Translations under genes and position numbers: made by a program
Shown here: positions 1 through 64,000 of the stretch, piece after piece
How positions within the stretch are numbered: position 1 is the first letter of the stretch
Layout: each line of letters starts with the position of its first letter
The notes under the pieces: generated by a model
Database searches by the model: none
What the model saw: the letters and a program-made list of their open reading frames with translations, nothing else
Told to the model about the DNA's origin: nothing
NCBI GenBank assembly: GCA_964562175.1
Contig: CAZLRV010000003.1
Coordinates: 15,001-79,000, forward strand
Length of the DNA stretch: 64,000 nucleotides
Direction of reading: 5' to 3'
DNA from: an uncultured Lachnospiraceae bacterium
Lineage (GTDB): Bacteria; Bacillota; Clostridia; Oscillospirales; CAG-272

Positions 1-216
1 GTGTGCCTTGGAAAGGCTTTTTTTGTAATTTGATATAACGCCGTCGGCAATTGCCGCCTCGCCGCCGAAGCGTGCTATCTTTTCCTCAAATTCTTCTTGA
101 CTCATTTTCGAGAATGTCGTATTAAAATGCGCAATGCTCTCATCCACCTTGTCCTTCGGCATACCTCCGTCAAGCAGACGATGCTCGAGCATCGACAAAA
201 ATACGTCTTTTGTCAA
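1..216 (-). CDS. N-terminal fragment (72 codons, runs off the window start) of a DUF1700/HAAS-like protein
   Basis: Not in the ORF track. TTG start at 216 lies 7 nt after an AGGGGG RBS (224-229). My translation is LTKDVFLSMLEHRLLDGGMPKDKVDESIAHFNTTFSKMSQEEFEEKIARFGGEAAIADGVISNY, and the frame is open to position 1. It resembles DUF1700 N-termini from memory. Confidence 0.4.
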   Translation of the reverse strand, partial: MTKDVFLSMLEHRLLDGGMPKDKVDESIAHFNTTFSKMSQEEFEEKIARFGGEAAIADGVISNYKKSLSKAH

Positions 217-427
217 GTAAATTCCCCCTTTTTGAAAGTTTTTTATTCTTGCCTATTTACTTTTTCACTTTTATATGATACAATTTATATTATAGCATAA
301 ATATCGCAAAAAAGATATAGCTTGCAGACTATTTTAAAGAAAATTTAATATTTTATACTATTTTACAGGCACGGATATCGTCATTTCGTTGTCCATGCGA
401 TTATTTAATTAACGGAGTAATACCATA

Positions 428-1069
428 ATGAGAGTAAGAAGAAAAAAACACGGTGCCGAAAGGCTTGAAAAATGCTCGGAGTACAGATATGAACCGTCGC
501 AGGGCGGATTTGAGTCGGTCTACGGAAATGACCGAGAGGTGCATATTGAAATAGGTTGCGGCAAGGGCAGCTTCATAACCTCGCACGCTGATGCTGAACC
601 GAACACGAATTTTTTGGCAGTCGAGCGCGTTTCCGACGTTTTAGTCGTTTGTGCGGAAAAGATATACGATAAACAGCTTAAAAACGTGCGTTTTCTTTGT
701 GCCGATGCCAAGGAGCTGACGGAACTGTTACCGGAGCGGAGTGTTAAGCGTATCTATTTGAATTTTTCCGACCCGTGGCCGAAGAAAGGCTATGCAAAGC
801 GCCGTCTGACTCATTCGAGCTTTCTTTCCGTCTACAAAAAACTGCTTACGCCCGACGGTGAGATATTTTTCAAGACGGATAACGACGGCTTGTTTGAGTT
901 TTCTCTCACCGAGCTTGCCGAAAACGGCTTTGTTCTGAAAAACATTATCTACGATCTACACGCAAGCGAGCTTGCCGAGAGCAATATCATGACCGAGTAC
1001 GAGCGTAATTTTTCGCAGGCGGGCATTAAGATCAAGTACGTCGAGGCGTACCTTTCTTCTTCTTTTTAG
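428..1069 (+). CDS. trmB: tRNA (guanine-N7)-methyltransferase
   Basis: 213 aa with a SAM-binding IGCGKGSF motif and the FSDPWPKK motif typical of TrmB. Confidence 0.9.
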   Translation: MRVRRKKHGAERLEKCSEYRYEPSQGGFESVYGNDREVHIEIGCGKGSFITSHADAEPNTNFLAVERVSDVLVVCAEKIYDKQLKNVRFLCADAKELTELLPERSVKRIYLNFSDPWPKKGYAKRRLTHSSFLSVYKKLLTPDGEIFFKTDNDGLFEFSLTELAENGFVLKNIIYDLHASELAESNIMTEYERNFSQAGIKIKYVEAYLSSSF

Positions 1070-1619
1070 CGTGCGAGAAGCCGAAAGAACCGAGGCTTGC
1101 GCCGAGTGAATAATAAGTTCCGTGGCAATAGCCTATCAGATCGGCTTTTTCAAGATGAAGCTTTCCCGCCTTGTCTATCAGCGACTCATCAACGTCAACG
1201 GCAACTATATCGCACACAAACACATCGTGTGAGCCCATGGGCAATATTTGAGATACCTTGCACTCAAGCGAAAGCGGCGACTGCTCTATTATGGGGCAGT
1301 CGAGCTTTTCGCTCCTTTGCTTTCCCAGCTTCATTCTTTCGAATTTGTCAACATCACGACCTGAGCGTATACCGCACCAATCGCATTGATATGCCATTTT
1401 TCTTGTTGTGAGATTTACCGCAAGCTCACCGCTGTTTTTAATTATTTCATAAGAGTGGCGGCTCGGTCTTATCGAAACATACATTTTCGGCGGGTCGGAC
1501 GCAAGTATACCGCACCACGCAACGGTTATTATATTGCCTCTCTCCATGCTACCACAGCTCACCATAACGGGCGGCAAGGGTCCGAGCAGTGTTCCGCCCT
1601 TCCATACGACTTTTGACAT
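1032..1619 (-). CDS. flavin reductase-like (FMN-binding split-barrel) protein
   Basis: 195 aa with the pattern LPPVMVSCGS...NIITVAWCGI typical of the flavin reductase domain. The Lys-rich tail overlaps the trmB 3' end by 38 nt (convergent). Confidence 0.7.
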   Translation of the reverse strand: MSKVVWKGGTLLGPLPPVMVSCGSMERGNIITVAWCGILASDPPKMYVSIRPSRHSYEIIKNSGELAVNLTTRKMAYQCDWCGIRSGRDVDKFERMKLGKQRSEKLDCPIIEQSPLSLECKVSQILPMGSHDVFVCDIVAVDVDESLIDKAGKLHLEKADLIGYCHGTYYSLGASLGSFGFSHAKKKKKGTPRRT

Positions 1620-1734
1620 ATTATCTCCCTTTTAATTTGACTTTACATTCACTTTTCTATATTATACACCGAATATTCAAATAAATCAAGTGCAATTGCA
1701 AAAAGAAGCAAAAATTTCACACCGTACAATATTA

Positions 1735-1768
1735 AAAGGAGTATGGGCAAGCCTACCCATACTCCTTT
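1735..1768 (-). terminator. rho-independent terminator after the permease gene
   Basis: 11-bp stem aggagtatggg / cccatactcct flanked by T/A runs, about 25 nt past the stop at 1792. Confidence 0.6.
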
Positions 1769-1791
1769 ACCGTTTTTTGTCTTTTTCGGAA

Positions 1792-3177
1792 TTATTCTTC
1801 CTTGCTCTTTGAAAGAACGAGGTTTACTATGATACCGAGTATCAGCGCACAAGCAACGCTCGTCAGCTCTACTTTGCCGAAGCTGAGCTTAAGTCCGCCG
1901 ACACCTGATATAAGTATTACAGATACTACAAAGAGATTTCTGTTTTTGCCGAGGTCTATGCCGCTTATCATCTTAAGACCCGATACGGCAATGAAGCCGT
2001 AAAGTGTCGTACATACACCGCCCATTACGCAGGGGGGTATGGAATTTACGAACGCAACAAAGGGCGTGAAGAACGATACGAGTATAGCGGCAAGTGCCGT
2101 TGCGAATATTGTAACAACGGATGCGTTACCGGAAATTGCAACACAGCCGATGCTCTCGCCGTAAGTCGTATTGGGACAGCCGCCGAAGAATGCGCCGAAC
2201 ATCGAACCGACACCGTCACCGAGAAGCGTGCGGTGCAAGCCGGGTTCTTCAAGCAGGTCTTTTTCGATTATCGAAGAAATATTCTTATGGTCTGCCAAAT
2301 GCTCTGCGAATACAACGAATGCGACCGGTACGTAAGCCATTGCAAGCGTTGTGATATAAGACATATCTATCTCCGCAAAGCCGTTGATTGCCGTTGTGAA
2401 CGTAAGGGGAGGCAGGGCAAAGAACGTGCCGAGCGTTACCTTACCATCCGTCAGCAATGCATCGAATGCCGAGAAATTCAGCACGCAAAGCGCATCGATG
2501 CCTGCCGCATCTCCTATTACCGTAAATACAGCCGATACGGCGTAGCCTGCAAGTATACCGATGATAAACGGTATCATCTTGAGCATTTTCTTGCCGTAGG
2601 TAGATGCGGCAACGGTAACAACGAGAGTTACAAGACCGCACAGTGCCGCAATGAGGGGCGAGGCGACAACGGTATCTGCTTCTGTAACGCCGCCTTTAAG
2701 GAAATCTTTTACCGCATTGCCGGCAAGAGAAAGACCGATTATCGCAACGGTAGGACCTATAACTACGGGGGGCATTATCTTATCTATCCATTTTACGCCG
2801 ACGAGCTTAACCACCAATGCTATTATTACGTAAACCAGACCCGCCATAACTGCACCGATTATCATACCGGCGTAGCCTGCGGCAACTGAAATCGCACCGC
2901 ATACGGCGCTTGTCATCGAGCCTATGAAAGCAAACGATGAGCCGAGGAACACGGGGGAGCGGAATTTAGTGAACATAAGATATACGAGCGTACCGATGCC
3001 GGCACCGAAAAGTGCGGCGGCGGGGCTCATACCAAGCTCGCCTTGTTTAGCGAAATTTCCGTTGATTATAACGGGAACCACGAGCGTTGCCGTCATTATT
3101 GCAAGGAGCTGTTGAATGGCAAAAATCACGACCTTTCCGAAGGGCGGCCTGTCGTTAATGCCGTAAATGAGTTTCAT
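1792..3177 (-). CDS. NCS2-family nucleobase:cation symporter (uracil/xanthine permease-like)
   Basis: 461 aa, polytopic. The N-terminus INDRPPFGKVVIFAIQQLLAIMTATLVVPVI and overall composition are typical of uracil/xanthine permeases. Confidence 0.85.
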   Translation of the reverse strand: MKLIYGINDRPPFGKVVIFAIQQLLAIMTATLVVPVIINGNFAKQGELGMSPAAALFGAGIGTLVYLMFTKFRSPVFLGSSFAFIGSMTSAVCGAISVAAGYAGMIIGAVMAGLVYVIIALVVKLVGVKWIDKIMPPVVIGPTVAIIGLSLAGNAVKDFLKGGVTEADTVVASPLIAALCGLVTLVVTVAASTYGKKMLKMIPFIIGILAGYAVSAVFTVIGDAAGIDALCVLNFSAFDALLTDGKVTLGTFFALPPLTFTTAINGFAEIDMSYITTLAMAYVPVAFVVFAEHLADHKNISSIIEKDLLEEPGLHRTLLGDGVGSMFGAFFGGCPNTTYGESIGCVAISGNASVVTIFATALAAILVSFFTPFVAFVNSIPPCVMGGVCTTLYGFIAVSGLKMISGIDLGKNRNLFVVSVILISGVGGLKLSFGKVELTSVACALILGIIVNLVLSKSKEE

Positions 3178-3344
3178 TACAAAACCTCCGATATTTTTAT
3201 CCTAAGAATTATATCACAACAAAAGTCAAAAGTAAAGACTATTTTAATAATTTTATGTCGTTATGAAGAATTTTGTCAATTTAAGTCATATTTGAGTGCC
3301 TATTTAGCTCATTTTATTATGCATAACGACTATTATTAAAATAA

Positions 3345-3378
3345 AACAACTCACCGCCAAGGTGCGACGGTGAGCCGA
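3345..3378 (-). terminator. rho-independent terminator after the aminopeptidase gene
   Basis: Stem ctcaccg...cggtgag followed on the minus strand by a T-rich tract (ttgttttatttt). Confidence 0.65.
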
Positions 3379-3416
3379 TATGATATATAATATCACATTA
3401 TATATATTATTATATT

Positions 3417-4862
3417 TTATTCATTATATTCAAAGAATGCGCGGCACGCCTTGTACATATTGTAAACGTCGTTCTTTGCGACCACCTCATACGGTGCGTG
3501 CATGGATATGACCGCAACACCGACATCTATGGTATCTATATTGTTTTCGGAAACATACTTAGCGACAGTACCGCCGCCGCCCTGATCGACCTTGCCCATC
3601 TCGCACATCTGCCATACGACCTCGCTCGAATCGAATATCTTACGTATCTTCGCAACATATTCCGCATTTGCGTCATTTGTATCGCTCTTTCCTCTGCTTC
3701 CGGTAAATTTGCATACGGCAACACCGGAGTTTACTATAGCGGAATTGTTACGCTCATATGCATATGCGAAATTCGGGTCATACGCCGCCGCAACGTCTGC
3801 GGACATACACATTGAACGCTGTCTTACCGCACGCTCGTTTTTGCCCATGCTGTGGCAGATATCCGCAATAATATCGCACATTACGCTCGTTTTCAAGCCC
3901 GTATTGCCGTTTGAGCCTGTTTCCTCTTTATCGGCAAATATTGCCATAACGGTACGCTTCGGCTGTGATATCTCAAGTATTGAGGTAAGCATCGGATATG
4001 CGCACACTCTGTCATCGTGACCATATGCGGCAACAAGTCCTCTGTCAAGTCCGACATCACGTGCTTTGAATGCGGGAACTGCGCAAAGCTCAGCCGAAAG
4101 CAGGTCTTCCTCTCTCACACCGTATTTTTCGTTAAGCAGATAAAGCACATTGAGCTTTATTCGCTCGCCTACCTCGTCATCAGGATATTCCTCACATCCC
4201 ACAAGCAGATTGAGCTGTTCACCCTCTATGCTCTCACCGAGCGATTTTTTATATTGGTCCTTGCCAAGGTGCGGCAAAATATCGTTTATATAAAATATCG
4301 GCTCGTCCTCTCCCTCACCGATACGGACCTCGACACTCTCACCGTTCTTTTTCATTATAACACCGTGCAAAGCAAGCGGAATTGCCGTCCATTGGTATTT
4401 TTTAATGCCGCCGTAGTAGTGAGTCTTGAAGAATGCCATTCCGTCCGACTCATACAAGGGATTTGCCTTTATGTCTATCCTCGGACTGTCAATATGCGAT
4501 GCACAGATAGCAATTCCCGACTCAAGCTCATCCGAGCCTATAATAAACAGAAACGGGTTTTTGCCTCGATTATCGTAATAGTATTTACCGCCCGGCACCA
4601 CGTTCATTCCGAATGTAAATTCGACAAAGCCGCGTTCCCTTGCCTGTTCTATTATATAAGCCGACGCTTCACGCTCGCATTTGCACTCGTCAAGGAAGCT
4701 CTTATATCCCTTGCAATACTCCTTTGCCTCATCAACTTGCTTCGGAAATCTCGAATATGACGATTTTTTTGTATATCCAAGCTCTTCAAGCAACGCCTTG
4801 CCCTGTGACTTCTCCATTTTTTTCGTTCTCCTTAAGTATTCTTTCGTAAATTTCTCGTGCAT
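3417..4862 (-). CDS. M18-family aminopeptidase
   Basis: 481 aa with the ICASHIDSPRIDIK motif and a C-terminal SMHAPYE motif typical of M18 aminopeptidases. The true start may be M16 (4817). Confidence 0.85.
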   Translation of the reverse strand: MHEKFTKEYLRRTKKMEKSQGKALLEELGYTKKSSYSRFPKQVDEAKEYCKGYKSFLDECKCEREASAYIIEQARERGFVEFTFGMNVVPGGKYYYDNRGKNPFLFIIGSDELESGIAICASHIDSPRIDIKANPLYESDGMAFFKTHYYGGIKKYQWTAIPLALHGVIMKKNGESVEVRIGEGEDEPIFYINDILPHLGKDQYKKSLGESIEGEQLNLLVGCEEYPDDEVGERIKLNVLYLLNEKYGVREEDLLSAELCAVPAFKARDVGLDRGLVAAYGHDDRVCAYPMLTSILEISQPKRTVMAIFADKEETGSNGNTGLKTSVMCDIIADICHSMGKNERAVRQRSMCMSADVAAAYDPNFAYAYERNNSAIVNSGVAVCKFTGSRGKSDTNDANAEYVAKIRKIFDSSEVVWQMCEMGKVDQGGGGTVAKYVSENNIDTIDVGVAVISMHAPYEVVAKNDVYNMYKACRAFFEYNE

Positions 4863-5409
4863 TTGCTACCTTTTGCACATATTTTTTCGTTTCCGAAAAA
4901 GGAATATTTATCAAATGTCCGTTCTCAGATATCTCATCGTCATCAAGCCATAGCTTTACCTGTCTTACCCCTGCGTTATAAGCGGCGTACGCCGTTTCCC
5001 ATATTGCAAATTCCCTCTTGCAATATGCCAGATAATACGTGCCGCACCTTATATTAAGCTCCGGGTCGGTCATTTTTGCCTCGTCGTACTCAATTCCCTC
5101 TTTTTCACACACCCACTTAAACGTATCGGGTATGAGCTGCATAAGACCGACGGCACCCTTTGAGCTTTTCGCATTCGAATCAAAGCCGCTCTCGGTCTTT
5201 ATTACCGCATAAACGACTTCCCGCTCAACATCGTACATTTGAGCGTATTTTTCGACAAAGCTCGAATATTCAATTACATATTCTTCCCTCTGCTTTTTCT
5301 TTGCCATCGAATCGGCTGTATAGCCTATACATATCGACAAAACGAGCAGAAGCACTACTATAATGCTTCTCTTTAATGCTTTTCCCATTTCAGCTCCGTC
5401 TGCTGACAT
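4786..5409 (-). CDS. membrane-anchored lytic transglycosylase (SLT domain)
   Basis: N-terminal TM helix. Catalytic region KTESGFDSNAKSSKGAVGLMQLIP followed by AYNAG. Confidence 0.85.
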   Translation of the reverse strand: MSADGAEMGKALKRSIIVVLLLVLSICIGYTADSMAKKKQREEYVIEYSSFVEKYAQMYDVEREVVYAVIKTESGFDSNAKSSKGAVGLMQLIPDTFKWVCEKEGIEYDEAKMTDPELNIRCGTYYLAYCKREFAIWETAYAAYNAGVRQVKLWLDDDEISENGHLINIPFSETKKYVQKVANAREIYERILKENEKNGEVTGQGVA

Positions 5410-5978
5410 ATGCTCCGCACTCGGTCATAAAGCTCTTCAATGCCCGAATCGTTGTGTATGAGTATATCGCAATTTTGTTCAAAAAACTCTTTTGTATGTT
5501 GGCTTGCAAAGCGTTGATACGCTTGCTCTTTCGTTATTCCGTCACGGCGCATGACTCGCTCGGCTCTTATCTCATCATCGGCGACAACGCCGATAACGAA
5601 CTCGCAATCTTCTTGCATATCTGCTTCAAACAGCTGAGGCGCATCTATGAAAACAACCTTCTCACCGCATTTATCTGCCTCGCCGACAAGCTCGTTTATC
5701 GCAGACTTAACAAAAGCATGCGTTATTTTATTCAGTTCGTCAAGCTTGGTCTTATCCGAAAACACGATAGCACCGAGCTTTTTTCTGTCAATGACACCGT
5801 CATTAAGAACCGTTGCACCGAAGCTCTGCCCTAATTTTATGCAAAGAGGCGAGTTTTTATACAGCAGCGAATGATATACCGCATCCGCATCTATCACGGT
5901 ATAGCCGCACTCGGCAAATATTCGTGCCACCTCGCCCTTGCCCGCACCGGAGCAACCCGTTATACCTATTATTCTCAT
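5373..5978 (-). CDS. coaE: dephospho-CoA kinase
   Basis: 201 aa with P-loop IGITGCSGAGKG and CoaE-like length and layout. Confidence 0.9.
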   Translation of the reverse strand: MRIIGITGCSGAGKGEVARIFAECGYTVIDADAVYHSLLYKNSPLCIKLGQSFGATVLNDGVIDRKKLGAIVFSDKTKLDELNKITHAFVKSAINELVGEADKCGEKVVFIDAPQLFEADMQEDCEFVIGVVADDEIRAERVMRRDGITKEQAYQRFASQHTKEFFEQNCDILIHNDSGIEELYDRVRSICQQTELKWEKH

Positions 5979-7825
5979 TTTGTAAGCTCTTTGCGATCCG
6001 CTATCTCACTTGTTGGGAAATAAGTTTCAAGTATCTCCGCACAGCTTTTTCCCAGCTCCGCAAGATCTCGTCCTCCGTGCTGACTTATACCGACTCCGTG
6101 ACCGTTGCCCGAACCGATAAACGTAAATTCACCCTGCTCGCCCGCCCCTGTTTCGGTGTTTTTCAGAAAATCACGTACTTCTGCCAACACATCACACGAT
6201 ACGGTCGTTGCCGAGGTCTTTACGTCAAGTGCCTCGGGTGATCTTACGCTCACGACTCCGAGCGAGGTCTTTATGTTCAACTCATCCTCACCCGCAACGA
6301 CCTTTATGCCGTCGGCAGTCATCACGTAAAGCCCGTATATGGCTTCATCCGTATAGCCGTTTTCCACTCTGCCGTTATGCTCTATTACAAAGTTTCCGCT
6401 GTAGAGATACTTATAAAAGGCGTTTCTTACGTTTCTCGTTCTCGTTATCGTAACATTCGTATTATGTATATCTGTTATCGTTACACGGTAAACGTAAGAC
6501 GAATTATCGCACAGAGTTATTTTTATATCGGCTATTTCGTCCTTCAGCGTCGTATAGCCTCTTGTGTTCAAATACGAGCATAGCTCCGATGCGCTTGTCT
6601 TGAATTCCCAATGTCCGTAGGTTCGCCCCTCAAGTATCTCCCATGGGGTGAACATTCCTTGAAGATAGGGTAGCTCATCCTGATTCCAGACCTGATGCCC
6701 TGCGGCGATACTGCCGCCGCCGAGGTCATTGCAATATGCATCGACAATTTTTCCCTCACATATAAGCACCTTATCCTTGGTTGCCAGAACGGAATCCCTG
6801 ACATTTTGGTTTACTCGTCCCATTCCCTTATTGTTTTGGCAATGAGAGGATGCGCAAATATCAAAGCCGTGCTTTTTATGCTTTCCGATATTGGCATATG
6901 CATACGAGCGTGCGGTTATTGCAAACGCCTTTACAATTTCGGTGTGCCAATGGTTGTATATCTCCCACGGCACAACGCCCATGGTATATTCCTCAAGCGA
7001 GCATATTATTATCAGTGACAGTCCGTCGGCACTCTCACTCTCGTTTGTGTATCGCTTGAATTCGTTTATTCCCGATCTGTAATAGCCCGTATCGAGCTTT
7101 ACGTAATTTTCCTCGCCAAGTGCGTAAACACCGAGACCGCCCTCGTTGCCGCAATCGAATAAAAAGAGTATCTCGCTCTTATCCGAAAGTATGACAATGC
7201 TTGTTTCCGTATATCCGACGCCCGTGCATTGCACGCCGTAGCACTCACTTAAACCGACCGAGGCTTCGTTTGCCGCCTCAAGTGATGAATACTGTCCCGC
7301 TTTTATTTTGTACTCGCCGTTTTCATATGAGGGAATAAGCGTATACTCACTCGATTTTTCGTAAAAGGCAAGAAGTGCCGCTTTTGTTTCTTCCTCGGTG
7401 CTGTATATGCCGTCGAGCAGAACATGGTAGCCGCCGACAGACGGCGAGGACGTTCTGAAATAGTATCTGTAACCGTCCTCATCATTCTTGTACTTCAAAT
7501 TTCCGTCTATGCAAACGTATACGGTGCTTTGTTCAATTCTCCATATGCGATCGTATTCTTTATCGTTTGTTTTGTAAAGGTCGTATCCCTCACCACTGCT
7601 CGATGAGCCTCGCAATCTGTAAGAGGTCAAGGTGTCCTCGGCGTAATAAACGCCGAGCCTGAGCATTACATCCTCATCGGTATATAAAGAATACGATGGA
7701 GGTATCTCGTCAACTCCGTGTACACTCAAAATTGCCGAAATCAGCACGCCTATCACCATAAGTGCGGCAATTATGAGCGAAACTATACGAATAATGAGCG
7801 TTTTTTTGTTACGATACGATCTCAT
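5975..7825 (-). CDS. SpoIID/LytB-domain protein (peptidoglycan remodelling)
   Basis: 616 aa with an N-terminal TM helix. Segment AFAITARSYAYANIGKHKKHGFDICASSHCQ matches the SpoIID/LytB signature. Confidence 0.75.
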   Translation of the reverse strand: MRSYRNKKTLIIRIVSLIIAALMVIGVLISAILSVHGVDEIPPSYSLYTDEDVMLRLGVYYAEDTLTSYRLRGSSSSGEGYDLYKTNDKEYDRIWRIEQSTVYVCIDGNLKYKNDEDGYRYYFRTSSPSVGGYHVLLDGIYSTEEETKAALLAFYEKSSEYTLIPSYENGEYKIKAGQYSSLEAANEASVGLSECYGVQCTGVGYTETSIVILSDKSEILFLFDCGNEGGLGVYALGEENYVKLDTGYYRSGINEFKRYTNESESADGLSLIIICSLEEYTMGVVPWEIYNHWHTEIVKAFAITARSYAYANIGKHKKHGFDICASSHCQNNKGMGRVNQNVRDSVLATKDKVLICEGKIVDAYCNDLGGGSIAAGHQVWNQDELPYLQGMFTPWEILEGRTYGHWEFKTSASELCSYLNTRGYTTLKDEIADIKITLCDNSSYVYRVTITDIHNTNVTITRTRNVRNAFYKYLYSGNFVIEHNGRVENGYTDEAIYGLYVMTADGIKVVAGEDELNIKTSLGVVSVRSPEALDVKTSATTVSCDVLAEVRDFLKNTETGAGEQGEFTFIGSGNGHGVGISQHGGRDLAELGKSCAEILETYFPTSEIADRKELTK

Positions 7826-8354
7826 ATTCGCCCCTCACCATTATTTCCGTGCCGTTTTGCGTGCAGACTACGCCTCGTCCGTCGCCTCTCGGTATTGAAA
7901 TAAGATGATTTTTCAATATTGTTGCGCCGTTTGCAAGCGATAAGTCCGTGGTCTTGTCGGTAAGTGTCTGTGAGGTCGAGGGACATACGGCTTTGGCTGA
8001 GCCGGAGCGTAACAACAGCTCACAGCTTCCCTTGGGCATAAGCCGTTCGCCGAGCTTCAATGCCACGTTTTCATATTCATAAGAGGTGCTTGAGCTGCCG
8101 CCGCCCTGCGATTGCTTGGCTACCTCATCACGCACGAGCTGAGCAAGCTTCGCTTCCATTTCGGCTTTGACCTCTGTCTTTATCTCCTCACGCATTTTTT
8201 CGACGTAAGACAGCGACACAAGCGGATCGTCCTTTGTACTGTAGCCCGCCTCACCCGTTGCGGTAACGAGCATACAGCACAGCGTTCCGACTATTATAAC
8301 GCCGCCTATGGAATTTTTTATCGTTGTATATATTTTTCCGATATTTTTTTTCAT
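7809..8354 (-). CDS. hypothetical bitopic membrane protein with a coiled-coil segment
   Basis: Start moved to MKKNIGKIY (ATG at 8354) behind a GGAGAG RBS, 10 nt after the topo-A stop. It has a TM helix, a charged helical stretch and a Gly/Ser linker. The 3' end overlaps the SpoIID-like start by 17 nt. Confidence 0.55.
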   Translation of the reverse strand: MKKNIGKIYTTIKNSIGGVIIVGTLCCMLVTATGEAGYSTKDDPLVSLSYVEKMREEIKTEVKAEMEAKLAQLVRDEVAKQSQGGGSSSTSYEYENVALKLGERLMPKGSCELLLRSGSAKAVCPSTSQTLTDKTTDLSLANGATILKNHLISIPRGDGRGVVCTQNGTEIMVRGEYEIVS

Positions 8355-8364
8355 TTGCTCTCCT

Positions 8365-10596
8365 TTATATTCCGAGCTGTTGTTTATCCAGATCGTACTC
8401 TTCAAGTAACGAGGTACTTGCGGGCACCTTTATCTTTCTGTATTTTGCGACATTTTCAAACGGTGCCTCCTCTGCGGTATATGCACCGATGACACGTGCG
8501 CCTTTTTTAAGGTTTACGAGCGTTATACCGCCGGCACTTCGAGTCGTTTTCTCCGATATCAGCTTTGAGGGTATCAATGCGCCTCGCTTGTTATCGGTAA
8601 CGAGCAATATCGATATCGGCTCCTTCTCGTAGAAAATACCCACTATCGGCGATGCGGTGCTGTATGCACCGGTAAGCTTGCGGCGGTTTGACTTTGTTTC
8701 ATAGCACGACGGGCTGACGCGAACGCCTTTTCCGTTTTCAAAGACGAATATAAATCTGTCATCGGGCGATATATCCTTAAGCAGCTTCATGAATATTGCA
8801 CGCTCGCCCTTTTCAAAGCCGAGCTTTGTGGGTATATAATCGCCGAGTGCCGATGCCTTTGAGCAATCGAACTCCGACAGCTTCGCCTTGTACACCTGCC
8901 CTTTATCCGAGAAGAATATCACCTCGTCGATGTTTTCACCCCCTTCGGTCTGTGCTATGCTGTCGCCGTTTTTGAGCGTTTGCTCGTCGCTTACCTTAAG
9001 CGAGGTCAAGCGGCACTTTTTGAAATATCCCTCTTTTGTGAAGAAAAGCTTTACGTTGTAGTTTTCGATATTTTCCTCATGCTTATATGTTTGAGTTTCG
9101 TCCTCCTCCATTATAAGCGTTTTTCTCGGCTTGCCGTACTTCTTTTTTATCTCTTCAAGCTGCTTTGCGATAAGCTTTTTTATCTTTTTATCATCGGATA
9201 TTATGTCCTCAAGCTCCGCTATCTCGTTTTGAAGCGTTGTAATGTCCGCTATTCTGTTCAAAATATACTCACGGTTGAGGTAACGCAGCTTTATCTCGGC
9301 AACGTACTCGGCTTGTACCGTCGTGAGGTCGAATTCTTTTGCGAGATTCGGCACGACATCCGCTTCCTTTTCCGTGTTTCTTACGATCGCTATCGCTCTG
9401 TCTATATCAAGAAGTATCTTGCCCAGACCGAGAAGTAAATGAAGCTTATCTTTCTTTTCCTCAAGGTCAAAGCTCAGCTCACGCCTCAGGCAGTCTACTC
9501 TGAATGCTATCCACTCGGAAAGTATCTCAACGACTCCCATGACCTTAGGCGTGCCGTTTATAAGCACATTGAAGTTACAGCTGAAGGAATCCTCGAGCGG
9601 TGTCAGCTTGTACAGCTTAAGCATGAGCTTATCCGGATCAAAGCCGCGCTTTAAGTCAAGGGTGAGCCTGAAGCCGTTTATGTCTATCTCGTCACGGTAA
9701 TCGGATATCTCCTTAATTTTGCCGTCCTTTATGCCCTCGCCTATCTTCTTCATTATCTGCCCTATCGTGGTCGAATAGGGTATTTGAAGTATCTCTATGC
9801 AGTTGTTTTCCTTATCGTATATATATTTGGATCTTACCTTAAATGAGCCGTGACCCGTGGAATATATCTCTCGCATTTTTTCTCTGTTGTAGAGAAGTAT
9901 GCCTCCGCCGGGAAAATCGGGGGCTTTGACTATATCGAGCATACGATCCACGCTCGTATGGCTGTTTTTCAAAAGCTCAATAGTTCCGTCACATATCTCG
10001 GCAAGGTTGAACGAGCATATCCTTGACGCCATACCGACGGCAATGCCGAGGTTTGAGGAAACGAGAATGTTCGGAAAAGCCGTTGGAAGCAGAACCGGCT
10101 CTTTTCTTGTGCTGTCGTAGTTGTCGACCATATCGACGGCATTTTTGTTGAGTCCGGAAAATATCTCTCGGCATATCGGAGCCAGCTTCACCTCGGTGTA
10201 ACGGCTTGCCGCATATGCGTCATCACTGTATTGCTTACCGAAGGAGCCTTTTGAATCTATAAACGGGTGAAGCAGTGACTCGTTGTCAACGGTAAGTCGC
10301 ACGAGCGTTTCGTATATCGATGCATCTCCGTGAGGATTGTAACGCATTGTCGCACCGACTACGTTTGTGCTTTTCGTTCTCTCCCCACTCATCAAATTCA
10401 TTTGGTGCATCGTATAAAGAAGCTTACGCTGTGCGGGCTTGAAGCCGTCTATCTCCGGTATTGCACGGGAGATTATTACGCTCATCACGTATGGCATATA
10501 GTTTTTTTCTATCGTCTCGGTTATGGGCTGGTCTTTTATCTCGGCTTGCGTGAAATTATCCGTTATAAGCCCGTCTTTTTTCTTTTTCTTCGCCAT
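8365..10596 (-). CDS. type IIA DNA topoisomerase subunit A (ParC/GyrA-like, divergent)
   Basis: 743 aa. Contains AIPEIDGFKPAQRKLLYTM (counterpart of the canonical LPDVRDGLKPVHRR motif) and the catalytic-Tyr region AASRYTE. Confidence 0.85.
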   Translation of the reverse strand: MAKKKKKDGLITDNFTQAEIKDQPITETIEKNYMPYVMSVIISRAIPEIDGFKPAQRKLLYTMHQMNLMSGERTKSTNVVGATMRYNPHGDASIYETLVRLTVDNESLLHPFIDSKGSFGKQYSDDAYAASRYTEVKLAPICREIFSGLNKNAVDMVDNYDSTRKEPVLLPTAFPNILVSSNLGIAVGMASRICSFNLAEICDGTIELLKNSHTSVDRMLDIVKAPDFPGGGILLYNREKMREIYSTGHGSFKVRSKYIYDKENNCIEILQIPYSTTIGQIMKKIGEGIKDGKIKEISDYRDEIDINGFRLTLDLKRGFDPDKLMLKLYKLTPLEDSFSCNFNVLINGTPKVMGVVEILSEWIAFRVDCLRRELSFDLEEKKDKLHLLLGLGKILLDIDRAIAIVRNTEKEADVVPNLAKEFDLTTVQAEYVAEIKLRYLNREYILNRIADITTLQNEIAELEDIISDDKKIKKLIAKQLEEIKKKYGKPRKTLIMEEDETQTYKHEENIENYNVKLFFTKEGYFKKCRLTSLKVSDEQTLKNGDSIAQTEGGENIDEVIFFSDKGQVYKAKLSEFDCSKASALGDYIPTKLGFEKGERAIFMKLLKDISPDDRFIFVFENGKGVRVSPSCYETKSNRRKLTGAYSTASPIVGIFYEKEPISILLVTDNKRGALIPSKLISEKTTRSAGGITLVNLKKGARVIGAYTAEEAPFENVAKYRKIKVPASTSLLEEYDLDKQQLGI

Positions 10597-10617
10597 TTGC
10601 TCACATTGCCCCTTTCT

Positions 10618-12618
10618 TTATATATCGGCATCCTTGATGTACAATGCGCCGTATTTTGTGATAAATTCTTTTCTTGAGTCTATATCGTCGCCCAAAAGCG
10701 TGTCGAATATTTCAGCCGTCTTTGCCGCATCCGCCTCGTTTACCCGTATAAGACGGCGAGTTGCTGGCGACATTGTGGTATATTCCATCATCTCGGCGGT
10801 ATTCTCGCCCAAGCCCTTGGAACGCTGTATGGTGCATTTTTGACCGTCAAGCTTTTTCAGTATCTCCGCCTTGTCCTTTTCGTCATATGCGAAATATTCC
10901 TCGTCCTTTGTCGATATTTGGTACAGCGGTGACTCGACTATATAGACCTTGCCCGCCTTGATAAGCGAGGGCAACAGTCTGTAAAATATCGTCAATATCA
11001 GCGTTCTTATCTGAAAGCCGTCCTCGTCGGCATCGGTGCATATTATTATCTTGGTGAATTTCAGCTTGTTTATATCAAATTCCGCATCCTTGTCGCTCTT
11101 ATGCTTTGACTTTATCTCAACACCACAGCCCATTACCTTGAGCAGATCTATGATTATTTGGCTCTCGAATATTCTGTCATAGGAGCATTTCAAGCAGTTC
11201 AGCGTTTTGCCTCGCACGGGCATTATCGCCTGAAATTCCGCTTTTCTGGCATATTTACACGATGAAAGTGCGGAATCGCCCTCGACGATGTACAGCTCTC
11301 TTATTTGCGGATCTCGGCTTCTGCAATCGACGAATTTTTCTATTTTGTTTGTCAGCTCGTTCGTCGTCTGAAGCTTCTTCTTTAAGTTAAGACGTGTGCT
11401 TTCCGCACTCTCTCGGCTTCTCTTGTTTACAAGCACCTGTGTTGCGATCGCCTCTGCATCGCTTTTGTTCTCGGCAAAATATATTTCAAGGTTGTTTTTT
11501 ATAAAGCCCGTCATATGCTCGGCGATAAAAGCGTTCGTTATCGCCTTTTTCGTCTGGTTCTCGTAAGAGGTCTGTGTCGAAAAGCTGTTTGTAACGATAA
11601 TGAGAGAGTCCTCAACGTCGGCAAAGGTTATCTTCGATTCGTTCTTGTTGTATTTTCCCTCGTTTTTCAAGTACTTGTCTATGGCGTAAACAAAGCCGTT
11701 TTTGACAGCCTTATCGGGTGAGCCGCCATGCTCGAGGAAGCTTGAGTTGTGGAAATACTCTATCACGTTTACGGTATTTGAAAAGGCAAATGCAATATCG
11801 TATTTCAGCTTGTAATCGGGTCTGTCCTCTCTGTCACGTCCCACACCTTCGCCGTGCCAGCTGACCGTCGGAAACATTTCCGTACCCGATGCCATACTCG
11901 TGACGTATTCGGAAATGCCACCCTCGTATAGATATTCTTTTGTATCGTATTCACCGTCGCTCTTTTGCCACTTCAACACGAATTTCAAGCCGGCGTTTAC
12001 TATCGCTTGCTTTTTAAGCGTATCATCGTAATATTCAAACGGAATGTTTATATCCGTGAAAACGTCAAGGTCGGGTTTCCAGCGTATTATCGTTCCCGTT
12101 TTCTTCTCTCTTTTGCCAAGCTCACGCACCGAAAGCTCACCCGCGGGCTTTCCCCTTGCAAATTCCATCGAGCTTACGTAGCCGTCGGAATATGAGCTTA
12201 CCGTCATATACTCGCTTGCGTACTGCGTGGCACAGGCACCCAGACCGTTGAGTCCGAGAGAATACTCGTATGCACTGCCCTCCGTGTTATTCTCGTATTT
12301 GCCGCCGGCATATATCTCACAGAAGATAAGATCCCAGTTATATCTTCCCTCTTTCTCGTTGTAGCCCATCGGCACGCCGCGTCCGAAGTCCTCGACCTCA
12401 ACGGAATTGTCGGAAAAGACAGTCACGTTGATAATGTCACCGTAGCCCTCTCTTGCCTCGTCTACCGAGTTCGATATTATCTCAAACACGGAATGCTCAC
12501 ATCCGCCCAGCCCGTCCGAGCCGAAAATTACAGCCGGACGTAATCTGACTCTATCCTCGCCCTTGAGCAGTCTTATATCCTGCGAATTGCCGCTGTCCTT
12601 ACTTTTTGCCATTATCAT
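10618..12618 (-). CDS. type IIA DNA topoisomerase subunit B (ParE/GyrB-like, divergent)
   Basis: 666 aa. GHKL ATPase N-terminus (EIISNSVDEA), Toprim region ELYIVEGDSA and TDADEDG. Confidence 0.85.
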   Translation of the reverse strand: MIMAKSKDSGNSQDIRLLKGEDRVRLRPAVIFGSDGLGGCEHSVFEIISNSVDEAREGYGDIINVTVFSDNSVEVEDFGRGVPMGYNEKEGRYNWDLIFCEIYAGGKYENNTEGSAYEYSLGLNGLGACATQYASEYMTVSSYSDGYVSSMEFARGKPAGELSVRELGKREKKTGTIIRWKPDLDVFTDINIPFEYYDDTLKKQAIVNAGLKFVLKWQKSDGEYDTKEYLYEGGISEYVTSMASGTEMFPTVSWHGEGVGRDREDRPDYKLKYDIAFAFSNTVNVIEYFHNSSFLEHGGSPDKAVKNGFVYAIDKYLKNEGKYNKNESKITFADVEDSLIIVTNSFSTQTSYENQTKKAITNAFIAEHMTGFIKNNLEIYFAENKSDAEAIATQVLVNKRSRESAESTRLNLKKKLQTTNELTNKIEKFVDCRSRDPQIRELYIVEGDSALSSCKYARKAEFQAIMPVRGKTLNCLKCSYDRIFESQIIIDLLKVMGCGVEIKSKHKSDKDAEFDINKLKFTKIIICTDADEDGFQIRTLILTIFYRLLPSLIKAGKVYIVESPLYQISTKDEEYFAYDEKDKAEILKKLDGQKCTIQRSKGLGENTAEMMEYTTMSPATRRLIRVNEADAAKTAEIFDTLLGDDIDSRKEFITKYGALYIKDADI

Positions 12619-12622
12619 AACC

Positions 12623-13234
12623 TCACTTAAACGACTTTAGCGTACACTCGATAGGCACAGTGTCCGCGTCTGTTTTCTCATCCGTGCAATATGAAAGCAC
12701 GTATTCACCGAGCTTCAGTGTCGTATAGCCGACACTGCCGTCTGTCGTATCGAACGAGTGCGGCGAGGTGCCGAAGCCGCGTCCAATGAGCTTCATATAG
12801 CTCTCCTTCCTCGTCCATATCTTATAAAACTCGTAAAGCCCGTCCTCGGAGCGCATTATATGCTCCGTTTCGTTTTCGGTAAAAAACCGCCGAGCCGTCG
12901 GCAAGACCTCCCGTCTTACCGTTTTTTGGCAATCTATTCCGCATCTGCCTCGACTCGCCATTGCAACACACAGCTTATCACTGTGTGACAGGCTGTAGCA
13001 TATTTGAGATGAGATATATTCATATCCGTACTCATTTTTATATTTCGTCTGTTTGTCGTAATCGATACCGTAATGCTTTAAGGCAAGCTTTATCAGCGGA
13101 TAGGACAAAAGACGAGACGGCTCTCTGCCGCACCTCATATACTCCCTCAGGCGTTTTTCGTCCGAGAGCGAGCGGAGGTCCGGAAGAGAAAATTTATCCG
13201 AGTATGCGTACAATATTATCATAATTAAAACCAT
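12623..13234 (-). CDS. 4'-phosphopantetheinyl transferase (Sfp type)
   Basis: 203 aa with the WTRKESYMKLIGRGF motif characteristic of Sfp-type PPTases. The stop lies 4 nt after the topo-B start. Confidence 0.75.
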   Translation of the reverse strand: MVLIMIILYAYSDKFSLPDLRSLSDEKRLREYMRCGREPSRLLSYPLIKLALKHYGIDYDKQTKYKNEYGYEYISSQICYSLSHSDKLCVAMASRGRCGIDCQKTVRREVLPTARRFFTENETEHIMRSEDGLYEFYKIWTRKESYMKLIGRGFGTSPHSFDTTDGSVGYTTLKLGEYVLSYCTDEKTDADTVPIECTLKSFK

Positions 13235-13327
13235 AGATATAATATAATTATTATAATATTACTCCGTCCTTTTTTCAAGAGATAATTTGTAAATATCGCC
13301 GATATGATAATTGTTTAAAAATAACCC

Positions 13328-13356
13328 TTGATTTTTTGCACTCCCTATAGTATAAT
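13328..13356 (+). promoter_or_regulatory. sigma-A-type promoter for rimO-pgsA
   Basis: TTGATT (13328-13333), 17-nt spacer, TATAAT (13351-13356). Confidence 0.6.
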
Positions 13357-13388
13357 CGTATGTGAATACTGTTTTTACGGGTGTTTTT

Positions 13389-14729
13389 ATGAAAAAAACA
13401 AAGATCGGATTCGTTTCTCTCGGCTGTACGAAAAATCAAATAGATGCCGAGCATATGATGTTTCTGCTCGACTGTGCGGGCTATGAGCTTGTTGCGGAGG
13501 AGAGCGAGGCGGATATAGTTGTAATAAACACGTGTGCATTTATAGAGAGTGCCAAGAAAGAATCTATAGAGAATATCATAGATATAGGCTGGCTGAAGGA
13601 AAATGCAAGGTGCAAAAAAATAATCGTGACGGGCTGTCTTGCCGAGCGTTACCGAGATGAGGTACTTGAGCAGATGCCGGAGGTCGATTGCGTTGTCGGA
13701 ATCGGCTGTAACGAGAACATTGTCGATATAATAGGTCGTGTGTGCGAAGGCGAGCGTTTTTCATGCTACGACGAAAAGGAAAAATTGACTCTCGGCGGCG
13801 GACGTGTGCTGACAAGTCCGGGCTACAGCTCATATATCAAGATAGGCGAGGGCTGTGACAACCGCTGTACCTACTGTGCCATTCCGCATATAAGAGGCCC
13901 GTTCCGTTCCCGTCCCATGGAGGATATCGTTGACGAGGCGGTAAGTCTTGAAAACGACGGAGCCGTTGAGATCTCGCTCATTGCACAGGATACGAGCCGA
14001 TACGGCATAGACCTTTACGGTCATTACTCGCTTGCCGAGCTTATAGAAAAGATCACGGCGGCAACGAAAAGGGTCAAACTGAGATTGCTTTATTGCTACC
14101 CGGATAAAATAACGGACGAGCTTATAGTAGTGATAAAGAACAACGATCGTGTCGTTAAATATCTCGATCTGCCTATTCAGCACATATCGGACAAAATGCT
14201 CACGGCAATGAACCGCCACGGCAGCTCGGAACTTATAAAAAGCGTTATAGCAAAGCTGAGAAATAGTATCCCCGATATTGTTCTGCGTACCACTGTTATT
14301 GTCGGCTTCCCCGGTGAGAGCCAAGAGGATTTTGAGCTTTTATGCGACTTTGTAAAGGAAACGAGGTTTGAACGCTTCGGCGCATTTACCTACAGCCGTG
14401 AGGAGGATACGGAGGCGTATGACCTGCCCGAGCAGATAGACGAGCAAACGAAGCAAGACAGATACGACCGTATCATGGCACTTGCCTGCGATATAAGCAA
14501 TGCGTACAACGAGTCGCGCCTCGGCAACACATACGATGTTTTGTGCGAGGGCTACGACGTGCCTGCCGGCTGTTATGTCGGCCGTACATATGCCGATGCA
14601 CCCGATATTGATTGCAAGGTGTTTTTCGATGTAGGTGGCAGACGAGGCTTGCATAATGAGGGCGATGTTGTCAGAGTCAAGATAACGGATCACGACGATT
14701 ACGACCTGATAGGTATATCCGTGAAATAA
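13389..14729 (+). CDS. rimO: ribosomal protein S12 methylthiotransferase
   Basis: MKKTKIGFVSLGCTKNQIDAE N-terminus, radical-SAM CDNRCTYCAIP motif and a TRAM-like C-terminus. The track's GTG start at 13362 was rejected because it lies at or upstream of the predicted TSS. Confidence 0.9.
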   Translation: MKKTKIGFVSLGCTKNQIDAEHMMFLLDCAGYELVAEESEADIVVINTCAFIESAKKESIENIIDIGWLKENARCKKIIVTGCLAERYRDEVLEQMPEVDCVVGIGCNENIVDIIGRVCEGERFSCYDEKEKLTLGGGRVLTSPGYSSYIKIGEGCDNRCTYCAIPHIRGPFRSRPMEDIVDEAVSLENDGAVEISLIAQDTSRYGIDLYGHYSLAELIEKITAATKRVKLRLLYCYPDKITDELIVVIKNNDRVVKYLDLPIQHISDKMLTAMNRHGSSELIKSVIAKLRNSIPDIVLRTTVIVGFPGESQEDFELLCDFVKETRFERFGAFTYSREEDTEAYDLPEQIDEQTKQDRYDRIMALACDISNAYNESRLGNTYDVLCEGYDVPAGCYVGRTYADAPDIDCKVFFDVGGRRGLHNEGDVVRVKITDHDDYDLIGISVK

Positions 14730-14742
14730 GGAGCGAATTTAT

Positions 14743-15342
14743 ATGAAAAAATTAAATCTTCCCAATATACTTACCATTTTGCGTATCTGCGCAATTCCGT
14801 TCGTTATGCTGCTGGTAATGCTTGAGCGTGACAGTATGTGGCTCGATATTGCCGCCGCCGCTCTGTTTCTTGCCGCAACGCTTACCGATATGCTTGACGG
14901 TATGCTTGCACGTCGGTGGAACATGGTAACGAATTTCGGTAAATTTCTCGACCCGCTCGCCGATAAATTTCTCGTATTCGGCACGATGCTTGCAATGCTT
15001 TCAAATCCGCAATACGATTATATGCGAACAATGCTCGTGCTGAGTGTTTCGATAATTCTATTCCGTGAGCTTGCCGTCACCTCCATAAGGCTTATCGCCT
15101 CAAAGTCGGACGGCGTGGTAATAGCCGCAAACAAGCTCGGCAAGATAAAGACCTTCAGCCAATCGGTATGCATCATAGCTATCATAATAGACCCGTACAT
15201 ATTCGGCAACGCCGCAATAAACGATTATCGGGTATTTGCCGCACTTAATTATCTGCTTCTCTGCATCGTGCTTTTCTTTACCGTATGGTCGGGATTTAAC
15301 TACATCAAGACCTATTTTTCGTACATAGACCCAACTAAATAA
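14743..15342 (+). CDS. pgsA: CDP-diacylglycerol--glycerol-3-phosphate 3-phosphatidyltransferase
   Basis: 199 aa with the CDP-alcohol phosphatidyltransferase motif DMLDGMLARRWNMVTNFGKFLDPLADK. Confidence 0.9.
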   Translation: MKKLNLPNILTILRICAIPFVMLLVMLERDSMWLDIAAAALFLAATLTDMLDGMLARRWNMVTNFGKFLDPLADKFLVFGTMLAMLSNPQYDYMRTMLVLSVSIILFRELAVTSIRLIASKSDGVVIAANKLGKIKTFSQSVCIIAIIIDPYIFGNAAINDYRVFAALNYLLLCIVLFFTVWSGFNYIKTYFSYIDPTK

Positions 15343-15350
15343 AAAAATTT

Positions 15351-15401
15351 CGGTTTTGTCAAATTATTTTCGGTTTACCTATTGACAAAACCGATTTTTT
15401 A
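15351..15401 (+). terminator. terminator after pgsA
   Basis: 13-bp arms tcggttttgtcaa (15351-15363) and ttgacaaaaccga (15383-15395) followed by TTTTTT. Confidence 0.65.
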
Positions 15402-15411
15402 TGATATTATC
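15383..15411 (+). promoter_or_regulatory. sigma-A-type promoter for ylxM-ffh, embedded in the pgsA terminator
   Basis: TTGACA (15383-15388), 17-nt spacer, TATTAT (15406-15411). The -35 hexamer is the start of the terminator's right arm. Confidence 0.55.
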
Positions 15412-15456
15412 TGTAAAGTGATTTACTTTACAGCCCCTTTTTCAAAGGAGGATAGT

Positions 15457-15804
15457 ATGTCAAGTAAGGATTACGGTATCGGTCTTTTGCTCGATTTCTA
15501 TTCGGAGCTTCTCTCCCCCTCGCAAAGGATGTGCCTTGACCTTTATTATAACGAGGATCTGTCTCTTTCCGAAATATCGCAAAACCTCGGTATAAGCCGT
15601 CAGGGTGCGCTGAACAACATAAAAAAGGGTGAGAGCATACTTCACAATTACGAGGATAAGCTTTCCCTTGCCGCACAGTATACAAAAAACAAAAGTGCGA
15701 TAGCGGAGCTTGATGTGCTGTTTTCGGAGCTGAAGGAAAAGCTTCCCCAATATTCCGAGCATATAGACGATATCAAAAATAAGATAGTTACGTTGCTTTC
15801 ATAA
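15457..15804 (+). CDS. ylxM: YlxM/UPF0122 helix-turn-helix protein (SRP-operon associated)
   Basis: Start at ATG 15457 behind AAGGAGG. The sequence LLDFYSELLSPSQRMCLDLYYNEDLSLSEISQNLGISRQG is typical of YlxM, and the gene sits immediately upstream of ffh. Confidence 0.85.
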   Translation: MSSKDYGIGLLLDFYSELLSPSQRMCLDLYYNEDLSLSEISQNLGISRQGALNNIKKGESILHNYEDKLSLAAQYTKNKSAIAELDVLFSELKEKLPQYSEHIDDIKNKIVTLLS

Positions 15805-15815
15805 CGGAGTGAAAT

Positions 15816-17144
15816 ATGTTTGATGGACTTGCGGAAAAACTGAATAAAGCGTTTTCGGTCTTTAAGAACAAGGGCAAGCTCACCGAGTCCGATATCAAAG
15901 AGGGAATGCGTGAGATAAAGCTCGCACTTCTTGAAGCCGACGTAAATTTTAAAGTCGTTAAGGATTTTATAAAGATCGTCAGCGAAAGAGCGTTGGGCGA
16001 GGCGGTGCTTGAAAGCCTTGTTCCCTCTCAGCAGATAGTGAAGATAGTCAACGAGGAGCTTATACGCTTGATGGGCGACAAGGAGGAGAGAATAAGATTT
16101 TCTTCTAATCCTCCGACGGTCATCATGATGGTAGGTCTTCAGGGTGCCGGTAAAACGACGCACTGCGCCAAGCTTGCATCCATGTTCAAAACCAAATTCG
16201 GCAAACGTCCCCTGCTCGTTGCCTGCGACGTTTACAGACCTGCGGCTATAAAGCAGCTGCACGTTGTGGGTGAGAGTGTCGACGTACCCGTTTTCTCTAT
16301 CGACGATAAGACCTCACCGGTTGAAATAGCAAAAGCGGGTATTCGCCATGCCGTCAAATACGGCAACGATATGGTATTTATCGACACGGCAGGACGGCTT
16401 CAGATAGACGAGGCACTTATGCAAGAGCTTGTGGACATCAAAAACGAGGTCAACCCCGACGAGATACTGCTCACGATCGATGCGATGCTCGGTCAGGAAG
16501 CGGTAAATGTTTCAAAGACATTTAACGACAAGCTCGACATTACCGGCGTAATACTCACAAAGCTTGACGGTGACACAAGAGGCGGTGCGGCACTTTCCGT
16601 AAAATACGTTACGGGCAAGCCGATAAAATTTATCGGTACAGGCGAAAAGCTCGATCAGATCGAGCCGTTCCACCCCGACCGCATGGCATCTCGAATACTC
16701 GGTATGGGCGATGTACTTACGCTCATTGAAAAGGCTCAACAGAATTTTGACGACAAAAAGGCGGCAGAGCTTGAAAAGAAGATGCGTCAATCGTCGTTCA
16801 CCCTTGTTGATTATCTTGAACAAATGGATCAGATAAAAAACATGGGCTCGATTCAAGATATCCTCGGTATGATGCCGGGCATAAACCGTGCGGCACTTAA
16901 GGATGTTCAGATAGACGAGCGGCAGATAGACCGAGTTAAGGCTATAATCCTGTCCATGACCGTCGAGGAGCGTATTAAGCCTCAAATAATAAATGCCTCA
17001 CGCAAAAAGCGTATCGCAGACGGCTGCGGTATGAAAGTTGAGGACGTAAACAGACTTCTCAAGCAGTTTGAGCAATCGCAAAAAATGATGAAGCAGTTTA
17101 CCAAATCGAGCAAGCGATTCGGTAAGCGCAGCAAATTCTTTTAA
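15816..17144 (+). CDS. ffh: signal recognition particle protein
   Basis: 442 aa with an NG domain (GLQGAGKTT, DTAGR) and a Met-rich M domain. Confidence 0.97.
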   Translation: MFDGLAEKLNKAFSVFKNKGKLTESDIKEGMREIKLALLEADVNFKVVKDFIKIVSERALGEAVLESLVPSQQIVKIVNEELIRLMGDKEERIRFSSNPPTVIMMVGLQGAGKTTHCAKLASMFKTKFGKRPLLVACDVYRPAAIKQLHVVGESVDVPVFSIDDKTSPVEIAKAGIRHAVKYGNDMVFIDTAGRLQIDEALMQELVDIKNEVNPDEILLTIDAMLGQEAVNVSKTFNDKLDITGVILTKLDGDTRGGAALSVKYVTGKPIKFIGTGEKLDQIEPFHPDRMASRILGMGDVLTLIEKAQQNFDDKKAAELEKKMRQSSFTLVDYLEQMDQIKNMGSIQDILGMMPGINRAALKDVQIDERQIDRVKAIILSMTVEERIKPQIINASRKKRIADGCGMKVEDVNRLLKQFEQSQKMMKQFTKSSKRFGKRSKFF

Positions 17145-17209
17145 TTAAGTAAATTTACCCATTGGGTATTTTAATAAAATAATTATATAAAATTTCGGAG
17201 GAAATTAAA

Positions 17210-17455
17210 ATGGCAGTTAAAATCAGACTTAAAAGAATAGGTGCAAAGAAGTCACCTTATTATCGTGTAGTCGTAGCGGATTCCCGCTTCCCCAGAAACG
17301 GCAGATTTATAGAGGAGATCGGTACCTATAACCCCCTCACCGATCCCGCAACGGTAAAAATAGATGCCGAGAAAGCACAAAAGTGGCTTTCATGCGGTGC
17401 GCAACCCACCGATACGGTAAAGGCTCTTCTTACAAAATCGGGTATAGTTAAATAA
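17210..17455 (+). CDS. rpsP: 30S ribosomal protein S16
   Basis: [27 protein letters not shown]-terminus. Confidence 0.97.
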
Positions 17456-17494
17456 TTACTTTTTCCCGTCTTAACATAAGGAACGGTAATAATT

Positions 17495-17734
17495 ATGATT
17501 TCTTATAAGCAACTTCTTTCGGATATAGTCTGCTCGATCGTGGAATTTCCCGACGAGGTGACCGTTGTCGAAAGCACCGAGGATAACGGCGATATATCTC
17601 TCGCCCTCTCAGTTTCGCCTTCCGATATGGGCAAGGTCATCGGTAAGCACGGCAAAATAGCCAAGGCTATACGCGCCGTGATCAAGGCTGCGGCAAGCAC
17701 CGAAAGTAAACACATAAACGTAGATATTCAGTAA
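17495..17734 (+). CDS. KH-domain RNA-binding protein (YlqC family)
   Basis: 79 aa with the KH GxxG loop VIGKHGKIAKAIR and the conserved position after rpsP. Confidence 0.85.
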   Translation: MISYKQLLSDIVCSIVEFPDEVTVVESTEDNGDISLALSVSPSDMGKVIGKHGKIAKAIRAVIKAAASTESKHINVDIQ

Positions 17735-17739
17735 AAATA

Positions 17740-17777
17740 TCGCATAGTGTTATCTACACTATGCGACGTTTTTTTAT
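17740..17777. terminator. bidirectional terminator between the KH gene and convergent dnaX
   Basis: 10-bp stem tcgcatagtg / cactatgcga with an A-run upstream and a T-run downstream. Confidence 0.7.
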
Positions 17778-19369
17778 TCAAGCTCGTCTATCAATTTGTA
17801 TCTGCCGTCATCCTCACATGGCTTTTGTGACAGCTCTATGCTTGAGGTGTCGTACTTGCCGTCCGTAGCCGTGCAAATGCAGGCAACTATGTTTTCCCTG
17901 CTCATTTCCGCTATCTTCAGCGTTATTGGCGAGGATAAGAACACGAAAAGCTTGCCCTGCCCCTCATACGCACAAGAGTCTGTCAGATACATACTGCTTG
18001 CCGGAGATGCGGATATCAGCTTTTGCGATATATCCGCCCATTTTTTGAAGCTCTTAAGCTCCGTACTCGTATTTCTTTTTTCCTCTGCACCCAACTCGGT
18101 AATCGCTCTCACCTCGGGCGGCTTTTTTTCGTCATTTGTCACTGCAGCCGACTTTTCTTCGGGCTTTTTCTCCTCATCTTCATTCGGCAAAAAGCATTCC
18201 GTGCTTGCTCCTTTGAGCTTCAGTGCCGAATATCTGTCCTCAAGACGTGATACTCTGTCACCGAGTGCTTCAAGGCTCAATTCAAGCGAGGGATCGCAGA
18301 GTCTTATCAATGCAAGCTCCGAGGCATTCTTCTTGAGTGAGGGATTTTTTTGCATAAAAGCGAGCGTTTCATTCAAAACACTTATATGATAAAGTATTCG
18401 CTCCTTTGTAAATCTCACCGATATGCTCTTTAAGTCATTGGCTTGCGCCGGTGTACATTCGATATGCTCGGCGTAATTCTCCACGCATTTGCAAACGAGC
18501 ATATCACGGTAAAAGCCTATAAGCTCACCCCAAAATACGTTAAGCTCCTGTGAGGAAGCGTACATCTGCCCTATGCATTTAAATATCCCACTCATATTGC
18601 ACTCGCTTATGGCACGCACTATTTCAAGAAGCTGATCGAATGCGGTAACGCCGAAAAGTGACGAGGCGACCTTTGCCGTTATCCTCTCTCGGCTGTCCAT
18701 ACAAAGCTCAAGATATACCAACGCATCGCGCATACCGCCCTGTGCCAGCTTTGCTATGACGAATAATGCATCATCATCTATGTCGATCCCCTCACAGTCG
18801 GCAACGTAGCGCAGCCTCTTGCAAATAACGGAATTTGTCAAGCGATTGAAATCATATCTTTGACATCTTGATATTATCGTTGCGGGAAGCTTATTCAGCT
18901 CCGTTGTCGCAAGTATGAAAATAACGTGTTCCGGCGGTTCTTCAAGTGTTTTGAGCAGTGCGTTAAATGCCGATGCAGACATCATATGCACCTCGTCGAT
19001 TATATAAACACGCTTTTTCAGCTCCGATGGCGTATATATAAGCTCGTCGATAAGCTCACGAACATCGCCGACACCGTTGTTGCTTGCCGCATCCATCTCA
19101 ACGATATCGGTATTGAGTCCGCTCTGCATTATCCTGCACGCCTCGCACTCGCCGCACGGATTTCCGTCCTTCGGGCTTAGGCAATTCACCGCACGTGCGA
19201 GTATCTTCGCACACGTTGTCTTGCCCGTTCCTCTCGTTCCGCAAAACAGATATGCGTGAGCCGTCTTGCCTGTTTTTATCTGATTTTTAAGTATTGCGAT
19301 TATCTCATCACGTCCGCAGACCTCTTCAAAGGTTGCGGGTCTGTATTTTCTGTATAAAGACCTGTACAC
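17774..19369 (-). CDS. dnaX: DNA polymerase III subunit gamma/tau
   Basis: 531 aa with a GTG start behind a GAGGTG RBS, Walker A GTRGTGKTT, zinc motif CGECEAC and DEVHM. Confidence 0.95.
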   Translation of the reverse strand: MYRSLYRKYRPATFEEVCGRDEIIAILKNQIKTGKTAHAYLFCGTRGTGKTTCAKILARAVNCLSPKDGNPCGECEACRIMQSGLNTDIVEMDAASNNGVGDVRELIDELIYTPSELKKRVYIIDEVHMMSASAFNALLKTLEEPPEHVIFILATTELNKLPATIISRCQRYDFNRLTNSVICKRLRYVADCEGIDIDDDALFVIAKLAQGGMRDALVYLELCMDSRERITAKVASSLFGVTAFDQLLEIVRAISECNMSGIFKCIGQMYASSQELNVFWGELIGFYRDMLVCKCVENYAEHIECTPAQANDLKSISVRFTKERILYHISVLNETLAFMQKNPSLKKNASELALIRLCDPSLELSLEALGDRVSRLEDRYSALKLKGASTECFLPNEDEEKKPEEKSAAVTNDEKKPPEVRAITELGAEEKRNTSTELKSFKKWADISQKLISASPASSMYLTDSCAYEGQGKLFVFLSSPITLKIAEMSRENIVACICTATDGKYDTSSIELSQKPCEDDGRYKLIDELE

Positions 19370-19390
19370 ACTTTCACCTCAAATAAAGAA

Positions 19391-19697
19391 AAGCAAGCTA
19401 CGAAATAAGACCATACACCGTCAGATCGAAATACGTCTATACGCGTGATCCAACAAACCGACTCGGAGCAAGCACCCTTACAACACATCGATAATTCCGC
19501 TTAATGCTGCTTGGTTCCCCACCTGACATGGTTCACGGACATCAATTGCGTAAGACTCGCTCTTCAACACCGATAAAAATGGTACAGACCGTACAGGCGT
19601 AAGCCTCAAAGACGGGATTACTCCCTGCTATAGCGGATTGCAGGTGCAGGACACCGCTACCTCCCCGATTAGTATGGCCTTATTTCATAGCTCGCTT
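19391..19697 (-). ncRNA. ffs: SRP RNA, large Bacillus type, including a flanking 26-bp precursor stem
   Basis: The minus strand reads aatcggggaggtagcggtgtcctgcacctgcaatccgctatagcaggg, close to my recollection of the B. subtilis scRNA 5' Alu domain. It also reads gtcaggtggggaaccaagcagc, which matches domain IV GUCAGGUCCGGAAGGAAGCAGC. Location upstream of dnaX matches Bacillus. The mature RNA is probably about 19417-19671. Confidence 0.85.
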
Positions 19698-19701
19698 TAT
19701 T

Positions 19702-19730
19702 ATTCTATCACAAAATTCCGAAAAAATCAA
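19702..19730 (-). promoter_or_regulatory. sigma-A-type promoter for SRP RNA (and possibly dnaX)
   Basis: On the minus strand: TTGATT (19730-19725), 17-nt spacer, TAGAAT (19707-19702). The predicted TSS coincides with the start of the flanking stem. Confidence 0.6.
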
Positions 19731-19766
19731 TAGCTAAATCGAATATTCTCGCAATTTTTATTTTTT

Positions 19767-20201
19767 TTACAGAGAATACACTTCTTTTTCATCAAGTACG
19801 TAAACGCCGTTTTCGGAGAGTACCTCACCGGCTCTGTCAACGTCTGCCGTGCTGATTATCAAGCAAGCGTATTTTCGGTCATTCGGAGTAAGAAATGCGT
19901 ACATATACTCAACCCCTATCCCCGCATCGGCGAGTATCTGCATTGCCGAGGAAAATGAGCCGGGCTTATCCTCTATCTTGACGGCAAGCACGTCCGTCAG
20001 AGCGGTCATGAGAAGCGATGCCTTGCATATCTCCTTTGCTTGCTCGGGCTTATCGACAATAACACGCAGAATGCCAAAATCCGTCGTATCCGCTATTGAC
20101 AAGGCGCGTATATTAACGCCGCCGTCACCGAGTATCCTCGATATCTCGGCAATTCTGCCCGATTTGTTTTCAACGAAAACGGAAAGCTGTTTTACAGACA
20201 T
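19767..20201 (-). CDS. tandem ACT-domain protein
   Basis: 144 aa with two ACT-like repeats (VFVENKSGRIAEISRILGDGGVNIRALS and KIEDKPGSFSSAMQILADAGIGVEYMYAF). It is the last gene of the paaK-iorAB cluster. Confidence 0.8.
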   Translation of the reverse strand: MSVKQLSVFVENKSGRIAEISRILGDGGVNIRALSIADTTDFGILRVIVDKPEQAKEICKASLLMTALTDVLAVKIEDKPGSFSSAMQILADAGIGVEYMYAFLTPNDRKYACLIISTADVDRAGEVLSENGVYVLDEKEVYSL

Positions 20202-20210
20202 GGCACACCC

Positions 20211-20780
20211 TCACGCATTATAACCAAGCTCAAAGGCTTTTTCGTTCATCTCAATTGTCTTTTGCGGAACAGATTCGTCCAAGGCTCTGAGCCAAATATC
20301 CTTGCTTATGTCAAGCTGTTTTGCCGCCGTGGCAAGCAATACAAGATTAACGCACTTTGCCGAGCCTGCACGTTCAGCCAAAGAAAGCGCATCGACCGAT
20401 ATGACCTTTATACCGAGTGAGCTTATTTTTTCGATAATGCCTTCGGGATATACCGCCTTTTTCGATATGACGGGCATGGGGTCTATCTGCTGTGTATTCG
20501 TTATAAGCACACCGTCCTTTTTAAGATATGACAACCACCTTGCACTCTCAAGCTCTTCAAACGAGATTATCATATCCGCCTCGCCCTCGTTTATGACGGG
20601 AGAATATACACGCTCACCGTATCTTACATACGTAACAACGGAGCCGCCGCGCTGTGACATGCCGTGTACCTCGCTGACCTTTACGTCATATCCGCATTCG
20701 GTAAACGCCTTACCCATTATTTTCGATGCCAAAAGCGTACCTTGACCGCCGACACCGACTATAAGTATATTTTTTACCAT
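20211..20780 (-). CDS. iorB: indolepyruvate:ferredoxin oxidoreductase subunit beta
   Basis: Start moved to MVKNILIVGVGGQGTLLAS (20780), 4 nt after the iorA stop. The N-terminus is typical of IorB and gamma-type 2-oxoacid oxidoreductase subunits. Confidence 0.85.
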   Translation of the reverse strand: MVKNILIVGVGGQGTLLASKIMGKAFTECGYDVKVSEVHGMSQRGGSVVTYVRYGERVYSPVINEGEADMIISFEELESARWLSYLKKDGVLITNTQQIDPMPVISKKAVYPEGIIEKISSLGIKVISVDALSLAERAGSAKCVNLVLLATAAKQLDISKDIWLRALDESVPQKTIEMNEKAFELGYNA

Positions 20781-20784
20781 TTTA

Positions 20785-22539
20785 TCAGACCTCACATTCT
20801 CCCGTAATGGCATCCTTTGCACAGGCGTATGTACATACTCCGCATCCGACGCATTGATTATTATCTATCACCGCATAGCCTCTGCCGTTATTCTCCTTGC
20901 CCTTTACCGAAATTGCGGGACATCCAACAGACAGACATGAGCTGCAGCCTATGCATTTTTTCGTATCGACAGCAAGAGGCTTTTTATGTACAACGCCCTT
21001 GAGCAACGCACACGGACGGCGTGAAATTATAAGCGATACCTCTTTTTCCGCAAGCTCACGCTCTACCGTTTCACGAACCTGTTTTACGTTAAGCGGATCG
21101 ACAACGCTTATCCTCTTAATGCCTATGGAGCGTGCCAGAGCCTCAATGTCTATGCTCGTCGTAGGCTCGTTCTTTATCGTATAGCCGTTGCAAGGATTGT
21201 TTTGATGTCCCGTCATGCCCGTGATCGAGTTATCAAGCACAACAACCGTTGAAAAGCCCTTGTTGTAAACTATATCCACAAGACCCGTAATACCCGAATG
21301 GGCAAACGTCGAATCGCCTATTACCGCAAGCGACTTGTTCTCTCTGCCCGTTGCGAGGTTAAAGCCGTGAAGTCCCGACACGGATGCACCCATACAAACG
21401 CATGAATCTATTGCACAAAGAGGTTGAGCCGCACCGAGCGTATAGCAACCAATATCGCCGCTTACGAACAAATTCAGCTTCTTTATTGCGTAATAGAAGC
21501 CTCTGTGAGGACAGCCGGCGCAAAGCACCGGAGGACGTGCGGGTATATCGTCGGGATATCTCACACATTCGGGAAGTGCCATACCGAGCTTTTCTTTTAT
21601 AAGCTGTTGGCTGTATTCGCCAAGCGGCGGGAATATCTGCCGTCCGATAACATTTATACCGTTTGCAAGGCAATGCTGTTCGATTATATTGTCAAGCTCC
21701 TCGATAACGTATACAACACGCTTGCCCTCGGCAAATTTCTTTATAAGCTCAACGGGCAGGGGATTTACCATACCGAGCTTTAGGTAATCGGCTTTATCGC
21801 CCAGTGCCTCGCGTGAATATACGTAGGTCGAGCCTGCACATATGATACCGATATCCGAGCCGTTATCCTCGATGCGGTTTATCTCGCAGTTCTCGGCATA
21901 CCGCGTAAGCCTTTGCATTCTCTGCTCGACAAACACGTGGCGAGCCTTTGCCATAGCCGGCATCATTACGTTTTTGGGTATGTTTTTTTCGTATTTTTTG
22001 TTTTCTGTCTCAACTCTCGGCGAGGTTGAAACGAGCGAACGGGAATGCGATATACGCGTTGACAGCCGCAGAAGCACCGGCGTGTCGTATTCCTCACTCA
22101 GCTCATAGGCAAGCTTTGTGAAGCTAAGACACTCCTCGCTGTCGCTCACCTCAAGCATCGGAACTTTCGATGCTATGGCATGACGGCGTGAATCCTGCTC
22201 GTTCTGACTTGAATGCATACCGGGGTCATCTGCTACCGCACAGACCATACCGCCGTTTACGCCGATATAAGAAGCTGTATACAGCGGATCGGCGGCAACA
22301 TTCAAGCCGACGTGCTTCATTGCACAGAACGACCTCGCACCGCCCATCGCCGCACCGAATGCGACTTCAAACGCCACCTTTTCGTTAGGTGCCCACTCCG
22401 AATATATTTCGGGCATTTTGCTTACCGTTTCCGTTATTTCGGTAGAGGGAGTGCCGGGATATGCGGATACCACCTTGACGCCCGCTTCATAAAGTCCGCG
22501 TGCTACTGCCTCGTTTCCCAAAAGAAGTGTTTTCTTCAT
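20785..22539 (-). CDS. iorA: indolepyruvate:ferredoxin oxidoreductase subunit alpha
   Basis: 584 aa with a TPP-binding region (GDSTFAHSG) and two C-terminal 4Fe-4S ferredoxin motifs (CIGCSSCLSVGCP, CVGCGVCTYAC). Confidence 0.9.
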   Translation of the reverse strand: MKKTLLLGNEAVARGLYEAGVKVVSAYPGTPSTEITETVSKMPEIYSEWAPNEKVAFEVAFGAAMGGARSFCAMKHVGLNVAADPLYTASYIGVNGGMVCAVADDPGMHSSQNEQDSRRHAIASKVPMLEVSDSEECLSFTKLAYELSEEYDTPVLLRLSTRISHSRSLVSTSPRVETENKKYEKNIPKNVMMPAMAKARHVFVEQRMQRLTRYAENCEINRIEDNGSDIGIICAGSTYVYSREALGDKADYLKLGMVNPLPVELIKKFAEGKRVVYVIEELDNIIEQHCLANGINVIGRQIFPPLGEYSQQLIKEKLGMALPECVRYPDDIPARPPVLCAGCPHRGFYYAIKKLNLFVSGDIGCYTLGAAQPLCAIDSCVCMGASVSGLHGFNLATGRENKSLAVIGDSTFAHSGITGLVDIVYNKGFSTVVVLDNSITGMTGHQNNPCNGYTIKNEPTTSIDIEALARSIGIKRISVVDPLNVKQVRETVERELAEKEVSLIISRRPCALLKGVVHKKPLAVDTKKCIGCSSCLSVGCPAISVKGKENNGRGYAVIDNNQCVGCGVCTYACAKDAITGECEV

Positions 22540-22549
22540 ATTGGCTCCT

Positions 22550-23875
22550 TTACTTTGTTTCGTTTCTCAAATCAATTATACGCTTTGCCTTACCCGAAAA
22601 TCTTTCGATAGATCTCGGCTCAAGAAACGTGACCTTTATATCTATACCGAGTATCGCCCTGATCTTGCCGTATATCTTGCGTTGCAGTGCTTCAAGCTCA
22701 CCGTATCTGTCAAGCAATGTGCTGTCATTAAGCTCTACACGCACCTCAAGCGAATCGGAATTGTTTGCACGGCGTACAACGAGCTGATAGTGCGGAGCAA
22801 TTTTCTCCATTCCTATCAATGCACTCTCTATCTGCGTCGGGAATACGTTTACGCCTCTTATTTTCAGCATATCGTCCGATCTGCCTATTATCTTGCTCAT
22901 TCTTGCCGAGGTTCGTCCGCAACGGCACGCATCGTAGTTTATATTTGTAATGTCACGTGTTCTGTATCTCAGCATCGGAATGCCTTTTTTTGTAAGATTT
23001 GTAACGACAAGCTCACCCGTTGAGCCTTTCGGTAACACCTCGCCGCTCTGCGAGTCGATTATCTCACACAGGAAATGATCCTCGCATATGTGCAGACCCT
23101 GTCTGTATACGCATTCTCCGCTCATTCCCGGACCGTTCAGCTCGCTCATTCCGTAATTATCCGTACAGAAGAAGCCGTTGCCCCAGCGTGCTTCAATTTC
23201 GGAACGCATCTGCTCCGTACAGCCCTCACTGCCGAGCAAGCCGAGCTTGAGCTTATACATCTCAAGCGGAAACTCCTCTTGTCTTTCGTGAGCCGCCTCG
23301 GCTAAATACATACAGTAAGATGGCGTTGCGACTATCGTATCTGTGCCGAAATCACGCATGAATTTAAGCTGCTTTTCGGTATTACCGCTTGAGGTCGGAA
23401 CTACCGTCGCACCTATTCTTTCGAGTCCGTAATGAAGTCCCAAGGCTCCGGTAAACATTCCGTAGCCGAAGCATATTTGCACGACGCTGTCCTCGCTTGC
23501 ACCTGCCGCAACGCATTGGCGTGCGACCTGCTCCGTCCAGTTTTCAAGGTCCTCTCTCGTATATCCGACGACTGTCGGGTTTCCCGTCGTTCCCGATGAA
23601 GCGTGTATTCTGACAAGCTCCTTTTTCGGCACGGAAAACATTCCGAAAGGATATGTATCACGCAGATCCGCCTTTGTTGTGTAAGGAATGTACCGCACGT
23701 CCTCAAGCGTTTTTATCTTATCCGCCGTAACGTGCGCCTCGTCAAGTCGCTTGCGATAAAACGGCACATTGTTATAGCAATAATCAACTATATATTTCAG
23801 CCTTTGCAGCTGTAGAGCTTCCATGTCGGAGCGTTTCATACACTCCATTTCTTTGTTGAAAATATTGACCTTCAT
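22550..23875 (-). CDS. paaK: phenylacetate--CoA ligase (arylacetate-CoA ligase family)
   Basis: 441 aa with the adenylation motif SSGTTGNPTV and a PaaK-type short C-terminal domain. Confidence 0.85.
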   Translation of the reverse strand: MKVNIFNKEMECMKRSDMEALQLQRLKYIVDYCYNNVPFYRKRLDEAHVTADKIKTLEDVRYIPYTTKADLRDTYPFGMFSVPKKELVRIHASSGTTGNPTVVGYTREDLENWTEQVARQCVAAGASEDSVVQICFGYGMFTGALGLHYGLERIGATVVPTSSGNTEKQLKFMRDFGTDTIVATPSYCMYLAEAAHERQEEFPLEMYKLKLGLLGSEGCTEQMRSEIEARWGNGFFCTDNYGMSELNGPGMSGECVYRQGLHICEDHFLCEIIDSQSGEVLPKGSTGELVVTNLTKKGIPMLRYRTRDITNINYDACRCGRTSARMSKIIGRSDDMLKIRGVNVFPTQIESALIGMEKIAPHYQLVVRRANNSDSLEVRVELNDSTLLDRYGELEALQRKIYGKIRAILGIDIKVTFLEPRSIERFSGKAKRIIDLRNETK

Positions 23876-23885
23876 TTCGCTCCCG

Positions 23886-25673
23886 TTATTGTGTATTCTT
23901 TAGGCTCAAGCCCAGCTCGTCAAGTGCATTGGGGTCGGGATAGGACGGACAGGAGGACATAGGCTCAGATGCATTTTGAACCTTCGGAAATGCTATTACA
24001 TCACGCAACGAATCCGCCTCGCACATTATCATAGCAAGTCTGTCAAGACCTATACCGGCACCGCCGTGAGGGGGTGCGCCGTACTTATACGCATCAACAA
24101 GAAAGCCGAATTTCGCGTCGATTTCCTCTTTGGTAAGACCGAGCAGAGTGAACATTCTCTGCTGCAGCTCATAATCCGTAATTCTTATTGAGCCTGACAA
24201 AAGCTCCGTTCCGTTCAATACGAGGTCGTATGCCTTTGCACGAACAAGCTCGGGATTAGTGTCGAGATAGTCAAGGCACTCGTCAAGCACCATTGTAAAG
24301 GGATGATGCATTGCCATCCAGCTTTGGCTGTCCTCGTCCCACTCAAAGAACGGAAACTCCGTTATCCACAAGAAATTATGACCGACAAGCTCATATTTCA
24401 AATGCTTTGCGAGATAAGTACGCAAATAACCGAGAGTCGGAAGCGTTATCTTATTCTTGTCGGCTACGATAAATGCGCAGTCTCCTCTCTCGCAGCCGAG
24501 TGCGGCGAGGATCTGCTTAAGCTTATCTTCGGATATGAATTTTGCAAACGAGCAGCTCGGTGTTTCGTCAACGTAACGAACATAAGCAAGACCGCCTGCG
24601 CCTATTCCCTTTACAACCTCCGTCAGCTTGTCTATCTCTTTTCTCGAAAGTGTCTTTGCCGCTCCCTTTGCGACGATACCTCTTACCGAGCCGCCGGATG
24701 AAATTGCTTTTTCAAACACCGAGAAGCCGCAATCGGATACTATTTCGGATATATCGGTAATTTCCATGCCGAAACGCGTATCGGGCTTATCCGAGCCGTA
24801 TCTGTTCATTGCCTCGTTATATGTCATACGTTGTATCGGAAGCGTGACTTCTTTACCGAGTACCTCCGAAAACAGACGTGAAATGAAGCCCTCGACGGTG
24901 TTCATTATATCCTCTTGGTCAACAAACGACATTTCAAGGTCTATTTGTGTAAATTCGGGCTGTCTGTCCGCTCTCAAGTCCTCATCTCTGAAGCAACGTG
25001 CGATCTGTATATATTTATCAAAGCCCGAAAGCATGAGAAGCTGCTTGTATATCTGCGGTGACTGCGGCAGGGCGTAAAACTTGCCGTTCTGTATTCTTGA
25101 CGGTACAAGATAATCTCTTGCTCCCTCCGGTGTCGGCTTCATCAGCATGGGCGTTTCTATCTCGTAAAAGCCGTTTTCGTAAAAATATTCTCTTGCCACT
25201 CTCGCAATTTCATGACGCATTTTTATGTTTTTTTGCAAACGACTGCGGCGAAGGTCGAGATATCTGTATTTCAAAAGCGTTTCATCGTGTACATTTGCAT
25301 TGTCGTTTATCTCAAACGGAGTTGTATGTGCGGCGGAAAGTATCTTAAAGCTCTCACATCTTATCTCAACACCGCCCGTTTTCATTTTCTTGTTTATCGC
25401 ACCCTCCGCGCGCTTGCAAACAGTTCCCTTTGCGGAAATAACATATTCCGAGCGTAGCGTAAACGCTTTGTCGAATACGTCACGAGGCGTATTATCATCA
25501 AAAGAAAGCTGTACTATTCCCTCTCTGTCACGCAGATCGACGAATATAAGACCGCCGAGATCTCGCACTCTCTGTACCCAACCGCACACGCACACCTCCG
25601 TGCCGATATTAGACTCATCTATAAGACCGCAATAATGCGTTCTTTTATCTTCTTTGGTAAACAATTCTGCCAT
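23886..25673 (-). CDS. aspS: aspartate--tRNA ligase
   Basis: Class IIb aaRS with an OB-fold N-terminus, FRDEDLRADRQPEFTQ, and GGAGIGLDR. The start at MAELF (25673) has a GGAG RBS, while the track start 25694 has none. Confidence 0.95.
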   Translation of the reverse strand: MAELFTKEDKRTHYCGLIDESNIGTEVCVCGWVQRVRDLGGLIFVDLRDREGIVQLSFDDNTPRDVFDKAFTLRSEYVISAKGTVCKRAEGAINKKMKTGGVEIRCESFKILSAAHTTPFEINDNANVHDETLLKYRYLDLRRSRLQKNIKMRHEIARVAREYFYENGFYEIETPMLMKPTPEGARDYLVPSRIQNGKFYALPQSPQIYKQLLMLSGFDKYIQIARCFRDEDLRADRQPEFTQIDLEMSFVDQEDIMNTVEGFISRLFSEVLGKEVTLPIQRMTYNEAMNRYGSDKPDTRFGMEITDISEIVSDCGFSVFEKAISSGGSVRGIVAKGAAKTLSRKEIDKLTEVVKGIGAGGLAYVRYVDETPSCSFAKFISEDKLKQILAALGCERGDCAFIVADKNKITLPTLGYLRTYLAKHLKYELVGHNFLWITEFPFFEWDEDSQSWMAMHHPFTMVLDECLDYLDTNPELVRAKAYDLVLNGTELLSGSIRITDYELQQRMFTLLGLTKEEIDAKFGFLVDAYKYGAPPHGGAGIGLDRLAMIMCEADSLRDVIAFPKVQNASEPMSSCPSYPDPNALDELGLSLKNTQ

Positions 25674-25690
25674 TTTCAAAAACTCCAATC

Positions 25691-26986
25691 TCATTTATGA
25701 GATATACGTACCTCATTTATTTTTTTCATTATTTCAACGCAATCGCCAAGCACAATTTCCTTTTGCTCGCCGTTTTCCATATTTCTCAGCATTGCCGAAC
25801 CGCTCTCCAGCTCCGAATCGCCCAAAATAAGCGTGTACTTGCATTTTATCTTATCCGCATACTTCATTTGAGCCTTGAGGCTTCGTCCGACGATATCACC
25901 CTCGGCACGTATACCCGCATCGATGAGCTTTTTAACTATTCCGAGCGAGCGAACACGTGCATTCTCACCGAGCGATGCTACATATAAAAGCACCTCCGGC
26001 TCACCGGGGATCTCAACACCGGACAGCTTCATTGCCGTAATAAGTCTTGATATACCCATGGCAAAGCCTATTCCCGACAGCTGAGGGCCGCCTATCTCCT
26101 TGACAAGTCCGTCATATCGACCGCCGCCGCCAAGTGCAAGGCGTTTTTCCGTACCGTCCTTATCAGGCTCTGCCGGACCGGTCAATTCAAATACCGTCTT
26201 TGTATAGTAGTCGAGTCCGCGAACGATACCCGTGTCTATTCTGTACTCAATGCCCATTTCGTCAAGTGCTTTTTTGACTCCCTCCATATGCTCCGAGCAT
26301 TCCTCACACAAATAATCGAGCGTAACGGGTGCAGATGCCGCAAGCTCGGCGCATTCGGGACATTTGCAGTCAAGTATACGAAGCGGATTCGTTACAAGTC
26401 TGCCTCTGCACGTGTCGCAAAGACTGTCCTCATATTGCTTGAAGTAATCGACAAGTGCTTTTTTGTAAAGCGGTCTGCATTTCGGACAGCCGATAGAGTT
26501 GATATCGAGTGAAACATTATCTATTTCAAGTGCCTTGACAAGGTCAAAAGCAAGTGCAATTACAAGAGCATCGGACGAAGGTGTATTAGCACCGAACATT
26601 TCAACACCGTATTGATAAAACTCACGGTATCGACCCGATGCGGGCTTTTCGTATCTGAAGCAGCTTATAAGATAGTACAGCTTAAGCGGCATCGTATCGG
26701 AGCATTTTCCGTTTTCGACAATGCTTCTCGCAATACAAGCCGTACCCTCCGGACGCAGTGTCATCGAACGGTTATCCTTATCGAAAAATGTGTACATTTC
26801 CTTTTGCACAACGTCTGTCGTGTCGCCCACACCGCGGGCAAACAGCTCTGTTTGCTCAAAGGTGGGAAATCTTATCTCGCCGAAGCCGTAACGCTGTGAT
26901 ATTTCCCTCGCCTTTGCCTCAACGTATTGCCAAGCTCCGACCTGCTGTGGCAATATATCCATAGTACCTCTCGGCTTAATTATCAT
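25691..26986 (-). CDS. hisS: histidine--tRNA ligase
   Basis: 431 aa with the pattern PRGTMDILP...MYTF.D....LTLRPEGT...RYEKPQ-like...GGGRYDGL. Confidence 0.95.
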   Translation of the reverse strand: MIIKPRGTMDILPQQVGAWQYVEAKAREISQRYGFGEIRFPTFEQTELFARGVGDTTDVVQKEMYTFFDKDNRSMTLRPEGTACIARSIVENGKCSDTMPLKLYYLISCFRYEKPASGRYREFYQYGVEMFGANTPSSDALVIALAFDLVKALEIDNVSLDINSIGCPKCRPLYKKALVDYFKQYEDSLCDTCRGRLVTNPLRILDCKCPECAELAASAPVTLDYLCEECSEHMEGVKKALDEMGIEYRIDTGIVRGLDYYTKTVFELTGPAEPDKDGTEKRLALGGGGRYDGLVKEIGGPQLSGIGFAMGISRLITAMKLSGVEIPGEPEVLLYVASLGENARVRSLGIVKKLIDAGIRAEGDIVGRSLKAQMKYADKIKCKYTLILGDSELESGSAMLRNMENGEQKEIVLGDCVEIMKKINEVRISHK

Positions 26987-27212
26987 ATTTTTCTCCTTAC
27001 CGCCCTACGGGCATTATCAGGTGTTATTTTACAATATACAGATATTTATATTATATCAAATATAACTTAAAAATGCAATAGCAAATCTTAAATTTTACGC
27101 TATTCTCTCAAATTATTTTGTCATTTTATATCATATAAAAGATTTTATTGATTTATTCACATTATTGTGGTAACATTTAGATATATAGTTTATCCGTTGT
27201 TAGGGAGAAAAA

Positions 27213-28730
27213 ATGCGTAAATTCATTCGTATTTTGGTTAGCCGTGCTGTTATAACGGCTGCATTGTTCCTTTTACAGATACTTTTGATACTTTTGTTCG
27301 TGCTTGAGTTCAGCGCGTATTACCTGCCGTTTCAGCTCTCTTCCATTTTTCTCGGGCTGTTTTGCAGTCTTTTGTTACTTGAGCGTAACGGAAACGCCGC
27401 ATACAAAATTGCGTGGCTCTTCCCCATGATCATCTTTCCCATATTCGGCGCACTGCTTTACCTGACCTTCGGCACGCATAAGCTCTCCGAACGTAAAAGA
27501 CGCAAGATGAAGATAATAGACAAGGAACAAAAAAAGCTCTGCTCCTATTTCGATACCATTGTCACAATAGAAAACGATCCGGACGGTCAAAAGCAAGCGA
27601 ATTATCTCCAATATAACGCCTACGCTCCGGCGTATAATAATGTATACTCCGAGTTTCTGCCATCGGGCGAGGTAAAGCTCGAACGACTGCTTGAGGAGCT
27701 TAAAAAAGCCCGCCGATTTATATTCCTGGAATATTTCATAATTCGCGAGGGTGAGATGTGGTCAGCCGTGCTTGATGTGCTGAAAAGCAAAGCAAGCGAG
27801 GGCGTTGAGGTAAGGATAGTATATGACGATTTCGGCTCGATAGTGGGACTTAAAAAGGATTATCCGCAAAAGCTCGAAAAGCTCGGTATAAAGTGCCTCG
27901 TTTTCAATAGAATAAAGCCCGAGCTTTCACCTCGACTCAATAACAGAGACCACCGCAAGATATGTGTTATCGACGGCAAAGTCGGCTTCACCGGCGGAAT
28001 AAATCTCGCCGATGAATATATAAATAAAAAACAGCGTTGCGGTCACTGGAAGGACACGGCTATAATGTTCAAAGGTCCTGCCGTAACGAGCTTGACAGTC
28101 ATGTTCTTAGGTATGTGGGAATATATCTCCAAATCCGAGGAATCCGTAATAGATTATGTATATCTCTCCGAAAACGACGAAAAAGACGGGTATATCATAC
28201 CCTATTCCGACAACCCCTTGGATGATGAGCCTGTAGGACAAAATGTATATCTCAACATTATAAACTGCGCAAAGAAATATCTTTATATCACCACACCCTA
28301 CCTCATAATCGAAAACGAAATGACAACGGCACTCTGCAACGCCGCAAAATCAGGTGTCGATGTCCGCATAATTACGCCGCATATTCCCGATAAACGCTTT
28401 GTTTTTTCGGTAACACGCTCAAATTACGAGGTACTTCTTGACAGCGGAGTGAAGATATTTGAGTATACTCCGGGCTTTGTTCACGCAAAAATGTTCGTTT
28501 GCGATGATAAATACGCAACGATAGGCACCGTAAATCTCGATTACAGAAGCCTATATCTCCATTACGAATGCGGCGTATGGCTCGCCCATTCAAAAACCGT
28601 AAAGGATATTAAAGAAGATATCATGTCAACGCTCGTATTATGTGAGAAGATACCGAAAAGCTTCTCAAAGGACACGCCGATAAAACGCTTGGCTTACGGT
28701 ATAATACGTGCTTTTGCACCGCTTCTTTAG
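27213..28730 (+). CDS. cls: cardiolipin synthase
   Basis: 505 aa with N-terminal TM helices and two HKD motifs (HRKICVIDGKVGFTGGINL and HAKMFVCDDKYATIGTVNL). Confidence 0.9.
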   Translation: MRKFIRILVSRAVITAALFLLQILLILLFVLEFSAYYLPFQLSSIFLGLFCSLLLLERNGNAAYKIAWLFPMIIFPIFGALLYLTFGTHKLSERKRRKMKIIDKEQKKLCSYFDTIVTIENDPDGQKQANYLQYNAYAPAYNNVYSEFLPSGEVKLERLLEELKKARRFIFLEYFIIREGEMWSAVLDVLKSKASEGVEVRIVYDDFGSIVGLKKDYPQKLEKLGIKCLVFNRIKPELSPRLNNRDHRKICVIDGKVGFTGGINLADEYINKKQRCGHWKDTAIMFKGPAVTSLTVMFLGMWEYISKSEESVIDYVYLSENDEKDGYIIPYSDNPLDDEPVGQNVYLNIINCAKKYLYITTPYLIIENEMTTALCNAAKSGVDVRIITPHIPDKRFVFSVTRSNYEVLLDSGVKIFEYTPGFVHAKMFVCDDKYATIGTVNLDYRSLYLHYECGVWLAHSKTVKDIKEDIMSTLVLCEKIPKSFSKDTPIKRLAYGIIRAFAPLL

Positions 28731-28759
28731 AATGATTTCCCATTATCGGGAAATAATAT

Positions 28760-28789
28760 GCTCGGGTACTCACCGTATCCGAGCTTTTT
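28760..28789 (+). terminator. terminator after cls
   Basis: Stem gctcgggtac...gtatccgagc followed by TTTTT. Confidence 0.65.
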
Positions 28790-28813
28790 CATGCTAAATA
28801 ATGGAGGATCAAG

Positions 28814-29155
28814 ATGAAAAGATTCATAACGCTGTTGCTTGTACTATCGTTATTTCTCACTCTCTGTGCCTGCAACTCAAGTAAAAATGACAACAGCATT
28901 GTCGGAGAATGGACAAGACAAGGACAATGCTATACATTTCACAAAAACGGCAAGCTGACGATAAACAACGAAAAATACTCATATAGCACCTCCAAAGGTA
29001 AGCTTACAATAAAAAATTCTGAAATATCACGTAGCTTTTATTATGTCCTAAGCGGACATAGCCTTTATATCGATGCCTTGGAATACGAAAAAGTCACCGT
29101 TGACCCCGCCCCCAAGCGTGAACTGCTCCATTATATCAAGAAATTCTTTTCCTGA
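28814..29155 (+). CDS. small hypothetical lipoprotein
   Basis: 113 aa with a signal peptide ending in the lipobox LTLCAC. A GGAGG RBS lies upstream. Confidence 0.6.
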   Translation: MKRFITLLLVLSLFLTLCACNSSKNDNSIVGEWTRQGQCYTFHKNGKLTINNEKYSYSTSKGKLTIKNSEISRSFYYVLSGHSLYIDALEYEKVTVDPAPKRELLHYIKKFFS

Positions 29156-29251
29156 TTATGCCATATTTACCGCTATCAGTTATTATAACGCCATTTTTTC
29201 GCGAAAAATATAATTATTTTTGTATTATTTCATTTTTTTTCGAAAAACCCC

Positions 29252-29279
29252 TTGACAAATCCGAAAAAATGTGTATAAT
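29252..29279 (+). promoter_or_regulatory. sigma-A-type promoter for tRNA-Leu
   Basis: TTGACA (29252-29257), 16-nt spacer with a TG extension, TATAAT (29274-29279). Confidence 0.65.
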
Positions 29280-29310
29280 ATAGAGTGTTGCGTGTGCAGA
29301 ACACGGAAAT

Positions 29311-29395
29311 GCGAGAGTGGCGGAACTGGTAGACGCGCACGTTTGAGGGGCGTGTGGTTTTCACCATACGGGTTCAAGTCCCGTTTCTCGCACCA
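29311..29395 (+). tRNA. tRNA-Leu (anticodon GAG), class II long variable arm, encoded CCA
   Basis: Folded by hand. Acceptor gcgagag/ttctcgc, D-arm gcggaactggtagacgc, anticodon stem gcacg/cgtgt with loop ttGAGgg, long variable arm, T-arm gggttcaagtccc, then a-cca. Confidence 0.9.
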
Positions 29396-29396
29396 A

Positions 29397-29431
29397 AAAA
29401 CTCTTTTGTTCAATACAAAAGAGTTTTTTTC
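29397..29431 (+). terminator. terminator after tRNA-Leu
   Basis: Stem ctcttttg / caaaagag with a 7-nt loop and a T7 run. Confidence 0.7.
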
Positions 29432-29445
29432 ATCCTCAGATTTGA

Positions 29446-29470
29446 AAAGGCGGCATAGCCGCCTTTTTTT
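29446..29470. terminator. bidirectional terminator (serves the murE-like gene on the minus strand)
   Basis: aaaaggcggc-ata-gccgccttttt, abutting the murE-like stop at 29469. Confidence 0.7.
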
Positions 29471-30974
29471 ATTTTATCTCAGCAGGCTCACGCTCGTACA
29501 AAGCAAGCGACTCGACAACGGCATCCGCATCGGATTTCGTTTCCACATACTCAAGTCCCCTCAGCTGTCTTGTTTCCCTGCCCTTGCCTATTACAAGCAC
29601 CACCTTATCCTCGCACCTGTCGCATATAGCTTCTCTTATCGCCGCAACTCTGTCGGTAATTATTTTATAAGGACAACCCGTAGCTTGAACATATTCCGCG
29701 ATCTGTCCGCATATCTCGTTCAAGTCCTCCTCGCCCTCGTCCTCCTCCGTTATTATGACGAGCGAAGAATTTTCTCCGCACGTGACACCGAGGTCATGCC
29801 GCCGTATTACCGCCTTTGTTCCGGGACAGCCGAACACCGTTATGATTTTCTTATTCGGATATTCTATCCGCACCGACTCATACAACGCCTCGGCACTCAG
29901 CTTGTTATGTGCATAATCTACGATTACAACCGTTCTGCCGTCACCGCTCTTGAATACTTCCATTCTGCCCGAAACATATGCGTTCTTCAATCCGTCCTTT
30001 ATGCTTTGCTTGTCAATACCCATTTTCATAGCCACGCCTATTGCGCACATTGCATTGTAAACATTGAACAGACCACTCATTGAAAGCTCGTACTCGTCGT
30101 ACTCGCCCCACGCCTCAACACCGAAGCTGATGCTATCGCCGCACTTTTTCTTGTACACGCACTTTATATCGCTTTCCACGCCGTTTCCGTACGTGATAAT
30201 ATTACAGCCCTTGCCCCTTGCGTATTCAAGTACACGCTCAAAATGCTCCATATCCGAGCATATAACGGCGTTTGCGCAGTTATCGAACAGCTTCATCTTT
30301 GAAGTAAAGTAATCCTCAAAATCCTTATGTTCAACATCGCTTATATGGTCGATACCGATATTCGTAAAGCAACCGAATCTGAAACGAATACCGTCAACAC
30401 GTCGAAACTTCAACGCCTGCGCCGACGTTTCTATCACCACATTCCGTATTCCGGACTTAACGCAATTCCCGAGCCGCCGCTGTAGCACGATAGCCTCTTG
30501 AGTCGTCAGGTGCGACTCCTCCTTGCTCACGCCGTCGTAATTGTCGATAGTCGAAAAAATACCGCATTGACTGCCGTAATACGTGTCCAATATCGACTTT
30601 ATAAAATAACAAGTCGTGCTTTTTCCCTTAGTACCCGTCACACCGATAATATTGCACAGATCGCACGCCCTGTCGTAATACTCACGACCGAGAAGCGCCA
30701 TGGCACGCCTGATATCGCTCACGATTATATGATCGCACTCGACATTATACTTCCGCTCGCCGACATATGCCACCGCACCGCGCCGTATCGCATCGACAAG
30801 ATAATCCTCTTTGAAATGCACGCCCTTGCATACAAACAACGCCTTTCCCTCAACCTCTCTGTTGTCAAAGCTCAAGCACTCAAGCTCGACATCTCTATCG
30901 CTTATACACGCATCGACTACCAAGCCCGCACCGCTCAATACATCAAGCAAATATCCTATCTCTCTGTTTTTCAT
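29469..30974 (-). CDS. Mur ligase family protein, MurE-like (UDP-MurNAc-L-Ala-D-Glu:amino acid ligase)
   Basis: 501 aa with P-loop GVTGTKGKSTT, a TNIGIDHI region, GRMEV, DYAHN and GKGRETRQ. The expected DNPR/DNPA position reads TEEDEGEED. Confidence 0.7.
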   Translation of the reverse strand: MKNREIGYLLDVLSGAGLVVDACISDRDVELECLSFDNREVEGKALFVCKGVHFKEDYLVDAIRRGAVAYVGERKYNVECDHIIVSDIRRAMALLGREYYDRACDLCNIIGVTGTKGKSTTCYFIKSILDTYYGSQCGIFSTIDNYDGVSKEESHLTTQEAIVLQRRLGNCVKSGIRNVVIETSAQALKFRRVDGIRFRFGCFTNIGIDHISDVEHKDFEDYFTSKMKLFDNCANAVICSDMEHFERVLEYARGKGCNIITYGNGVESDIKCVYKKKCGDSISFGVEAWGEYDEYELSMSGLFNVYNAMCAIGVAMKMGIDKQSIKDGLKNAYVSGRMEVFKSGDGRTVVIVDYAHNKLSAEALYESVRIEYPNKKIITVFGCPGTKAVIRRHDLGVTCGENSSLVIITEEDEGEEDLNEICGQIAEYVQATGCPYKIITDRVAAIREAICDRCEDKVVLVIGKGRETRQLRGLEYVETKSDADAVVESLALYEREPAEIK

Positions 30975-31001
30975 TCTATCCTCACCCGATTTAATACTAT
31001 A

Positions 31002-31030
31002 ATCCTACCACAAATATCGTCCCTTGTCAA
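31002..31030 (-). promoter_or_regulatory. candidate promoter for the murE-like gene
   Basis: On the minus strand: TTGACA (31030-31025), 17-nt spacer, TAGGAT (31007-31002). Confidence 0.45.
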
Positions 31031-31049
31031 GTGAATATCGCCCGATTGA

Positions 31050-31102
31050 CAAAAAATATTCCCGACAGATAGACCTGTACAGATCGCCCTGTCGGGAATA
31101 TT
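31050..31102 (-). terminator. strong rho-independent terminator closing the PqqD-giant-peptide operon
   Basis: 14-bp perfect arms aatattcccgacag (31055-31068) and ctgtcgggaatatt (31089-31102). A U-run on the minus strand corresponds to plus-strand A-run 31050-31056. It lies 13 nt after the stop of the 76-aa ORF. Confidence 0.8.
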
Positions 31103-31115
31103 TCATTTTATGAGT

Positions 31116-31346
31116 TTATGAGTTCACTATGACCGTGATCGTATGATAGCACGTTCCGTCGTACTCCGGACCCATCATTTCGCCGTAATCGCCTTCGCAT
31201 CCTTCTGTGGCAGAGTTAAATGCATTCCACTGTTCTTTTGCCATAGCTATCCAATCGTCTCCGCAGGATCCTGCGATTTTCGTTGTCAGCTCGAATTCCT
31301 CGAACTGTACCGTAGGAACAATATAAGCTTTTTTCATATTCTTCAT
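31116..31346 (-). CDS. 76-aa acidic, three-Cys peptide (candidate RiPP-like precursor or RRE ligand)
   Basis: A GAGGAG RBS sits 8 nt upstream, and the ORF starts 21 nt after the giant gene's stop. Sequence: MKNMKKAYIVPTVQFEEFELTTKIAGSCGDDWIAMAKEQWNAFNSATEGCEGDYGEMMGPEYDGTCYHTITVIVNS. Confidence 0.6.
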   Translation of the reverse strand: MKNMKKAYIVPTVQFEEFELTTKIAGSCGDDWIAMAKEQWNAFNSATEGCEGDYGEMMGPEYDGTCYHTITVIVNS

Positions 31347-31367
31347 TTCAACTGCTCCTCTCGGAAA

Positions 31368-34300
31368 TTATTCTTCAACCGTAATAGTCTTAACAACGTT
31401 CATGGGTGACTCTCTGCCGTCCTTGTCAAGTGCGGTAAACGTGTACTTGTAAGTACCCGCCTCAAGCACTCCGAGGTCAACACTCATCATCGCCTTTTCG
31501 CCGTAAGCTACCGTGTTCTGCGATACTATCTCAACTTCGTTGCCGTTTTCATCAACTGCCTTTACGCTCGTTGCGTTTGCACTTGCTATAACGCTTACGA
31601 CAACATTCTCGCCGTACTCGTATGCAACTGCCGCCGATACGGAATCGATCGTGATATTCTCATTGATCTGATATCCCTCGTTAGCCGCAAGCATTACGCC
31701 CATTACGCTCTTAACGATTTCCGCATCCAAGCTTGTCGCAACCGCACCGCCCTTTACAACGTCACCCAAATTGAATTCCTCAAGCGTACATCCCGCATAT
31801 TTAATGTTGGATACGCTGACAACGGAATCCTCATCGTCGCCGTTTCTGTCGAGCATTACGATAACGGTATACGAGCCGTCAACGTTGTTAATGCACTTGC
31901 TTACATCTATAGAGTGGTACATAGCCGTGTAAGAGGTTATCTTAGTCGAAGTAGCAGGTAAGGTCAATTTTTCGGTAGCTATATCGTAGCCGACATATTC
32001 ATACCAACCAAGGTCATTACCCGATGCCTTCTTTGCCTCTATCTCAAGCACTACATCCTCTACACTTACGCCGTCATTGGGAAGTACTCTGAATACCAAC
32101 GCATTTCTGTTGCCCATGAGGTAGACCTCATTGTTAGGACCGACATTCGCATAGCTGTAAGTGCCGTCGCTATCGGAGAACGACCATTCGCCGTCCTTAA
32201 GTTCATCCTTCCAATACGTGTCGATACGCTCAACAACGGAGTTACCTGCAGAGAAGCTTACCTGCGTTCCCGTTCCGTCGCCCGTAGGAACGAAATCAAC
32301 TATTCCTACCGTGGGATTGTTCTTAAGAATGTTTGCACGAAGCTCCTCGATAGTAACATTCTGTTCTTTATAATGGTTGGTAATATTACTGTCGTTCTTT
32401 ACCGGATCGTAAATTCTTACACCGTCAAGGTAGAATCTCGTACCCTTGCCGTTTACAGGCTTTGAAACGTAGATTTCAACCGTGTACTCGTTGTAAGGCA
32501 AATCACGTATGCTTATTATCGGCACCTGATCGAGATGTCCGTTTACATACTGCGTGATGACGATCTTCTGTTTTTCTATATCACCGTTGTTCTTTTTGAC
32601 AACTACACGTACCATTGCGGATGAAAGGTTCGTGAAGCTTATCAGCTCAAAGCCCGTACCGTTAAAGGTGAATGTTGCGTTCTTATTTGCTCCGCTGTAA
32701 TCCGTTGCGTCCGTGTACAGTGCCGCATATGTTCCGTTACTGAAGTTGTAGTTGTTACCTACACCGTCAAAGCCGCCGATACCTTTCTTGAAGGTGTAGC
32801 CGCCAAGACCTGTGTACCATTTGAACTGGCTGTTTTTTTCAATCGTGTCAACGGTCGTCGTATCGTCGAGGTAAGACTTATCATATCCGTAATTCTCGTT
32901 TTGATTCGAGGACTGAGTATTTTGTGTCGTACCTGTGACCTTGCCTGTGTTCAAGCCGTTACTATAAACTATCGAACCGATATTCTCCTCGTAATATACG
33001 ACATATGCAGGTACAAAGCTTATCTTCTTGTACATCTGAATACCGTATTTTACGGAATACTTTTGAGCGTTATCGGTAGACTGACAAGTTTCGTCGGTAA
33101 TACCTACCGCCACGTAAACATCATCCGAACCATGCAAGAACTTCGAGGGTGTGTAAGTCAGGGGCGTAGCAGCTGCGGCAGTCGAACCGGCAGTGCCTGC
33201 AAATGAACCGTATGTTCCGGTTTCACTGAAATTGCTCGTGTAGCCCTCAACCGTACCGCTTGTCGTAGCGGTGGGCGCACTCTTCTTGAAGCCCAATATT
33301 TCTCTAAGCTCGTCGCCGTTTGTCGACAAGCTCAACGTGTCACCACTGCCGCCCAAATAAGGCGTACCGTCTTTCTCACCGGGATCGGCATATACCGTAA
33401 CCGGCAAGCCGTAGTCAAGTACATACGTTACATCACTCAAGCCGTACGTAAATACCGTTACACCGTAAGGACCGAATTTCTGAACCTGCTGTGTAGTCGG
33501 GTCTTGGGCAATCAACGTAAAGAAGTATGACGTTGTACCCGTGTTCTTAACATTCGAGGTGACCTTAGTGTCTGAAATATTATATCCGTCTTGATATGCA
33601 CCCGAAAGTGTCGTACCCGCTGTGATCTTGTGATCTCCGCTCGTTATCTTGTTCTTGTTCGCATCACTGATGTAAACACCTATCGTGTTGTCTTTCTTCA
33701 ATGCTCCGTATGTCGAGCTTCCTATTCTCGTGCTGTCGCTTATTACATCCGTAATGCTGTAAGTACGGTTGTGGTCCTCCCAAAGGTATATCCACAGATC
33801 CGATATGTTTACAACGAACTGTGCGTTACCCTCAAGCGCCTTGTACTGTCCACCGCCCTGATCGAACTGTGAACGTACACTTACCGTATTTACAAATGTA
33901 TTTTGGTCGATATTTGACTGAGTAAGGTAGTATATAACTCCCTTGATCGTCATTTTTTGTCCCGACGTTATACCTTTCTTAAGTACAGATTTTGCACTTC
34001 CCAAATCGAGATTTGAGTAGGTATTGACCGTCTTGCCTGTCGAATCCGTTATTATTATTGTAAGCTCGCTGAGCTGTCTGTTTGTCGTGCTTCCGCCCTT
34101 GGGAGTATATGAACCAAGCTCACATCTCCATGAGGAATCGCTTGCATTGTCATATCCGAGCGCAAATCCGAGAGCCGAATCCGTAAACTGCATATATTCG
34201 ATCTTGTTACTCGTGTCCTTTGAAATGTTCTCTGCCGAGAAGGTATATTGAAGCTTGTCGGAATCCTGTACGTTGTCACCGAACTCCAGCTGCTCGCCTT

Positions 34301-37300
34301 CAAGATAGCAATCCTTTTCAACAGGCATATCCGGAGATGAAAGACGAATGTTTGTCTGTATTGCAAAGTTTGCCGCAATACCGTGACGCTCCATGTAGAA
34401 GAATCTGAACTCATAGCTCTCGCCCTCAACAAGTCCGAGCTTGTTCTTTACGTCGTTTACGTAAAGCTCAACATCCGTACGTGAGTGAGCGCCGCCTATA
34501 TCAAGCACAAGTTGATTGTTGATAAAGAGGTAAACGTCATCGTCTCCCATGAATCGGAAGTAAAGGTTATCCGCTTCGTGATAAACGAATGCCGCATGAC
34601 CTTCCATTGAGAAGTTGTAGTTAAAGCCGGTATATCTATCACCGAAAGGAGAGTTGATCGTAGTTGCATCCTCACCGAGATAGAAAGGATCCGTGTCGCC
34701 GTAGCCAAGCGCTGTTTTGCTTCCGCCCATTCCCTGCATTGAATTTCTGCTTGAACCCAAGGGGTTAAACATATAGTTATAGTCCGGAAGGGGTGATACT
34801 CTTGTTTGACCATTCTTTATCTTATAGTAAGGAGTCGAAACCGTCTGGGTATTGTAGATGGACTTGCTTTCCTCGTCGTATTTTGTGCCGGCAAATCCGG
34901 AGCTGAATGTGTAGTTATACTTACCGTTGTTATCGACGCTTCGTACAAGTGCGAGGTTGTTATAGTTGCTTATCTCCATGCTGTAGCCCGTGCCGGTAAC
35001 ATTTCTATTTTGGTCTTGACCGGTGACATAGAGGCTGTTGAGCATATAGAGTGCAACATCCATGCAGGTGAAGCTGCCCTTGGCGCCGTTTTTGAAATTG
35101 CTGAGATTGTAATTTCTGCTCTTGGCGGTATTGTAATCGCCTACTTCATAATGTGCATATGCACCGAACAGACCGTTTGCCGTGCTGTCATTGAGCTTTG
35201 ATCTGAGAAGTGCCGCAAAATCTTTTCCCTTACCGTAAAGCTCGTCGTTTACCTCGCCGATTATCATATTGTGGTGCAAGTAGCCCTTGGCATACGCTGA
35301 ATTCTGGGTGCCTTCCTTAAGTGCATAAGCTAAGACATTTGCCAAAAACTCAACCGTACCCTGCTTGTATACGGGCTTTCCGTTTACAAGTGTAGCCTCG
35401 GTAAGTCCCTGTACCGCTATACCGCGTATAAGAGTACCGTAGCTCGTATTAACACGATTGCTGACATTATAAGAAGTGGCGTGTTGCAAATAATTCTGAG
35501 AGCCCGGTCTTATCGTACCTGTGCCGTTAATACCGAATAGATACGCATCGTCGGTCTTCGTGAAATTAGCGGTATAGTTATCATTGCCGTTTCCTGTGGT
35601 TTTCTGCTCCAATGCAAGACCGAAAGCAATATGGTTGCTCCGCTGTTGTGCATAATCAACGACGGGGTTGTAGAAGGTAGCGTAAAATTTGCAATATGCT
35701 TTTTGCTCCTCTACGCTCTTGCTTGAACCGTCTTTCTTGGAATATTGCAAGAATGCGACCGCACCGCAATCGAGTGTACTGCCGTTTGAGCTTGAAACAT
35801 ATATTTGACTGCCCTTCCAGTTCATCGCTTTCAATTCAACGGCAGCTGTGTGCCATTGACCGTCATTTCTTACATCCGGTATCTCAAGTCTCATCGATGA
35901 TTCTATCGTAAAGTTGTCCCGTCTCGTCTCAACATTCAAATACAGCTTATCAGCCCCTGTTTTATAACGCACGTTTGCGTAGTATACGGCTTGGTCGTTT
36001 ACCGTACCCAAGTCATCCAAGGTCAGACCATTTCTATTGTAGGCATACAAGAATATCATTTGCTGGTCGTATTTGTCACGATATGTGTGTGAGTTCGCAT
36101 CACCGCCGCTTGACCAGCCCGCAGTGTATGTTCCTTCAAAATCGGCGTAGTTCATTGCCGCAACGGAGCATATCTTAAGAGTTCCGGAATAGTCGAGCTT
36201 AAAGCCATATGCATCTGAGCCTGTTGCGATCTTGATGAACAGATCGTGCCATTTGTTATCTTTATATATCTTATAGTCCGATGCACTTGATGCAATCGCG
36301 TTACCATTTGTGTCCGTATAACGTGCGGTTATGCTCGTAACATCGGAGGTCTTATAGCGGACTCTCATATATCTGTGCGTGCTGATTGTCAAAGTCTGTT
36401 GTTTACCTACCGCATTCCATTTCTTTGAAAAACCGTTCGTAAAGCTGTGATACGGGTAATAAGCATCGTCCGTTGCCATTTGACTGCCGTTATCGTTAAT
36501 ACATATGGCAACATATTGAATGTCAATGGTGCTGCCATTGTTATTCCCGTTATCGGTAAAGTCAAACCATATTTTTTTAATGTTGCCGGTCCAATTGGCA
36601 TTGCTTTTCATATTGAATACAAGATTGTGCCAATTTCCGTCTTTGTTAAGCGACTTTCCGACACGTTTTCCACCATCACGTCCACCGTCACCGTTTTGGA
36701 AGAATATACCCATATCGGACGCATTGGTATTTGAAGTTTTGTATCTGACAACTATACTTCCGTAGTTATCCGCCTTAAGTTCTTTACCTATGCTTCCGAA
36801 ATCGGCAAGAATGTAAGCATCTCCGTTTGAAACTTCTGTCTCAAATGTATAATAATCGCCGTTCGCATCGTATGTCGAACTGTATTTACCATCGGGATAA
36901 GAGGTGCCGTTTACATTCTTTGCCAATGTTACGAATCGAGTATACTCATAATTGTAATCGTATAATGCCTCGTTTTGTGAAACTCTGGCGGCTTTCGGGT
37001 CGATCTTACCGTAATCGCGGCGCAACACCTCATCCCTTGTTGCATTGTATTCTATCTGATATTTACCAAACCACATTTCGTTGAACTCAAAGAGCATACC
37101 GTCGGCGGCATAGTCTCTTATCGTTATGGGGAGGTAAATAGCGTCGTTCGTCGTTACCTGATTGTAACCGTTGACTCTCGCAACATCAGCTTCGTTTGTG
37201 GAATCATATGATTGAGCGGTGAAATTATCCAAGCACATCTCGGAATTTTCACCCGAGTCGCCGCGGCTTACAAAGCAGAAACGGCTGTAGTTACGGATAA

Positions 37301-38369
37301 GTGAATTGTCGACCGTTGTCAGCTCGATACCGCCGGCATCCTTTACGGAGCAGGTTCTGTAATACATACTTGTATCGTCTGTGATAGCAGCTTTTTCGGC
37401 AAAGGTTATGGTTTTTTCGTCGGCACCGGTCTGAGCCAAAAGGTGCGTCTTCATGCCGAGCGTACCGTAATTTCTGCCCTCGATGATAAAAAGCAATCTG
37501 CCGTTGAGATAGAATGTTATCGTTGCAAGGCTATTGTATATCTCTTTATTGCTCGACGGATTCAAATACTCACGACCGTTGTCAACTATTCTGTAGTCGT
37601 TCCACTGGGTAAGATCCTCCTGGACTTGGAAATTAACAAACACGTTGTCGACATATCTGTTCGAATAGCCGCTTCCGGTAAGTGCCTTTTTTATTACCAG
37701 TGTAAGTGTATGCTTACCCGATACCCAAAGGCCTATACCCGAGCCGCCGATGAATTTCTGGGTCTGCGTATCTCCTGAGCTTACAAGCGAATCGCTCTCG
37801 TAGTAGTTCAACGTAGCATAGTTAGGCTTTCTATACGCCTCAAAGTCTCCGGAGTCGCCTCTGAAAAAGAATGCGTTAGGGCTTGTGACGGATGTAACCG
37901 CCGATTTATACCGGAAGTTCAGCTCATAGCCCTGAGCTGCGTTTTTGTTGTTCGTTACGGCGTAGAAATTCGTTATCATCTGGAAATATTCATTTCCGTC
38001 GATCTTTAAATATTTCGAGCCGTCGGCACTGCCCTCCGAGGTAATGTAACCGGGGTTATTTCCCGAGCTTCCATTTGCTATAGTCGGAGTGAAGTAGTTC
38101 CAACCGCTTGCGCCGTGCGTTGCGTTTGATTTTTTTGTCATTATCGATTGTCCTTCCGCATCGCCGGCAAGATCGAAGGACAGATCTGCCCACTTGTCGT
38201 TATCAGAGTCTATAAAAGTCTTTGCGCTTGCGGGTCGTCCTATGGCTTCTCGTTCAAAGCCCGGTATCGTTCCGCTGTATGTATATGCAAGCATATCAAC
38301 GGGAAGCGATGTAGCGAGCATTATTGCCGTGAGGACACAGGCAAACAAGCGCAGCTTAAATCTCTTCAT
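31368..38369 (-). CDS. 2333-aa secreted giant protein with a fibro-slime/PA14-like domain, a LamG-like N-terminal region, and repeated beta-sandwich modules
   Basis: Strong RBS AGGAGG and signal peptide MKRFKLRLFACVLTAIMLATSLPVDMLA. Core FRFMGDDDVYLFINNQLVLDIGGAHS...YEFRFFYMERHGIAANFAIQTNI matches the fibro-slime (TIGR02148-type) signature from memory. I see no LPXTG, SLH, dockerin or C-terminal TM. Confidence 0.85.
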   Translation of the reverse strand: MKRFKLRLFACVLTAIMLATSLPVDMLAYTYSGTIPGFEREAIGRPASAKTFIDSDNDKWADLSFDLAGDAEGQSIMTKKSNATHGASGWNYFTPTIANGSSGNNPGYITSEGSADGSKYLKIDGNEYFQMITNFYAVTNNKNAAQGYELNFRYKSAVTSVTSPNAFFFRGDSGDFEAYRKPNYATLNYYESDSLVSSGDTQTQKFIGGSGIGLWVSGKHTLTLVIKKALTGSGYSNRYVDNVFVNFQVQEDLTQWNDYRIVDNGREYLNPSSNKEIYNSLATITFYLNGRLLFIIEGRNYGTLGMKTHLLAQTGADEKTITFAEKAAITDDTSMYYRTCSVKDAGGIELTTVDNSLIRNYSRFCFVSRGDSGENSEMCLDNFTAQSYDSTNEADVARVNGYNQVTTNDAIYLPITIRDYAADGMLFEFNEMWFGKYQIEYNATRDEVLRRDYGKIDPKAARVSQNEALYDYNYEYTRFVTLAKNVNGTSYPDGKYSSTYDANGDYYTFETEVSNGDAYILADFGSIGKELKADNYGSIVVRYKTSNTNASDMGIFFQNGDGGRDGGKRVGKSLNKDGNWHNLVFNMKSNANWTGNIKKIWFDFTDNGNNNGSTIDIQYVAICINDNGSQMATDDAYYPYHSFTNGFSKKWNAVGKQQTLTISTHRYMRVRYKTSDVTSITARYTDTNGNAIASSASDYKIYKDNKWHDLFIKIATGSDAYGFKLDYSGTLKICSVAAMNYADFEGTYTAGWSSGGDANSHTYRDKYDQQMIFLYAYNRNGLTLDDLGTVNDQAVYYANVRYKTGADKLYLNVETRRDNFTIESSMRLEIPDVRNDGQWHTAAVELKAMNWKGSQIYVSSSNGSTLDCGAVAFLQYSKKDGSSKSVEEQKAYCKFYATFYNPVVDYAQQRSNHIAFGLALEQKTTGNGNDNYTANFTKTDDAYLFGINGTGTIRPGSQNYLQHATSYNVSNRVNTSYGTLIRGIAVQGLTEATLVNGKPVYKQGTVEFLANVLAYALKEGTQNSAYAKGYLHHNMIIGEVNDELYGKGKDFAALLRSKLNDSTANGLFGAYAHYEVGDYNTAKSRNYNLSNFKNGAKGSFTCMDVALYMLNSLYVTGQDQNRNVTGTGYSMEISNYNNLALVRSVDNNGKYNYTFSSGFAGTKYDEESKSIYNTQTVSTPYYKIKNGQTRVSPLPDYNYMFNPLGSSRNSMQGMGGSKTALGYGDTDPFYLGEDATTINSPFGDRYTGFNYNFSMEGHAAFVYHEADNLYFRFMGDDDVYLFINNQLVLDIGGAHSRTDVELYVNDVKNKLGLVEGESYEFRFFYMERHGIAANFAIQTNIRLSSPDMPVEKDCYLEGEQLEFGDNVQDSDKLQYTFSAENISKDTSNKIEYMQFTDSALGFALGYDNASDSSWRCELGSYTPKGGSTTNRQLSELTIIITDSTGKTVNTYSNLDLGSAKSVLKKGITSGQKMTIKGVIYYLTQSNIDQNTFVNTVSVRSQFDQGGGQYKALEGNAQFVVNISDLWIYLWEDHNRTYSITDVISDSTRIGSSTYGALKKDNTIGVYISDANKNKITSGDHKITAGTTLSGAYQDGYNISDTKVTSNVKNTGTTSYFFTLIAQDPTTQQVQKFGPYGVTVFTYGLSDVTYVLDYGLPVTVYADPGEKDGTPYLGGSGDTLSLSTNGDELREILGFKKSAPTATTSGTVEGYTSNFSETGTYGSFAGTAGSTAAAATPLTYTPSKFLHGSDDVYVAVGITDETCQSTDNAQKYSVKYGIQMYKKISFVPAYVVYYEENIGSIVYSNGLNTGKVTGTTQNTQSSNQNENYGYDKSYLDDTTTVDTIEKNSQFKWYTGLGGYTFKKGIGGFDGVGNNYNFSNGTYAALYTDATDYSGANKNATFTFNGTGFELISFTNLSSAMVRVVVKKNNGDIEKQKIVITQYVNGHLDQVPIISIRDLPYNEYTVEIYVSKPVNGKGTRFYLDGVRIYDPVKNDSNITNHYKEQNVTIEELRANILKNNPTVGIVDFVPTGDGTGTQVSFSAGNSVVERIDTYWKDELKDGEWSFSDSDGTYSYANVGPNNEVYLMGNRNALVFRVLPNDGVSVEDVVLEIEAKKASGNDLGWYEYVGYDIATEKLTLPATSTKITSYTAMYHSIDVSKCINNVDGSYTVIVMLDRNGDDEDSVVSVSNIKYAGCTLEEFNLGDVVKGGAVATSLDAEIVKSVMGVMLAANEGYQINENITIDSVSAAVAYEYGENVVVSVIASANATSVKAVDENGNEVEIVSQNTVAYGEKAMMSVDLGVLEAGTYKYTFTALDKDGRESPMNVVKTITVEE
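34345..34640 (-). other. fibro-slime / PA14-like core (about aa 1245-1340 of the giant protein)
   Basis: GFNYNFSMEGHAAFVYHEADNLYFRFMGDDDVYLFINNQLVLDIGGAHSRTDVELYVNDV...GESYEFRFFYMERHGIAANFAIQTNIRL. Codons were verified against the DNA at 34321-34380 and 34501-34560. Confidence 0.7.
35745..36857 (-). repeat. three divergent protein-level modules of about 100-125 aa ('RYKT' modules) inside the giant protein
   Basis: Shared signatures are SIVVRYKTS...DGNWHNLVF, YMRVRYKTS...DNKWHDLFI and YANVRYKTG...DGQWHTAAV, with RYK at about aa 542, 671 and 801. Confidence 0.6.
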
Positions 38370-38472
38370 AAAATTTCCTCCTAATTCGTTTTAAGAAAGA
38401 ATGTTTCATCTATTTTAATCGGTCGCATCGGCTGTCACGCCGTGCGTACCGTTATGTAAGTTATCGAGGAGT

Positions 38473-38739
38473 CTACTCAGTCAGCAGGCCTTTAAGTCTG
38501 AGCATACGCAGCATCTTTTCGATATCGTCCTCGGCTTGATCCTTTTCCACCTCGTACTCATCGCACAAGAGCCGCACAAGCTCATCCGTTGTAACATCCT
38601 CGCCCAAGCGTTGCATTATCAGCGCACCTGATTCGGATGTGGTGATAATACCCTCATACGGATCGGAGCATGAGTTTACGGCAACAAAAACATATTCTCC
38701 CGCTATCTTTTTCATAACGAGCTTTTGTCTTAATCGCAT
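38473..38739 (-). CDS. PqqD-family (RiPP recognition element-like) small protein
   Basis: 88 aa: KKIAGEYVFVAVNS...GIITTSESGALIMQRLGEDVTTDELVRLLCDEYEVEKDQAEDDIEKMLRMLRLKGLL. This fits the PF05402 pattern (bound strand, then a winged helix with a 'YdV..e.a..Dv..fl..L...gli' tail). An AAGGAGGG RBS lies 7 nt upstream. Confidence 0.75.
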   Translation of the reverse strand: MRLRQKLVMKKIAGEYVFVAVNSCSDPYEGIITTSESGALIMQRLGEDVTTDELVRLLCDEYEVEKDQAEDDIEKMLRMLRLKGLLTE

Positions 38740-38773
38740 ACCTCTACCCTCCTTCGTATAATTTTACGGAGAT

Positions 38774-38802
38774 ATTGTATCATACAAAATATAATTTGTC
38801 AA
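38774..38802 (-). promoter_or_regulatory. consensus-like sigma-A promoter of the PqqD-giant-peptide operon
   Basis: On the minus strand: TTGACA (38802-38797), 17-nt spacer, TACAAT (38779-38774). The -10 element ends 34 nt upstream of the PqqD-like ATG. Confidence 0.7.
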
Positions 38803-39128
38803 GTGTTTTTGCAAAAAATTTTACATTTTTTCTTGGTTCTTCGGAGAAAATACGATCTGCCGTTTTGTTCGTTTCGACAGGGGCTTTTAGTGCGAATATA
38901 TTTTGCGGCATGGTCCGTCATAGTGGAATAATCGGCGGCTCGGTGGGTCTATTTGAAAAAAAGAAATTTCGTATTCGCCCACAGTCCGGTTCGCCTTCCG
39001 CTCTTTCACGGAGGGTGTCTTATTATATGATTACAATTCGAAGGTGGGATATATCGACGTAGGGCGTCGGTTTTTGAGGGACGGGCGTGAATATTTACAA
39101 AATATTTTTTCATAATTCACATTAGTTC

Positions 39129-39157
39129 TTGACAATCGGCTATGAATAATGTATAAT
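39129..39157 (+). promoter_or_regulatory. consensus sigma-A promoter for the transketolase operon
   Basis: TTGACA (39129-39134), 17-nt spacer, TATAAT (39152-39157). Confidence 0.75.
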
Positions 39158-39191
39158 ATATAGAGTTTACAAAATACGAAAGGATCAGACC

Positions 39192-40025
39192 ATGGACGAA
39201 CAGAAGAAATCGCAGCTATGTGAGCTTGCGAACAATATCAGGAAAGATATTATCACCGAGGTATACACGGCATCATCGGGCCATCCGGGCGGTTCGCTTT
39301 CAATCGCCGATCTGCTTGCATATCTTTATTTTGAAAAAATGAACGTAAAAGCGGACAATCCCAAATGGGAGGATCGTGACCGTCTTGTATTATCGAAGGG
39401 TCACACTGCGCCCGCACTTTACGCCGCACTTGCGGAGAAGGGCTTTTTCCCGAAGGAAGAGCTTGTGGGATTCAGAAACATAAATTCCTTTTTGCAGGGA
39501 CATCCCGACATGAAGCACACGCCGGGAGTTGATATGTCCTCCGGTTCGCTCGGCTTGGGAATTTCCGCAGCTTGCGGAATGGCACTCGGCGGTAAGGTAC
39601 AGAATAAGTCATTCAGAGTATATACGGTACTCGGTGACGGTGAGATAGCCGAGGGTCAGGTATGGGAGGCGGCAATGTTTGCCGCACATTACAAGCTTGA
39701 CAATTTGACGGCATTTGTCGATTGGAACGGCTTACAGATAGACGGAGCGATAGTTGACGTAATGGACTCCACGCCTATCGACGAAAAGTTCCGTGCATTC
39801 AAGTGGAACGTAGCGGTGATAGACGGTCACGACTTTGACCAAATAGACGAGGCTGTGACAAACGCCGAGGCGTGTGTCGGCAAGCCGAGTGTAATAATAA
39901 TGAAAACAATAAAAGGAAAAGGTGTTTCCTACATGGAAAACAAGGCAAGCTGGCACGGTTCCGCTCCGAATGCGGAGCAGTACGAGCAGGCTATGTCGGA
40001 GCTTGGGGGTAAGTGCAATGGCTGA
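39192..40025 (+). CDS. transketolase, N-terminal (TPP pyrophosphate-binding) subunit
   Basis: 277 aa with the pattern SSGHPGGSLSIADL...LSKGH...GSLGLG...LGDGE typical of split transketolase. Confidence 0.9.
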   Translation: MDEQKKSQLCELANNIRKDIITEVYTASSGHPGGSLSIADLLAYLYFEKMNVKADNPKWEDRDRLVLSKGHTAPALYAALAEKGFFPKEELVGFRNINSFLQGHPDMKHTPGVDMSSGSLGLGISAACGMALGGKVQNKSFRVYTVLGDGEIAEGQVWEAAMFAAHYKLDNLTAFVDWNGLQIDGAIVDVMDSTPIDEKFRAFKWNVAVIDGHDFDQIDEAVTNAEACVGKPSVIIMKTIKGKGVSYMENKASWHGSAPNAEQYEQAMSELGGKCNG

Positions 40026-40968
40026 GAAGATAGCAACGAGAGAGGCGTACGGCAACGCATTGGCGGAGTTCGGCGCAAAGTATGACAAATTAGTCGTTTT
40101 GGATGCTGACCTTGCGGGAGCCACCAAGACAGGCGTTTTCAAAAAGGCGTTTCCCGAACGTCATTTTGATTGCGGAATAGCCGAGGGCAATATGTTTTCG
40201 GCGGCGGCGGGCTTGTCAACGACGGGACTTATACCCTTTGCATCCACGTTTGCCATGTTTGCGGCGGGACGTGCGTTTGAGCAGATAAGAAACTCTATAG
40301 GATATCCGCACCTCAATGTTAAAATAGGTGCGACTCATGCGGGAATCACCGTCGGCGAGGACGGTGCGACGCATCAATGTCTTGAGGATTTCGCAACGAT
40401 GCGTTCCATACCGGGAATGACGGTCATATGCCCTGCCGATGCGGTCGAGGCAAGATGTGCGGTCGAGGCGGCAATAAACTATGAGGGTCCCGTTTATTTG
40501 CGTTTCGGACGTGCGGCAGTTCCCGTACTTTTCGATAAAGAAACGTACAAATTTGAAATGGGCAAGGGTGTTGTGCTTGCCGAGGGTACAGACGTTACGC
40601 TTATCGCAAACGGTGTTATGGTAGATCTTGCGCTCGGTGCGGCAAAGTGCTTGTCCGAGCAGGGTATTTCGGCAAGAGTCATAAATATGCACACTGTAAA
40701 GCCGCTTGACGAGAAGCTTGTGCTTGAGTCTGCGACAGCCACGGGTTGTATCGTGACCTGCGAGGAGCATAACATAATCGGCGGCTTGGGCGAGGCTGTA
40801 TGCTCATGTGTATGCTCTGCCCGTCCCGTTCCCGTTTTGCGTGTCGGAGTAAACGATACCTTCGGCAGAAGCGGCAAGGTTGCGCCTCTTATGGAATATT
40901 ACGGACTTACCGTTGAAAATATCGTCGCAAAAGCACTTGCCGCCGTTGAAATGAAGAAAAATGGCTGA
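40018..40968 (+). CDS. transketolase, C-terminal (pyrimidine-binding) subunit
   Basis: Start at MAEKIATREAYG (ATG 40018) overlaps the upstream stop. It shows the FDCGIAEGNM and THAGITVGEDGATHQ motifs. Confidence 0.9.
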   Translation: MAEKIATREAYGNALAEFGAKYDKLVVLDADLAGATKTGVFKKAFPERHFDCGIAEGNMFSAAAGLSTTGLIPFASTFAMFAAGRAFEQIRNSIGYPHLNVKIGATHAGITVGEDGATHQCLEDFATMRSIPGMTVICPADAVEARCAVEAAINYEGPVYLRFGRAAVPVLFDKETYKFEMGKGVVLAEGTDVTLIANGVMVDLALGAAKCLSEQGISARVINMHTVKPLDEKLVLESATATGCIVTCEEHNIIGGLGEAVCSCVCSARPVPVLRVGVNDTFGRSGKVAPLMEYYGLTVENIVAKALAAVEMKKNG

Positions 40969-41872
40969 AAAATTCGAGCCTTGCGGGCTTATCTGCATTG
41001 ATAAGCCCGAGGGGCTTACCTCTCACGATGTTGTGAATAAAATAAGACGGCTTTTCGGAACGAGAAAAGTCGGTCATACAGGCACCCTCGACCCTATGGC
41101 GACGGGGGTGCTTGTCGTGCTTGTCGGACGTTGTGCCAAGGCAAGCGAATATCTGCTTTGCGATGATAAGCAATATACGGCACGTATAAAATTGGGTATT
41201 ACCACGGACAGCGAGGACATTACGGGCAAAATAACATCTCAAAGCGACGCTTTGCCGTCGGAGAAAGAATTTCACGAAATATTAAAAGGCTTTATCGGTG
41301 ATATCGTTCAGGTACCGCCGATGTATTCGGCAATTAAGGTCGGCGGAAGGAAGCTTTACGAGCTTGCGAGAAGCGGGCAGACCGTTGAACGTGAGGGACG
41401 GAGGGTGAGCATACGCCGACTTGAAGCGAGACGTTTGAGTGAGGACGAGTATGAGCTTGACGTTACCTGCTCAAAGGGTACATATATACGCACGCTTTGC
41501 TCCGATATCGGAGGTGCCTGCGGCTGCGGTGGGGTAATGTCATATTTAAGGCGAGTGGCAAGCGGACGATTTACGCTCGGCGATACTCACACGCTATGCG
41601 AGCTTGAGGAGCTTGAGTCGGCACAAAGATACGAGCTGCTTTTACCCACGGAAGCACTGTTTGCCGACCTTCCCGCCGTTCGATTCAACAAATTTTACGA
41701 GCGGCTTTTCAAAAACGGATGTGAGATCTATCAGAATAAAGTCGGTCTGTCCTATCCGCTCGGCACACGGCTTGCAATATATGACGACGGCGGCTTTTAC
41801 GCACTGGGCGAGGTATTTTCATTTGAGGACGGCTTGGGTATCAAATCTATTAAAATTTTCAGATTGGATTAG
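40961..41872 (+). CDS. truB: tRNA pseudouridine(55) synthase
   Basis: GLICIDKPEGLTSHDVV...GHTGTLDPMATGVL with the catalytic Asp motif. Confidence 0.92.
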   Translation: MAEKFEPCGLICIDKPEGLTSHDVVNKIRRLFGTRKVGHTGTLDPMATGVLVVLVGRCAKASEYLLCDDKQYTARIKLGITTDSEDITGKITSQSDALPSEKEFHEILKGFIGDIVQVPPMYSAIKVGGRKLYELARSGQTVEREGRRVSIRRLEARRLSEDEYELDVTCSKGTYIRTLCSDIGGACGCGGVMSYLRRVASGRFTLGDTHTLCELEELESAQRYELLLPTEALFADLPAVRFNKFYERLFKNGCEIYQNKVGLSYPLGTRLAIYDDGGFYALGEVFSFEDGLGIKSIKIFRLD

Positions 41873-41875
41873 TTT

Positions 41876-44800
41876 ATGCAATTATTGCTCGATTACATGA
41901 GAGCGGAACGTGAATACAAGGGCTTTATCGAACACAGGCGTTCCCTTTTGACACGCAAGCCCAAGCCCGTCGGCGTAACGGGATTATCGGACGGAGCAAA
42001 ATACGCTTTTTACGCCGCTTCGATAAAGGATCTCAAAAAATGCGCTCTCATTATCGTACCGGACGAAAAGGACTGTATCAGGGCTTATAATTCCCTATCC
42101 GCATACGGCTTGGCTTGCGGCGTTTACCCATTGAGAGATCTCATGCTTCACTCGGTGATATCCTCACACGATTACGAGCATCAGCGTTTATCGGTGCTTT
42201 CGGGGATATTAAACGGCACACTTGATTGTGTTATCGCAACGCCGGATGCCGTTATGCAATTCACCACACCGAAGAATGTACTTAAGAACAATTCTCTGAC
42301 ATTATCGCTCTCGGACACATGCGAGCTTTCACAGCTGTGTGAGATGTTGACCGAGTCGGGCTATGCGAGGGTGGAAACGGTTGACGGCATCGGTCAATTT
42401 TCCGTAAGGGGCGGAATCGTCGATATATTTTCACCCGGCTCGGAGTATCCGTACAGAATGGAGCTGTTCGGCGATGAAATAGATTCGATGGGCATATTCG
42501 ACATACTGTCGCAAAGACGTATCGAGAGCATATTATCGCTTACCGTTTTGCCCGTCCGTGAGGTCATAGCCGACAATGAGGGGCGTAAAAAGATATATTC
42601 GGCAGTCGAGGCGGCACTTAAAAAGGTCAAAAAATCGGATGCGAAAAAGGAACTGCTCACAGAGCTTGACGCACTCGATGCCGGCGGGGAGCTTTTATTC
42701 GCAGACAAGTACATGAGTTTGATATATGATGAAAGCACCTGTCTGTTAGATTACTTTTCAAATGAGAGCCTTATTTTCATTGACGGCTCCGCAGGTGTTT
42801 CCGCTCGTGTTGAAGCATATGAGAAAATGACCGAAAACACGATACTCGGAATGATAGAGTCGGGGCAGATACTTGCAAAATACGCCTGCTACGGTATTTA
42901 CGGCGATGACCTTTATTCCTTGATAAATTCAAAAAACTCGGTATATATAGATGTTTTCGTGCGTTCGGGCGTGAATTTCGACCAGACTTTTTCTTTCAGA
43001 AGCTCGAATCAGCCGTACTATTCGGACAGCATGGAGCTTTTATGCGAGGATGTGACCAATTATATTTCAAGCAATTACGCCGTGATATTGCTTTGCGAAA
43101 ACGAGGCGACGGCGAAGAACTATTCAAAAATGCTCGACGAGCATTCCATATCCTCTCTAAGCATATCAAGTGAAACGGAAGAGGCAAGCATTGATATGCT
43201 GTACGGCAAGTGCGTGCTCGTATACGGCTCATTTTGCCCCGGCTTTATTCTTGAGGGTGTGCATCTTGCCTGTATTTCCCTTTGCGTAAATCAAAGCTCA
43301 TACAACAAAAAGACAGTAAGGACCTCAAGCAGAACCAAAAAGGGTTCGGGCAAGGAGCGTATCATGTCCTACGCCGATCTTGTCATCGGCGATTACGTCG
43401 TACACGATACGCACGGCATCGGTCTTTACAACGGTATCAAGTCGCTTACGGATTATCAGGGTGTTACAAAGGATTTTCTGCAAATAGAATATTCCGAGGG
43501 CTCGCTACTGTATGTTCCGTGCGACAGACTTGACACTTTATCCAAATATATCGGTGCGAGAATGAGTGACGGCACCGTCAAGCTCAACAAAATGGGCGGT
43601 GGCGAGTGGAACAAATCCAAAGCCAAGGTCAAAGCCGCAGTAAGAGAGATGGCTCGTGAGCTTATCGAGCTTTACGCAAAGCGTATGAAAACGCCAGGCT
43701 TCAAGTTTTCGCATGATGACGATATGCAAAGGCAATTCGAGGGTGCGTTTGAGTATGAGGAAACGGAATGTCAGCTTGAGGCGTGCAATGATATAAAGCG
43801 TGATATGCAATCGGAGCATCCCATGGACAGACTCTTGTGTGGCGATGTCGGCTTCGGTAAGACCGAGGTCGCATTGCGTGCGGCTTTCAAGGCGGTATGT
43901 GACAACAAGCAGGTCGCAATACTCGTTCCCACCACCATACTTGCAATGCAGCATTATCAAACGGTGCTTTCCCGTATGCGTACATTTCCCGTTTCAGTCG
44001 ATCTGCTCTCGCGCTTCCGAACGCAAAAGCAACAGCTTGAAACGCTCAGACGGCTGAAGCGAGGTGATGTCGATATCATAATCGGCACGCACAGGCTCAT
44101 ATCAAAGGACGTTGAATTTAAGGACTTGGGACTTATCATAATCGACGAGGAACAGCGTTTCGGAGTGGCTCACAAAGAGAGGCTTAAGCAGATATCGAAA
44201 AACGCCGACGTGCTGACGCTCACCGCAACGCCGATACCGAGAACGCTCAACATGGCGATAAGCGGTATACGCGATATGAGCGTGCTTGACGAGCCGCCGG
44301 GGGACAGAATGCCTCCGCAATCGTATGTCATAGAATACGATGAGCTTATAATTGCCGAGGCAATAAAAAAAGAGTTAAGGCGCGGCGGTCAGGTGTTCTA
44401 TCTGCACAACGAGGTCGAGGACATAGATCTTTGCGCATCGAAAATAGCAAAGCTTGTGCCGGATGCCTCAATATCGATCGCACACGGGCAAATGGATAAA
44501 GAGGAGCTGTCGGACGTGTGGCAAAGCGTTGTAGACGGACGGACGGATATCCTTGTATGCACGACTATTATAGAAACGGGTATCGACGTGCCGAATGCGA
44601 ATACGCTCATCATAGAAAATGCCGATAAAATGGGCTTGTCACAGCTTCATCAGATACGAGGTCGTATCGGCAGAAGCTCGCGTCGGTCTTATGCGTATTT
44701 TACATATCGTAAGGATAAGGTACTTACGGAAATTGCCGAAAAGCGACTTAAGGCACTGAGCGAATACACGGAATTCGGTTCGGGCTTCAAAATAGCTCTT

Positions 44801-45379
44801 CGTGACCTTGAGCTGAGGGGTGCGGGCAATGTCTTGGGCGTACAGCAACACGGTCACATGGAGAGTGTAGGCTATGATATGTACATAAAGCTGTTAAACG
44901 AGGCGGTGCTTGAGGAAACGGGTACTGTCGAGACGAAAAAGAGCGATTGCTCCGTGGAGCTTAACATATCGGCGTACATTCCGGAGGATTATATAACCTC
45001 GTCCTCACAGCGTATTGAGATATACAAGAAGATATCGCATATAATCACATCAGCCGATGCGGACGATATCGCATCGGAGCTGTTAGACCGTTTTGGCGAT
45101 ATACCGAACACGGCATGCTCGCTCATAGACATTTCGTATATCCGCTCGATGGGCTGTGAATGCGGTATTAAAAAGATAGCGCAAAACGGCAACACGGTGA
45201 CCTTTACTCCGGAGGAAAACGATTTGAAGAAGCTCGTCGGTCTGACAACTGAGTCAAACGGGCGAATGTTCATCATCCCCGGTGCATCGCCTACCGTTGT
45301 TTACAGGATAAAAAAGGGTGACAACGTGCTTTCGTATATCAAAAAGGCACTTGAGTGTGCCGTGAGCGATCGCATATAG
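41876..45379 (+). CDS. mfd: transcription-repair coupling factor
   Basis: 1167 aa with a UvrB-homology N-terminus, an RNAP-interacting CarD-like region ([11 protein letters not shown]), helicase motifs [11 protein letters not shown] and DEEQRFGV, and a TRG motif. Confidence 0.95.
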
Positions 45380-45469
45380 TGTAAATTATTTTTTAATTAT
45401 TCAATATTTAATTGAAATATACGCTTTTTGGGTGTAGAATTACCACATAAAACGTATAAGGTCTGTCAT

Positions 45470-46750
45470 ATGCAATATTTTAGAAAAGAGATAGCACCCG
45501 GTGTCGGGTTCAATGCTATCAAGACGGACGTATTCAAATCTGAATATGTGTCCGTGTATACGGTAAGCCCTCTGTCGACTGAAAGCGCATCGTATAATTC
45601 CCTGCTCTGCAACACAACGATAAGGGGGTGCGAGAAATATCCGTCGCTAAAGGATATAAGCCGTCTGCTCGATCGGCTCTACGACTCTTATATCTCGCCC
45701 GTATCGCTCAAACGCGGGGAGTATCACATATTCGGCTATTCCGCATCGTCGCTTAAAAGTCGGTTTTCAATTGAAAAGCAAGATATACTTGCACGCACGC
45801 TCGATCTTCTGTACGAAATAATGTGCCGTCCTCTGCTTATCGACGGTGCGTTTTCGGACGATATAGTGCAGATGGAAAAATCAAATCTCATATCGGCAAT
45901 AGAAGCGAGAGTGAACGACAGAGTGTCTTATGTACCGACCGCTTGCGTTGCCAAAATGTGCGAGGGTGAGCCTTTCGCCGTACCGGACTACGGAATTGCC
46001 GAGGTAATAAAGAGTATCGACCCGACAAGTCTTTACGAATACAGCACCGAGCTGTATAAAAAAAGTCGCATTGAAATTTTCTATGTCGGCGACGACGAGG
46101 GAGTGATAAACGGCTTTTGCGAAAAGCTTATCTCCTCCGTCGGCATCGGTGAGCGTTTGTCACTGCACGGCGCACGTGTACATTCCGCACCCTTAAAACC
46201 AAGGCGTTTTGAGGAGAAGGCTCCCGTCACGCAAAGCAAGCTTGCGCTCGGCTTCAACACGGGCAGGCGACTCGGCGAGGGACGAGATGCGTCGGATACG
46301 GTGTTTTTTGAGATATTTTCCTCATCTCCGTCAAGCAGACTGTTCAAAAACGTGCGTGAAAAGCTCTCGCTCTGCTACTATTGCAAATGCAACACCGACC
46401 CGTTCAAGGGAATCTCCGTTGTTTCCGCAGGCATAAGAGCGGAGGATGCGGCGTTAGCCGAGGCTGAGATACTCGCACAGCTCAAAGACCTGAGTGAGGG
46501 CAACATATCGCAAAAGGAACTTGACGAGGCGAAAAAGACATTGCTGTCCGCTTGCCGTGAAATATACGATTCTCCTTCCGCTCTCATAAATTGGTATTTG
46601 AACAGAGTCTTGTCCGACTCCACCGAGCTTTTATTCTCTCCCGATGAGCAAGCAGAGAAAATACGCTCCGTAACCGTCTCGGAGGTTGCAAAATGTGCCG
46701 AGCGGATGAGTCTTGACACGGTATATCTGCTTAAGGAGGGTGAGCAATGA
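45470..46750 (+). CDS. M16-family peptidase-like protein (non-catalytic partner; no HxxEH seen)
   Basis: About 426 aa from ATG 45470 (MQYFRKE). It has an insulinase-like fold pattern and is translationally coupled (4-nt overlap) to the next M16 gene. Confidence 0.65.
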   Translation: MQYFRKEIAPGVGFNAIKTDVFKSEYVSVYTVSPLSTESASYNSLLCNTTIRGCEKYPSLKDISRLLDRLYDSYISPVSLKRGEYHIFGYSASSLKSRFSIEKQDILARTLDLLYEIMCRPLLIDGAFSDDIVQMEKSNLISAIEARVNDRVSYVPTACVAKMCEGEPFAVPDYGIAEVIKSIDPTSLYEYSTELYKKSRIEIFYVGDDEGVINGFCEKLISSVGIGERLSLHGARVHSAPLKPRRFEEKAPVTQSKLALGFNTGRRLGEGRDASDTVFFEIFSSSPSSRLFKNVREKLSLCYYCKCNTDPFKGISVVSAGIRAEDAALAEAEILAQLKDLSEGNISQKELDEAKKTLLSACREIYDSPSALINWYLNRVLSDSTELLFSPDEQAEKIRSVTVSEVAKCAERMSLDTVYLLKEGEQ

Positions 46751-48006
46751 TAAAAGATAAAAAAACCGTCTACGACGAGATGACGGGCGAGTGCTGTAAT
46801 ATAGTCACCCTTGATAACGGTCTGCACGTATATCACATACCGAGCAAGCATATCACGTCCCATGCACTGTTCGGTGTTGATTACGGCTCGGTGCATAGGA
46901 TATATCAAAAAAACGGTTCTCAAATAATCACGCCGTCCGGCTGTGCGCATTTTTTGGAGCATAAGCTGTTCGATAACCCCGACGGTGTTGCGGACGATAT
47001 ATTCACCTCGCTTGGGGCAAGCTGTAATGCGTTTACCTCATCGAGCGTCACCGCATACACGTTTTCATGTACGGATAATTTTTTGCCGTGCCTCGATACA
47101 CTGCTCGACTTCGTATCGACTCCGTATTTCACCGAGGCAAGCGTGAAAAAAGAATGCGGTATCATTGCCGAGGAAATACGTATGTACGACGATATGCCGT
47201 CGTGGTGCGCATATTTTAATATGCTCAAAGCCATGTACGGGCAATGTCCCATCTCCGAGGACACCGCAGGCAGCTGTGAATCAATAACGCATATAACTCC
47301 CGAGCTGCTGTACGAGCTTCACCGCGATATGTACACTCTTGACAATATGCATCTGTGCGTTTACGCCGACTCACCGCTTGAGCAGATATTGATGCGTGCC
47401 GACCGACTTCGCTCACCTAAATGTCAGATAACGCAAATACCGCCACAGACCAAGCCGGGCATTTTTCAAGCAAGGAAGGAGCATATTTCTCAAAGTCCCG
47501 TACCGCTGGTATTTATCGGGCTTAAGGATGACGATGTGCCGAAGAACGGAGCGGAGGCGACCAAGCGTGAGTGTATCATGTCCTGTCTGCTGAACACGCT
47601 TTTTTCCGAAAGCTCGGATATTTTCGAGGAGCTTTATTCAAGCTCACTAATAATCGGCAGACTTGACTGCGAATATATATGCGAAAAGGATTTTGCATAT
47701 CTTTATTTCAGCTGTGAGTCACCCGCACCGGAGGAGCTGTTCAAGCATCTGTCGGAATACTGCGAGAGGATATGTGCCGAGGGAATCGACAAAGAGCGTT
47801 ATGAAATATCAAAGCGCATGGTATATGCCGATTTTATCCGCTCATTCGATTCTCGTGACGATCTGCCCTACTGTATGTACAGAGAACGAGAAAATATTTT
47901 CGACCATCCCGCAATGATATCTTCCTCAAGTGTGGAGACGGCACACGAATTGTTCAAAAAGCTTTTCAAAACGGAAAATCTCGTTATGTCCGTTTCACAT
48001 TCATAA
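46747..48006 (+). CDS. M16-family zinc peptidase (pitrilysin/insulinase type)
   Basis: 419 aa with the inverted zinc motif HFLEHKLF (HxxEH). Confidence 0.8.
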   Translation: MIKDKKTVYDEMTGECCNIVTLDNGLHVYHIPSKHITSHALFGVDYGSVHRIYQKNGSQIITPSGCAHFLEHKLFDNPDGVADDIFTSLGASCNAFTSSSVTAYTFSCTDNFLPCLDTLLDFVSTPYFTEASVKKECGIIAEEIRMYDDMPSWCAYFNMLKAMYGQCPISEDTAGSCESITHITPELLYELHRDMYTLDNMHLCVYADSPLEQILMRADRLRSPKCQITQIPPQTKPGIFQARKEHISQSPVPLVFIGLKDDDVPKNGAEATKRECIMSCLLNTLFSESSDIFEELYSSSLIIGRLDCEYICEKDFAYLYFSCESPAPEELFKHLSEYCERICAEGIDKERYEISKRMVYADFIRSFDSRDDLPYCMYRERENIFDHPAMISSSSVETAHELFKKLFKTENLVMSVSHS

Positions 48007-48042
48007 AAACAAGGCTTAATAATTATATGAAAGGAAAACACC

Positions 48043-49095
48043 ATGTACCACGTTGAATTTAAGGCATTGCCCTTTGCGATTGAGTTTTCTCCCGTTGCGT
48101 TTGAGTTGTTCGGCAGACCCGTGTATTGGTACGGTATTTTGATAACACTCGGCATAATACTTGCCGTTGCTTATGCATTTTATCGTGCAAAGAAAACGGG
48201 CGTTTCCATTGATGATATGTACGACTACACCATTTTTTCCGTAATATTCGCCATACTCGGAGCAAGACTTTATTATGTTCTTTCAAATCTCGATCATTAT
48301 CACTCATTTGTTGATGTGATAAATATTTCCGCAGGCGGCTTGGGTATTTACGGCGGTATAATCGGCGGTATAGTCGCAATAGTTGCCGTATCGCTCGTCA
48401 AAAAAACGAATCCGCTGAGAATACTCGACATTGCCGCCCCCGCCACGATGATAGGTCAGATAATCGGTCGTTGGGGCAATTTTATGAACCAAGAGGCATT
48501 CGGCACAAACACCACCCTGCCATGGGGTATGCGTTCCCATGTCACATCAAGCACCTCGAACAGCTTAATGGGAACAAGAGAATATCTTACACATTACTAC
48601 TCAAAGCTTCAAGCGGAAAATCCCGGTCTTGCCATTGAGCCAAACGGCTTTGTGCATCCGACATTTTTGTACGAATCGCTTTGGAATCTGCTCGGACTTG
48701 CCATTATACACTTCACCTATAAAAAACGCAAATACACGGGCGAAACGCTTCTTTTGTACCTTACATGGTACGGTCTGGGAAGAATGCTTATCGAAGGGCT
48801 TCGTACCGACTCGCTCTATATCACCGGTACGGATATCAGAAAGTCACAGCTGCTTGCGTTTTTGTGCTTCGTCATCGGACTTATTCTTCTTATCGTCTTC
48901 AGAGTGCTTGCGATTCGTAAGGGTTGGTCGGTGCAAACGGATAAGACTGTCGAGGATGAGCTTGTTGCACTTGATGCGATAGATAACGAGGATATAAGCG
49001 AGCTTGAAGCACTTGACGGTGAGGGGGACGCAGACGAGGATAGCTCGGACGGTGAGCTTGACGGCGAGGAGGGTGAGCATGGCGAGGATAATTGA
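48043..49095 (+). CDS. lgt: prolipoprotein diacylglyceryl transferase with an acidic C-terminal extension
   Basis: YGILITLG N-terminus, signature GRWGNFMNQEAFG and HPTFLYESLWN. The last ~47 aa are Asp/Glu-rich. Confidence 0.9.
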   Translation: MYHVEFKALPFAIEFSPVAFELFGRPVYWYGILITLGIILAVAYAFYRAKKTGVSIDDMYDYTIFSVIFAILGARLYYVLSNLDHYHSFVDVINISAGGLGIYGGIIGGIVAIVAVSLVKKTNPLRILDIAAPATMIGQIIGRWGNFMNQEAFGTNTTLPWGMRSHVTSSTSNSLMGTREYLTHYYSKLQAENPGLAIEPNGFVHPTFLYESLWNLLGLAIIHFTYKKRKYTGETLLLYLTWYGLGRMLIEGLRTDSLYITGTDIRKSQLLAFLCFVIGLILLIVFRVLAIRKGWSVQTDKTVEDELVALDAIDNEDISELEALDGEGDADEDSSDGELDGEEGEHGEDN

Positions 49096-49942
49096 CGGTC
49101 GGCTCATCTCCGCACAAATAAGAGCTGAAATAAAATGTCAAAGAGATGCTTTCGTTGAGAAAACGGGTATAATTCCGGGGCTTGCGGTAATACTTGTCGG
49201 AGACGATCCCGCCTCGGCAATATATGTAAGAAATAAGGCAAGTGCCTGTGAGCAAGTCGGCTTTAGATCTCGCGTAATTCGCTTGGGTGCGGACACGACG
49301 CAAGAGCAGCTTGAGGAATATATAAGCTCGCTTAACTCCGACGATACGATACACGGCATACTCGTTCAACTGCCGCTGCCCAAGCATATAGATGAGAGCA
49401 GAATAATAAGATTGATAGATCCGAGAAAAGATGTCGACGCTTTTCATCCGGAAAACGTCGGCAAGATAATGACAGGCGACTACGAATTTTTGCCCTGCAC
49501 ACCTCAGGGTGTTATGGAGCTGCTTCGCCGATCTGATATAGATGTATGCGGCAAGCGTTGCGTAGTTCTCGGACGCAGTAACATTGTCGGCAAGCCCATG
49601 GCAATGCTCTTGCTTCACGCAAACGGAACTGTGACGATAGCTCACTCAAAAACAAAAGAGCTTGCCGAGGTAACACGGCAAGCGGATATACTTGTTGTGG
49701 CTGTCGGAAAGCCCAAATTCATTAAAGCCGACATGGTAAAGGCGGGGGCTGTTGTTATCGATGTGGGAATGGACAGAGATGAGGGAGGCAAGCTGTGCGG
49801 TGATGTGGATTATGACAGCTGCTTTGATAAGGTCGAGGCAATAACGCCCGTGCCTGGCGGTGTCGGTCCGATGACGATAACCATGCTTCTTAAAAACACG
49901 CTCACTGCGGCTGAAATATACGAAAAAGAGTTGAGAAAATGA
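49079..49942 (+). CDS. folD: bifunctional methylenetetrahydrofolate dehydrogenase/cyclohydrolase
   Basis: Start at MARIIDGRLIS (ATG 49079) overlaps lgt by 17 nt. Motifs: GLAVILVGDDPAS, LVQLPLP, PVPGGVGPMT. Confidence 0.93.
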   Translation: MARIIDGRLISAQIRAEIKCQRDAFVEKTGIIPGLAVILVGDDPASAIYVRNKASACEQVGFRSRVIRLGADTTQEQLEEYISSLNSDDTIHGILVQLPLPKHIDESRIIRLIDPRKDVDAFHPENVGKIMTGDYEFLPCTPQGVMELLRRSDIDVCGKRCVVLGRSNIVGKPMAMLLLHANGTVTIAHSKTKELAEVTRQADILVVAVGKPKFIKADMVKAGAVVIDVGMDRDEGGKLCGDVDYDSCFDKVEAITPVPGGVGPMTITMLLKNTLTAAEIYEKELRK

Positions 49943-51387
49943 GTAATACAGAGCTTTATCCAAGCGATTTTTTCAAATATTTTGATGATATATGCAAGAT
50001 TCCGCGCGCCTCCGGCAACGAGGGCGGTATGGTAAGATACCTCACGGAATTCGCCCGTCGTAACGGTCTTGAGTATTATGCGGACGAGCATAACAATGTT
50101 CTTATCAAAAAGCCCGCAGGTTTAGGGTATGAGTCCTGTTCCGCTTTGGCGTTTCAGGGTCATACGGATATGGTGTGCCAAAAGCTTCCCGACTCAAAGC
50201 ATGATTTTCTCACCGAGCCGATAGAGTATAGGATCGAGGGTGGCAAAATGACGGCAAACGGCACGACTCTCGGTGCGGACGACGGTGCGGCTGTGTGCCT
50301 GATGCTTTCGTTTTTGGCTGACGATGAGATGTCACATCCGCCGCTTGAATGTCTGTTTACCGCCGAGGAGGAAACGGGGCTTTGCGGTGCGAAGGGCTTC
50401 GATTACACGCACCTCACCTCACGCTTGCTTATAAATCTTGACGGTGAGGAGGAATACAATGTATTGTCCTCCTGTGCTGGCGGTGTTAAGCTGTACTCGG
50501 AACGCAAATTTCCTCTCAGCGAAAGCTCGGGCGTGTGCTTGAAGATAACGCTTGACGGTCTTTACGGCGGTCATTCTGGTGCCGATATCGACAAGGGACG
50601 AATGAACGCAAATGCAAAGCTCATATCACTGCTTGATTATTTGTACAAAAAATATTCCGTTCGTCTTGCGGAATTTGACGGCGGCAGTGTCGATAACGCA
50701 ATAGCTTCAAGAGCATATTGTGTCGTTTGCACCGATAAAGAAAATGAAGTCACCTCATTTTGCAAAAAGTTTGAGCGTGTGCTTAAGGATATCGCCGTTA
50801 AAGATGATGCGGGGCTTTTCATCCGCTGTGAGCGGTGCAATAGCGTGCCCTCTCTGTCCGCCTCGGACACCTACGATGCGATCTATGCAATTCACGGTAT
50901 GAAAAGCGGCATTATGACGATGAGCCAAGATATCAAAGGGCTTGTGCAGACCTCTGCCAATGTCGGTGTTCTTAAGCTTGAGGGCGGTCTGCTTACCTGC
51001 CATACCTCCATTCGTTCAAGCATTGAGTCAGAGCGTGAGAAGCTGTACTCGCACAACGAGGCATCGGCAAAGAAGCATGGTCTTACCGTAAAGCGTGTCG
51101 GCGAATATCCGGGCTGGGAGTTTAAGAAGCATTCGCCGCTGCGAGAGCTGTATTGTCAATGCTTTGCGCAAACGCACAACGGCAAGCGTCCCGATATCTG
51201 CGCAATTCACGCCGGACTTGAATGCGGTATAATATCAAAGCACCTGCTTGCGTGCGATATTATATCGATAGGTCCGGAGATGTCGGATGTGCATTCGCCG
51301 ACAGAGAGTCTTGACATTGCCTCCGTCGGCAGGGTATACGATACGCTCAAGCTCTTAATGCAATCCTTAAAGGAGCAAAAAATATGA
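49939..51387 (+). CDS. pepD: aminoacyl-histidine dipeptidase (M20 family, PepD type)
   Basis: 482 aa with FFKYFDDICKIPRASGNE...FQGHTDMV...TTLGADDG...EETGLCGA typical of PepD. Confidence 0.85.
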   Translation: MSNTELYPSDFFKYFDDICKIPRASGNEGGMVRYLTEFARRNGLEYYADEHNNVLIKKPAGLGYESCSALAFQGHTDMVCQKLPDSKHDFLTEPIEYRIEGGKMTANGTTLGADDGAAVCLMLSFLADDEMSHPPLECLFTAEEETGLCGAKGFDYTHLTSRLLINLDGEEEYNVLSSCAGGVKLYSERKFPLSESSGVCLKITLDGLYGGHSGADIDKGRMNANAKLISLLDYLYKKYSVRLAEFDGGSVDNAIASRAYCVVCTDKENEVTSFCKKFERVLKDIAVKDDAGLFIRCERCNSVPSLSASDTYDAIYAIHGMKSGIMTMSQDIKGLVQTSANVGVLKLEGGLLTCHTSIRSSIESEREKLYSHNEASAKKHGLTVKRVGEYPGWEFKKHSPLRELYCQCFAQTHNGKRPDICAIHAGLECGIISKHLLACDIISIGPEMSDVHSPTESLDIASVGRVYDTLKLLMQSLKEQKI

Positions 51388-52466
51388 AGATCAGATCCAT
51401 AACTACCAATGAAATTGAAATTCCGCTTATAAAGCCGTTCAAAACGGCACTTCGCACCGTGTCCTCGGTACGTGACGTTATCGTAACGATAACGACGGAT
51501 GAGGGCATCAAGGGCTTCGGTGAAGCACCTCCGACTAAAGTCATAACGGGCGATACCACCGAAAGTATACTTTATGCGATAAATGAAAAGATCGCACCTG
51601 CGCTTATCGGCCGTGAGCTTGACGATTTCGACGGTATCATGCATGAGCTTCATTCATGCATCGAGAAAAACACCTCGCCTAAGGCGGCAGTGGATATGGC
51701 ACTGTACGACCTGCGTGCAAAAAGCATGGGCGTGCCGCTTTACAAGCTTCTCGGCGGTCACAGGGGAGAGCTTGAAACAGACCTTACGATAAGTGTAAAC
51801 GATGCTGATACGATGGTCAAGGATGCGCTTGACGGTGTGAAGCGAGGCTTCAAAACACTTAAGATAAAGGTCGGCAAGGATTACGAGGGCGATTTTGAGC
51901 GTTTGAGCAGTATACGCCGTGCCGTCGGTGCGGATATAAAAATACGTGTCGATGCCAATCAGGGCTGGGAGTGCCGACAGGCAATAAAGATCATTCGTGA
52001 AATGGAGGATGCGGGCTTCGACCTTGAGCTTGTCGAACAGCCCGTAGCCGCCGCAGACCTTGACGGCTTAAAGGAAGTCACACGCAACGTAAGCACCCCC
52101 ATACTTGCCGATGAAAGCGTATTTTCTATAAAAGACGCACTTGATATCATAACAAATCATCGTGCGGATATGATAAATATCAAGCTTATGAAGACCGGCG
52201 GTATATATCAAGCTCTGAAAATATGCGCACTTGCCGAGGAATACGGTGTTGAGTGCTTTATGGGCTGTATGCTTGAAAGCAAGCTTGCCGTATCGGCGGC
52301 ATCTCATCTTTCTGCCGCAAAGCGTATAATCACGCTCAACGACCTTGACGGTCCCTCTCTCTGTGCCTCGGATCCCTACACGGGCGGTCCCGTATTCGAC
52401 GAGAGCAGAATTATAATGAACGAAACGCCCGGACTCGGTATCACCGACATCGGAGGTCTTATATGA
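51384..52466 (+). CDS. dipeptide epimerase (L-Ala-D/L-Glu epimerase type, enolase superfamily)
   Basis: 360 aa of the MLE/MR subgroup, with KIKVG, RVDANQGW, LVEQP, and a KLMKTGG Lys base. Confidence 0.8.
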   Translation: MKIRSITTNEIEIPLIKPFKTALRTVSSVRDVIVTITTDEGIKGFGEAPPTKVITGDTTESILYAINEKIAPALIGRELDDFDGIMHELHSCIEKNTSPKAAVDMALYDLRAKSMGVPLYKLLGGHRGELETDLTISVNDADTMVKDALDGVKRGFKTLKIKVGKDYEGDFERLSSIRRAVGADIKIRVDANQGWECRQAIKIIREMEDAGFDLELVEQPVAAADLDGLKEVTRNVSTPILADESVFSIKDALDIITNHRADMINIKLMKTGGIYQALKICALAEEYGVECFMGCMLESKLAVSAASHLSAAKRIITLNDLDGPSLCASDPYTGGPVFDESRIIMNETPGLGITDIGGLI

Positions 52467-53218
52467 GCGATTTGTATATTACATCCCCGCTCTGTCCGCT
52501 TTATCTGCAGCCGTCCTCCGATTCCGGGCGAGCCGACGAAGCGTTGTACGGTACAAGAGTTACGGTAAACGAATCACAAGGCGATTTTCTTCTCGTTACA
52601 ACCGATTATCGCTACAGCGGTTATGTGCATAAAAGCAACGTCGGTACGCTTTCGTATGATAACAAAATGGCGGTAGATCATCTTTTTTGCGATGTTTTAT
52701 CCTCTCCGAGCATAAAATCCAATTTGCTCCTGACTCTGCCCCGAGGCTCTGCCGTCAATGTTATCGAGGTGTGTGACGGGTGGTGTAAGATCTCCCTGCC
52801 GGACTCGTTCGGCTATATACGCGAGAAATATCTTGCCCCGTACATAAGCACGCCTGTCAATGACGAACAGCTGCTGAGGAAAAATGTTATCGCCTGTGCA
52901 AAAAAATATCTGTCGGTGCAATACCGTTGGGGCGGTCGAGGTCCGTGGGGCATTGATTGCTCGGGGCTATGCTCAAGTGCGTATCTGCAAAACGGTGTCA
53001 TTATCTACCGTGACGCAAAGATCGTCGAGGGCTTCGCCGTGCATCCGATAGAATACTCATCGCTTAAGCCCGCAGACCTTATCTATTCTCCGGGTCATAT
53101 AATGATGTACATAGGCGAGGGCAAAATGATACACTCGTCCTGCTCACGTCACGGAGTCGTTATCGACGACGTGATAAGTGAGGAAAAGACGAGTGCTTGC
53201 GGTAGCATATTCTGTTGA
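52463..53218 (+). CDS. NlpC/P60 (C40) gamma-D-glutamyl-L-diamino acid endopeptidase with SH3-like domains
   Basis: 251 aa with catalytic region YRWGGRGPWGIDCSGLCSSAY...GHIMMYIG. Gene order after the epimerase mirrors B. subtilis ykfB-ykfC. Confidence 0.8.
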   Translation: MSDLYITSPLCPLYLQPSSDSGRADEALYGTRVTVNESQGDFLLVTTDYRYSGYVHKSNVGTLSYDNKMAVDHLFCDVLSSPSIKSNLLLTLPRGSAVNVIEVCDGWCKISLPDSFGYIREKYLAPYISTPVNDEQLLRKNVIACAKKYLSVQYRWGGRGPWGIDCSGLCSSAYLQNGVIIYRDAKIVEGFAVHPIEYSSLKPADLIYSPGHIMMYIGEGKMIHSSCSRHGVVIDDVISEEKTSACGSIFC

Positions 53219-53219
53219 C

Positions 53220-54188
53220 TTAAAGCTTGTCTCTGAATATCTTCGGTGTTCTCTTATAGCTGAGCCGTCTCTTGTTTAGATTCTTTTCGTGATTTTCCGC
53301 ACAATAGTATCTTATGCGGCAAAGCGCTTCATCTCTCGGCTTGTCAAATACCGATATTAAGAATTTTTCCAACTCATCATACAGCTTGACGACGTGTTGT
53401 CCGTCATTCAAAGGGCAACACATAAGCATTTTTACGTATTCCTCATCGTTTTCGTCAAGCTGTTTTATTTTTTCTATCACATTGTCGATATCACCCACGC
53501 CCGAACATTCTATAAACGAGTCCTTGTTGAAATCAAGCCCTATCGCACTGCTTCCGTAATATATGGGTATGGAATGAAACCTGAACGAGTCCACGAGCTT
53601 TTCGGTAACGAAGCCCGGATAATGAATGCTGTCGGCGGCAATTGTAAATTTAGAGCTTAACAAATACTCATGCTTTTCTCGCCAATTACAGCCATTTGTT
53701 CCGACGTTGTTCAAATACGCACCGAATGATGTGACCTTTTTGTATTTTTCGGATATTTCATAAAACAGCCTTTCGCGTATCTCGTGGCTTGATCTATGGC
53801 GATATATAAAATTACAGAAGTACTTCTTTTGCTTCAATATTTCATACGCCCTCTCCTCCGTCAGCTCCTCCGGTACCCACGGTGTGGCATCATCGAAGTA
53901 AAACGCAAACGGCAGTCTGAAATATCTGCCCGGAAAATCAATCAGATCGAAGCCTATCACATAATCGAATACGGTGAAATCGGGAGATAGGTTCTCACCC
54001 ATAAACATAATTCTGACACAGTCGTATTTCATATACTCAAACGGCGTACAGCGGTTTGAGCATATAACAAAATCCGGTTCATCGCTTATTTCGACATTAA
54101 AATGTCTTTGCAGTATTCTGACAAAAAGATTGTCGTTCTTTTTGAAGCTTCCCCAAAAACCGCAAAAATCGACCTTTATCGTTTTCAT
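53220..54188 (-). CDS. glycosyltransferase family 10 (alpha-1,3/4-fucosyltransferase-like), paralog A
   Basis: 322 aa. KKYFCNFIYRH..., KFTIAADSIHYPGFVTEKLVDSFRFHSIPIYYGS and DFNKDSFI align by eye with the H. pylori FutA core (KFNLCFENTQGYGYVTEKIIDAYFSHTIPIYWGS...DFNPKSFV). It has a basic C-terminal tail. Confidence 0.8.
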   Translation of the reverse strand: MKTIKVDFCGFWGSFKKNDNLFVRILQRHFNVEISDEPDFVICSNRCTPFEYMKYDCVRIMFMGENLSPDFTVFDYVIGFDLIDFPGRYFRLPFAFYFDDATPWVPEELTEERAYEILKQKKYFCNFIYRHRSSHEIRERLFYEISEKYKKVTSFGAYLNNVGTNGCNWREKHEYLLSSKFTIAADSIHYPGFVTEKLVDSFRFHSIPIYYGSSAIGLDFNKDSFIECSGVGDIDNVIEKIKQLDENDEEYVKMLMCCPLNDGQHVVKLYDELEKFLISVFDKPRDEALCRIRYYCAENHEKNLNKRRLSYKRTPKIFRDKL

Positions 54189-54209
54189 ATCATTTACACC
54201 TCTGCATGA

Positions 54210-55223
54210 TCACCTTATTCGCAATAGCTTTCTTATTTTTCGGGTTAGCTTTCTTTTCTTCTTAAATTTCAGATGATATTCTCTGTACTGATCCAAGCAA
54301 TTGTTATATCTATCTGCGGCAAACTCTCTTACACGTCTTATTCTTTGCTCTCTCGGTCGTGAGGTAATGTTGAGTAAAAAGCTCTCAAGCTCATCGTATT
54401 TCTTCTTTATGTGGTCGTATGAGGGCAAGGGGCATTTCATAAGCATATCCATGTACGCCTCATCGTCGTTGTCAAGCCGAATGACCTCATTGACAACTCT
54501 TTCGATATCGTCCACACCCTTACATACTATACAAGCGTCCGTGTTGAAATCTCTGCCTATTTCGGGATTGCCGAAATATATGGGTATTGAATGATTCATA
54601 AAAGCGTGCGTTATTTTCTCGGTAACAAAGCCGGGATACGATATGCTGTCAACGGCTATGGTAAACTTCGAGTTCTTTACTATCTCATACTTTTCCTTGT
54701 AATCGATATTTTTATTGCTTGTAATGCCTTTTTCCACGGCGTTGTTGAGATACGGTCCTGCGGATGTTACCTCTTTATATTCGTTTAATGCATCAAATAA
54801 CTTTTTTCGCATTCCATGGTTCGGCTCATGATTATATATGAAATTGCAAAAATACTTCTTTTCCTTCATTATTCTTTCCGCATCCTCGCGTGTCAGCTTT
54901 TGGGGGATATACGATCCCTCATCGCGAATATACGCAAACGGCATTCTGATATATCTGTCGGAGAAGGTAATAAAATCAAAGCCCATGACGTAGTCAAACG
55001 AGGTGAAATCGGGCGAAATGTTTTCGCATATTTCCATAAGTCTGGGGCAATCCCGATATTTTGCCCATTGAAACGGATCACCCAAATTTCCGGCAATAAC
55101 AAGGTCGGGAGATTCGTCACACAGCTCAACATCATAATATTTACTGTAAATTTGATAATACAAGCTTACCTTTGGCTTGAGAGCGCTATAAAAATTACAA
55201 AATTTGATTTTTAATTTTTCCAT
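54210..55223 (-). CDS. glycosyltransferase family 10 (fucosyltransferase-like), paralog B
   Basis: 337 aa, roughly 45% identical by eye to paralog A. KFTIAVDSISYPGFVTEKITHAFMNHSIPIYFGN. The C-terminal tail HLKFKKKRKLTRKIRKLLRIR is very basic. Confidence 0.8.
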   Translation of the reverse strand: MEKLKIKFCNFYSALKPKVSLYYQIYSKYYDVELCDESPDLVIAGNLGDPFQWAKYRDCPRLMEICENISPDFTSFDYVMGFDFITFSDRYIRMPFAYIRDEGSYIPQKLTREDAERIMKEKKYFCNFIYNHEPNHGMRKKLFDALNEYKEVTSAGPYLNNAVEKGITSNKNIDYKEKYEIVKNSKFTIAVDSISYPGFVTEKITHAFMNHSIPIYFGNPEIGRDFNTDACIVCKGVDDIERVVNEVIRLDNDDEAYMDMLMKCPLPSYDHIKKKYDELESFLLNITSRPREQRIRRVREFAADRYNNCLDQYREYHLKFKKKRKLTRKIRKLLRIR

Positions 55224-56134
55224 GCTTTTACTCCATCATCATCGGACAAAAAGAGCTTACGGTAAAGCTTGTCCTTCAGCTTTGCGTACTTATATGCATT
55301 TTTGTAGTCCTCATCCTTTGTCGAGCAATACTCTATATCATTGTAAACACTGTACAACAGCGAGGCGTTATGCTGATTCTCGTTGTTTTCCAAAAGCAAC
55401 TCAAGCATTTTTTTCGCATCCGAATAATTGCCCTTTTGCATTTCACATCTTGCATTTATGTGCATTACATAACTTTCATTTGTGAACATCGGAAGCTCCG
55501 ACATCTCCTCGGCATAGGTATGGTCGCCGCCCTCAAGCATTTGCAGGCAATATGCGTAAAGTATTTCGTTTATGCTCTCGTAGCCGTTATACGAATCGTC
55601 GAAAAAGTCGATAAAATCGCCTGCGTATCTGCCGAAAAAGTAATTTATGAGATTGAGATACAGCCTTGCGCTTTTCTTTATTCCCGCCGTATCGTATACC
55701 GTTTTTTCACAATAGGTGAGAGCGGAGGAAAACATATCGGTAGCTTTCTTCATCGTTCCGTCGTTGTATTCTTCAACGCCGAGCTTGTGACAGCTGTGTG
55801 CCAATATCAGGCATATCTCGTCATTGCTTATTTTGCCCTCGGACTCGCCGTACACCTCAAGACATGCCGAATATTTTTTTTCTTTATAAAGCTTCTTCAT
55901 TCGCTCGCACAGCTCAAAGCCCTCGATATTCTCAACGCTTAAATTATCGTCAACGAGCATACCCTCTGTCACCCCGAGTCTAAATGCAAGGTACTTTACC
56001 GTTTGAAGTGACGGTTGAGCGGAGCCGTTTTCGATAAGCGAAAGCATATTTCTCGTCATTTTATCCGAGGCAAGCTCCTTTTGGGTCATATTCGCAAGTC
56101 TGCGGTAATGCTTTATCTTCTCGCCTATAGTCAT
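55211..56134 (-). CDS. XRE-family HTH regulator with a TPR-like helical-repeat C-terminal domain (RNPP-like architecture)
   Basis: 307 aa. HTH IKHYRRLANMTQKELASDKMTRNMLSLIENGSAQPSLQTVKYLAFRLGV is followed by about 230 aa of helical repeats. The start overlaps the DivIVA-like stop (ATGA), and the stop overlaps the GT10-B start by 13 nt. Confidence 0.75.
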   Translation of the reverse strand: MTIGEKIKHYRRLANMTQKELASDKMTRNMLSLIENGSAQPSLQTVKYLAFRLGVTEGMLVDDNLSVENIEGFELCERMKKLYKEKKYSACLEVYGESEGKISNDEICLILAHSCHKLGVEEYNDGTMKKATDMFSSALTYCEKTVYDTAGIKKSARLYLNLINYFFGRYAGDFIDFFDDSYNGYESINEILYAYCLQMLEGGDHTYAEEMSELPMFTNESYVMHINARCEMQKGNYSDAKKMLELLLENNENQHNASLLYSVYNDIEYCSTKDEDYKNAYKYAKLKDKLYRKLFLSDDDGVKAWKN

Positions 56135-56883
56135 TTTCCGATAAGCTCTTGTGCTTTATCGGATGCCTGCTCGCACAGCTCGTCAAGCTCAAGTCCCTTT
56201 TTATCTATTTCGTCAACGAGCTCTTCTATATTGTTTTTCATTTCGATTATTTGCTTTGTGCAAGTCTTGAAGCACTCCTTATACAGCTCCTTCAGCTGCT
56301 CGTCATACCTGTCAGATATCGTCTTTGCCTCATTATACGCTTCAGTACGTATACGCTCGGCATCTCTGCGAGCGTCAAGGTAAATATCGCCCATGCGAGC
56401 CGACATATCATCGTATTGCTTTGCCTTTTGCACAAGCTCATCGTCCGCATTCTTCTGCTCTGTGACCTCCGTACGACGTAACTTTTCGCAAAGCTCGTCA
56501 AGTGCGTCATTTTGACTTGCGGCAAGCTCGTTCGAGCGCTCAAGCTCTTGTTCAAGCTCGGCTATTTTGTTTTTTCTCTCTTCAAGCTCTTGCTCAAGCT
56601 CGGCTATTCTGTTTTTCGCCTCTTCAAGCTCACGAGTTGCCATTCTCGCACGCTCCGCATATTGCATCGATTCCGAAGCGGCATTCTTCATTCTTTGGGC
56701 GTTTGTCTCGGCACTTTGCCTCAGCTCTTCAAGCTCCTTGTCTCTTTTCTCGTTGTTCTGTATAAGCTTGATACGCTCGATTTGAAACTCGGAATTCATT
56801 CTTTCTATGTACTCGTTCACGTCGTCCTTGTTGTATCCGTTTATTGCTCCCCGAAACAGCTTTTCTCTTGTATCAGATGACAT
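56131..56883 (-). CDS. DivIVA-domain coiled-coil protein
   Basis: 250 aa. N-terminal FRGAINGYNKDDVNEYIERMNSEF matches the DivIVA N-domain pattern (F..a..GY...EVd.fl). The rest is a long coiled coil with an internal 14-aa duplication. Confidence 0.75.
   Translation of the reverse strand: MSSDTREKLFRGAINGYNKDDVNEYIERMNSEFQIERIKLIQNNEKRDKELEELRQSAETNAQRMKNAASESMQYAERARMATRELEEAKNRIAELEQELEERKNKIAELEQELERSNELAASQNDALDELCEKLRRTEVTEQKNADDELVQKAKQYDDMSARMGDIYLDARRDAERIRTEAYNEAKTISDRYDEQLKELYKECFKTCTKQIIEMKNNIEELVDEIDKKGLELDELCEQASDKAQELIGK
56541..56633 (-). repeat. 42-bp tandem repeat, about 2.2 copies, in frame within the DivIVA-like gene
   Basis: Unit 1 (56541-56582) and unit 2 (56583-56624) differ at 5 of 42 positions, and a third partial copy starts at 56625. 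The repeat encodes KNRIAELEQELEER / KNKIAELEQELERS. Confidence 0.85.
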
Positions 56884-57035
56884 AATCCAATCCTCCGAAT
56901 CATTCTTCTCTTATGTTACCACATATTACTCTTTTTTTCAAGGGGTAAAACGAGAAAATATTTAAAAGTTTTATATATGGATGTAATATTTGAAATGTAT
57001 AATAAAGAAGTAATTTTAAACGGAGGCGTTTATTT

Positions 57036-58112
57036 ATGAATATCAATGAAACCTCCGAGCTTTGGCATTATCTTGCAAATACCACACGTCCGATATTGCT
57101 TTACGGTATGGGCGACGGTGCGGACAAGATAATAAACGAGCTGGCAAAATACGGAAAGAGTGTTGACGGCATATTCGCCTCGGATGAATTCGTTCGCGGA
57201 CAGCGCTTTCATGACATGACCGTGCAGACACTGTCACAGCTTGAGCGGGTATTTTTCGAGCCGATCATTTTACAAGCCTTTGCCTCAAGTCTGCCATCGG
57301 TTCTCGAACATATTGATGAGTTGAGCCGACGGTATGAGTACTACGTCCCCGATGTTCCCGTTTTCGCATCGGACGTTTTCAATATGGAGTTTTTCCGAAA
57401 AAACGAATGTAAGCTCGATGAGGTCTATTCCCTGCTCTGCGATGACGAATCGCGCCGAGTACTTGAGGGGATATTAAATTACAAGCTGAGCGGACGCATT
57501 GAATATTTGCGCGGTACGGAGTGCGAGCTTGACGGCTTTATAGCAGAGAATCTGCCTGTTTGCAAATACCGCACCTATTGTGACGGCGGTGCATACCGAG
57601 GCGAAAGCTCGCTCGGCGCCGTAAAGCTTTTCCCAAACCTTTCAAGCATATACGCCTTTGAGCCGGATCCGTCCTCGTTCAAAAAGCTGTCCTCCGTCGA
57701 TTTCGGTGAAAAAGTCGATGTCAAGCTTTTTAACGGCTCACTCGGCTCACATGACGGACTTTGCGATTTTGTCGTTCGGAAAAACCGCTCCTCCTCGCTT
57801 CTCTCATCACGCACGGAAGCTGACGGCAAGCATATACGCACGATCCGTCAGTACGCTCTCGACTCCGTTGTCGCCGACGATAACTGCTTTGTAAAGCTCG
57901 ATGTTGAGGGAAACGAATACGAGGCACTGCTCGGATGTGAGGGTCTTATAAAAAAAGGCTGTGATATGCAAATATCTCTTTACCATAAAAGCGAGGATAT
58001 TTTCGCCCTGCCCTTACATATACATTCGGTAGATCCCACCTATAGACTGTACATTCGCAGGATCCCGTATATTCCGCCGTGGGATATCTCACTTTTCGCA
58101 ATACATAATTAA
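57036..58112 (+). CDS. FkbM-family SAM-dependent methyltransferase
   Basis: 358 aa. The C-terminal half (YCDGGAYRGES...IYAFEPDP...FVKLDVEGNEYEALLG) matches the FkbM methyltransferase domain pattern. Confidence 0.75.
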   Translation: MNINETSELWHYLANTTRPILLYGMGDGADKIINELAKYGKSVDGIFASDEFVRGQRFHDMTVQTLSQLERVFFEPIILQAFASSLPSVLEHIDELSRRYEYYVPDVPVFASDVFNMEFFRKNECKLDEVYSLLCDDESRRVLEGILNYKLSGRIEYLRGTECELDGFIAENLPVCKYRTYCDGGAYRGESSLGAVKLFPNLSSIYAFEPDPSSFKKLSSVDFGEKVDVKLFNGSLGSHDGLCDFVVRKNRSSSLLSSRTEADGKHIRTIRQYALDSVVADDNCFVKLDVEGNEYEALLGCEGLIKKGCDMQISLYHKSEDIFALPLHIHSVDPTYRLYIRRIPYIPPWDISLFAIHN

Positions 58113-58132
58113 GCTCATGAAAGGAACCTTTT

Positions 58133-59845
58133 ATGCATAACCGACGTTTTTTTACAAAGGCACTGCTTTGCTTTGTTCTTTCGCTTACACTCTGCCTGTC
58201 CGTTTTCACATTTACGGCAGGGGCTGAGCGTGAGCAGGATAAGGCTCTGCTGTCCGTACACGCATCGAATACAAATCCCAAGCCCGGCGACACCATCACC
58301 GTAACGGTGAAAATAGATAACTATGTATCAATGGTGCCGTTTATCTCCGCAATGCATATCGATATAGGCTACGACGCCGATATCTTCGAATTTGCCGATG
58401 TCGAATGCTTGCTTAACGTGAACACCGACGATGCAGTGGGCTTGAATGAAGACGGTGGTGTTGTATCGTTTTATTACGTTTATTCTCACAACAAGCCGCT
58501 TGACAAAATATCCGATTTTAAGATATTTTCTTTCGATCTCACAGTCAAGGAAACGGTCAGTGTGAATACGGCTACAACATTTGATGTTAAGAAATGTGTG
58601 TTGTACAACAACAATGACAAATACTCGGTCATAGGTTGTCAATCGCCGATGCTCGTTGACGAGCTGAACATTTGGGCAAGCTCCGCCGCCCTGCTCATGA
58701 ACGGAAGTGAGGAGAACAAGGGCAGCTACACTACCTCCGTTAAGCTCGATTTCAAGTCACCCTCGGCACAGCTTACGAGAAACTCCGGCAGTGTTATGAC
58801 GATAGAATCCGGCTACAGTTGCGTACATAACGGAAATTACAAGCTCACCCTCACCGTTGACGGTAAGAGCGTTGAGCAAAGCTTTACGATAAACAAAAAA
58901 GTCGCCTCCGTCGGCGTTGTTTATGATCCGCTGTTCAACGACCTTGAATTTATGGTCGGTGTGGATCCGAGCGTATATTTCTCACGAGGCACGGTCAAGG
59001 TCACATATTCCGATGAAACCTCGGGCGATCTGCCTCTGTCCGATTCCGACTTCAAAATAACCGGCTACAATATGAATATGCCCGGTGAGCAGACGGTAAC
59101 GATCGAATATTACGGTGTAAAGACCTCGCACACGATAACATTTGTCGAAAAGGGTATTGCCTCGGTAAGCATTGACGGTGCGCTTAAATACAATCAATTT
59201 CTCGTAAACGACCCGATCGAAACCTCCGGTATCACGCTTAACGTGAGATTTGACGACGGCTCAACAGATAACGCTCCGATAAACGCCGATATGATTACGT
59301 ACAATAACGCAATAGGCGCACAGAGCGTAACGGTAAAATACGGCACATACGAATATAAGGATGCTTTTTCCGTTACTTTCGTTTCACGTGAACGCTTCGA
59401 CAGCTTCAAAACGGGTCTTGATGCACTCGACTTGTCAACGCTTACAACAGCCGACGCCGAACGTGTGACTGCACTCGTTCAGCTTTACAACTCGTTTGAT
59501 GAGGTTGAAAAGCGTGCTTGCACCGAGGATATGAGAAGTAAGCTTGCTTCCGCCCGTGCCGCCGTCGGCTCGACCGAACCGACCACTCCTACAGCGAGTG
59601 CGGCTGTTAGTGAGGACAACTCGAACGATTCCTCCGGCTCATCAAAATGGTTGATAATAGTAATAATAGTTATCGTAGTTCTTGCGGCTCTTGCGGGCGG
59701 TGGATATTTCCTGCTTGCATATCTGAAACGCAAGCGCGAGGATTCAGAGGAATACTACTACGACGAGAACGAAACGAATGTCTACGAAGACGATTTTCTG
59801 CCTAAATTCGATGAAAACGACAAGGAGGACGATGATGAAGAATAA
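58133..59845 (+). CDS. surface protein: signal peptide, cohesin-like domain, Ig-like repeats, Thr/Pro/Ser linker, C-terminal TM anchor and acidic cytoplasmic tail
   Basis: 570 aa. LLSVHASNTNPKPGDTITVTVKIDNYVSMVPFISAMHIDIGYDADIFEFADVE resembles the cohesin N-terminal strands. GEQTVTIEYYGVKTSHTITFV is an Ig-like (group 3 type) repeat. The TM helix is WLIIVIIVIVVLAALAGGGYFLLAYL. Confidence 0.6.
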   Translation: MHNRRFFTKALLCFVLSLTLCLSVFTFTAGAEREQDKALLSVHASNTNPKPGDTITVTVKIDNYVSMVPFISAMHIDIGYDADIFEFADVECLLNVNTDDAVGLNEDGGVVSFYYVYSHNKPLDKISDFKIFSFDLTVKETVSVNTATTFDVKKCVLYNNNDKYSVIGCQSPMLVDELNIWASSAALLMNGSEENKGSYTTSVKLDFKSPSAQLTRNSGSVMTIESGYSCVHNGNYKLTLTVDGKSVEQSFTINKKVASVGVVYDPLFNDLEFMVGVDPSVYFSRGTVKVTYSDETSGDLPLSDSDFKITGYNMNMPGEQTVTIEYYGVKTSHTITFVEKGIASVSIDGALKYNQFLVNDPIETSGITLNVRFDDGSTDNAPINADMITYNNAIGAQSVTVKYGTYEYKDAFSVTFVSRERFDSFKTGLDALDLSTLTTADAERVTALVQLYNSFDEVEKRACTEDMRSKLASARAAVGSTEPTTPTASAAVSEDNSNDSSGSSKWLIIVIIVIVVLAALAGGGYFLLAYLKRKREDSEEYYYDENETNVYEDDFLPKFDENDKEDDDEE

Positions 59846-60578
59846 GATAATTTCCTCGGTTGCTTTGGTTCTGGCACTGCTTATCTGCTTGACCACCATC
59901 GTATTTGCGGAGCCTGATGCCTCGATATCCGTTTCCTTTGACAAGGAAACATATACCGTCAAGATCGGCTCAAGCCTTAAGGTAGCCGCAACGGTATCCG
60001 ACACGTCTGTTACGCTTACCTACAAGATAACCGAAAATGAAAAGGTCGCTTCCGTTGACTCCGAGGGCAATGTAACGGGCAAAAAGGAAGGCACGGCAAA
60101 AATAGGCGCTTTTGTCGGCGATGTGGAGTATGCCACGGCTTATATAAAGGTCGAAAAAGCAAAGCTTTCCGTAGTCGAGGGCGACGGTGCGTCATATTTG
60201 CGCGGCTTTGATGTCGGCTCGACTATTGACACCTGCCAAGGTGATATCGCCGAATATCTCGGCGTTGAGAAGATACTTGTAAATATCTACAAGACAGACG
60301 AGTCTCTTGCCGCCACGAACGATATTATAGCAACGGGTATGAGCATTGAGGTCGGCGGTGAAAAGTATTCCGCTATCATAATGGGCGATGTAAACGGCGA
60401 CGGCGTAATAGATTACACCGATACCGCGGCGGCTGTTAAATACCTCTCCGGTGAGGAATATGTAAGCAATCCCGTTTTCAGGGATGCCGCAATAGTAACG
60501 GGAAGTGAGCTTGACATCGAATGCGTGCTTCTTATCTCCCGACACATTGAAAACAGAAGCAAGATCTCACAAAGCTGA
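59832..60578 (+). CDS. secreted Big_2-domain protein with a C-terminal dockerin-like module
   Basis: Start at ATG 59832/59835 behind AAGGAGG, overlapping the upstream gene by 11-14 nt. It has a signal peptide and a Big_2 segment (VASVDSEGNVTGKKEGTAKIGAF). GDVNGDGVIDYTDTAAAVKYL is a canonical dockerin F-hand, and the second repeat is degenerate. Confidence 0.65.
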   Translation: MMKNKIISSVALVLALLICLTTIVFAEPDASISVSFDKETYTVKIGSSLKVAATVSDTSVTLTYKITENEKVASVDSEGNVTGKKEGTAKIGAFVGDVEYATAYIKVEKAKLSVVEGDGASYLRGFDVGSTIDTCQGDIAEYLGVEKILVNIYKTDESLAATNDIIATGMSIEVGGEKYSAIIMGDVNGDGVIDYTDTAAAVKYLSGEEYVSNPVFRDAAIVTGSELDIECVLLISRHIENRSKISQS

Positions 60579-60593
60579 TAGGATCTAAAGCAT

Positions 60594-60626
60594 ACGCCCC
60601 GACAGTGACCTGTCGGGGCGTTTTTG
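60594..60626. terminator. bidirectional terminator between the dockerin-like gene and the convergent ABC ATPase
   Basis: 12-bp stem acgccccgacag / ctgtcggggcgt followed by TTTTT. Confidence 0.75.
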
Positions 60627-60646
60627 TATGTGTTCTTTTATGTAGT

Positions 60647-61390
60647 TTACAGAATTTTCGCAAGGAAGCTTTTCAGACGGTCTGATGACGGAGCTTCGAA
60701 TATTCGTGTCGGTGTTCCCTCTTCGATTATTCTACCCTCGTCCATAAATATTACCCTGCTTCCGACTTCACGGGCAAAGCCCATTTCGTGAGTAACTACT
60801 ATCATTGTCATACCCTCGTGTGCAAGCTCACGCATAACGTCAAGCACCTCGCCGACCATTTCCGGATCAAGTGCCGAGGTAGGTTCATCGAAAAGCATTA
60901 CCTCCGGTTGCATACACAAGGCTCTGACGATTGCGATTCTTTGCTTCTGACCACCGGAGAGCTGGCTCGGATATGCATCGGCTCTTTCGAGCAAGCCTAC
61001 GCGAGATAACATCATTCTCGCATAGCTCTCCGCCTCTGCCTTTGTTTTATGAAGCAGCTTCATCGGGGCTATGGTGAGGTTTTTCATTATAGTCATATTC
61101 GGAAACAGATTAAAATGCTGAAATACCATTCCCATTTTACGCCTGTGAAGATTTATATCAATATGCGGATCGGTTATATTTTCACCGTTTAAGATTATTT
61201 TACCACTTGTCGGCATTTCAAGCAGATTGAGAGAGCGAAGAAAAGTGGATTTTCCGCTTCCGGACGGTCCTATGATAACAACGACCTCGCCTCTGCGAAT
61301 TTCCGCACTGACTCCGTCAAGTGCTTTTACGGTACCCTTGTTGTAATGCTTTTTCAAATCGTCAACCTTTATCAATATATTACCGTTCAC
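60647..61390 (-). CDS. amino-acid ABC transporter ATP-binding protein
   Basis: 247 aa with Walker [10 protein letters not shown], signature LSGGQKQR and Walker [12 protein letters not shown]. GlnQ/ArtP-like. Confidence 0.9.
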
Positions 61391-62114
61391 TCTTTCTCAG
61401 CCTCCTCTCTACTATGGAAACTATCTTCGTCATAAGCATTACGACGATAAGATAGATCAATGCGACGGCAAGGAGCGGAAACAGCGACGAAAAGGTTCTT
61501 CCTCTGATTATTTCCCCACCCTTTGTAAGATCCATTATTCCGACATAGCCTGCCACGGAGGTCTCCTTAAGCAGTGCTATGGTCTCATTGAGAAGTGCGG
61601 GCAATACGTTCTTTATTACCTGCGGAATAACTATGTAAAGCATCGTTTGCAGATAATTAAAGCCGAGTGAGCGTCCCGCCTCAAACTGTCCGTTGTCAAT
61701 TGACATAATACCGCCGCGAAGTATCTCCGCAACATATGCACCGGAGTTAATACCGAACGCCAATATTGCGATAAGTATCTCATTTTTCGACGATGCGAAG
61801 ATTATGAAGTACATTATAAGAAGCTGAACGACAACAGGCGTGCCTCTTATTACCGTAAGATAGAGCTTGCATATACCGTTAAAGAGTTTCAATATATAGT
61901 AGCTCAGACTGCGGCGAGCCTTCAAGCTCTCCTCGTTCTTGTCGTATGTCGTTCTGACCGATGCGACGATTATTCCTATGCTTATGCCTATCAAGGCGGC
62001 AAACAGTGTGATTATCAAAGTGTTTTTTATACCGTTTCCGATATACTTCCAGCCTGGGTAGTCAACAAAATTTATTTGATATTGCTTTTTTAATGTTTCA
62101 ATCAGTTTTTCCAT
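61380..62114 (-). CDS. amino-acid ABC transporter permease
   Basis: Start moved to [10 protein letters not shown] (ATG 62114) behind a GGAG RBS. It has a His/Glu/Gln/Arg-type permease EAA-like region ([13 protein letters not shown]). Confidence 0.85.
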
Positions 62115-62201
62115 TCCGTGTCTCCGATCGGGGCATAAATCAACAAAAATCAAGATCATCGCATAAAGTGGTGACCTTGATCCTTGCTTTAGTGTACAAG
62201 T

Positions 62202-62235
62202 CTGTCGCATTATATGCTATAGCATAATGCGACAG
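62202..62235 (-). other. intercistronic near-perfect palindrome / stem-loop between the binding-protein and permease genes
   Basis: ctgtcgcattatatgctatagcataatgcgacag has arms of about 15-17 nt and no following U-run. Confidence 0.6.
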
Positions 62236-62252
62236 CCCGTATTATCAATAAA

Positions 62253-63020
62253 TTATTCTGCGGGAATGTATTTATCGATTATCTTCTGAATCTCGCCGTT
62301 GTCGGTATACTTTTTAAGTGCATCGTTGATCTTATTGAGCAGCTCTGTGTTGTCCTTTGCAACTGCTATGGCGTAATCCTCCTCAACGTACTTCGTGTCG
62401 AGTACCTTGAGTCCGGTGTTAGCCTTAACGTATGACTTTGCAGGCTCGTTGTCTATAACAACGCAATCTATCTTGTCGGTCTTGAGTGCTTCAATAGCCT
62501 CGTTACCTGTCTTGTACTGAACTACTCTGTCAGAGCCGCAATCGTCCTCGCAGTAGATAGAGCCTGTCGTACCGGTCTGAACGCCTATTTTATATGTTGC
62601 ACCTTCTGCGAGAATATCATCTACGGAGGTAATGGGCGAATCCTCTTTTACGACAACTGCCTGAACGCCCTTTGCATATGATGTGGAGAAATCCACGTTT
62701 ACGAGTCTGTCCTCACGAACAGTCATACCTGCCATACCGATATCGTATTTGCCTGCCTTTACTCCGTCGATTATCGAGTTGAACTCAACGTCTGCTATCT
62801 CAAGCTCCATACCAAGCTCTTTTGCGATAAGCGCCGCGATCTCGGCATCTATTCCGACTATCTTATCTCCGTCGTAATATTCATAGGGAGGGAAAGACGC
62901 GTTTGTTGCCATAACGAGCTTTTTGTCCTCTTTAGAGCAGGAAGCAAGTGAAAATACACACGTGCAAACCATCAGGGTCGCAAGTATAAGTGCTAAAATC
63001 TTTTTCATAGTTTTATTCAT
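62253..63020 (-). CDS. amino-acid ABC transporter substrate-binding lipoprotein
   Basis: 255 aa with lipobox SLASC and family 3 SBP patterns (FPPYEY, GMTVREDR-like). Confidence 0.88.
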   Translation of the reverse strand: MNKTMKKILALILATLMVCTCVFSLASCSKEDKKLVMATNASFPPYEYYDGDKIVGIDAEIAALIAKELGMELEIADVEFNSIIDGVKAGKYDIGMAGMTVREDRLVNVDFSTSYAKGVQAVVVKEDSPITSVDDILAEGATYKIGVQTGTTGSIYCEDDCGSDRVVQYKTGNEAIEALKTDKIDCVVIDNEPAKSYVKANTGLKVLDTKYVEEDYAIAVAKDNTELLNKINDALKKYTDNGEIQKIIDKYIPAE

Positions 63021-63044
63021 TTCCTTTTCTTATTGTTTTCAGTC

Positions 63045-63073
63045 ATTATACTACAATTATCGGCTTTTGTCAA
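63045..63073 (-). promoter_or_regulatory. consensus sigma-A promoter of the ABC transporter operon
   Basis: On the minus strand: TTGACA (63073-63068), 17-nt spacer, TATAAT (63050-63045). Confidence 0.7.
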
Positions 63074-63105
63074 TAGGTTTAAGTATAATTTTTCAGTAGT
63101 TTGTT

Positions 63106-63534
63106 TTATTTATGCATTTGCTTTGCCGGGCTGTCGCAATAGCGGCATCTGTAAAGATGCTTTTCCTCATCGGCAAGATAGAATATATGGTTAAGATCTC
63201 CCTCTGCACTCGTTATACATCTGGGATTCTTGCATTTGATGACATTTTGCAGAGTAGTGGGCAATCGAAGCTGTTCTTTTCTCTCTATAACGGAATTCTT
63301 TACGATATTTACCGTTATTCCCGAATCAATATATCCAAGCACGTCAAGATCGATATCTATCAAGGCATCTATCTTTATAATGTCTTTTTTACCCATTTTT
63401 TGACTTTTCACGTTTCTTATTATCGCAACGGAGCAATCAAGCTCATCAAGTCCGAGATAATTGTAAACGCTCATTCCCTTGCCCGCCGTTATGTGGTCAA
63501 GGACATATCCGTTAGTTATGGTATCTATATTCAT
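63106..63534 (-). CDS. pyrI: aspartate carbamoyltransferase regulatory subunit
   Basis: 142 aa with VLDHI near the N-terminus and the C-terminal zinc motif CKNPRCIT...RCRYCD. Confidence 0.9.
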   Translation of the reverse strand: MNIDTITNGYVLDHITAGKGMSVYNYLGLDELDCSVAIIRNVKSQKMGKKDIIKIDALIDIDLDVLGYIDSGITVNIVKNSVIERKEQLRLPTTLQNVIKCKNPRCITSAEGDLNHIFYLADEEKHLYRCRYCDSPAKQMHK

Positions 63535-63552
63535 ATCGGTTCTCCCACATGA

Positions 63553-64000
63553 TCATATTTTGATGCCGAGCAGCTTCATTATAAGTGCCATACGGACATA
63601 TTTTCCGTTCAGCACCTGCTTGAAGTAGCACGCTCTCGGATCGCTGTCGATATCGGGGCTTATCTCGTTCACGCGGGGGAGCGGATGAAGCACTGACATA
63701 TCGGGCTTTGCAAGCTCCATTTTTTTCTTATCGAGTATATACGTATCCTTGAGCCTTATGTAATCGGCTTCATTGAAAAAGCGTTCTCTTTGAACACGTG
63801 TCATGTAAAGCACGTCAAGCTCCGGCATTGCTTCCTCAAGGCTTTCCGTTTCCGTATATTCTATACCCGCCTTTTCAAGTACATCTGTCTTTATGTAATC
63901 GGGAACCTTAAGCTCTTGGGGCGATATAAATACGAATTTCACGTTTTTGCATCTTGAAAGTGCGGCAGTAAGCGAATGCACCGTGCGTCCGAACTTCAGA
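63553..64000 (-). CDS. pyrB: aspartate carbamoyltransferase catalytic subunit (C-terminal part; gene continues beyond the window end)
   Basis: [10 protein letters not shown]..., [11 protein letters not shown] and HPLPRVNEI motifs. The frame is open to position 64000. Confidence 0.9.

Follow-up and report, generated by a model that had tools for sequence, protein, structure and literature searches.

A PqqD-like gene and a RiPP-like peptide gene flanking a giant exoprotein gene form a reduced member of an apparently undescribed cassette family of gut Clostridia

The three genes examined here, coding for a PqqD-family protein, a giant secreted protein and a small cysteine-containing peptide, are real and co-inherited, and they are a stripped-down member of a large, apparently undescribed family of gut and rumen Clostridia gene cassettes. 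In 92 of the 100 loci compared, the peptide gene starts within 40 nt of a large same-strand gene, and most loci with enough downstream sequence also carry predicted peptide-modifying enzymes that are missing here. The trio lies in a 64,000-nucleotide stretch of DNA (the window) of an uncultured Lachnospiraceae bacterium (contig CAZLRV010000003.1, assembly GCA_964562175.1). The observation made in the initial annotation, three closely spaced genes between a promoter and a terminator without a nearby maturase, was confirmed. Its interpretation was only partly supported; it treated the trio as a self-contained oddity.

Results

All features of the locus are on the minus strand. The first ORF (38473-38739) encodes 88 aa, the second (31368-38369) 2333 aa and the third (31116-31346) 76 aa, with spacers of 103 nt and 21 nt. 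The strong ribosome-binding sites GGAGGG, AGGAGG and GAGGAG are each found 7-8 nt before the ATG. A sigma-70-type promoter, TTGACA-17-TACAAT with a TG extension (38774-38802, 11 of 12 matches), is located about 35 nt upstream of the PqqD-like ATG. In the diverged relatives L010, L011 and L012 (L numbers designate loci of the family) the -35 box is invariant and the -10 box conserved, although synonymous sites are saturated between these lineages. An intrinsic terminator (31050-31104) directly follows the peptide gene. Its hairpin of about 22 paired bases at about 31104-31053 is followed by six U (dG -29.5 kcal/mol, z = -5.4, 0 of 200 shuffles folding as well). A simple terminator scan missed it, possibly because the hairpin does not fit the short-loop model of that scan.

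The initial annotation proposed a single transcription unit, and this is likely but not proven, as the 103-nt spacer is not structure-free. It holds a stable hairpin at about 38420-38451 (dG -26.4 kcal/mol, z = -4.0 for the folded spacer) without a U-run, which may be an attenuator or a processing or stabilising element. Different hairpins occupy the same position in L010, L011 and L012, followed by a conserved TTTTCTT element and the ribosome-binding site. It is conceivable that this hairpin stops most transcripts after the PqqD-like gene and that the giant and peptide genes are expressed from another, unrecognised start. In L124 the peptide-PqqD pair has its own promoter and follows a terminator after the giant gene, so the modules can be transcribed separately. 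However, we consider two transcription units unlikely in the window, since no U-run follows its hairpin and the scan found no promoter-like site in the spacer. This possibility concerns only expression and does not change what the genes are.

The 88-aa protein belongs to the PqqD (RRE-type) family, with 50.6 bits to PF05402 against a cut-off of 23.4, covering 65 of 67 model positions. Its best NCBIfam matches are lasso, HPr-rel-A and PQQ-type PqqD chaperones, all below their cut-offs. The 2333-aa protein has an N-terminal Sec-type signal peptide and no recognisable wall or membrane anchor. Its only significant domains are fibro-slime (TIGR02148, 82.4 bits against a cut-off of 45, residues 1250-1342) and PA14 (PF07691, 46.5 bits against a cut-off of 24), at residues about 1249-1347 (34329-34625). 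It has no relative in PDB by sequence, and its orthologues are 43-46% identical. The 76-aa peptide matches no Pfam or NCBIfam family, has a net charge of -7 and carries a conserved N-terminal leader (K-x-Y-x-x-P-x-V-x-F-E), three conserved Cys, a C-Y-H motif and a terminal Ser.

To determine whether a maturase is encoded nearby, the larger ORFs of the window were all annotated with Pfam. The only radical SAM protein, at 13362-14729, has UPF0004, Radical_SAM and TRAM domains and is of the RimO/MiaB type, in agreement with the initial annotation. No SPASM enzyme, YcaO, lasso cyclase, B2 transglutaminase-like protease or HprK-like protein was detected in the window, nor was a leader protease or exporter seen. 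tblastn and HMM searches with the cassette enzymes of relatives also found nothing in the window, which extends 31 kb on the promoter side and 25 kb on the terminator side of the trio.

Synteny of the three genes in related genomes, which had been named beforehand as a test of the proposal, was observed in more than one flanking context. The order PqqD-giant-peptide recurs in L010 with the same tkt and Mur-ligase flanks and in L011 with different downstream genes, while L012 has PqqD plus the giant before its contig ends. In L124 the PqqD gene has moved to just after the peptide but has stayed in the locus. In more distant relatives, giants about 29% identical are found in the order PqqD, giant, peptide, HprK-like, GH20, radical SAM/SPASM.

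In an effort to survey the family, species-representative genomes were searched with a degenerate DNA pattern for the peptide, which hit 102 loci, nearly all labelled as Clostridia (three records carry other or no family labels). In 92 of 100 loci a same-strand ORF ends no more than 40 nt upstream of the peptide gene, and in 80 of these it is BLAST-similar to fibro-slime giants. Of 61 loci with at least 3 kb of downstream sequence, 46 have both the HprK-like P-loop gene and the radical SAM/SPASM gene, 6 have one of them and 9 have neither. The radical SAM/SPASM gene is present in 47 of the 61, and a PqqD-like gene in 42. The HprK-like proteins have an intact Walker A motif (PSGtGKST) and an NGD motif. 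Some cassettes also carry an extracytoplasmic lipoprotein (here called X) or a GH20 hexosaminidase. The family occurs in the cultured strains Pseudoflavonifractor capillosus ATCC 29799, P. intestinihominis CLA-AP-H29, P. phocaeensis An569, Butyricicoccus porcorum BB10 and Mediterraneibacter glycyrrhizinilyticus An427.

The family peptides are 70-87 aa long, start within about 10-25 nt of the giant gene and have a conserved leader of about 25 residues (MKKxYxKPxIxFExFxL..IAxxC), a more variable acidic core with 3-4 Cys and a C-terminal Ser, 104 of 105 members ending in Ser. Across three subfamilies the residues Y8, P11, E16, A25, C28, C50, C66, Y67 and S76 are invariant, and the family invariants (Y8, P11, E16, A25, three Cys, C-Y, terminal Ser) are all kept in the clade of the window. 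With these residues and its 21-nt spacer, the window's peptide gene fits the family defined here.

The window belongs to a distinct clade of at least six lineages that keeps the giant and the peptide, usually with PqqD. No HprK-like or radical SAM/SPASM gene was found within the 5-17 kb of sequence on either side in L010, L011, L119, L120 and L124, and in L119 and L120, which keep only the giant and the peptide, even PqqD is absent within 10 kb. One explanation would be that the trio is a decaying remnant of a full cassette whose small genes no longer have a function, and a few other family loci (L025, L090, L104 and L117) also look orphaned or fragmented. The selection data largely refute this and make it very unlikely. 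dN/dS is 0.05-0.20 for the peptide, 0.11-0.21 for PqqD and 0.13-0.22 for the giant over saturated synonymous divergence, the reading frames are intact in at least six lineages, and promoter, ribosome-binding sites and terminator are conserved or intact.

The initial annotation also suggested that an unrecognised region of the giant protein could supply the missing enzyme. The giants of the window clade are about 800 residues longer than the 1500-aa relatives that have separate enzymes, and residues 1-900 are unique to the clade; residues 25-1000 could not be modelled with confidence (pLDDT 39). Nevertheless, this idea is not supported and we regard it as very unlikely. With a Sec-type signal peptide the protein would leave the cytoplasm, where the leader-bearing peptide is made, and it has no similarity to the radical SAM, HprK-like or GH20 proteins of the cassettes. 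The N-terminal region contains repeated beta-rich modules with a recurring VRYKT motif. The C-terminal module (residues about 1650-2250, 31620-33422) is shared with most peptide-linked giants, BLAST coverage over 77 loci peaking at residues 1750-2200, although this is partly biased because many loci hold only the C-terminal end of the giant gene. An AF2 model of residues 1600-2333 (pLDDT 69) is all beta, with predicted binding-type Ig, CBM or MAM-like sandwiches and no enzyme fold, and Foldseek matched it to MAM-Ig, CBM22, SGBP-B and CopC-like folds.

Discussion

The gene structure, the synteny, the composition of the family, the peptide invariants, the purifying selection and the kinase motifs are shown by the analysis, and we are highly confident that the trio belongs to this cassette family. 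In contrast, leader binding, peptide modification, its supply in trans, co-transcription and any partnership with the giant are inferred from sequence and by analogy. In the model that we favor, the PqqD-like protein would bind the leader and present the peptide to the radical SAM/SPASM enzyme, which would cross-link the Cys residues, probably as thioethers. The HprK-like enzyme would phosphorylate the terminal Ser, and the modified peptide would then act together with the giant exoprotein as a partner, small subunit or cofactor carrier. In the clade of the window only PqqD, the giant and the peptide remain linked, and we propose that the two enzymes act in trans from elsewhere in the genome. 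This last claim we hold to be about as likely as not. The full cassettes of relatives favor this first option of the initial annotation, a tailoring enzyme encoded elsewhere, without proving it. Several genomes carry two cassettes (L020 and L048, L061 and L106, L046 and L118), which makes supply from a second locus plausible.

The second option of the initial annotation was that the RRE-peptide pair was repurposed as a partner of the giant protein. We cannot rule out the related possibility that the pair is used without enzymes, the PqqD-like protein having been kept as a leader-binding chaperone or regulator and the unmodified peptide being itself the partner, regulator or assembly factor of the giant. 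The absence of local maturases in the whole clade, in three different gene orders, looks like a stable enzyme-free state rather than a recent split, and the giant-peptide adjacency is the most conserved feature of the family. The peptide is transcribed at the end of a 7-kb gene rather than from its own strong promoter, which is unusual for a RiPP precursor. The MAG that holds L010/L102 gave no second pattern-matching peptide locus, although this is weak evidence, since the MAG may be incomplete and the pattern is strict. No cassette of the family shows a leader protease or an exporter in its conserved part, and the peptide has no signal peptide, leaving unexplained how it would meet a secreted protein. 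Furthermore, no modification chemistry has been demonstrated for any member, and all enzyme matches are far below the NCBIfam equivalog cut-offs. However, the expected modification sites (three Cys and the terminal Ser) and the leader motif stay invariant across the clade at only 40-64% overall identity, which is hard to explain without the enzymes, and no non-enzymatic role is known for a free-standing RRE. Enzyme-free use is the main rival of the favored model, possible but less likely.

If the favored reading is right, a large group of abundant gut and rumen Clostridia couples a ribosomal-peptide modification machine to giant secreted glycan-binding proteins, some of which carry, or are linked to, GH20 hexosaminidases. 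That would link RiPP biosynthesis with host or dietary glycan foraging and adhesion, two fields usually treated separately, and would extend the roles of PqqD-type recognition proteins beyond classical natural-product clusters. The enzyme-less clade of the window is a natural experiment for asking whether modification is needed at all. A more speculative and doubtful reading is that the cassettes make a cross-linked, Ser-phosphorylated mini-protein serving as an obligatory small subunit, cofactor carrier or activity switch of giant glycan-binding or glycan-cleaving exoproteins. This would be a 'RiPP as protein subunit' system in the manner of QhpC (see below), but attached to surface or secreted lectin-like giants of gut Clostridia. 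It would be widespread (at least 100 species) and so far unnamed, and the window clade would then show that the peptide-giant partnership persists even when the enzymes are unlinked or lost.

Our searches found no curated model or paper describing this architecture, and the initial annotation likewise knew of no described system, but its parts resemble several known systems. To our knowledge, fibro-slime domain proteins (TIGR02148), described from Fibrobacter succinogenes and Dictyostelium, have not been reported with a linked peptide or RRE, and the one paper retrieved on both subjects was unrelated; the giant shares with them a fibro-slime/PA14 domain above the curated cut-off. The full relatives of the trio carry, next to a small peptide gene, the same three parts as radical SAM/SPASM cassettes defined in silico, that is, a free-standing PqqD-like protein, a radical SAM/SPASM enzyme and an HprK-like P-loop protein. 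Their best NCBIfam matches are to exactly these families (SynChlorMet cassette ScmC/ScmE/ScmF, HPr-rel-A system and GeoRSP system; TIGR04249-51, TIGR04352/3 and TIGR04302/3). However, the relatives' proteins score 17-25 bits against cut-offs of 125-200 (ScmC 21 against 125, HprK_rel_A 25 against 200) and 58-107 bits against a cut-off of 400 (ScmE/ScmF), the peptide family is different and has no model, the cassette is welded to a giant secreted protein gene, and the window itself has only the PqqD part. The PQQ and mycofactocin pathways (PqqA/D/E; MftA/B/C) also use a free-standing PqqD-family chaperone with a radical SAM/SPASM enzyme acting on a small peptide, and the relatives' radical SAM proteins match the PqqE and MftC models at 70-90 bits, below cut-off. 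The peptide here is much longer, the other pathway genes are absent and the window has no enzyme at all.

Lasso peptide systems with a B1 (PqqD) protein and an HprK-family kinase (paeninodin, pseudomycoidin) share a free-standing PqqD-like leader-binding protein, a Y-x-x-P leader motif and a terminal Ser, the residue that the kinases PadeK and PsmK phosphorylate (PMC6993621). The top NCBIfam matches of the window's PqqD are lasso models, although at 34.9 bits against a cut-off of 70 and 26.3 against 80. No lasso cyclase or B2 protease is present in the window or in any relative examined, and the core of about 50 residues is far longer than lasso cores. In the qhp operon of quinohemoprotein amine dehydrogenase, the radical SAM enzyme QhpD makes three Cys-Asp/Glu thioethers in the cytoplasm in the leader-bearing, acidic small subunit QhpC, which then joins separately exported large subunits and works as part of the extracytoplasmic protein (PMC7876137). 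As here, the small polypeptide has several Cys and is encoded beside the genes of its large exported partners. The qhp operon encodes a leader protease and an ABC exporter that are absent here, and the large partner here is a binding-type multi-domain exoprotein, not a haem dehydrogenase. Although only an analogy, with no sequence relationship seen, QhpC is the best precedent for a RiPP-like peptide acting as partner of a large secreted protein.

Organization of the Three-Gene Locus

The initial annotation had described an operon of three genes, with strong ribosome-binding sites, a near-consensus promoter, a terminator and no maturase nearby, and this observation was confirmed. All features lie on the minus strand: an 88-aa gene at 38473-38739, a 2333-aa gene at 31368-38369 and a 76-aa gene at 31116-31346, separated by spacers of 103 and 21 nt. 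Each ORF is preceded by a GGAGG-type ribosome-binding site 7-8 nt before its ATG. The promoter TTGACA-17-TACAAT, with a TG extension, was located at 38802-38774, and the hairpin that follows the peptide gene is a strong terminator (dG -29.5 kcal/mol, z = -5.4, followed by six U). The 88-aa protein passed the Pfam PqqD threshold (50.6 against 23.4 bits), and the giant protein passed the thresholds for fibro-slime (82.4 against 45) and PA14 (46.5 against 24) at residues about 1249-1347, whereas the peptide matched no curated family. The 103-nt spacer contains a stable hairpin at 38420-38451 (structure dG -26.4 kcal/mol, z = -4.0) without a U-run. Different sequences form a hairpin at the same spot in the related loci L010, L011 and L012, ahead of a conserved TTTTCTT element. 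One transcript is likely, but attenuation or processing at this site is possible.

To determine whether a maturase is encoded nearby, essentially all larger ORFs of the window were annotated with Pfam. The neighbours are housekeeping genes (a Mur ligase, cardiolipin synthase, HisRS, AspRS, transketolase, TruB and Mfd), and the one radical SAM protein, at 13362-14729, has the UPF0004 + Radical_SAM + TRAM architecture of RimO/MiaB. Two weak matches to the enzymes and proteins of related cassettes (see below) were set aside, since the hit to the model of lipoprotein X, at 62253-63020, is an SBP_bac_3 lipoprotein and the tblastn hit obtained with the HprK-like proteins, at 60647-61390, is an ABC ATPase, and both reflect signal-peptide or P-loop similarity only. 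The statement that no maturase lies nearby is therefore correct. Elsewhere in the window, two tandem GT10-family alpha-1,3-fucosyltransferase-like genes (FucT_N + Glyco_transf_10) lie on the minus strand at 53220-55223 and an FkbM-type methyltransferase lies nearby at 57036-58112, which together suggest fucosylated surface glycan synthesis. At 58133-60578 a 570-aa protein with a cohesin domain and a Big_3 domain is followed by a Big_2 protein. A dockerin-bearing lipase lies near the related locus L124. The organism therefore probably uses cohesin-dockerin assemblies, although the giant protein itself shows no dockerin.

Conservation of the Trio

Word-indexed homologue searches returned only one relative of the peptide and, for PqqD, only the near-identical (98%) cluster representative, so we turned to the gene neighbourhoods of the homologues of the giant. 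Full-length orthologues of the giant were found at 43-46% identity. L010 has the same PqqD-giant-peptide order between the same tkt and Mur-ligase flanks, L011 has the same order but a histidine kinase and response regulator downstream, and L012 has PqqD and the giant before its contig ends. Synonymous sites are saturated between these lineages, yet dN/dS is 0.05-0.20 for the peptide, 0.11-0.21 for PqqD and 0.13-0.22 for the giant, and the -35 and -10 boxes are conserved. The 76-aa ORF is therefore a real gene under selection, and absence of synteny and absence of reading-frame conservation, two conditions named beforehand as refuting the initial reading, were both excluded. Recent horizontal transfer was also considered, but the GC content of the trio (0.42-0.46) matches its flanks and gives no sign of it.

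A Larger Cassette Family

More distant giants, of about 1500 aa and about 29% identical, sit in a larger cassette with the order PqqD, giant, a 73-76-aa peptide, a 280-aa protein, GH20, then radical SAM. The 280-aa protein gave weak matches to ScmC and HprK-related kinases and has an intact Walker A motif, PSGtGKST, plus NGD. The radical SAM proteins align end to end with SPASM-type maturases (AhbD, ScmE/F, MftC, PqqE, PapB and others), always below the equivalog cut-offs. The peptides of all three groups align, with Y8, P11, E16, A25, C28, C50, C66, Y67 and the terminal Ser invariant. An alignment of seven peptides contained no stretch conserved enough to serve as a search probe.

These invariants were converted into a degenerate DNA pattern, which matched only the peptide gene in the window, with 0 matches in 100 shuffles. 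In the species-representative genome collection the pattern gave 102 stretches, nearly all labelled as gut or rumen Clostridia and including cultured strains, while three records carry other or no family labels. Among the cultured carriers, Pseudoflavonifractor capillosus ATCC 29799, P. intestinihominis CLA-AP-H29 and Mediterraneibacter glycyrrhizinilyticus An427 have full cassettes. The translated peptides form an obvious family (MKKxYxKPxIxFExFxLSxxIAAxC...C...C...CYHxP...LFNS). Gene maps were then built from our own ORF calls and small HMMs. Among non-redundant loci, a same-strand ORF ends no more than 40 nt before the peptide in 92 of 100, and 80 of these ORFs are similar to fibro-slime giants (one further upstream ORF is GH20-labelled). 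Typical giant-to-peptide spacers are 10-23 nt. Of 61 loci with at least 3 kb downstream, 46 have both the HprK-like and the radical SAM gene, 6 have one of the two and 9 have neither. Of 105 peptides, 104 end in Ser. A few family peptides among the hits of the profile search described below (P0030, P0031, P0033 and P0036) carry one or two residues after the otherwise terminal Ser (GSN, GSNA, TSV, NSI), which would matter if the Ser must be C-terminal to be phosphorylated.

The majority order is giant, peptide, lipoprotein X (about 240-290 aa), HprK-like, radical SAM/SPASM, PqqD. X was seen in 47 ORFs across the loci, usually just after the peptide gene, as a conserved protein of about 235-290 aa with an N-terminal membrane anchor or lipobox and the motifs YTGVYMEDGSDE...VTNIS...YYKN...GGITYR (for example at 2633-3364 of locus L050 and 863-1669 of locus L026). 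It has no Pfam or NCBIfam family and is absent from the window. NCBIfam release 20 has no model for the peptide or for X, and every enzyme is below every family cut-off. A PDB sequence search with an HprK-like protein gave nothing. Literature searches found nothing on this cassette: those on SynChlorMet, on HPr kinase with SPASM and a precursor peptide, on RRE with radical SAM and HprK, and on RiPPs of Pseudoflavonifractor returned no paper, and a full-text search for ScmC returned only unrelated acronyms.

Variants of the cassette were also observed. The contig of locus L016 (1-16189) carries up to three cassettes in tandem. The first is only a radical SAM fragment plus PqqD at the contig edge, the second is a full PqqD, fibro-slime giant, peptide, HprK-like, GH20, radical SAM set, and the third has PqqD, a 96-aa protein, a 282-aa HprK-like protein and a radical SAM enzyme, followed by a different giant of more than 1800 aa with BNR_2 and Big_2 domains. 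The RiPP-like module may therefore pair with more than one kind of giant exoprotein. In loci L047, L057, L071, L107 and L112, a peptide subgroup (MKKLYSKPGIVYEDFSICTHIAKTCDVELGTF...) is followed by a protein of about 600 aa instead of the HprK-like and radical SAM pair, which could be a different maturase. In L117 (Butyricicoccus porcorum BB10) the giant and GH20 genes appear fragmented into short ORFs, and in L025, L090 and L104 the peptide gene has neither a giant nor enzymes beside it, so that these are possible decayed or dispersed versions of the cassette.

The Enzyme-Less Clade

By similarity, the peptide and PqqD of the window are equally far, about 30-37% identical, from both main subtypes, whereas its giant is closest to the GH20-type subgroup. 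An exhaustive profile search with the two closest peptides found a few more clade members. Two long proteins among the hits, P0032 and P0039, are repeat proteins and were treated as spurious. A search of JGI metagenome contigs with the window-clade alignment found no relative. L124, one of the clade members, has the giant, then a terminator-like hairpin and a separate near-consensus promoter (TTGACA...TATACT; 4503-4897 of L124), then the peptide, PqqD and the Mur ligase, with PLD, HisRS and AspRS further along. It is syntenic with the window, but PqqD sits on the other side, and the small genes can therefore form their own transcription unit. L119 and L120 have the giant and the peptide only, with no PqqD within 10 kb. 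None of these loci has an HprK-like, radical SAM, GH20 or X gene. The enzyme-less state is therefore a property of a whole clade of at least six lineages and not an assembly accident.

The Giant Protein

The giant protein starts with a typical Sec-type signal peptide and ends without an LPXTG motif, a hydrophobic tail or any anchor domain. A PDB sequence search with it gave nothing. The region shared most widely with other peptide-linked giants is residues about 1650-2250, an estimate that is partly biased because many loci hold only the C-terminal end of the giant gene. An AF2 model of residues 1600-2333 (pLDDT 69) is all beta and matches MAM-Ig, CBM22, SGBP-B, CopC-like and other Ig or jelly-roll folds, with no enzyme fold. 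The model of residues 25-1000 had a pLDDT of only 39 and was not used. Some family giants contain a GH20 domain or are linked to one, from which we infer that glycan binding or degradation is the business of the giants.

Proposed Mechanism and Relation to Known Systems

The analysis establishes the parts, their linkage across about 100 species, the invariant positions, purifying selection and the absence of the enzymes around the trio, whereas function and chemistry are entirely inferred. From established knowledge of RRE-dependent RiPP pathways, we infer that PqqD binds the conserved leader and recruits the peptide to the radical SAM/SPASM enzyme, which most plausibly forms thioether cross-links at the conserved Cys residues. 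By analogy with PadeK and PsmK (PMC6993621), the HprK-like P-loop protein would phosphorylate the invariant terminal Ser. The near-universal, tightly spaced giant-peptide gene pair, and the analogy with QhpC and QhpD (PMC7876137), suggest that the product works with the giant protein rather than as a free antibiotic, although there is no leader protease, no exporter and no signal peptide on the peptide, so that no model explains how the peptide would meet a secreted protein. For the window itself we favour, with moderate confidence only, modification by enzymes encoded elsewhere in the genome, because the leader, the Cys residues, the terminal Ser and the PqqD gene all remain under selection. 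We cannot rule out the main rival, enzyme-free use of the pair, which we regard as possible but less likely.

The interpretation given in the initial annotation is thus supported only in part. The trio is not an isolated orphan but is the enzyme-less branch of a large, uncurated cassette family that pairs a giant exoprotein with a RiPP-like peptide. This family-level association is surprising, and it is testable in cultured strains. A lasso-peptide reading was considered because of the Y-x-x-P motif, the best PqqD matches and the terminal Ser, and was rejected because no cyclase or B2 protease was found anywhere in the family.

Among known systems, the cassette works, as far as can be inferred, most like the in-silico-defined radical SAM/SPASM + PqqD + HprK-like cassettes (SynChlorMet, HPr-rel-A), but it falls below their thresholds and has a different peptide. 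It shares the B1 protein, the kinase and the terminal Ser with phosphorylated lasso peptides, but lacks the cyclase and the protease. Its logic resembles that of the qhp operon, without any shown homology, and the giant is a bona fide fibro-slime/PA14 protein.

Follow-up and report, generated by a model that had tools for sequence, protein, structure and literature searches.

The 76-aa open reading frame at 31116..31346 (minus strand) of the window, i. e. the whole 64-kb stretch of Lachnospiraceae DNA analyzed here, is a genuine, conserved gene that belongs to a large, unannotated and previously undescribed family of ~580 protein clusters from gut and rumen Clostridia. At the level of this family, the data support a leader-bearing substrate of a PqqD/RRE and radical SAM/SPASM system to which an HPr-kinase-like enzyme has been added. 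For the window peptide itself, we favour, with moderate confidence, a leader-bearing, precursor-type peptide that serves as RRE ligand of the PqqD protein encoded in the same operon and that is linked in its function to a giant secreted protein. The case for a modification of the peptide is one of guilt by association throughout, and from the arrangement of the genes we infer the functional link between the peptide and the giant protein.

The peptide gene, its operon and its family

The peptide gene is the last of three genes that form an operon on the minus strand, flanked by housekeeping genes (MurE, cardiolipin synthase, HisRS, AspRS, transketolase, TruB and Mfd). The operon starts with a stand-alone PqqD-family gene (38473..38739) whose 88-aa product matches Pfam PqqD PF05402 with E = 2.4e-13 and 50.6 bits. 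Upstream of it, at 38774..38802 on the same strand, lies a promoter-like site (TTGACA, 17 nt, TACAAT, with TG) that is a pattern match only, with 11/12 consensus matches in a consensus scan. The second gene (31368..38369, minus strand) was delineated by translation, Pfam, NCBIfam as well as tblastn and HMM matches to relatives. Its product is a giant secreted protein of 2333 aa that carries a signal peptide at the N-terminus and contains a PA14/fibro-slime domain (aa ~1250-1345; Pfam, NCBIfam); a PDB sequence search with this protein gave no match. Its C-terminal ~500 aa are homologous to the giant proteins encoded directly before the peptide gene in relatives (tblastn, HMM). The TAA of the giant gene (31370..31368) and the ATG of the peptide gene (31346..31344) are separated by a gap of 21 nt, within which direct reading of the sequence reveals a GAGGAG ribosome-binding site (31360..31355, minus strand) 8 nt upstream of the start codon. 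Behind the peptide gene, RNA folding predicts an intrinsic terminator at the end of the operon (31047..31104, minus strand), composed of a long hairpin and a subsequent U-run. The 17+5 bp hairpin at 31104..31053 plus U-run reaches -29.5 kcal/mol (z = -5.4), which was equalled by 0/200 shuffles; a simple terminator scan had missed it because its inner part was counted as a loop beyond the limit of 3-8 nt. The promoter-like site for MurE, the next gene, is located downstream of this terminator, and Rfam gave no match across the operon.

The peptide gene was assessed by translation, family alignments and dN/dS. Its product contains 12 Asp/Glu and 5 Lys, no Arg and three Cys residues, C28 (codon 31265..31263), C50 (31199..31197) and C66, the last of which is part of a Cys66-Tyr-His motif (31151..31143). 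The leader-like part comprises aa 1-27 with the invariant Y8 and P11 (31346..31266, from the alignments), and an invariant Ser76 (31121..31119) forms the C-terminus, all on the minus strand. The original prediction, made from the sequence alone, had listed the 76-aa frame, its GAGGAG site, the 21-nt distance to the giant gene's stop codon and the operon terminator, and had described a strongly acidic peptide with exactly three Cys; each of these points was confirmed. An antisense ORF of 88 aa (31143..31409, plus strand) is regarded as a shadow of the real peptide gene. A lipobox was rejected, as I-A-G-x-C contains an extra residue and a hydrophobic h-region is missing, and a Sec signal peptide was rejected in view of the charged N-terminus.

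Neither the peptide nor its closest homologue matched any Pfam or NCBIfam family at E <= 10. A word-index search with the single sequence delivered two homologues only, one identical copy and one protein of 63% identity, and it took an exhaustive profile search to expose the family. This search yielded ~13 further small relatives, and the profile built from them retrieved 579 proteins at E <= 1e-3, all of 74-100 aa, all unnamed or designated "hypothetical", and with zero Pfam domains. The window peptide matches the family profile with E = 8e-27. In addition, a degenerate DNA pattern that was constructed by hand to represent the N-terminal motif and run on species-representative genomes gave 42 genome matches that proved to be full-length family members without exception (42/42). 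All of these reside in Clostridia MAGs of animal guts (Oscillospiraceae, Faecousia, Lachnospiraceae, Avispirillum and Ruminococcus), some of which harbor two or three copies. A literature search returned nothing relevant on the peptide family, its sequence motifs or the gene cassette described below.

In an alignment of 107 sequences, Y8, P11, C28, F43, C50, C66, Y67 and the C-terminal S76 (Ser in 107/107) are invariant, and the near-invariant residues include F15, E16, F18, I24, A25 and H68. In the majority of the family, the peptide contains four Cys and its C-terminus reads LFNS. Majority-residue conservation amounts to 0.76 for residues 4-28, 0.38 for residues 29-61, where indels occur, and 0.72 for residues 62-76. 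Compared with its orthologues, the peptide displays a dN/dS of 0.16-0.35, with synonymous sites near saturation. The family can be defined by the pattern MKKxYxxPx(I/V)xFExFxLxTx(I)AGxC ... F ... C ... [N/D]GxCYH ... S-COOH, a length of 74-100 aa and a position 12-21 nt after the gene of a giant secreted protein with homologous C-terminal region; the window peptide exhibits every invariant residue, the 21-nt gap and the matching C-terminal region of its giant neighbor. A leader-like N-terminus followed by a core, as proposed from the single sequence, is recovered in the conservation values (0.76 versus 0.38) and in the invariance of Y8 and P11, and, judged by the alignment, the leader/core layout of the peptide is real.

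Gene neighborhoods of the relatives and of the window's subfamily

Three unrelated family members on long contigs share one common gene order, which consists of the genes for a giant secreted protein (2356-2680 aa), the peptide, a membrane protein without known domain that is named unkX here, a protein labelled as ScmC, a radical SAM protein (372-414 aa) and PqqD (86-87 aa). HMMs from the cassette and giant proteins of these relatives were scanned over all fetched loci. Among the 37 loci with sufficient upstream sequence, 33 have a homologous giant gene whose end lies 12-20 nt ahead of the peptide gene, and in relatives, too, the latter is preceded by ribosome-binding sites of the AGGAGG type. 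Directly 3' of the peptide gene, 26 of the 34 loci with sufficient downstream sequence contain the cassette genes, i. e. those for unkX, the HPr-kinase-like protein, the radical SAM/SPASM enzyme and PqqD. For the family, the look at the homologues' neighbors that the original prediction had proposed thus turns out positive, with radical SAM/SPASM and PqqD genes in these 26 loci. Neither a leader peptidase nor a dedicated exporter was recognized in the window or in any relative's cassette.

The radical SAM protein of the relatives carries the CxxxCxxC motif and a C-terminal SPASM-type pattern (C-x12-G-x4-C ... CxxCx5CxxCx3C). It starts about 30 aa before CxxxCxxC and contains no fused RRE. Many radical SAM/SPASM peptide-maturase models are matched, among them GeoRSP, ACGX and PapB over their full length, all far below the cut-offs; for PapB, E = 2.7e-14 corresponds to 53 bits against a cut-off of 340 bits. 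The nearest solved relatives are BlsE, SkfB and PqqE. The P-loop protein encoded next to it bears the precomputed Pfam label PF27840 ScmC and weakly matches TIGR04249 with 23 bits against a 125-bit cut-off. A PDB search with a single ScmC-like sequence gave no match; with a profile of ten members, the best PDB match was HPr kinase/phosphorylase over the HprK signature and the P-loop (E = 6e-4). Searches with unkX against Pfam, NCBIfam and PDB gave no match. HPr-kinase homologues encoded in lasso-peptide clusters phosphorylate the C-terminal Ser side chain of the precursor and recognize little else (PMC8498205). Given this precedent and the invariant C-terminal Ser of the peptide family, the ScmC-like enzyme probably modifies the terminal Ser, which would, by analogy, be phosphorylated in canonical loci.

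The window peptide falls into a small 3-Cys subfamily of 10 clusters that is devoid of the family's second Cys and of the LFNS tail. In the window and its identical copies (L004-L009), the genes for PqqD, the giant protein and the peptide are inserted between transketolase/TruB and MurE. The same synteny is found in L058, where the peptide is 59% identical. Locus L061 occupies the window's chromosomal neighborhood as well, with cardiolipin synthase, HisRS and AspRS nearby, and there PqqD is shifted downstream of the peptide, giving the order giant-peptide-PqqD-MurE. Further arrangements comprise giant and peptide followed by a histidine kinase and a response regulator on the opposite strand (L001-L003), giant and peptide with no PqqD called nearby (L059, L060), giant-peptide-giant (L063), and a peptide gene 16 nt after a large gene (L064-L067). 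Genes for a cassette-type radical SAM protein, a ScmC-like protein or unkX were found in none of the subfamily loci up to 10 kb on each side, in seven evaluable distinct contexts, and HMM scans detected none of the cassette-type radical SAM/SPASM, ScmC-like and unkX genes within the 64-kb window. The sole radical SAM protein of the window is a methylthiotransferase of the MiaB/RimO type (13362..14729), encoded 17 kb away.

In the lineage of the window, only the PqqD, giant and peptide genes stay linked, and there is no local maturase for the window peptide. A radical SAM modification of this peptide must hence either proceed via an unlinked gene or have been lost. The former is plausible, since orphan and cassette-linked paralogues occur together in one MAG: cow5.11 contains the cassette-linked copies L018 and L048 besides the orphan paralogue L053. 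The earlier suggestion of a candidate RRE ligand or modified peptide therefore holds up for the family, with the cassette in 26/34 loci and a PqqD gene in the operon, and lacks its counterpart at the window locus as far as the maturase is concerned.

How the peptide may function

An HMM built exclusively from the cassette PqqDs of the relatives recognizes window PqqD with 65 bits, against 50.6 bits for the generic Pfam model, and a BLASTP comparison with one cassette PqqD gave no alignment. Within the leader, invariance is confined to Y8 and P11, and I, V or L occupies position 13. YxxPxL is the leader core recognized by lasso-type RREs, for which a Thr at position -2 has also been described (PMC10368454). 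The family's Y8-x-x-P11-x-(I/V/L) corresponds to this core of lasso-type leaders. The full lasso leader motif from RODEO work reportedly reads YxxPxLx3Gx5Tx. Of it, only Y8, P11 and V13 fit on the peptide; motif position 10 is E, D, N or S, and the conserved Thr is displaced by one residue. Moreover, neither a lasso cyclase (Asn-synthetase-like) nor a B2 protease is encoded in the window or in the relatives' cassettes. The rest of the lasso motif is absent, and the resemblance concerns the mode of RRE recognition rather than membership in the lasso peptides. From this shared core and the operon, we infer binding of the leader by the operon's PqqD/RRE.

The favoured course of events would then be as follows. 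The first ~27 residues would act as leader, whose Y-x-x-P-x-(I/V/L) segment would bind to the small PqqD/RRE specified by the operon's first gene. At canonical loci, the peptide would next go from the RRE to the radical SAM/SPASM enzyme, which may act on the invariant Cys scaffold, most likely at C28 with its adjoining acidic residue and at the [N/D]-G-x-C66-Y-H motif. The invariant C-terminal Ser is probably the target of the HPr-kinase-like protein, and the mature peptide would act jointly with the giant surface protein encoded just upstream. In the window lineage, the peptide would still be an RRE ligand, with the radical SAM modification provided by an unlinked gene or lost. Several observations run counter to this sequence of steps. 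The subfamily lacks the second Cys and the LFNS tail, and its loci are free of a maturase in the window or within 10 kb. There is no leader peptidase or exporter, and the peptide is devoid of a signal peptide even though the giant protein is secreted. Lastly, conservation extends over the whole length of the peptide, which would also fit a small structured partner.

Such a partner is the strongest of the alternatives, even though we consider it rather unlikely. The peptide would then be an unmodified small acidic subunit, assembly chaperone or inhibitor of the giant protein, in which C28, C50, C66 and H68 form a metal site or disulfides; PqqD would be a holding chaperone and radical SAM chemistry irrelevant in this lineage. 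A partner of the giant protein had already been offered as an alternative in the original prediction, and it gains support from the adjacency to a homologous giant gene, which is the most constant feature of the family (33/37) and persists where the cassette is missing (window, L001-L003, L058-L067). The short gaps suggest translational coupling, conservation reaches the C-terminus with C-Y-H and the terminal Ser, and the window contains no maturase. On the other hand, the strongest conservation is seen in the leader-like N-terminus with its RRE-type YxxPx(I/V/L), the PqqD gene is retained in the operon, the peptide genes are for the most part linked to that of a radical SAM/SPASM enzyme, and a peptide without signal peptide would have to join a secreted protein. 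Furthermore, a folded partner is not apparent from structure prediction. For the window peptide, AlphaFold2 with an MSA of 107 sequences gave a mean pLDDT of 61 and a pTM of 0.26, and a typical 4-Cys member with 128 sequences reached a pLDDT of 58 and a pTM of 0.23. A confident globular fold with buried Cys, which the prediction had named as an argument against a precursor, is thus not seen in either model, which, given the low confidence of the models, is weak evidence.

The precursor-type reading raises the question of which chemistry the Cys residues might undergo. In the family, C28 is directly followed by E or D in 89/107 sequences and by D or E within three positions in 101/107, compared with an expectation of about 35%. 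No such conservation is seen for the acidic residues behind C50 (GCEGD; 55/107). More pronounced is the [N/D]-G-x-C66-Y-H motif, in which N, D or E is found at -3 of C66 in 95/107. The proposed proximity of Cys to an Asp two to three residues further on hence stands for C28 and falls for C50. This pattern of Cys near potential acceptors, with an acidic residue at C28, N/D/E at -3 of C66 and a variable C50, is compatible with ranthipeptides and not diagnostic of them. The [N/D]-G-x-C66-Y-H motif brings to mind the ranthipeptide NxxcA with its NxxC motif as well as freyrasin with its Cys-Asp links (PMC8326336) and may provide a lead on the chemistry.

That the peptide is an outright SCIFF or ranthipeptide precursor of the CteA/PapA type, which would acquire crosslinks from Cys to Asp/Glu and serve as a free signalling or antimicrobial peptide, is nonetheless very improbable. 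The N-terminus is loosely alike (K-x-Y-x-x-P-x-hydrophobic), the acidic residue after C28 and the [N/D]xxC at C66 resemble known ranthipeptide motifs (PMC8326336), and the PapB family of maturases is among the full-length, below-cut-off matches of the relatives' radical SAM protein. Yet, no NCBIfam or Pfam precursor model, SCIFF and ranthipeptide included, matched at E <= 10. The comparison with CteA drawn in the original prediction does not carry over either: CteA, a SCIFF, has six Cys within 45 residues, and an RRE is fused to its maturase CteB (PMC8326336), whereas the window peptide has 3 Cys in 76 aa and the RRE is discrete. In addition, a local maturase, protease and exporter are missing, and SCIFF loci are not known to display obligate pairing with a giant protein.

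Even less can be said for a decaying remnant of a canonical cassette locus without present function, which we regard as highly implausible. Indeed, the cassette and the LFNS tail are gone from the subfamily, as is one Cys. However, the ORF is intact, and all family-invariant residues are kept in the 10 subfamily clusters, from species that share no more than 52-72% identity in MurE. Across these species, all three of PqqD, the peptide and the giant protein have remained intact. Identities to the window proteins in L058 and L061 amount to 67% and 47% for PqqD and to 59% and 43% for the peptide, and PqqD diverges about as fast as MurE there; the giant protein is 46% identical to that of the window. 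Moreover, the dN/dS of 0.16-0.35, the retained ribosome-binding site and terminator, and the PqqD gene kept alongside all argue against decay.

A lasso-peptide precursor is hardly credible: Y8-x-x-P11-x-V13, the lasso PqqD chaperones (B1-type RRE) as top NCBIfam matches of the window and cassette PqqDs, and the C-terminal Ser with an HprK-like protein, as in paeninodin-type clusters, are opposed by the missing cyclase and B2 protease in the window and every cassette, by the lack of Gly at motif position 10 and of Thr at -2 (T22 is one residue out of register), by PqqD scores far below the cut-offs (35 against 70 bits) and by a post-leader part of about 50 aa with conserved Cys.

Relation to known systems

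The system recalls those of PQQ (PqqA/D/E), mycofactocin, the sactipeptides and the ranthipeptides, in which likewise a short peptide with a conserved leader and Cys is combined with a discrete PqqD of ~87 aa, and the relatives also encode a radical SAM protein of ~375-415 aa with a SPASM-type Cys pattern. In contrast to these RRE/SPASM systems, no curated precursor or maturase family matched at cut-off, and the peptide gene is welded to the gene of a giant secreted protein. Also unlike them, the cassette adds an HprK-like protein and a membrane protein, a protease or exporter is absent, and the window copy has no linked maturase. The system is thus unusual among RRE-dependent radical SAM peptide systems with respect to its obligate pairing with giant surface proteins, the invariant terminal Ser in combination with an HprK-like enzyme, and the existence of an RRE-only lineage.

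The SynChlorMet (Scm) cassette contains the same trio of components as the relatives' loci (ScmC, the PqqD protein ScmD and the radical SAM/SPASM proteins ScmE/F), and weak matches of the relatives' proteins to TIGR04249, TIGR04248, TIGR04250 and TIGR04251 were found. Membership fails at the equivalog cut-offs, with 23 versus 125, 20 versus 100 and 75-84 versus 400 bits. Furthermore, the window has PqqD alone among the Scm-type genes, the present family occurs in other taxa (gut Clostridia), and the giant protein and unkX are added. A literature search retrieved no paper on ScmC, the SynChlorMet cassette or SPASM proteins with HPr kinase. To our knowledge, the Scm cassette itself is uncharacterized.

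With the phosphorylated lasso peptides of the paeninodin type, the family shares the YxxPx(I/V/L) leader core, a lasso-like PqqD, the C-terminal Ser and, in relatives, the HprK-like protein. NTP_transf_5 genes adjoining the cassettes of two relatives are a further point of likeness to such clusters. The differences are the lack of a lasso cyclase and B2 protease, with radical SAM/SPASM in their place, the long Cys-containing core and the absence of the rest of the leader motif.

QhpC is a small Cys-containing polypeptide that constitutes a subunit of a much larger extracytoplasmic protein and not a free natural product. In quinohemoprotein amine dehydrogenase, the radical SAM enzyme QhpD installs thioethers of the Cys-Asp and Cys-Glu type (PMC8326336). 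The likeness of QhpC/QhpD to the present system would be an analogy in logic only: sequence similarity to QhpC is lacking (no Pfam match at E <= 10), as are dehydrogenase subunits, a protease and an ABC exporter. Conceivably, the peptides of gut Clostridia may similarly serve giant extracellular proteins, either as small subunits tailored by radical SAM enzymes or as peptide-derived cofactors. We put this scenario forward tentatively, as possible rather than probable; it is the meeting point of the precursor-type and the unmodified-partner readings. If the bond between peptide and giant protein were primary, it would for this reason survive where the maturase genes are no longer linked, and the stand-alone PqqD could be the dedicated chaperone of the peptide.

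Should the favoured, precursor-type reading prove true, animal-gut Clostridia would harbor an uncatalogued and widespread RRE/radical SAM peptide system, with ~580 clusters and multiple copies per genome, whose precursor is genetically tied to giant surface proteins and not to a transporter or protease. Radical SAM/SPASM chemistry would occur there together with an HPr-kinase-like enzyme and a C-terminal Ser that never varies, and the modification of peptides would be connected with the biology of giant adhesin-like proteins. The window variant, with PqqD and peptide in the absence of a linked maturase, would offer a natural test case for the role of a stand-alone RRE. The pairs of giant and peptide genes can also form arrays (peptide-giant-peptide in L017, giant-peptide-giant in L032 as in L063), and they are often embedded in capsule or exopolysaccharide loci.

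Giant protein C-termini

The giant secreted proteins encoded before the peptide genes differ at their C-terminal ends according to locus type. In loci with the cassette (membrane protein unkX, ScmC-like protein, radical SAM/SPASM enzyme and PqqD), the giants terminate in a short conserved basic/aromatic tail, for example ...KTIKSLLGWLFK or ...NLLDKIFGWLFR, which is found in L010, L012, L019–L022, L026, L029, L039, L042, L044 and others of the fetched peptide-family loci. This tail could act as a sorting or recognition signal. In contrast, the giants of window-type loci, i. e. those of the three-Cys subfamily, end in ...KTITVEE or ...KTIIIEE.

The membrane protein unkX and its genomic setting

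Between the peptide gene and the gene for the ScmC-like protein lies a conserved gene encoding the membrane-anchored unkX (L010:10322-11191 and homologues). The protein is composed of an N-terminal transmembrane segment, followed in many homologues by a Pro/Thr-rich linker, and a domain of approximately 200 residues, whose invariant positions include a G-G-I-T motif, usually present as YGGITYR. Searches of Pfam, NCBIfam and the PDB gave no match for unkX. The cassette loci are surrounded by capsule and exopolysaccharide genes: the flanks of L010, L012 and L014/L015 encode a Wzz/ParA-type tyrosine kinase, LytR_cpsA_psr, CpsB and Polysacc_synt_2 proteins as well as an NTP_transf_5 nucleotidyltransferase. 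Glycosylation of phospho-Ser by a nucleotidyltransferase is described for some lasso clusters (PMC8498205).

Copy number and spacing of giant and peptide genes

Several MAGs harbor two or three family copies per genome, with the cassette beside some copies and not others. Giant and peptide genes also occur in arrays, in the order peptide-giant-peptide in L017 (77..7632) and giant-peptide-giant in L032 and L063. A few family peptides are encoded without a recognisable upstream giant gene: L036, L041 and L053 lack both this gene 5' of the peptide gene and the cassette, while in L030, where the cassette is present, the available upstream sequence of 868 nt contains no match to the C-terminal region of the giants. 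In L061 (4503-4897), a more distant syntenic relative of the window locus, giant and peptide genes are separated by about 390 nt, compared with 12–21 nt elsewhere, and a PqqD gene lies 3' of the peptide gene, immediately 5' of MurE.

Other features of the window

The sole radical SAM gene in the window (13362..14729, + strand) was rejected as a peptide maturase, as its UPF0004, Radical_SAM and TRAM architecture is that of a MiaB/RimO-type methylthiotransferase. Opposite the peptide gene, an ATG-initiated ORF of 88 aa (31143..31409, + strand) was dismissed as an unsupported shadow ORF, and a terminator-like match (31262..31275, + strand) proved to be a GGATCC-centred palindrome within the peptide gene. 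A 113-aa ORF (28814..29155, + strand), located between MurE and the gene for cardiolipin synthase, displays weak similarity to DUF5640/DUF4969, below the Pfam cut-offs.

Follow-up and report, generated by a model that had tools for sequence, protein, structure and literature searches.

The 64,000-nucleotide stretch of DNA analysed here (the window), from a gut Lachnospiraceae bacterium, carries a giant minus-strand gene whose protein, in its centre (aa ~405-1345), probably forms a single extended fibro-slime domain that is encoded in pieces, and a part in glycan or fibre adhesion is suggested for this protein by analogy. That one lectin-like fold is interrupted by nested insertions, as the original prediction proposed, is supported by four independent lines, namely compact units in other proteins, spliced profiles, natural relatives and AF2 models. 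The gene and the main parts of its protein are as follows.

31368..38369, minus strand: whole gene, an uninterrupted ORF of 2333 aa, predicted to be secreted
37155..38279, minus strand: N-terminal region, aa 31-405, with no Pfam family
37077..37139, minus strand: element 1, aa 411-431, IYLPITIRDYAADGMLFEFNE, first beta-strand and next loop
35358..35444, minus strand: element 2, aa 976-1004, ...GLTEATLVNGKPVYKQG, homologous to the canonical G.V...Lg.D..PVy strand pair
34335..34769, minus strand: beta-sandwich core, fibro-slime/PA14-like, aa 1201-1345 (Pfam/NCBIfam, homology, AF2 and Foldseek)
31371..34334, minus strand: C-terminal region of ~990 aa, conserved family-wide, with no significant Pfam family

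The protein is identical to NCBI entry P0272 and starts with a Sec-type signal peptide (MKRFKLRLFACVLTAIMLATSLP...), and no sortase motif was found near its C-terminal end. The long spacing of the elements might be an artefact of chimeric assembly, of ORF fusion or of pseudogene decay, but nothing spoke for this and the chance of it is close to negligible, since the reading frame is unbroken over all 2333 aa, four strain variants are identical in length, one of them also in sequence, and the syntenic ortholog P0155 shares the architecture. A chimeric gene was rejected. The N-terminal region is common only to P0155, P0169 and P0216, and the C-terminal ~990 aa probably consist of Ig-like or beta domains. 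The surrounding genes are housekeeping genes and not CAZymes (ORFs of at least 150 aa scanned, 20-51 kb of the window), and neither a megablast comparison of window 39192-45379, which holds neighbouring genes, with plasmids nor an exact contig look-up of the giant protein found anything.

All of the fibro-slime motifs that had been claimed are present in this ORF in the predicted order, and their positions were correct for all but one, FNPLG, which is located at aa 1201-1205 and not at ~1250. No other stretch of the protein is as well conserved as element 1, with PITIRDYAADGMLF invariant in the family alignment A1, and element 1 aligns to the canonical l.v.iRDF by hhalign. LVNGKPVYKQG (aa 994-1004) lies within element 2. 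The core motifs follow in the order FNPLG, GDDDVYLFIN, DIGGAH, FYMERH and FAIQTNI, in segments that include NYNFSMEGHAAFVY (aa 1250-1263), FRFMGDDDVYLFINNQLVLDIGGAH (aa 1271-1295) and FRFFYMERHGIAANFAIQTNI (aa 1321-1341). The protein is a member of TIGR02148 Fibro_Slime (82.4 bits, cutoff 45 bits; aa 1250-1342, model 3-89/90), it exceeds the gathering threshold of Pfam PA14 (PF07691; 46.5 bits against 24 bits; aa 1249-1347, model only 42-137/147), and it has the PA14 beta-sandwich fold. These curated models match the C-terminal part of the extended fold only. The complete TIGR02148 match corresponds to just the last ~90 of ~210 canonical residues, which argues against a fibro-slime domain confined to the end of the core. 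When Pfam PA14 was run on in-silico deletion constructs, the match did not extend N-terminally; this result is uninformative, because the canonical Difflugia protein is likewise covered only at model 43-131. PDB sequence searches returned no relatives.

The canonical fibro-slime proteins (TIGR02148/IPR011874) are found in Fibrobacter succinogenes and in Amoebozoa, for example as tandem units of Difflugia P0199, and compact units of ~210 aa with the same elements in the same order occur in P0199 and in P0232 from another bacterium. The query has all elements of this extended ~210-aa unit in canonical order, but instead of lying within ~200-220 aa they span aa 411-1341 (~935 aa), with 579 aa from element 1 to element 2 against ~43-50 in canonical units, and 204 aa from element 2 to FNPLG against ~50. 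Using a query-anchored profile from which the intervening sequence had been spliced out in silico, a check suggested with the original prediction, we obtained an end-to-end match to seven canonical units (99.9%, E 4.2e-34, template 1-209/211), and the N-terminal elements alone also matched (94.8%, E 5.2e-8). Similarly, short family forms aligned to the canonical units by hhalign (99.8%, E 3.4e-29, template 1-214/215), as did their N-terminal elements alone (96.1%, E 3.4e-9). When the full insertion was kept as match states, hhalign placed the upstream elements in the right register without significance, because ~550 columns could not be bridged, and the spliced test with random-splice controls was used instead. 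In this test, the upstream elements alone scored 42.2 in profile-profile alignment, far beyond chance: the best of 118 controls, each spliced from two random segments of that alignment, reached 13.8. A chance match of motif order was rejected.

Structure prediction by AF2 supports the same unit. In a short homolog (pLDDT 92.1, pTM 0.92), the whole unit was modelled as one rigid body, and element 1 formed a 10-residue strand with a pLDDT of ~96. In the model of query aa 400-1360 (pTM 0.60), element 1 was again a strand (pLDDT 95), element 2 gave strands at aa 978-987 (pLDDT 85-96) and the core reached pLDDT 92-97, whereas the inserted modules were of moderate confidence (pLDDT 55-88) and aa 433-475 (pLDDT <50) formed a low-confidence or disordered linker. 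From pLDDT, pTM and homology, we infer that strand 1 pairs with the core sheet. Foldseek matched the short-homolog model to PA14 carbohydrate-binding domains (prob 1.0, E ~2e-4, ~108 columns), and the query model to tandem jelly-roll/CBM-bearing proteins such as reelin repeats, CBM-bearing glycosidases and discoidin domains.

A small gene next to the giant gene bears on how element 1 is to be read.

38473..38739, minus strand: PqqD-family ORF of 88 aa, separated by 103 nt from the giant gene, which follows it on this strand
38774..38802, minus strand: promoter-like site ahead of the PqqD-like ORF (TTGACA-17-TACAAT with TG; a consensus match only)

This ORF belongs to PF05402 (50.6 bits, gathering threshold 23.4 bits; E 2.4e-13, model 3-67/67) and reached no cutoff of the NCBIfam subfamilies. 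No terminator-like site was found on the minus strand between it and the giant gene, and a PqqD gene lies directly upstream in 41 of 69 related loci; no link between such a conserved PqqD-like partner and proteins of this kind has been described. A RiPP cluster is not indicated, as no precursor with maturase was found among ORFs of at least 150 aa in 20-51 kb of the window. Downstream in one homolog locus (L081), a weak ScmC/HprK-like gene and an rSAM/SPASM gene were observed. With a peptide-binding-type protein encoded next door, element 1 could be read as an independent conserved N-terminal motif (for sorting, as a propeptide or for chaperone binding) that stays outside the beta-sandwich, so that the domain starts at element 2 or later. 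It is also much better conserved than the rest of the protein, it lies outside the Pfam PA14 match and it directly follows the signal peptide in most homologs, including 120 close homologs in which element 1 is ~80% identical. However, element 1 is not tied to the N-terminus: it lies at aa 411 in the query, and many relatives have it further in, at aa 370-1060. In canonical compact units this element forms the first strand, its profile-profile support is independent of the core, and AF2 builds it into the rigid single body of the short homolog. Nor does element 1 require a PqqD gene nearby: it was found in 69/69 loci, and PqqD presence gave no discriminating signal for its conservation. We therefore regard this reading as improbable, and element 1 is treated below as the first strand of the fold.

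The loop after this strand is an insertion hot spot throughout the Clostridia family. In the query it is occupied by the following segments.

36882..37076, minus strand: linker, aa 432-496, start of the insertion and most variable segment
36486..36881, minus strand: RYKT module 1, aa 497-628, ~130 aa, beta-rich (hhalign and AF2 beta strands)
36099..36485, minus strand: RYKT module 2, aa 629-757 (hhalign and AF2)
35694..36098, minus strand: RYKT module 3, aa 758-892 (hhalign; sub-threshold Laminin_G_2 match)
35445..35693, minus strand: aa 893-975, end of the insertion, with family-conserved sequence again from ~aa 915 (A1 alignment and AF2)

Across 98 representatives (50% identity), the spacing from element 1 to element 2 ranges from 30 to 842 aa, and members differ in what they carry at the site: no module, a single one or several, with two or more unrelated types represented. 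In some natural relatives the distance is only 30-90 aa, and clean module indels occur at this site; for example, one module of 118 aa, set cleanly between identical flanks, distinguishes P0031 from P0073. Among the close homologs the gap is 89 aa in the shortest (P0031-type) and about 200-266 aa in the others, with the gap from element 2 to the core constant at 203-216 aa. An insertion of ~570 aa had been claimed after element 1; the insertion itself is supported, but its size is ~530 aa relative to canonical units and ~490 aa relative to P0031-type proteins, and the three modules make up 396 aa of the extra length. Because three fast-evolving modules occupy one loop, the first strand is placed ~800 residues ahead of the rest of the fold.

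Conversely, the long form might be ancestral, with the short and compact forms derived by deletion and the modules being the original linker domains between halves that fused later. In favour of this, an ortholog as distant as P0155 (45% identity) carries the three modules too. We consider this order of events unlikely, because compact units turn up far away in evolution, in Amoebozoa and in another bacterial protein, because module types are unrelated, with copy numbers from 0 to several and a near-continuous range of spacing, and because two beta-sandwich halves 500 aa apart could not function before fusing. Under either order of events, today's protein has an interrupted fold.

The three modules, marked by RYKT at aa 542, 671 and 801, are mutually homologous over ~130 aa (hhalign, module 1 with module 2, P 1.2e-6; module 1 with module 3, P 1e-6). 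Self-BLAST of the 2333-aa protein found no internal repeats at BLAST sensitivity and missed this homology, so profiles were needed. RYKT-type modules occupy the same site in P0178, P0203, P0169, P0216, P0173 and P0190, and an HMM made from the modules of the query and its ortholog gave 1e-4 to 1e-11 on other family members; an HMM of the type A module from close homologs gave in-register, non-significant matches to the query. A homolog search with the insertion alone returned nothing at E<=1e-3. No Pfam, PDB or NCBIfam family was reached at threshold: Laminin_G_2 scored 20.8 bits on an RYKT module, under its threshold of 22.9 and thus short of LamG/CBM membership, CBM_6 was sub-threshold on a related module (E 0.5), and a PDB profile search gave weak neurexin LNS matches with no significant relative. 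The modules are probably jelly-roll domains, CBM/LamG-like. They are also the fastest-evolving part of the protein. All three are kept in the syntenic ortholog P0155, with an identity of 29-33%, compared with 74% for element 1, 66% for the core, 25% for the linker and 45.5% overall, and 15 of 29 strain-variable sites fall in aa 433-975 (P = 8e-4).

The second insertion lies between element 2 and the core.

34770..35357, minus strand: second insertion, aa 1005-1200, helical subdomain and beta extension (spacing, both AF2 models and the hhalign gap)

Canonical compact units are without it, and the original prediction had put its size at ~240 aa; it is indeed present, at about 150-190 aa, mostly helical. 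It is not special to the query, as a helical insertion was found in every family representative examined, and the spacing from element 2 to the core is 162-468 aa in the 98 representatives. The presence of a fibro-slime protein in Firmicutes had been considered notable, but the family is widespread in gut Clostridia. It has 4018 representatives at E<=1e-3, and 122 loci were confirmed in species-representative genomes, with almost all of the 80 listed coming from gut Clostridia; several relatives are already named 'fibro-slime domain-containing protein'. The discontinuous unit is a common trait of this large, unstudied family.

Based on these results, we propose a large Sec-exported protein with a beta-sandwich unit of ~210 residues, whose C-terminal half is PA14-like and whose five pieces would be the first strand (aa 411-431), a ~490-530-aa insertion with three tandem RYKT modules in the following loop, element 2 of the canonical unit (aa ~976-1004), the ~150-190-aa helical subdomain and the PA14-like core (aa 1201-1345). 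The fold may provide a rigid scaffold on which exchangeable, fast-evolving binding modules are presented, and the whole protein may be a multivalent glycan or fibre adhesin, by analogy with the cellulose-binding fibro-slime proteins of Fibrobacter and with PA14 lectins. As a more speculative and rather doubtful extension, gut Clostridia might use this loop-display scaffold for strain-level glycan or host specificity conferred by the modules, and a co-transcribed PqqD/RRE-type chaperone, acting outside a RiPP pathway, might keep hold of the ultra-conserved first strand, or of the N-terminus, while the core, which lies up to 800 residues further on, is still being synthesised and exported.

The discontinuous unit has several implications. 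First, database annotation is confined to the last ~90-100 residues of the fold, which leaves large surface proteins of gut Clostridia, in their thousands, looking like 'PA14 plus unknown'; treating the unit as discontinuous, with a defined hot spot, sets the right domain limits for work on structure and binding. Second, the inserted, fast-evolving modules are likely specificity determinants of an abundant, uncharacterised adhesin-like family in the herbivore and human gut. Third, the family offers a natural case of a beta-sandwich in which up to ~800 residues can be inserted behind the first strand.

Compared with known systems, the query unit shares with canonical fibro-slime proteins the elements l.v.iRD[FY], G.V..L..dGkPVY, F.P[IL][DG], [HN][NY]F.[FM].E, GDDDV[WY].FIN, D.GG.H, F[FY].ERH and F.I.TNI. 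The fibro-slime proteins of Fibrobacter succinogenes bind cellulose, take part in adhesion and are induced on cellulose (PMC4668043). Whereas the canonical unit is contiguous, the query unit is split by the ~500-aa three-module insertion and the ~150-190-aa helical subdomain, and the host is a Gram-positive member of the Clostridia instead of Fibrobacter or a eukaryote. The RYKT modules resemble LamG/ConA-like lectins and jelly-roll CBMs in being beta-rich, ~130 aa long and provided with a DG.WH motif, but they reach no threshold of these families, are modelled with moderate confidence and have close relatives only inside their own protein family. The DG.WH motif is typical of LamG-like domains. 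As for PA14 (PF07691), the Pfam model is matched above threshold by the C-terminal ~100 residues, which in the homolog model superpose on solved domains (MpIBP 5j6y/6xa5, C. thermocellum RsgI 6qe7 and K. marxianus beta-glucosidase 3abz), whereas the N-terminal half of the query unit is specific to the fibro-slime family and only model positions 42-137/147 are matched. PA14 lectins such as Epa/Flo and MpIBP bind sugars in a calcium-dependent manner via a DcisD-type site. In KmBglI, PA14 is the inserted domain, whereas in the query it is the PA14-like fold that takes up the insertions.

A single extended fibro-slime fold in the query protein was shown to be encoded in separate pieces: a variable insertion of several modules follows strand 1, and a helical subdomain is a constant feature. 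The protein (2333 aa, Sec-type signal peptide) is encoded by a single unbroken ORF at window 31368..38369 (- strand). All motifs quoted in the original prediction were found in this ORF in the stated, canonical order, although FNPLG, which had been placed at about aa 1250, lies at aa 1201-1205.

Exact motif positions and modules in the query protein (all encoded on the - strand)
aa 411-431: IYLPITIRDYAADGMLFEFNE, element 1 (strand 1)
aa 497-628: RYKT module M1
aa 629-757: RYKT module M2
aa 758-892: RYKT module M3
aa 994-1004: LVNGKPVYKQG, in element 2
aa 1201-1205: FNPLG, in the core
aa 1250-1263: NYNFSMEGHAAFVY, in the core
aa 1271-1295: FRFMGDDDVYLFINNQLVLDIGGAH, in the core
aa 1321-1341: FRFFYMERHGIAANFAIQTNI, in the core

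In the query, the curated models TIGR02148 Fibro_Slime (aa 1250-1342, 82.4 bits, model 3-89/90) and Pfam PA14 (aa 1249-1347, 46.5 bits, model 42-137/147) detect only the C-terminal part of the extended unit. An exhaustive profile search gave 4018 representative proteins at E<=1e-3, and compact tandem units of about 210 aa were found in two of them, P0199 from the testate amoeba Difflugia compressa (four units) and P0232 (three units). Every compact unit starts with l.v.iRDF..HPDF, followed by G.V..Lg.D..PVy, F.QW[FY], FFPID, HNF.FT, GDDDVWVFI, DLGG.H, and FFAERH, and the element pattern listed earlier for fibro-slime proteins is thus matched by real sequences. When the 23 family members with the smallest spacing were combined into a profile and compared with the seven compact units, this profile aligned to template positions 1-214 of 215 (99.8%, E 3.4e-29); after removal of the core, the N-terminal elements alone still matched (96.1%, E 3.4e-9), and element 1 alone gave P 2e-5 in profile-profile comparison. 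The query itself was examined with a 45-sequence alignment from which aa 436-959 were deleted. The spliced aa 405-435 and 960-1012 matched the canonical N-terminal 74 columns (94.8%, E 5.2e-8), and the fully spliced 235-aa unit, an in-silico deletion of the kind proposed earlier, aligned end to end with the canonical units (template 1-209/211, 99.9%, E 4.2e-34), which supports the proposed nested insertion. Random controls, 118 two-segment splices drawn from the same alignment, reached at most a score of 13.8, versus 42.2 for the real splice, and a probability of 1.1%. With Pfam PA14, deletion constructs gave no N-terminal extension of the match, but this result is uninformative because the canonical Difflugia protein is likewise covered only at positions 43-131.

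The structure models are consistent with this reading. AlphaFold2 on aa 30-451 of the short homolog P0031 (36-sequence alignment) gave a mean pLDDT of 92.1 and a pTM of 0.92, with element 1 as a 10-residue strand (model 9-18, pLDDT ~96) and a helical subdomain after element 2, and this region is predicted to be one rigid body. For query aa 400-1360 (mean pLDDT 72.4, pTM 0.60), element 1 was again a strand (aa 411-419, pLDDT 95), although the following 40 residues were below 50; the core (pLDDT 92-97) and the helical subdomain were recovered, and aa ~496-877 formed three beta-rich blocks (pLDDT 55-88). From the pLDDT and pTM of these models, together with homology, we infer that strand 1 packs on the core sandwich.

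The original prediction of three RYKT modules inserted after the first element was borne out. M1-M3 (RYKT at aa 542, 671, and 801) are homologous to one another (profile comparison: P 1.2e-6, 1e-6, and 2e-4) and have the invariant residues VRYK, D, and WH in common. No Pfam, NCBIfam, or PDB family matched them at threshold, Laminin_G_2 and CBM_6 being sub-threshold hints. Using an M1-M3 HMM, this module was also found in the corresponding loop of P0178, P0203, P0169, P0216, P0173, and P0190 (1e-11 to 1e-5), and the match to the RY.v.kYRT modules of close homologs was weaker (about 1e-4). A second module type of ~118 aa with the motif WHC[IV]ICNSDG, apparently unrelated to the RYKT modules and without a Pfam family, occupies the same loop in 72/85 close homologs (P0073, P0004, P0014, and others). 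The N-terminal region of ~375 aa ahead of element 1 (aa 31-405; window 37155-38279, - strand) is common only to P0155, P0169, and P0216 and has no Pfam family; its NFRYKS motif recalls the RYKT modules, yet the module HMM gives no match there.

In 120 close homologs from Clostridia MAGs (1365-1620 aa), element 1 directly follows the signal peptide with ~80% identity, and PITIRDYAADGMLF is unchanged throughout an alignment of the query and nine close homologs. Elements 1 and 2 are 89 aa apart in the shortest forms and ~200-266 in the rest, and the stretch between element 2 and the core keeps a constant length (203-216). P0031 and P0073 are nearly identical in the flanks, and one clean 118-aa module after element 1 sets them apart. 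Across 98 representatives (50% identity), the spacing between elements 1 and 2 ranges over 30-842 aa (median 276) and that between element 2 and the core over 162-468 (median 222); the loop following strand 1 is therefore a family-wide insertion hot spot. By the same measure, the query's spacing between elements 1 and 2, 553 aa, is long, yet it is exceeded by about 15 of the 98. The second insertion that had been proposed before the core is indeed extra relative to the compact units, but it is constant across the whole family rather than peculiar to the query. At a third site, the core of P0167, P0175, P0192, P0194, P0219, and others is split by 20-60 additional residues that separate the DLGG.H region from the last strands; the query has no such split.

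The 2354-aa P0155 is encoded by the best genomic relative, an uncultured Lachnospiraceae MAG (locus L001). The P0155 gene (L001 1813-8877) is the divergent neighbour of a transketolase N-subunit gene (L001 116-943), as the giant gene (38369) is in the window (39192), and since the transketolase subunits are 86% identical, P0155 is the positional ortholog of the query. P0155 keeps all three modules with 45.5% overall identity, so the giant protein evolves far faster than its neighbour. Identity is 74% in element 1, 66% in the core, 52% in the N-terminal region, 50.5% in the helical subdomain, 49% in the C-terminal region, 29-33% in M1-M3, and 25% in the linker (aa 433-496). Among three strain variants, 15/29 variable sites fall within aa 433-975, which make up 23% of the length (P = 8e-4). 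Within the protein, the insertion thus evolves fastest and strand 1 slowest.

The giant gene is preceded, at a distance of 103 nt, by an 88-aa PqqD-family ORF of the same orientation (window 38473..38739, - strand; PF05402, 50.6 bits), which has a strong promoter-like site ahead of it (38774-38802, - strand); no terminator-like site separates the two genes. Among 69 related loci with sufficient upstream DNA, 41 have a PqqD-like ORF. In 26 of these it is on the same strand and mostly abuts or overlaps the start codon of the giant gene; in the 15 others, which fall in another clade, it is divergent and about 1 kb off. Because element 1 is found with or without PqqD nearby, a functional link to the giant protein is speculative. 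Among the ORFs of at least 150 aa scanned between 20 and 51 kb of the window, none near this ORF encodes a RiPP maturase. At the P0018 locus (L081 12601-17300/L082), the giant gene precedes a 72-aa ORF and genes for a weak ScmC/HprK-like protein, a GH20 enzyme carrying FIVAR, and a radical SAM/SPASM protein, possibly a peptide-modification context, which is absent from the window. In the clade with WPIKIYDY as element 1 (L041 130-1707), the PqqD-like gene is divergent; a lipoprotein gene separates it from the giant gene, and a small Cys-containing ORF of ~90 aa comes after it. Some PqqD-dependent pathways use M16 peptidases; a pair of M16-family genes follows mfd (window 45428-48006, + strand), ~7 kb away from the PqqD-like ORF, and probably represents the common housekeeping pair. 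Other neighbours in the window are also housekeeping genes (murE, transketolase, truB, mfd, hisS, aspS, cls, and lgt), and no anchoring motif was found in the query protein, both of which count against a firm functional call.

The query is an ordinary fibro-slime family member. Its presence in Firmicutes, once considered notable, is not unusual: a genome scan confirmed 122 loci, the 80 listed belong almost entirely to Oscillospiraceae, Ruminococcus, Faecousia, Lachnospiraceae, and further Clostridia from the guts of ruminants and humans, and several relatives already carry the database name 'fibro-slime domain-containing protein'. What is new is the undescribed, family-wide discontinuous architecture, which is not mentioned in the searched literature, where fibro-slime proteins are treated almost only for Fibrobacter. 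Fibrobacter fibro-slime proteins bind cellulose (PMC4668043). By analogy with these proteins and with PA14 lectins, the fibro-slime sandwich may serve as a rigid scaffold presenting exchangeable, fast-diverging jelly-roll-type binding modules, and the whole protein could be a multivalent adhesin for glycans or fibres, either secreted or on the cell surface. By Foldseek, the P0031 model resembles the PA14 carbohydrate-binding domains of MpIBP (6xa5/5j6y), RsgI (6qe7), and KmBglI (3abz) (E ~2e-4, ~108 columns), and the query model resembles tandem jelly-roll proteins, including reelin repeats, CBM-bearing glycosidases, and discoidin/neuropilin.

Follow-up and report, generated by a model that had tools for sequence, protein, structure and literature searches.

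Results

A discrete RRE gene heads a three-gene operon

The locus lies on the reverse strand of a 64-kb window, by which we mean the whole stretch of DNA analysed (64,000 nucleotides). It is a bounded three-gene unit that runs from a promoter through the gene for a small RRE protein, the gene for a 2333-aa exoprotein and the gene for a 76-aa peptide to an intrinsic terminator, with the following features:

38774..38802 (-): predicted sigma-70-type promoter, TTGACA-17-TACAAT, with TG directly 5' of the second hexamer (11/12 matches)
38473..38739 (-): discrete RRE/PqqD-family protein, lasso-B1/LppB-like, 88 aa (PF05402, AlphaFold2, Foldseek)
38420..38451 (-): stable hairpin without an adjacent U-tract, within the 103 nt that separate the RRE and giant genes (z -2.7)
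31368..38369 (-): giant secreted protein, 2333 aa; about aa 1-28 resemble a signal peptide (ORF, domains, orthologs)
34329..34625 (-): PA14/fibro-slime domain, giant aa 1249-1347 (PF07691 46.5 bits; TIGR02148 82.4 bits)
32025..32783 (-): domain of about 250 aa, giant aa 1863-2115, common to the VWA exoproteins of L017/L018 (blastp E 1e-11 to 7e-14)
31116..31346 (-): 76-aa precursor-like peptide with a conserved leader (aa 1-30), conserved Cys 28/50/66 and an invariant C-terminal Ser (ORF, alignment)
31308..31325 (-): codons for Y8-I-V-P11-T-V13, the YxxPxV RRE-recognition motif (motif definition from PMC13381572)
31047..31104 (-): intrinsic terminator closing the three-gene unit, 17-bp outer stem and U-tract (dG -29.1 kcal/mol, z -5.75)

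The RRE reading frame (38739..38473, reverse strand) opens with ATG, is preceded by a ribosome-binding site (AGGAGGG, 7 nt 5' of the ATG) and encodes 88 aa, MRLRQKLVMKKIAGEYVFVAV...LKGLLTE. The positions of promoter and start codon imply a leader of about 28 nt, with the transcription start predicted from sequence alone; the near-consensus promoter agrees with an earlier note on this DNA, which had proposed expression from an operon promoter through a leader of about 30 nt. That note had also placed the RRE gene as first cistron 103 nt ahead of a signal-peptide-bearing protein of 2333 aa, and this is correct: the downstream product begins with a sequence like that of a signal peptide and contains a PA14/fibro-slime domain. 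The complete trio is also present in L013, a Lachnospiraceae MAG, at 45-68% identity. There the equivalent promoter site, read by eye, is TTGACA-N17-TATAAA, the spacer between the RRE and giant genes likewise folds strongly (z -4.0), and an equivalent terminator is found. The spacer hairpin of the window could be an attenuator, a processing element or a stability element; an Rfam scan of positions 30900-39300 returned zero matches.

The 88-aa protein belongs to the lasso-B1/LppB type

The 88-aa protein is a discrete member of the leader-peptide-binding-type (RRE/PqqD) family, of the lasso-B1/LppB type. Scoring against PF05402, which the earlier note had suggested for its stand-alone PqqD/RRE assignment, gave 50.6 bits (E 2.4e-13), clearing the gathering cutoff of 23.4, with protein residues 17-86 matching model positions 3-67 of 67. 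All NCBIfam PqqD-type models stayed under their cutoffs; the lasso PqqD chaperone models scored highest (34.9 and 26.3 bits), and the pqqD model of PQQ biosynthesis, TIGR03859, reached 20.9 bits against a cutoff of 46. The AlphaFold2 model (mean pLDDT 92.7) has the beta3-alpha3 winged-helix layout, with strands at residues 7-12, 15-20 and 31-34 and helices at 36-44, 51-62 and 66-82, and its best Foldseek matches are TbiB1 (5v1u, TM 0.74), PqqD (5sxy, TM 0.72) and TfuB1 (6jx3, TM 0.71). These lasso B1 matches, together with the PF05402 score and the model confidence, bear out the assignment. A profile of the family searched against the PDB found TbiB1 (8e-13), TfuB1, PbaB1 (9x90) and LppB (9x8z; 1.4e-4), the last being the discrete RRE of the linear polyphosphorylated peptide (LPP) clusters of Bacillota (Popov et al., Nat Commun 2026, PMC13381572).

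LppB aligns with the window protein without gaps over the peptide-binding half, at an offset of +2, so that Y60, D70, F74, M78 and L83 of LppB correspond to Y62, D72, M76, L80 and L85. As a separate observation, M76 takes the place of the LppB divider residue F74, and we counted this against the leader-binding explanation favoured below. Across 60 aligned family members D72 and A69 are near-invariant, and the gene itself shows pN 0.21 and pS 0.59. A word-indexed homolog search with the protein gave a single match, a 98%-identical copy; an exhaustive HMMER search reached further relatives.

Tailoring enzymes are absent from the window

A discrete RRE is usually encoded beside the enzyme that it serves. 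The window does not have this arrangement: among its larger ORFs, which were covered by Pfam or NCBIfam scans or by the Pfam labels of the near-identical locus L004, none encodes a tailoring enzyme, a leader peptidase or an exporter. An HprK-like kinase (LppK) was not found in the six-frame window at E <= 10 with a custom HMM derived from four ScmC/HprK-like neighbours, and the domains of an SpI/archaeal-type signal peptidase I (LppS), an MsbA-like exporter (LppD) and an NTP-transferase (LppN) are absent from the scanned ORFs, the window's only ABC genes (60647-62210) being an importer-type pair. Also absent from the window is any rSAM/SPASM maturase, its sole rSAM protein being a methylthiotransferase of the MiaB/RimO type (UPF0004 + Radical_SAM + TRAM). 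The scanned ORFs likewise hold no B2 cysteine protease, Asn-synthetase-like macrolactam cyclase or lasso-type core, and pqqA, B, C and E were not found in the window. Any tailoring of the 76-aa peptide would have to be supplied in trans, or is absent.

Relatives and gene contexts

A genome scan with the giant protein found only L013, and units of the window type were found in only three to four lineages, with partial versions in two beyond L013. L019 has the RRE gene and a giant-like gene behind a different upstream gene, and L005-L007 have the giant and peptide genes with a different downstream flank, the peptide gene of L005 being followed by a histidine kinase gene. The giant shares 45% identity with its ortholog in L013 and 50% with that in L005. 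The closest outside relative of the RRE, P0004 (L014; 49% identity), is encoded immediately ahead of murE, 8 nt away, and is accompanied by neither giant nor peptide. Longer contigs from the L014 and L005 lineages carry P0272/P0273 and P0274/P0275, respectively.

The L014 gene pair might suggest that the RRE-like protein is tied to MurE and cell-wall synthesis and not to a peptide, the more so as murE follows the unit both in the window and in L013. In both, however, a strong terminator and a separate promoter intervene between the unit and murE, and for this reason we reject such a partnership. It is further opposed by L005, where the peptide gene precedes the kinase gene and not murE, by L019, where the RRE gene precedes the giant-like gene, and by the literature searched, in which we found no Mur ligase that uses an RRE; we regard the MurE connection as extremely improbable.

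The more distant relatives of the RRE belong either to LPP-type clusters, which have an HprK-like kinase, an SpI-like peptidase, an ABC exporter and an NTP-transferase, or to a radical SAM/SPASM cluster. The full LPP core set stands beside family RREs in L015 and L028-L031. In L017/L018 a family RRE is accompanied by an HprK/ScmC-like protein (the name ScmC was assigned to the HprK-like neighbours via NCBIfam), an rSAM gene and a Cys-containing peptide homologous to the 76-aa peptide; the partial rSAM product comprises the radical SAM core only and fits rSAM/SPASM-type maturases. The earlier note had envisaged that homologs might adjoin classical maturases and that the window locus might be a one-off rearrangement. 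The first holds for the distant homologs, with their HprK-like kinase, SpI-like peptidase, NTP-transferase or rSAM/SPASM neighbours; against the second, the trio is kept in L013, RRE and giant in L019, and giant and peptide in L005. In four cluster types a YxxP-leader peptide gene lies directly behind the gene for a large signal-peptide protein, and the exoproteins of these types are mostly unrelated to each other.

The 76-aa peptide carries a constrained leader with a YxxPxV motif

The sequence YIVPTV near the N-terminus of the 76-aa peptide fits [Y/W]xxPx[L/V/I/F/A], the motif that B1/LppB-type RREs recognize according to crystal structures and mutagenesis (PMC13381572). The leader continues after the motif with QFEEFELTTKIAGS, whose register differs from that of the LPP leader, YxxPxVLxHQxIxFETxxS. 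The phenylalanine at Tyr+10, which in the LPP consensus stands at Tyr+13, is a further observation that we counted against leader binding. The leader is the most constrained stretch of the peptide, with 26 of its first 30 residues invariant across three lineages whose giants are 45-50% identical; the leader has a pN of 0.08-0.14 and the core one of 0.18-0.36, at saturated synonymous sites. A strict leader regex matched only small peptides beside family RREs (27 loci, six frames), and an HMM built from the three window-type peptides matched, among 5491 ORFs, the L017/L018 peptides (E 0.002-0.006) and L027 (E 1.8e-4). L027 was also the only find of a metagenome scan with the peptide alignment, its 62-aa peptide likewise starting with MKNMKKAY; no family annotation is attached to the neighbouring genes, and we set L027 aside as uninformative for the window operon. 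A double-glycine reading of the leader, ending ...ELTTKIAG before S, was dropped by eye, with misfits at the -4/-2 positions and no C39-ABC exporter.

In an AlphaFold2 model of the 76-aa peptide fused to the RRE the leader was undocked; the peptide half had no alignment depth, and because leader residues 1-19 fall below pLDDT 50 the model speaks neither for nor against docking. The peptide core forms a helix (aa 31-46) and a C-terminal strand in this model.

We infer, with a probability of roughly 0.6, that the ligand of the RRE is the N-terminal leader of the 76-aa peptide of its own operon, and that the operon is a maturase-less relative of known RiPP-recognition clusters. That the RRE acts on this distal peptide was one of two options in the earlier note; at the sequence level it is supported by the YIVPTV motif, by the constrained leader and by homologous leaders beside family RREs elsewhere, the fusion model having left the leader undocked. 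Alternatively, the RRE and the peptide might be a functionless, decaying remnant of a RiPP cluster stripped of its enzymes, linked to the giant only incidentally. Such decay could account for the lack of enzymes in cis and for the L014 relative, which has lost giant and peptide and keeps its RRE beside murE, and patchy gain and loss is typical of LPP systems (PMC13381572). Both genes, however, are intact, have strong predicted expression signals and are under purifying selection at saturated synonymous sites, and the near-invariance of the leader across three lineages with only 45-50% identical giants is likewise difficult to reconcile with decay, making a remnant improbable.

The giant exoprotein is an unlikely ligand

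The earlier note's other option, that the RRE recognizes the giant itself, for example its N-terminal region prior to export, draws on the adjacency of the two genes, 103 nt apart, and on the recurrence of this adjacency in L013 and L019. The giant, however, contains one match to [YW]xxPx[LVIFAM] (YFTPTI, aa 92), compared with 1.1 +/- 1.0 in shuffled sequences, and the ortholog reads YFDAIP at this site. The 76-aa peptide has a much better and conserved motif, and family RREs elsewhere pair with small leader peptides. Binding to the giant is left unsupported by these results, and we consider it very improbable.

Outside the PA14/fibro-slime domain, no other family was detected in the remaining ~2200 aa of the giant at E <= 0.01 (Pfam) or 0.1 (NCBIfam), and no anchor motif was recognized. 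The L017/L018 VWA exoproteins that share its domain of about 250 aa precede the peptide homologous to the 76-aa peptide.

Discussion

In the proposed interaction, Tyr8 and Pro11 of the leader would insert into the hydrophobic cleft between the beta-sheet and the helices of the RRE, Asp72 would hydrogen-bond the hydroxyl of Tyr8, and the residues that follow the YxxPxV motif would extend the RRE sheet by a strand. The operon would then be a pared-down relative of clostridial clusters that have the same kinds of RRE and leader peptide. Since tailoring enzymes are absent within 64 kb, the RRE would either present the peptide to enzymes from other parts of the genome or merely hold it.

The latter option can be taken further, with the pair working unmodified: the RRE would be a cytoplasmic holdase or adaptor for the 76-aa peptide in the service of the giant exoprotein, with the complex or the freed peptide acting, for example, as a partner subunit of the giant, helping in its export or assembly, or regulating its production. 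The missing enzymes in cis, the bounding of the three genes as one operon in two lineages, the position of leader peptide genes right behind large signal-peptide proteins in four cluster types and the predicted helix and strand of the peptide core are all compatible with such a role. LppB is insoluble without its peptide (PMC13381572), from which it follows that stable RRE-peptide complexes exist. On the other hand, we found no RRE with such an enzyme-free role in the literature searched, the three conserved cysteines and the C-terminal Ser resemble sites of modification, and there is mostly no relationship among the exoproteins of the four cluster types. Moreover, the 76-aa peptide has no signal peptide and the window encodes no exporter for it, which leaves its contact with a secreted giant unexplained. 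An unmodified pair is therefore doubtful in our view, although less so than a decaying remnant.

A broader and tentative proposal, to which we give low odds, is that the LPP-like leader peptides and RREs of Clostridia form a distributed system tied to exoproteins, in which the precursor gene sits directly behind the exoprotein gene, tightly coupled in several cases. The window pair would then be an enzyme-free or trans-modified accessory of the PA14 giant, possibly as a co-factor of a matrix or adhesin or as a partner in assembly or regulation, and the RRE-leader interaction would be in use outside classical natural-product biosynthesis.

RREs serve as class-independent beacons for the mining of RiPP clusters, on the assumption that an enzyme is encoded next door. 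That assumption is broken here, because a conserved and selected RRE-precursor pair has no enzyme in cis and flanks a giant gene. If enzymes are supplied to the pair in trans, pathways of this kind would escape cluster-based mining; if no enzymes are involved, the RRE-leader interaction would have been put to another use. The recurrence of YxxP-leader peptides behind large secreted proteins is also a concrete lead on the role of LPP-type peptides, on which the authors only speculate, suggesting a relation to biofilms (PMC13381572).

Comparison with known systems

With the large secreted fibro-slime/PA14 proteins (TIGR02148, PF07691) the window giant shares the domain and the signal peptide. 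We know of no description of an RRE and leader peptide coupled to this domain. PA14 occurs in only 7 of 126 LPP neighbourhoods (Supplementary Data 2, PMC13381572).

The discrete RREs of rSAM/SPASM systems (ScmD of SynChlorMet, StsC of streptosactin, PqqD with PqqE) resemble the window RRE through the family member in L017/L018, and cysteines are present in the 76-aa peptide; an rSAM/SPASM enzyme, however, is absent from the window, and the NCBIfam models for ScmD, PqqD and the GeoRSP PqqD score far under their cutoffs. The lasso B1 proteins (TbiB1, 5v1u/5v1v; TfuB1, 6jx3; PbaB1, 9x90) are the top profile and structural matches of the window RRE and share the logic of a [Y/W]xxPx[L/V/I] leader motif, whereas the peptide, with 76 aa and three Cys, is unlike lasso precursors.

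Unlike the LPP clusters, the window lacks the kinase LppK, the peptidase LppS, the exporter LppD and the transferase LppN, and the giant exoprotein gene separates its RRE and peptide genes. Its leader differs after YxxPxV (Phe at Tyr+10, with FET-xx-S absent), and the family profile matches LppB (1.4e-4) less strongly than TbiB1 or PbaB1. Nevertheless, the 76-aa peptide also combines a YxxPxV leader with a variable C-terminal part and falls within the 35-200 aa range of LPP precursors (PMC13381572). The window RRE, like LppB, is a small, stand-alone protein of the PqqD fold that keeps the aligned Tyr-binding Asp in a same or similar pocket (Y62, D72 and L85, with L80 for LppB M78).

Identity of the RRE and its operon

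The gene under study encodes an 88-aa protein that the earlier note had read as a stand-alone PqqD-like RiPP recognition element (RRE), and the scoring against Pfam PqqD (PF05402) that it proposed gave 50.6 bits (E 2.4e-13; gathering score 23.4), with nearly the full model covered. The NCBIfam matches were all sub-threshold and all to PqqD-type peptide chaperones, the lasso-peptide models being best. An AlphaFold2 model built on an alignment of 60 homologs (mean pLDDT 92.7) has a three-strand, three-helix winged-helix layout, and its top Foldseek matches in the PDB are TbiB1 (5v1u/5v1v, TM 0.74), PqqD (5sxy, TM 0.72) and TfuB1 (6jx3, TM 0.71); TbiB1 and TfuB1 are lasso leader-binding proteins. 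Given the family match, the fold and the ranking of lasso B1 proteins and PqqD, the protein is a genuine discrete RRE of the lasso-B1/LppB type, a known kind of protein. The gene lies in the following arrangement.

38802..38774, minus strand: predicted promoter-like site, TTGACA-17-TACAAT
38739..38473, minus strand: RRE gene, 88 aa, ATG start
38369..31368, minus strand: gene for the giant protein, 2333 aa
31346..31116, minus strand: 76-aa peptide ORF
directly 3' of the 76-aa ORF, minus strand: predicted terminator, 17-bp hairpin with a long loop, then a U-run (dG -29.1 kcal/mol, z -5.75)
31030..31002, minus strand: predicted promoter-like site of murE, which lies further downstream

The first promoter-like site is near consensus, with a TG before the second hexamer; AGGAGGG and then the ATG come after it, for a predicted leader of ~28 nt, close to the ~30 nt suggested before. 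The giant gene begins 103 nt past the RRE stop codon, and its spacing, length and signal-peptide-like N-terminus are as the note had described. The RRE-giant spacer holds a stable hairpin without a U-tract, and no separate promoter-like site was found in it; the 76-aa ORF starts 21 nt after the giant stop codon. A related locus, L013, has a promoter sequence and a terminator equivalent to these. By the promoter and terminator, murE's own promoter-like site and the L013 equivalents, RRE, giant and peptide make up one bounded operon of three genes, to which murE does not belong. No known RNA family of the Rfam type was found in 30900-39300. The spacer hairpins (window 38420-38451, minus strand, z -2.7; L013:9900-9960, z -4.0), neither a canonical terminator, could set the RRE:giant transcript ratio.

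The unit in other genomes

The three-gene unit is rare, but it is not a one-off. L013, from an uncultured Lachnospiraceae MAG (CAZCJU010000005.1), encodes an RRE, giant and peptide of 68%, 45% and 60% identity, with flanks as in the window. In another sample series (L005-L007) a giant of 50% identity and a peptide are followed on the 3' flank by an opposite-strand two-component system, the 5' side being cut off. At L019 a 41%-identical RRE is followed after 81 nt by a protein that has a signal peptide and shows homology (E 2e-9) to giant aa 409-592, and a HAD hydrolase gene, as opposed to transketolase, lies upstream. The nearest relative of the RRE from outside, at 49% identity, is encoded on a 3.5-kb contig of GCA_965311735.1 (L014:173-1958); its gene precedes murE by 8 nt, giant and peptide both being absent in between, and an opposite-strand condensation-domain (NRPS-like) gene lies downstream; from the identity matrix, secondary loss would most simply account for this locus.

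The only domain matches in the giant are PA14 and fibro-slime, at aa 1249-1347. Giant aa 409-430 (window 37080-37145, minus strand; DAIYLPITIRDYAADGMLFEF) match the beginning of the mature L019 protein at 76% identity; by eye DAIYLPITIRDYAADGMLFEF looks like the start of a fibro-slime/PA14 module, and, the HMM match lying ~840 aa further on, it may be a second or split module.

The peptide as the likely ligand

The 76-mer matched no family in Pfam or NCBIfam. It has one relative of 63% identity (P0003) and one of 60% identity in L013. All three peptides agree at 26 of their first 30 positions, while the remainder varies except for three Cys, a DG-x-CYHT motif and a C-terminal Ser. In the leader, nonsynonymous divergence is 0.08-0.14, against 0.18-0.36 for the core, with synonymous sites saturated; for the RRE, pN is 0.21 against a pS of 0.59. 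Both genes are under purifying selection.

Small peptides at L017/L018, L028-type loci and L015 have the motif K-x-Y-x-x-P-x-[VIM]-x-x-x-x-F in common with that of the window, and in all four cluster types the peptide gene lies immediately 3' of a gene for a protein of >1000 aa.

Table. Large proteins, spacing to the peptide gene, and peptide leaders
Window: PA14 exoprotein; 21-nt gap; KKAYIVPTVQFEEFEL
L017: VWA exoprotein; 1-nt overlap; KRTYIKPEIRMEHFTL
L028: Big_2 exoprotein; 21-nt gap; KKTYAKPEIEITAFTT
L015: beta-helix/Flg_new exoprotein; 62-nt gap; KQKYEKPEMEIQEFEI

Matches to the strict leader regex were confined to these peptides (27 loci, six frames), and an HMM of the three window-type peptides recovered those of L017/L018 among 5491 ORFs (E 0.002-0.006). 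A 62-aa peptide on a 3.8-kb metagenome contig (L027:1540-1728; MKNMKKAYVTPVAEKLVFDYTENVTASCG...) has the first eight residues and YxxP motif of the window peptide, and is flanked by large ORFs without family annotation, one of which (486 aa) is very acidic.

Linear polyphosphorylated peptides (LPPs) were described in Bacillota by Popov et al., Nat Commun 2026 (PMC13381572), where crystal structures (9x8z, 9x90) and mutagenesis established how the RRE binds [Y/W]xxPx[L/V/I/F/A]. The leader Tyr occupies a hydrophobic pocket, where it hydrogen-bonds D70 of the RRE LppB, with the Pro sandwiched against F74 and the residues after it extending the sheet (PMC13381572). LppB aligns ungapped to positions 31-86 of our family profile, which places its Y60, D70, F74, M78 and L83 at Y62, D72, M76, L80 and L85 of the window RRE; D72 is nearly invariant across the family.

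The earlier note had left two ligands open, the distal 76-mer and the giant itself. The former is favoured, since the 76-mer has the exact recognition motif (YxxPxV) within a highly constrained leader, whereas the giant has one match (aa 92; 1.1 expected by chance), which is not kept in L013. These comparisons make the 76-mer, and not the giant, the likely RRE ligand. In an AlphaFold2 model of a 76-mer-RRE fusion, meant to probe docking of the leader and with no alignment depth in its peptide half, the RRE half was confident and leader residues 1-19 had pLDDT <50.

The wider RRE family

An exhaustive HMMER search returned 975 cluster representatives at E <= 0.001, most of ~88 aa and matched end to end, and a sample of these had the following contexts.

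Eubacterium barkeri L015: 2798-aa beta-helix/Flg_new protein, 36-aa peptide, RRE, 158-aa protein (weak archaeal signal-peptidase-I match), HprK/ScmC-like P-loop protein, MsbA-like ABC transporter, NTP_transf_5 protein
L028-L031: ~1030-aa Big_2 exoprotein, 56-aa peptide, HprK/ScmC-like protein; divergently, RRE, SpI-like protein (E 1.6e-5), ABC transporter, NTP_transf_5 protein
L017/L018: RRE, LuxR-type STAND regulator, ~1000-aa VWA exoprotein, 94-aa Cys peptide, HprK/ScmC-like gene, radical SAM gene
L021-L026 (Clostridiales metagenome contigs, e.g. L024:9199-11767): HprK/ScmC-like gene overlapping the 5' end of the gene for an 87-aa RRE, then DUF1846 (UPF0371-like, 492 aa) and groES/groEL, a housekeeping region
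L020: divergent partial radical SAM gene beside the RRE

The contig ends within the L017/L018 radical SAM gene; the core of this gene product matches rSAM/SPASM-type maturases, as does that of L020, and an N-terminal RRE is lacking from the L017/L018 product. The 845-aa STAND-ATPase/LuxR-type regulator gene immediately 3' of the L017 RRE gene (L017:523-3060) suggests that this exoprotein-peptide-rSAM cluster is under transcriptional control. No YxxP-leader peptide was found within 10 kb of the L021-L026 pair, and the substrate of this orphan kinase and RRE must be encoded elsewhere. Distant relatives thus do adjoin tailoring genes, a finding that the earlier note would have counted against its reading if this locus were a one-off rearrangement; the latter is not borne out, as the window unit recurs.

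A signal peptide was read in the large protein of three of the four cluster types (window, L017/L018, L028), the L015 N-terminus lying outside the locus examined. A ~250-aa C-terminal domain is common to window-type and L017-type exoproteins (E 1e-11 to 7e-14); the others are unrelated. In LPP neighbourhoods, PA14 occurs in 7/126 and Big_2 in 2/126 (Supplementary Data 2 of PMC13381572), and the main text of that paper, from which 'surface', 'adhesin', 'exoprotein' and 'Clostridi' are absent, does not discuss the pattern. With so few independent cases, it is a lead and no established result.

Tailoring enzymes and a possible mechanism

Other window ORFs of at least 150 aa (minus a few overlapping longer ORFs) were assigned by Pfam/NCBIfam or from precomputed Pfam labels of the near-identical L004. 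Genes for transketolase, TruB, Mfd, M16 peptidases, Lgt, MurE, cardiolipin synthase, HisRS, AspRS, gyrase, SRP54 and the like make up these surroundings, all of them housekeeping or unrelated, and tailoring genes are absent from the ORFs scanned. The sole radical SAM protein among these is a methylthiotransferase of UPF0004 + rSAM + TRAM architecture. A custom HprK/ScmC-like HMM, made from four family-RRE neighbours, gave zero matches at E <= 10 in the six-frame window. Two tandem GT10 fucosyltransferase genes, and a cohesin/Big_3 protein beside a Big_2/dockerin protein, are encoded at 53220-55223 (minus strand) and 58133-60578 (plus strand); a glycan-decorating member of the Clostridia, of cellulosome type, is the probable host.

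The RRE would bind the 76-mer leader in the manner of LppB and B1 proteins, the conserved Cys triad and C-terminal Ser would be the modification sites, and the modifying enzymes, candidates being an HprK-like kinase and/or an rSAM/SPASM enzyme, would be encoded elsewhere. RRE systems can indeed be dispersed, as the L021-L026 pairs sit in housekeeping regions without a nearby precursor. Alternatively, the RRE-peptide pair may act without modification. As to the proposed Ser site, all window-type peptides and those of L017 and L028 end in Ser (window 31116-31121, minus strand; L013:17301-17303; L028:6474-6476), unlike that of L015, which ends in Asn. In paeninodin-like lasso peptides the multiply phosphorylated Ser is the C-terminal one. 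A further and rather unlikely reading is that the RRE-leader pair has been co-opted to assist large secreted proteins, or belongs to a dispersed pathway that cluster-based mining would not see.

Comparison with known systems

In LPP clusters the core genes are those for LppB (the discrete RRE), LppK (HprK-like kinase), LppS (archaeal-type signal peptidase), LppD (MsbA-like exporter) and LppN (NTP-transferase); the precursors, 35-200 aa long, share the conserved leader YxxPxVLxHQxIxFETxxS and vary at the C-terminus (PMC13381572). Paeninodin-like lasso clusters, too, have HprK-like kinases that put multiple phosphates on a Ser (PMC13381572). L015 and L028-L031 carry the full LPP core set, with sub-threshold kinase and peptidase matches. 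The window unit, in contrast, lacks the defining enzymes and thus does not belong to the LPP, lasso, rSAM/SPASM or PQQ clusters; at the recognition step it plausibly works as they do. It is a variant system—a conserved, enzyme-less RRE-precursor pair that brackets the gene for a giant exoprotein.
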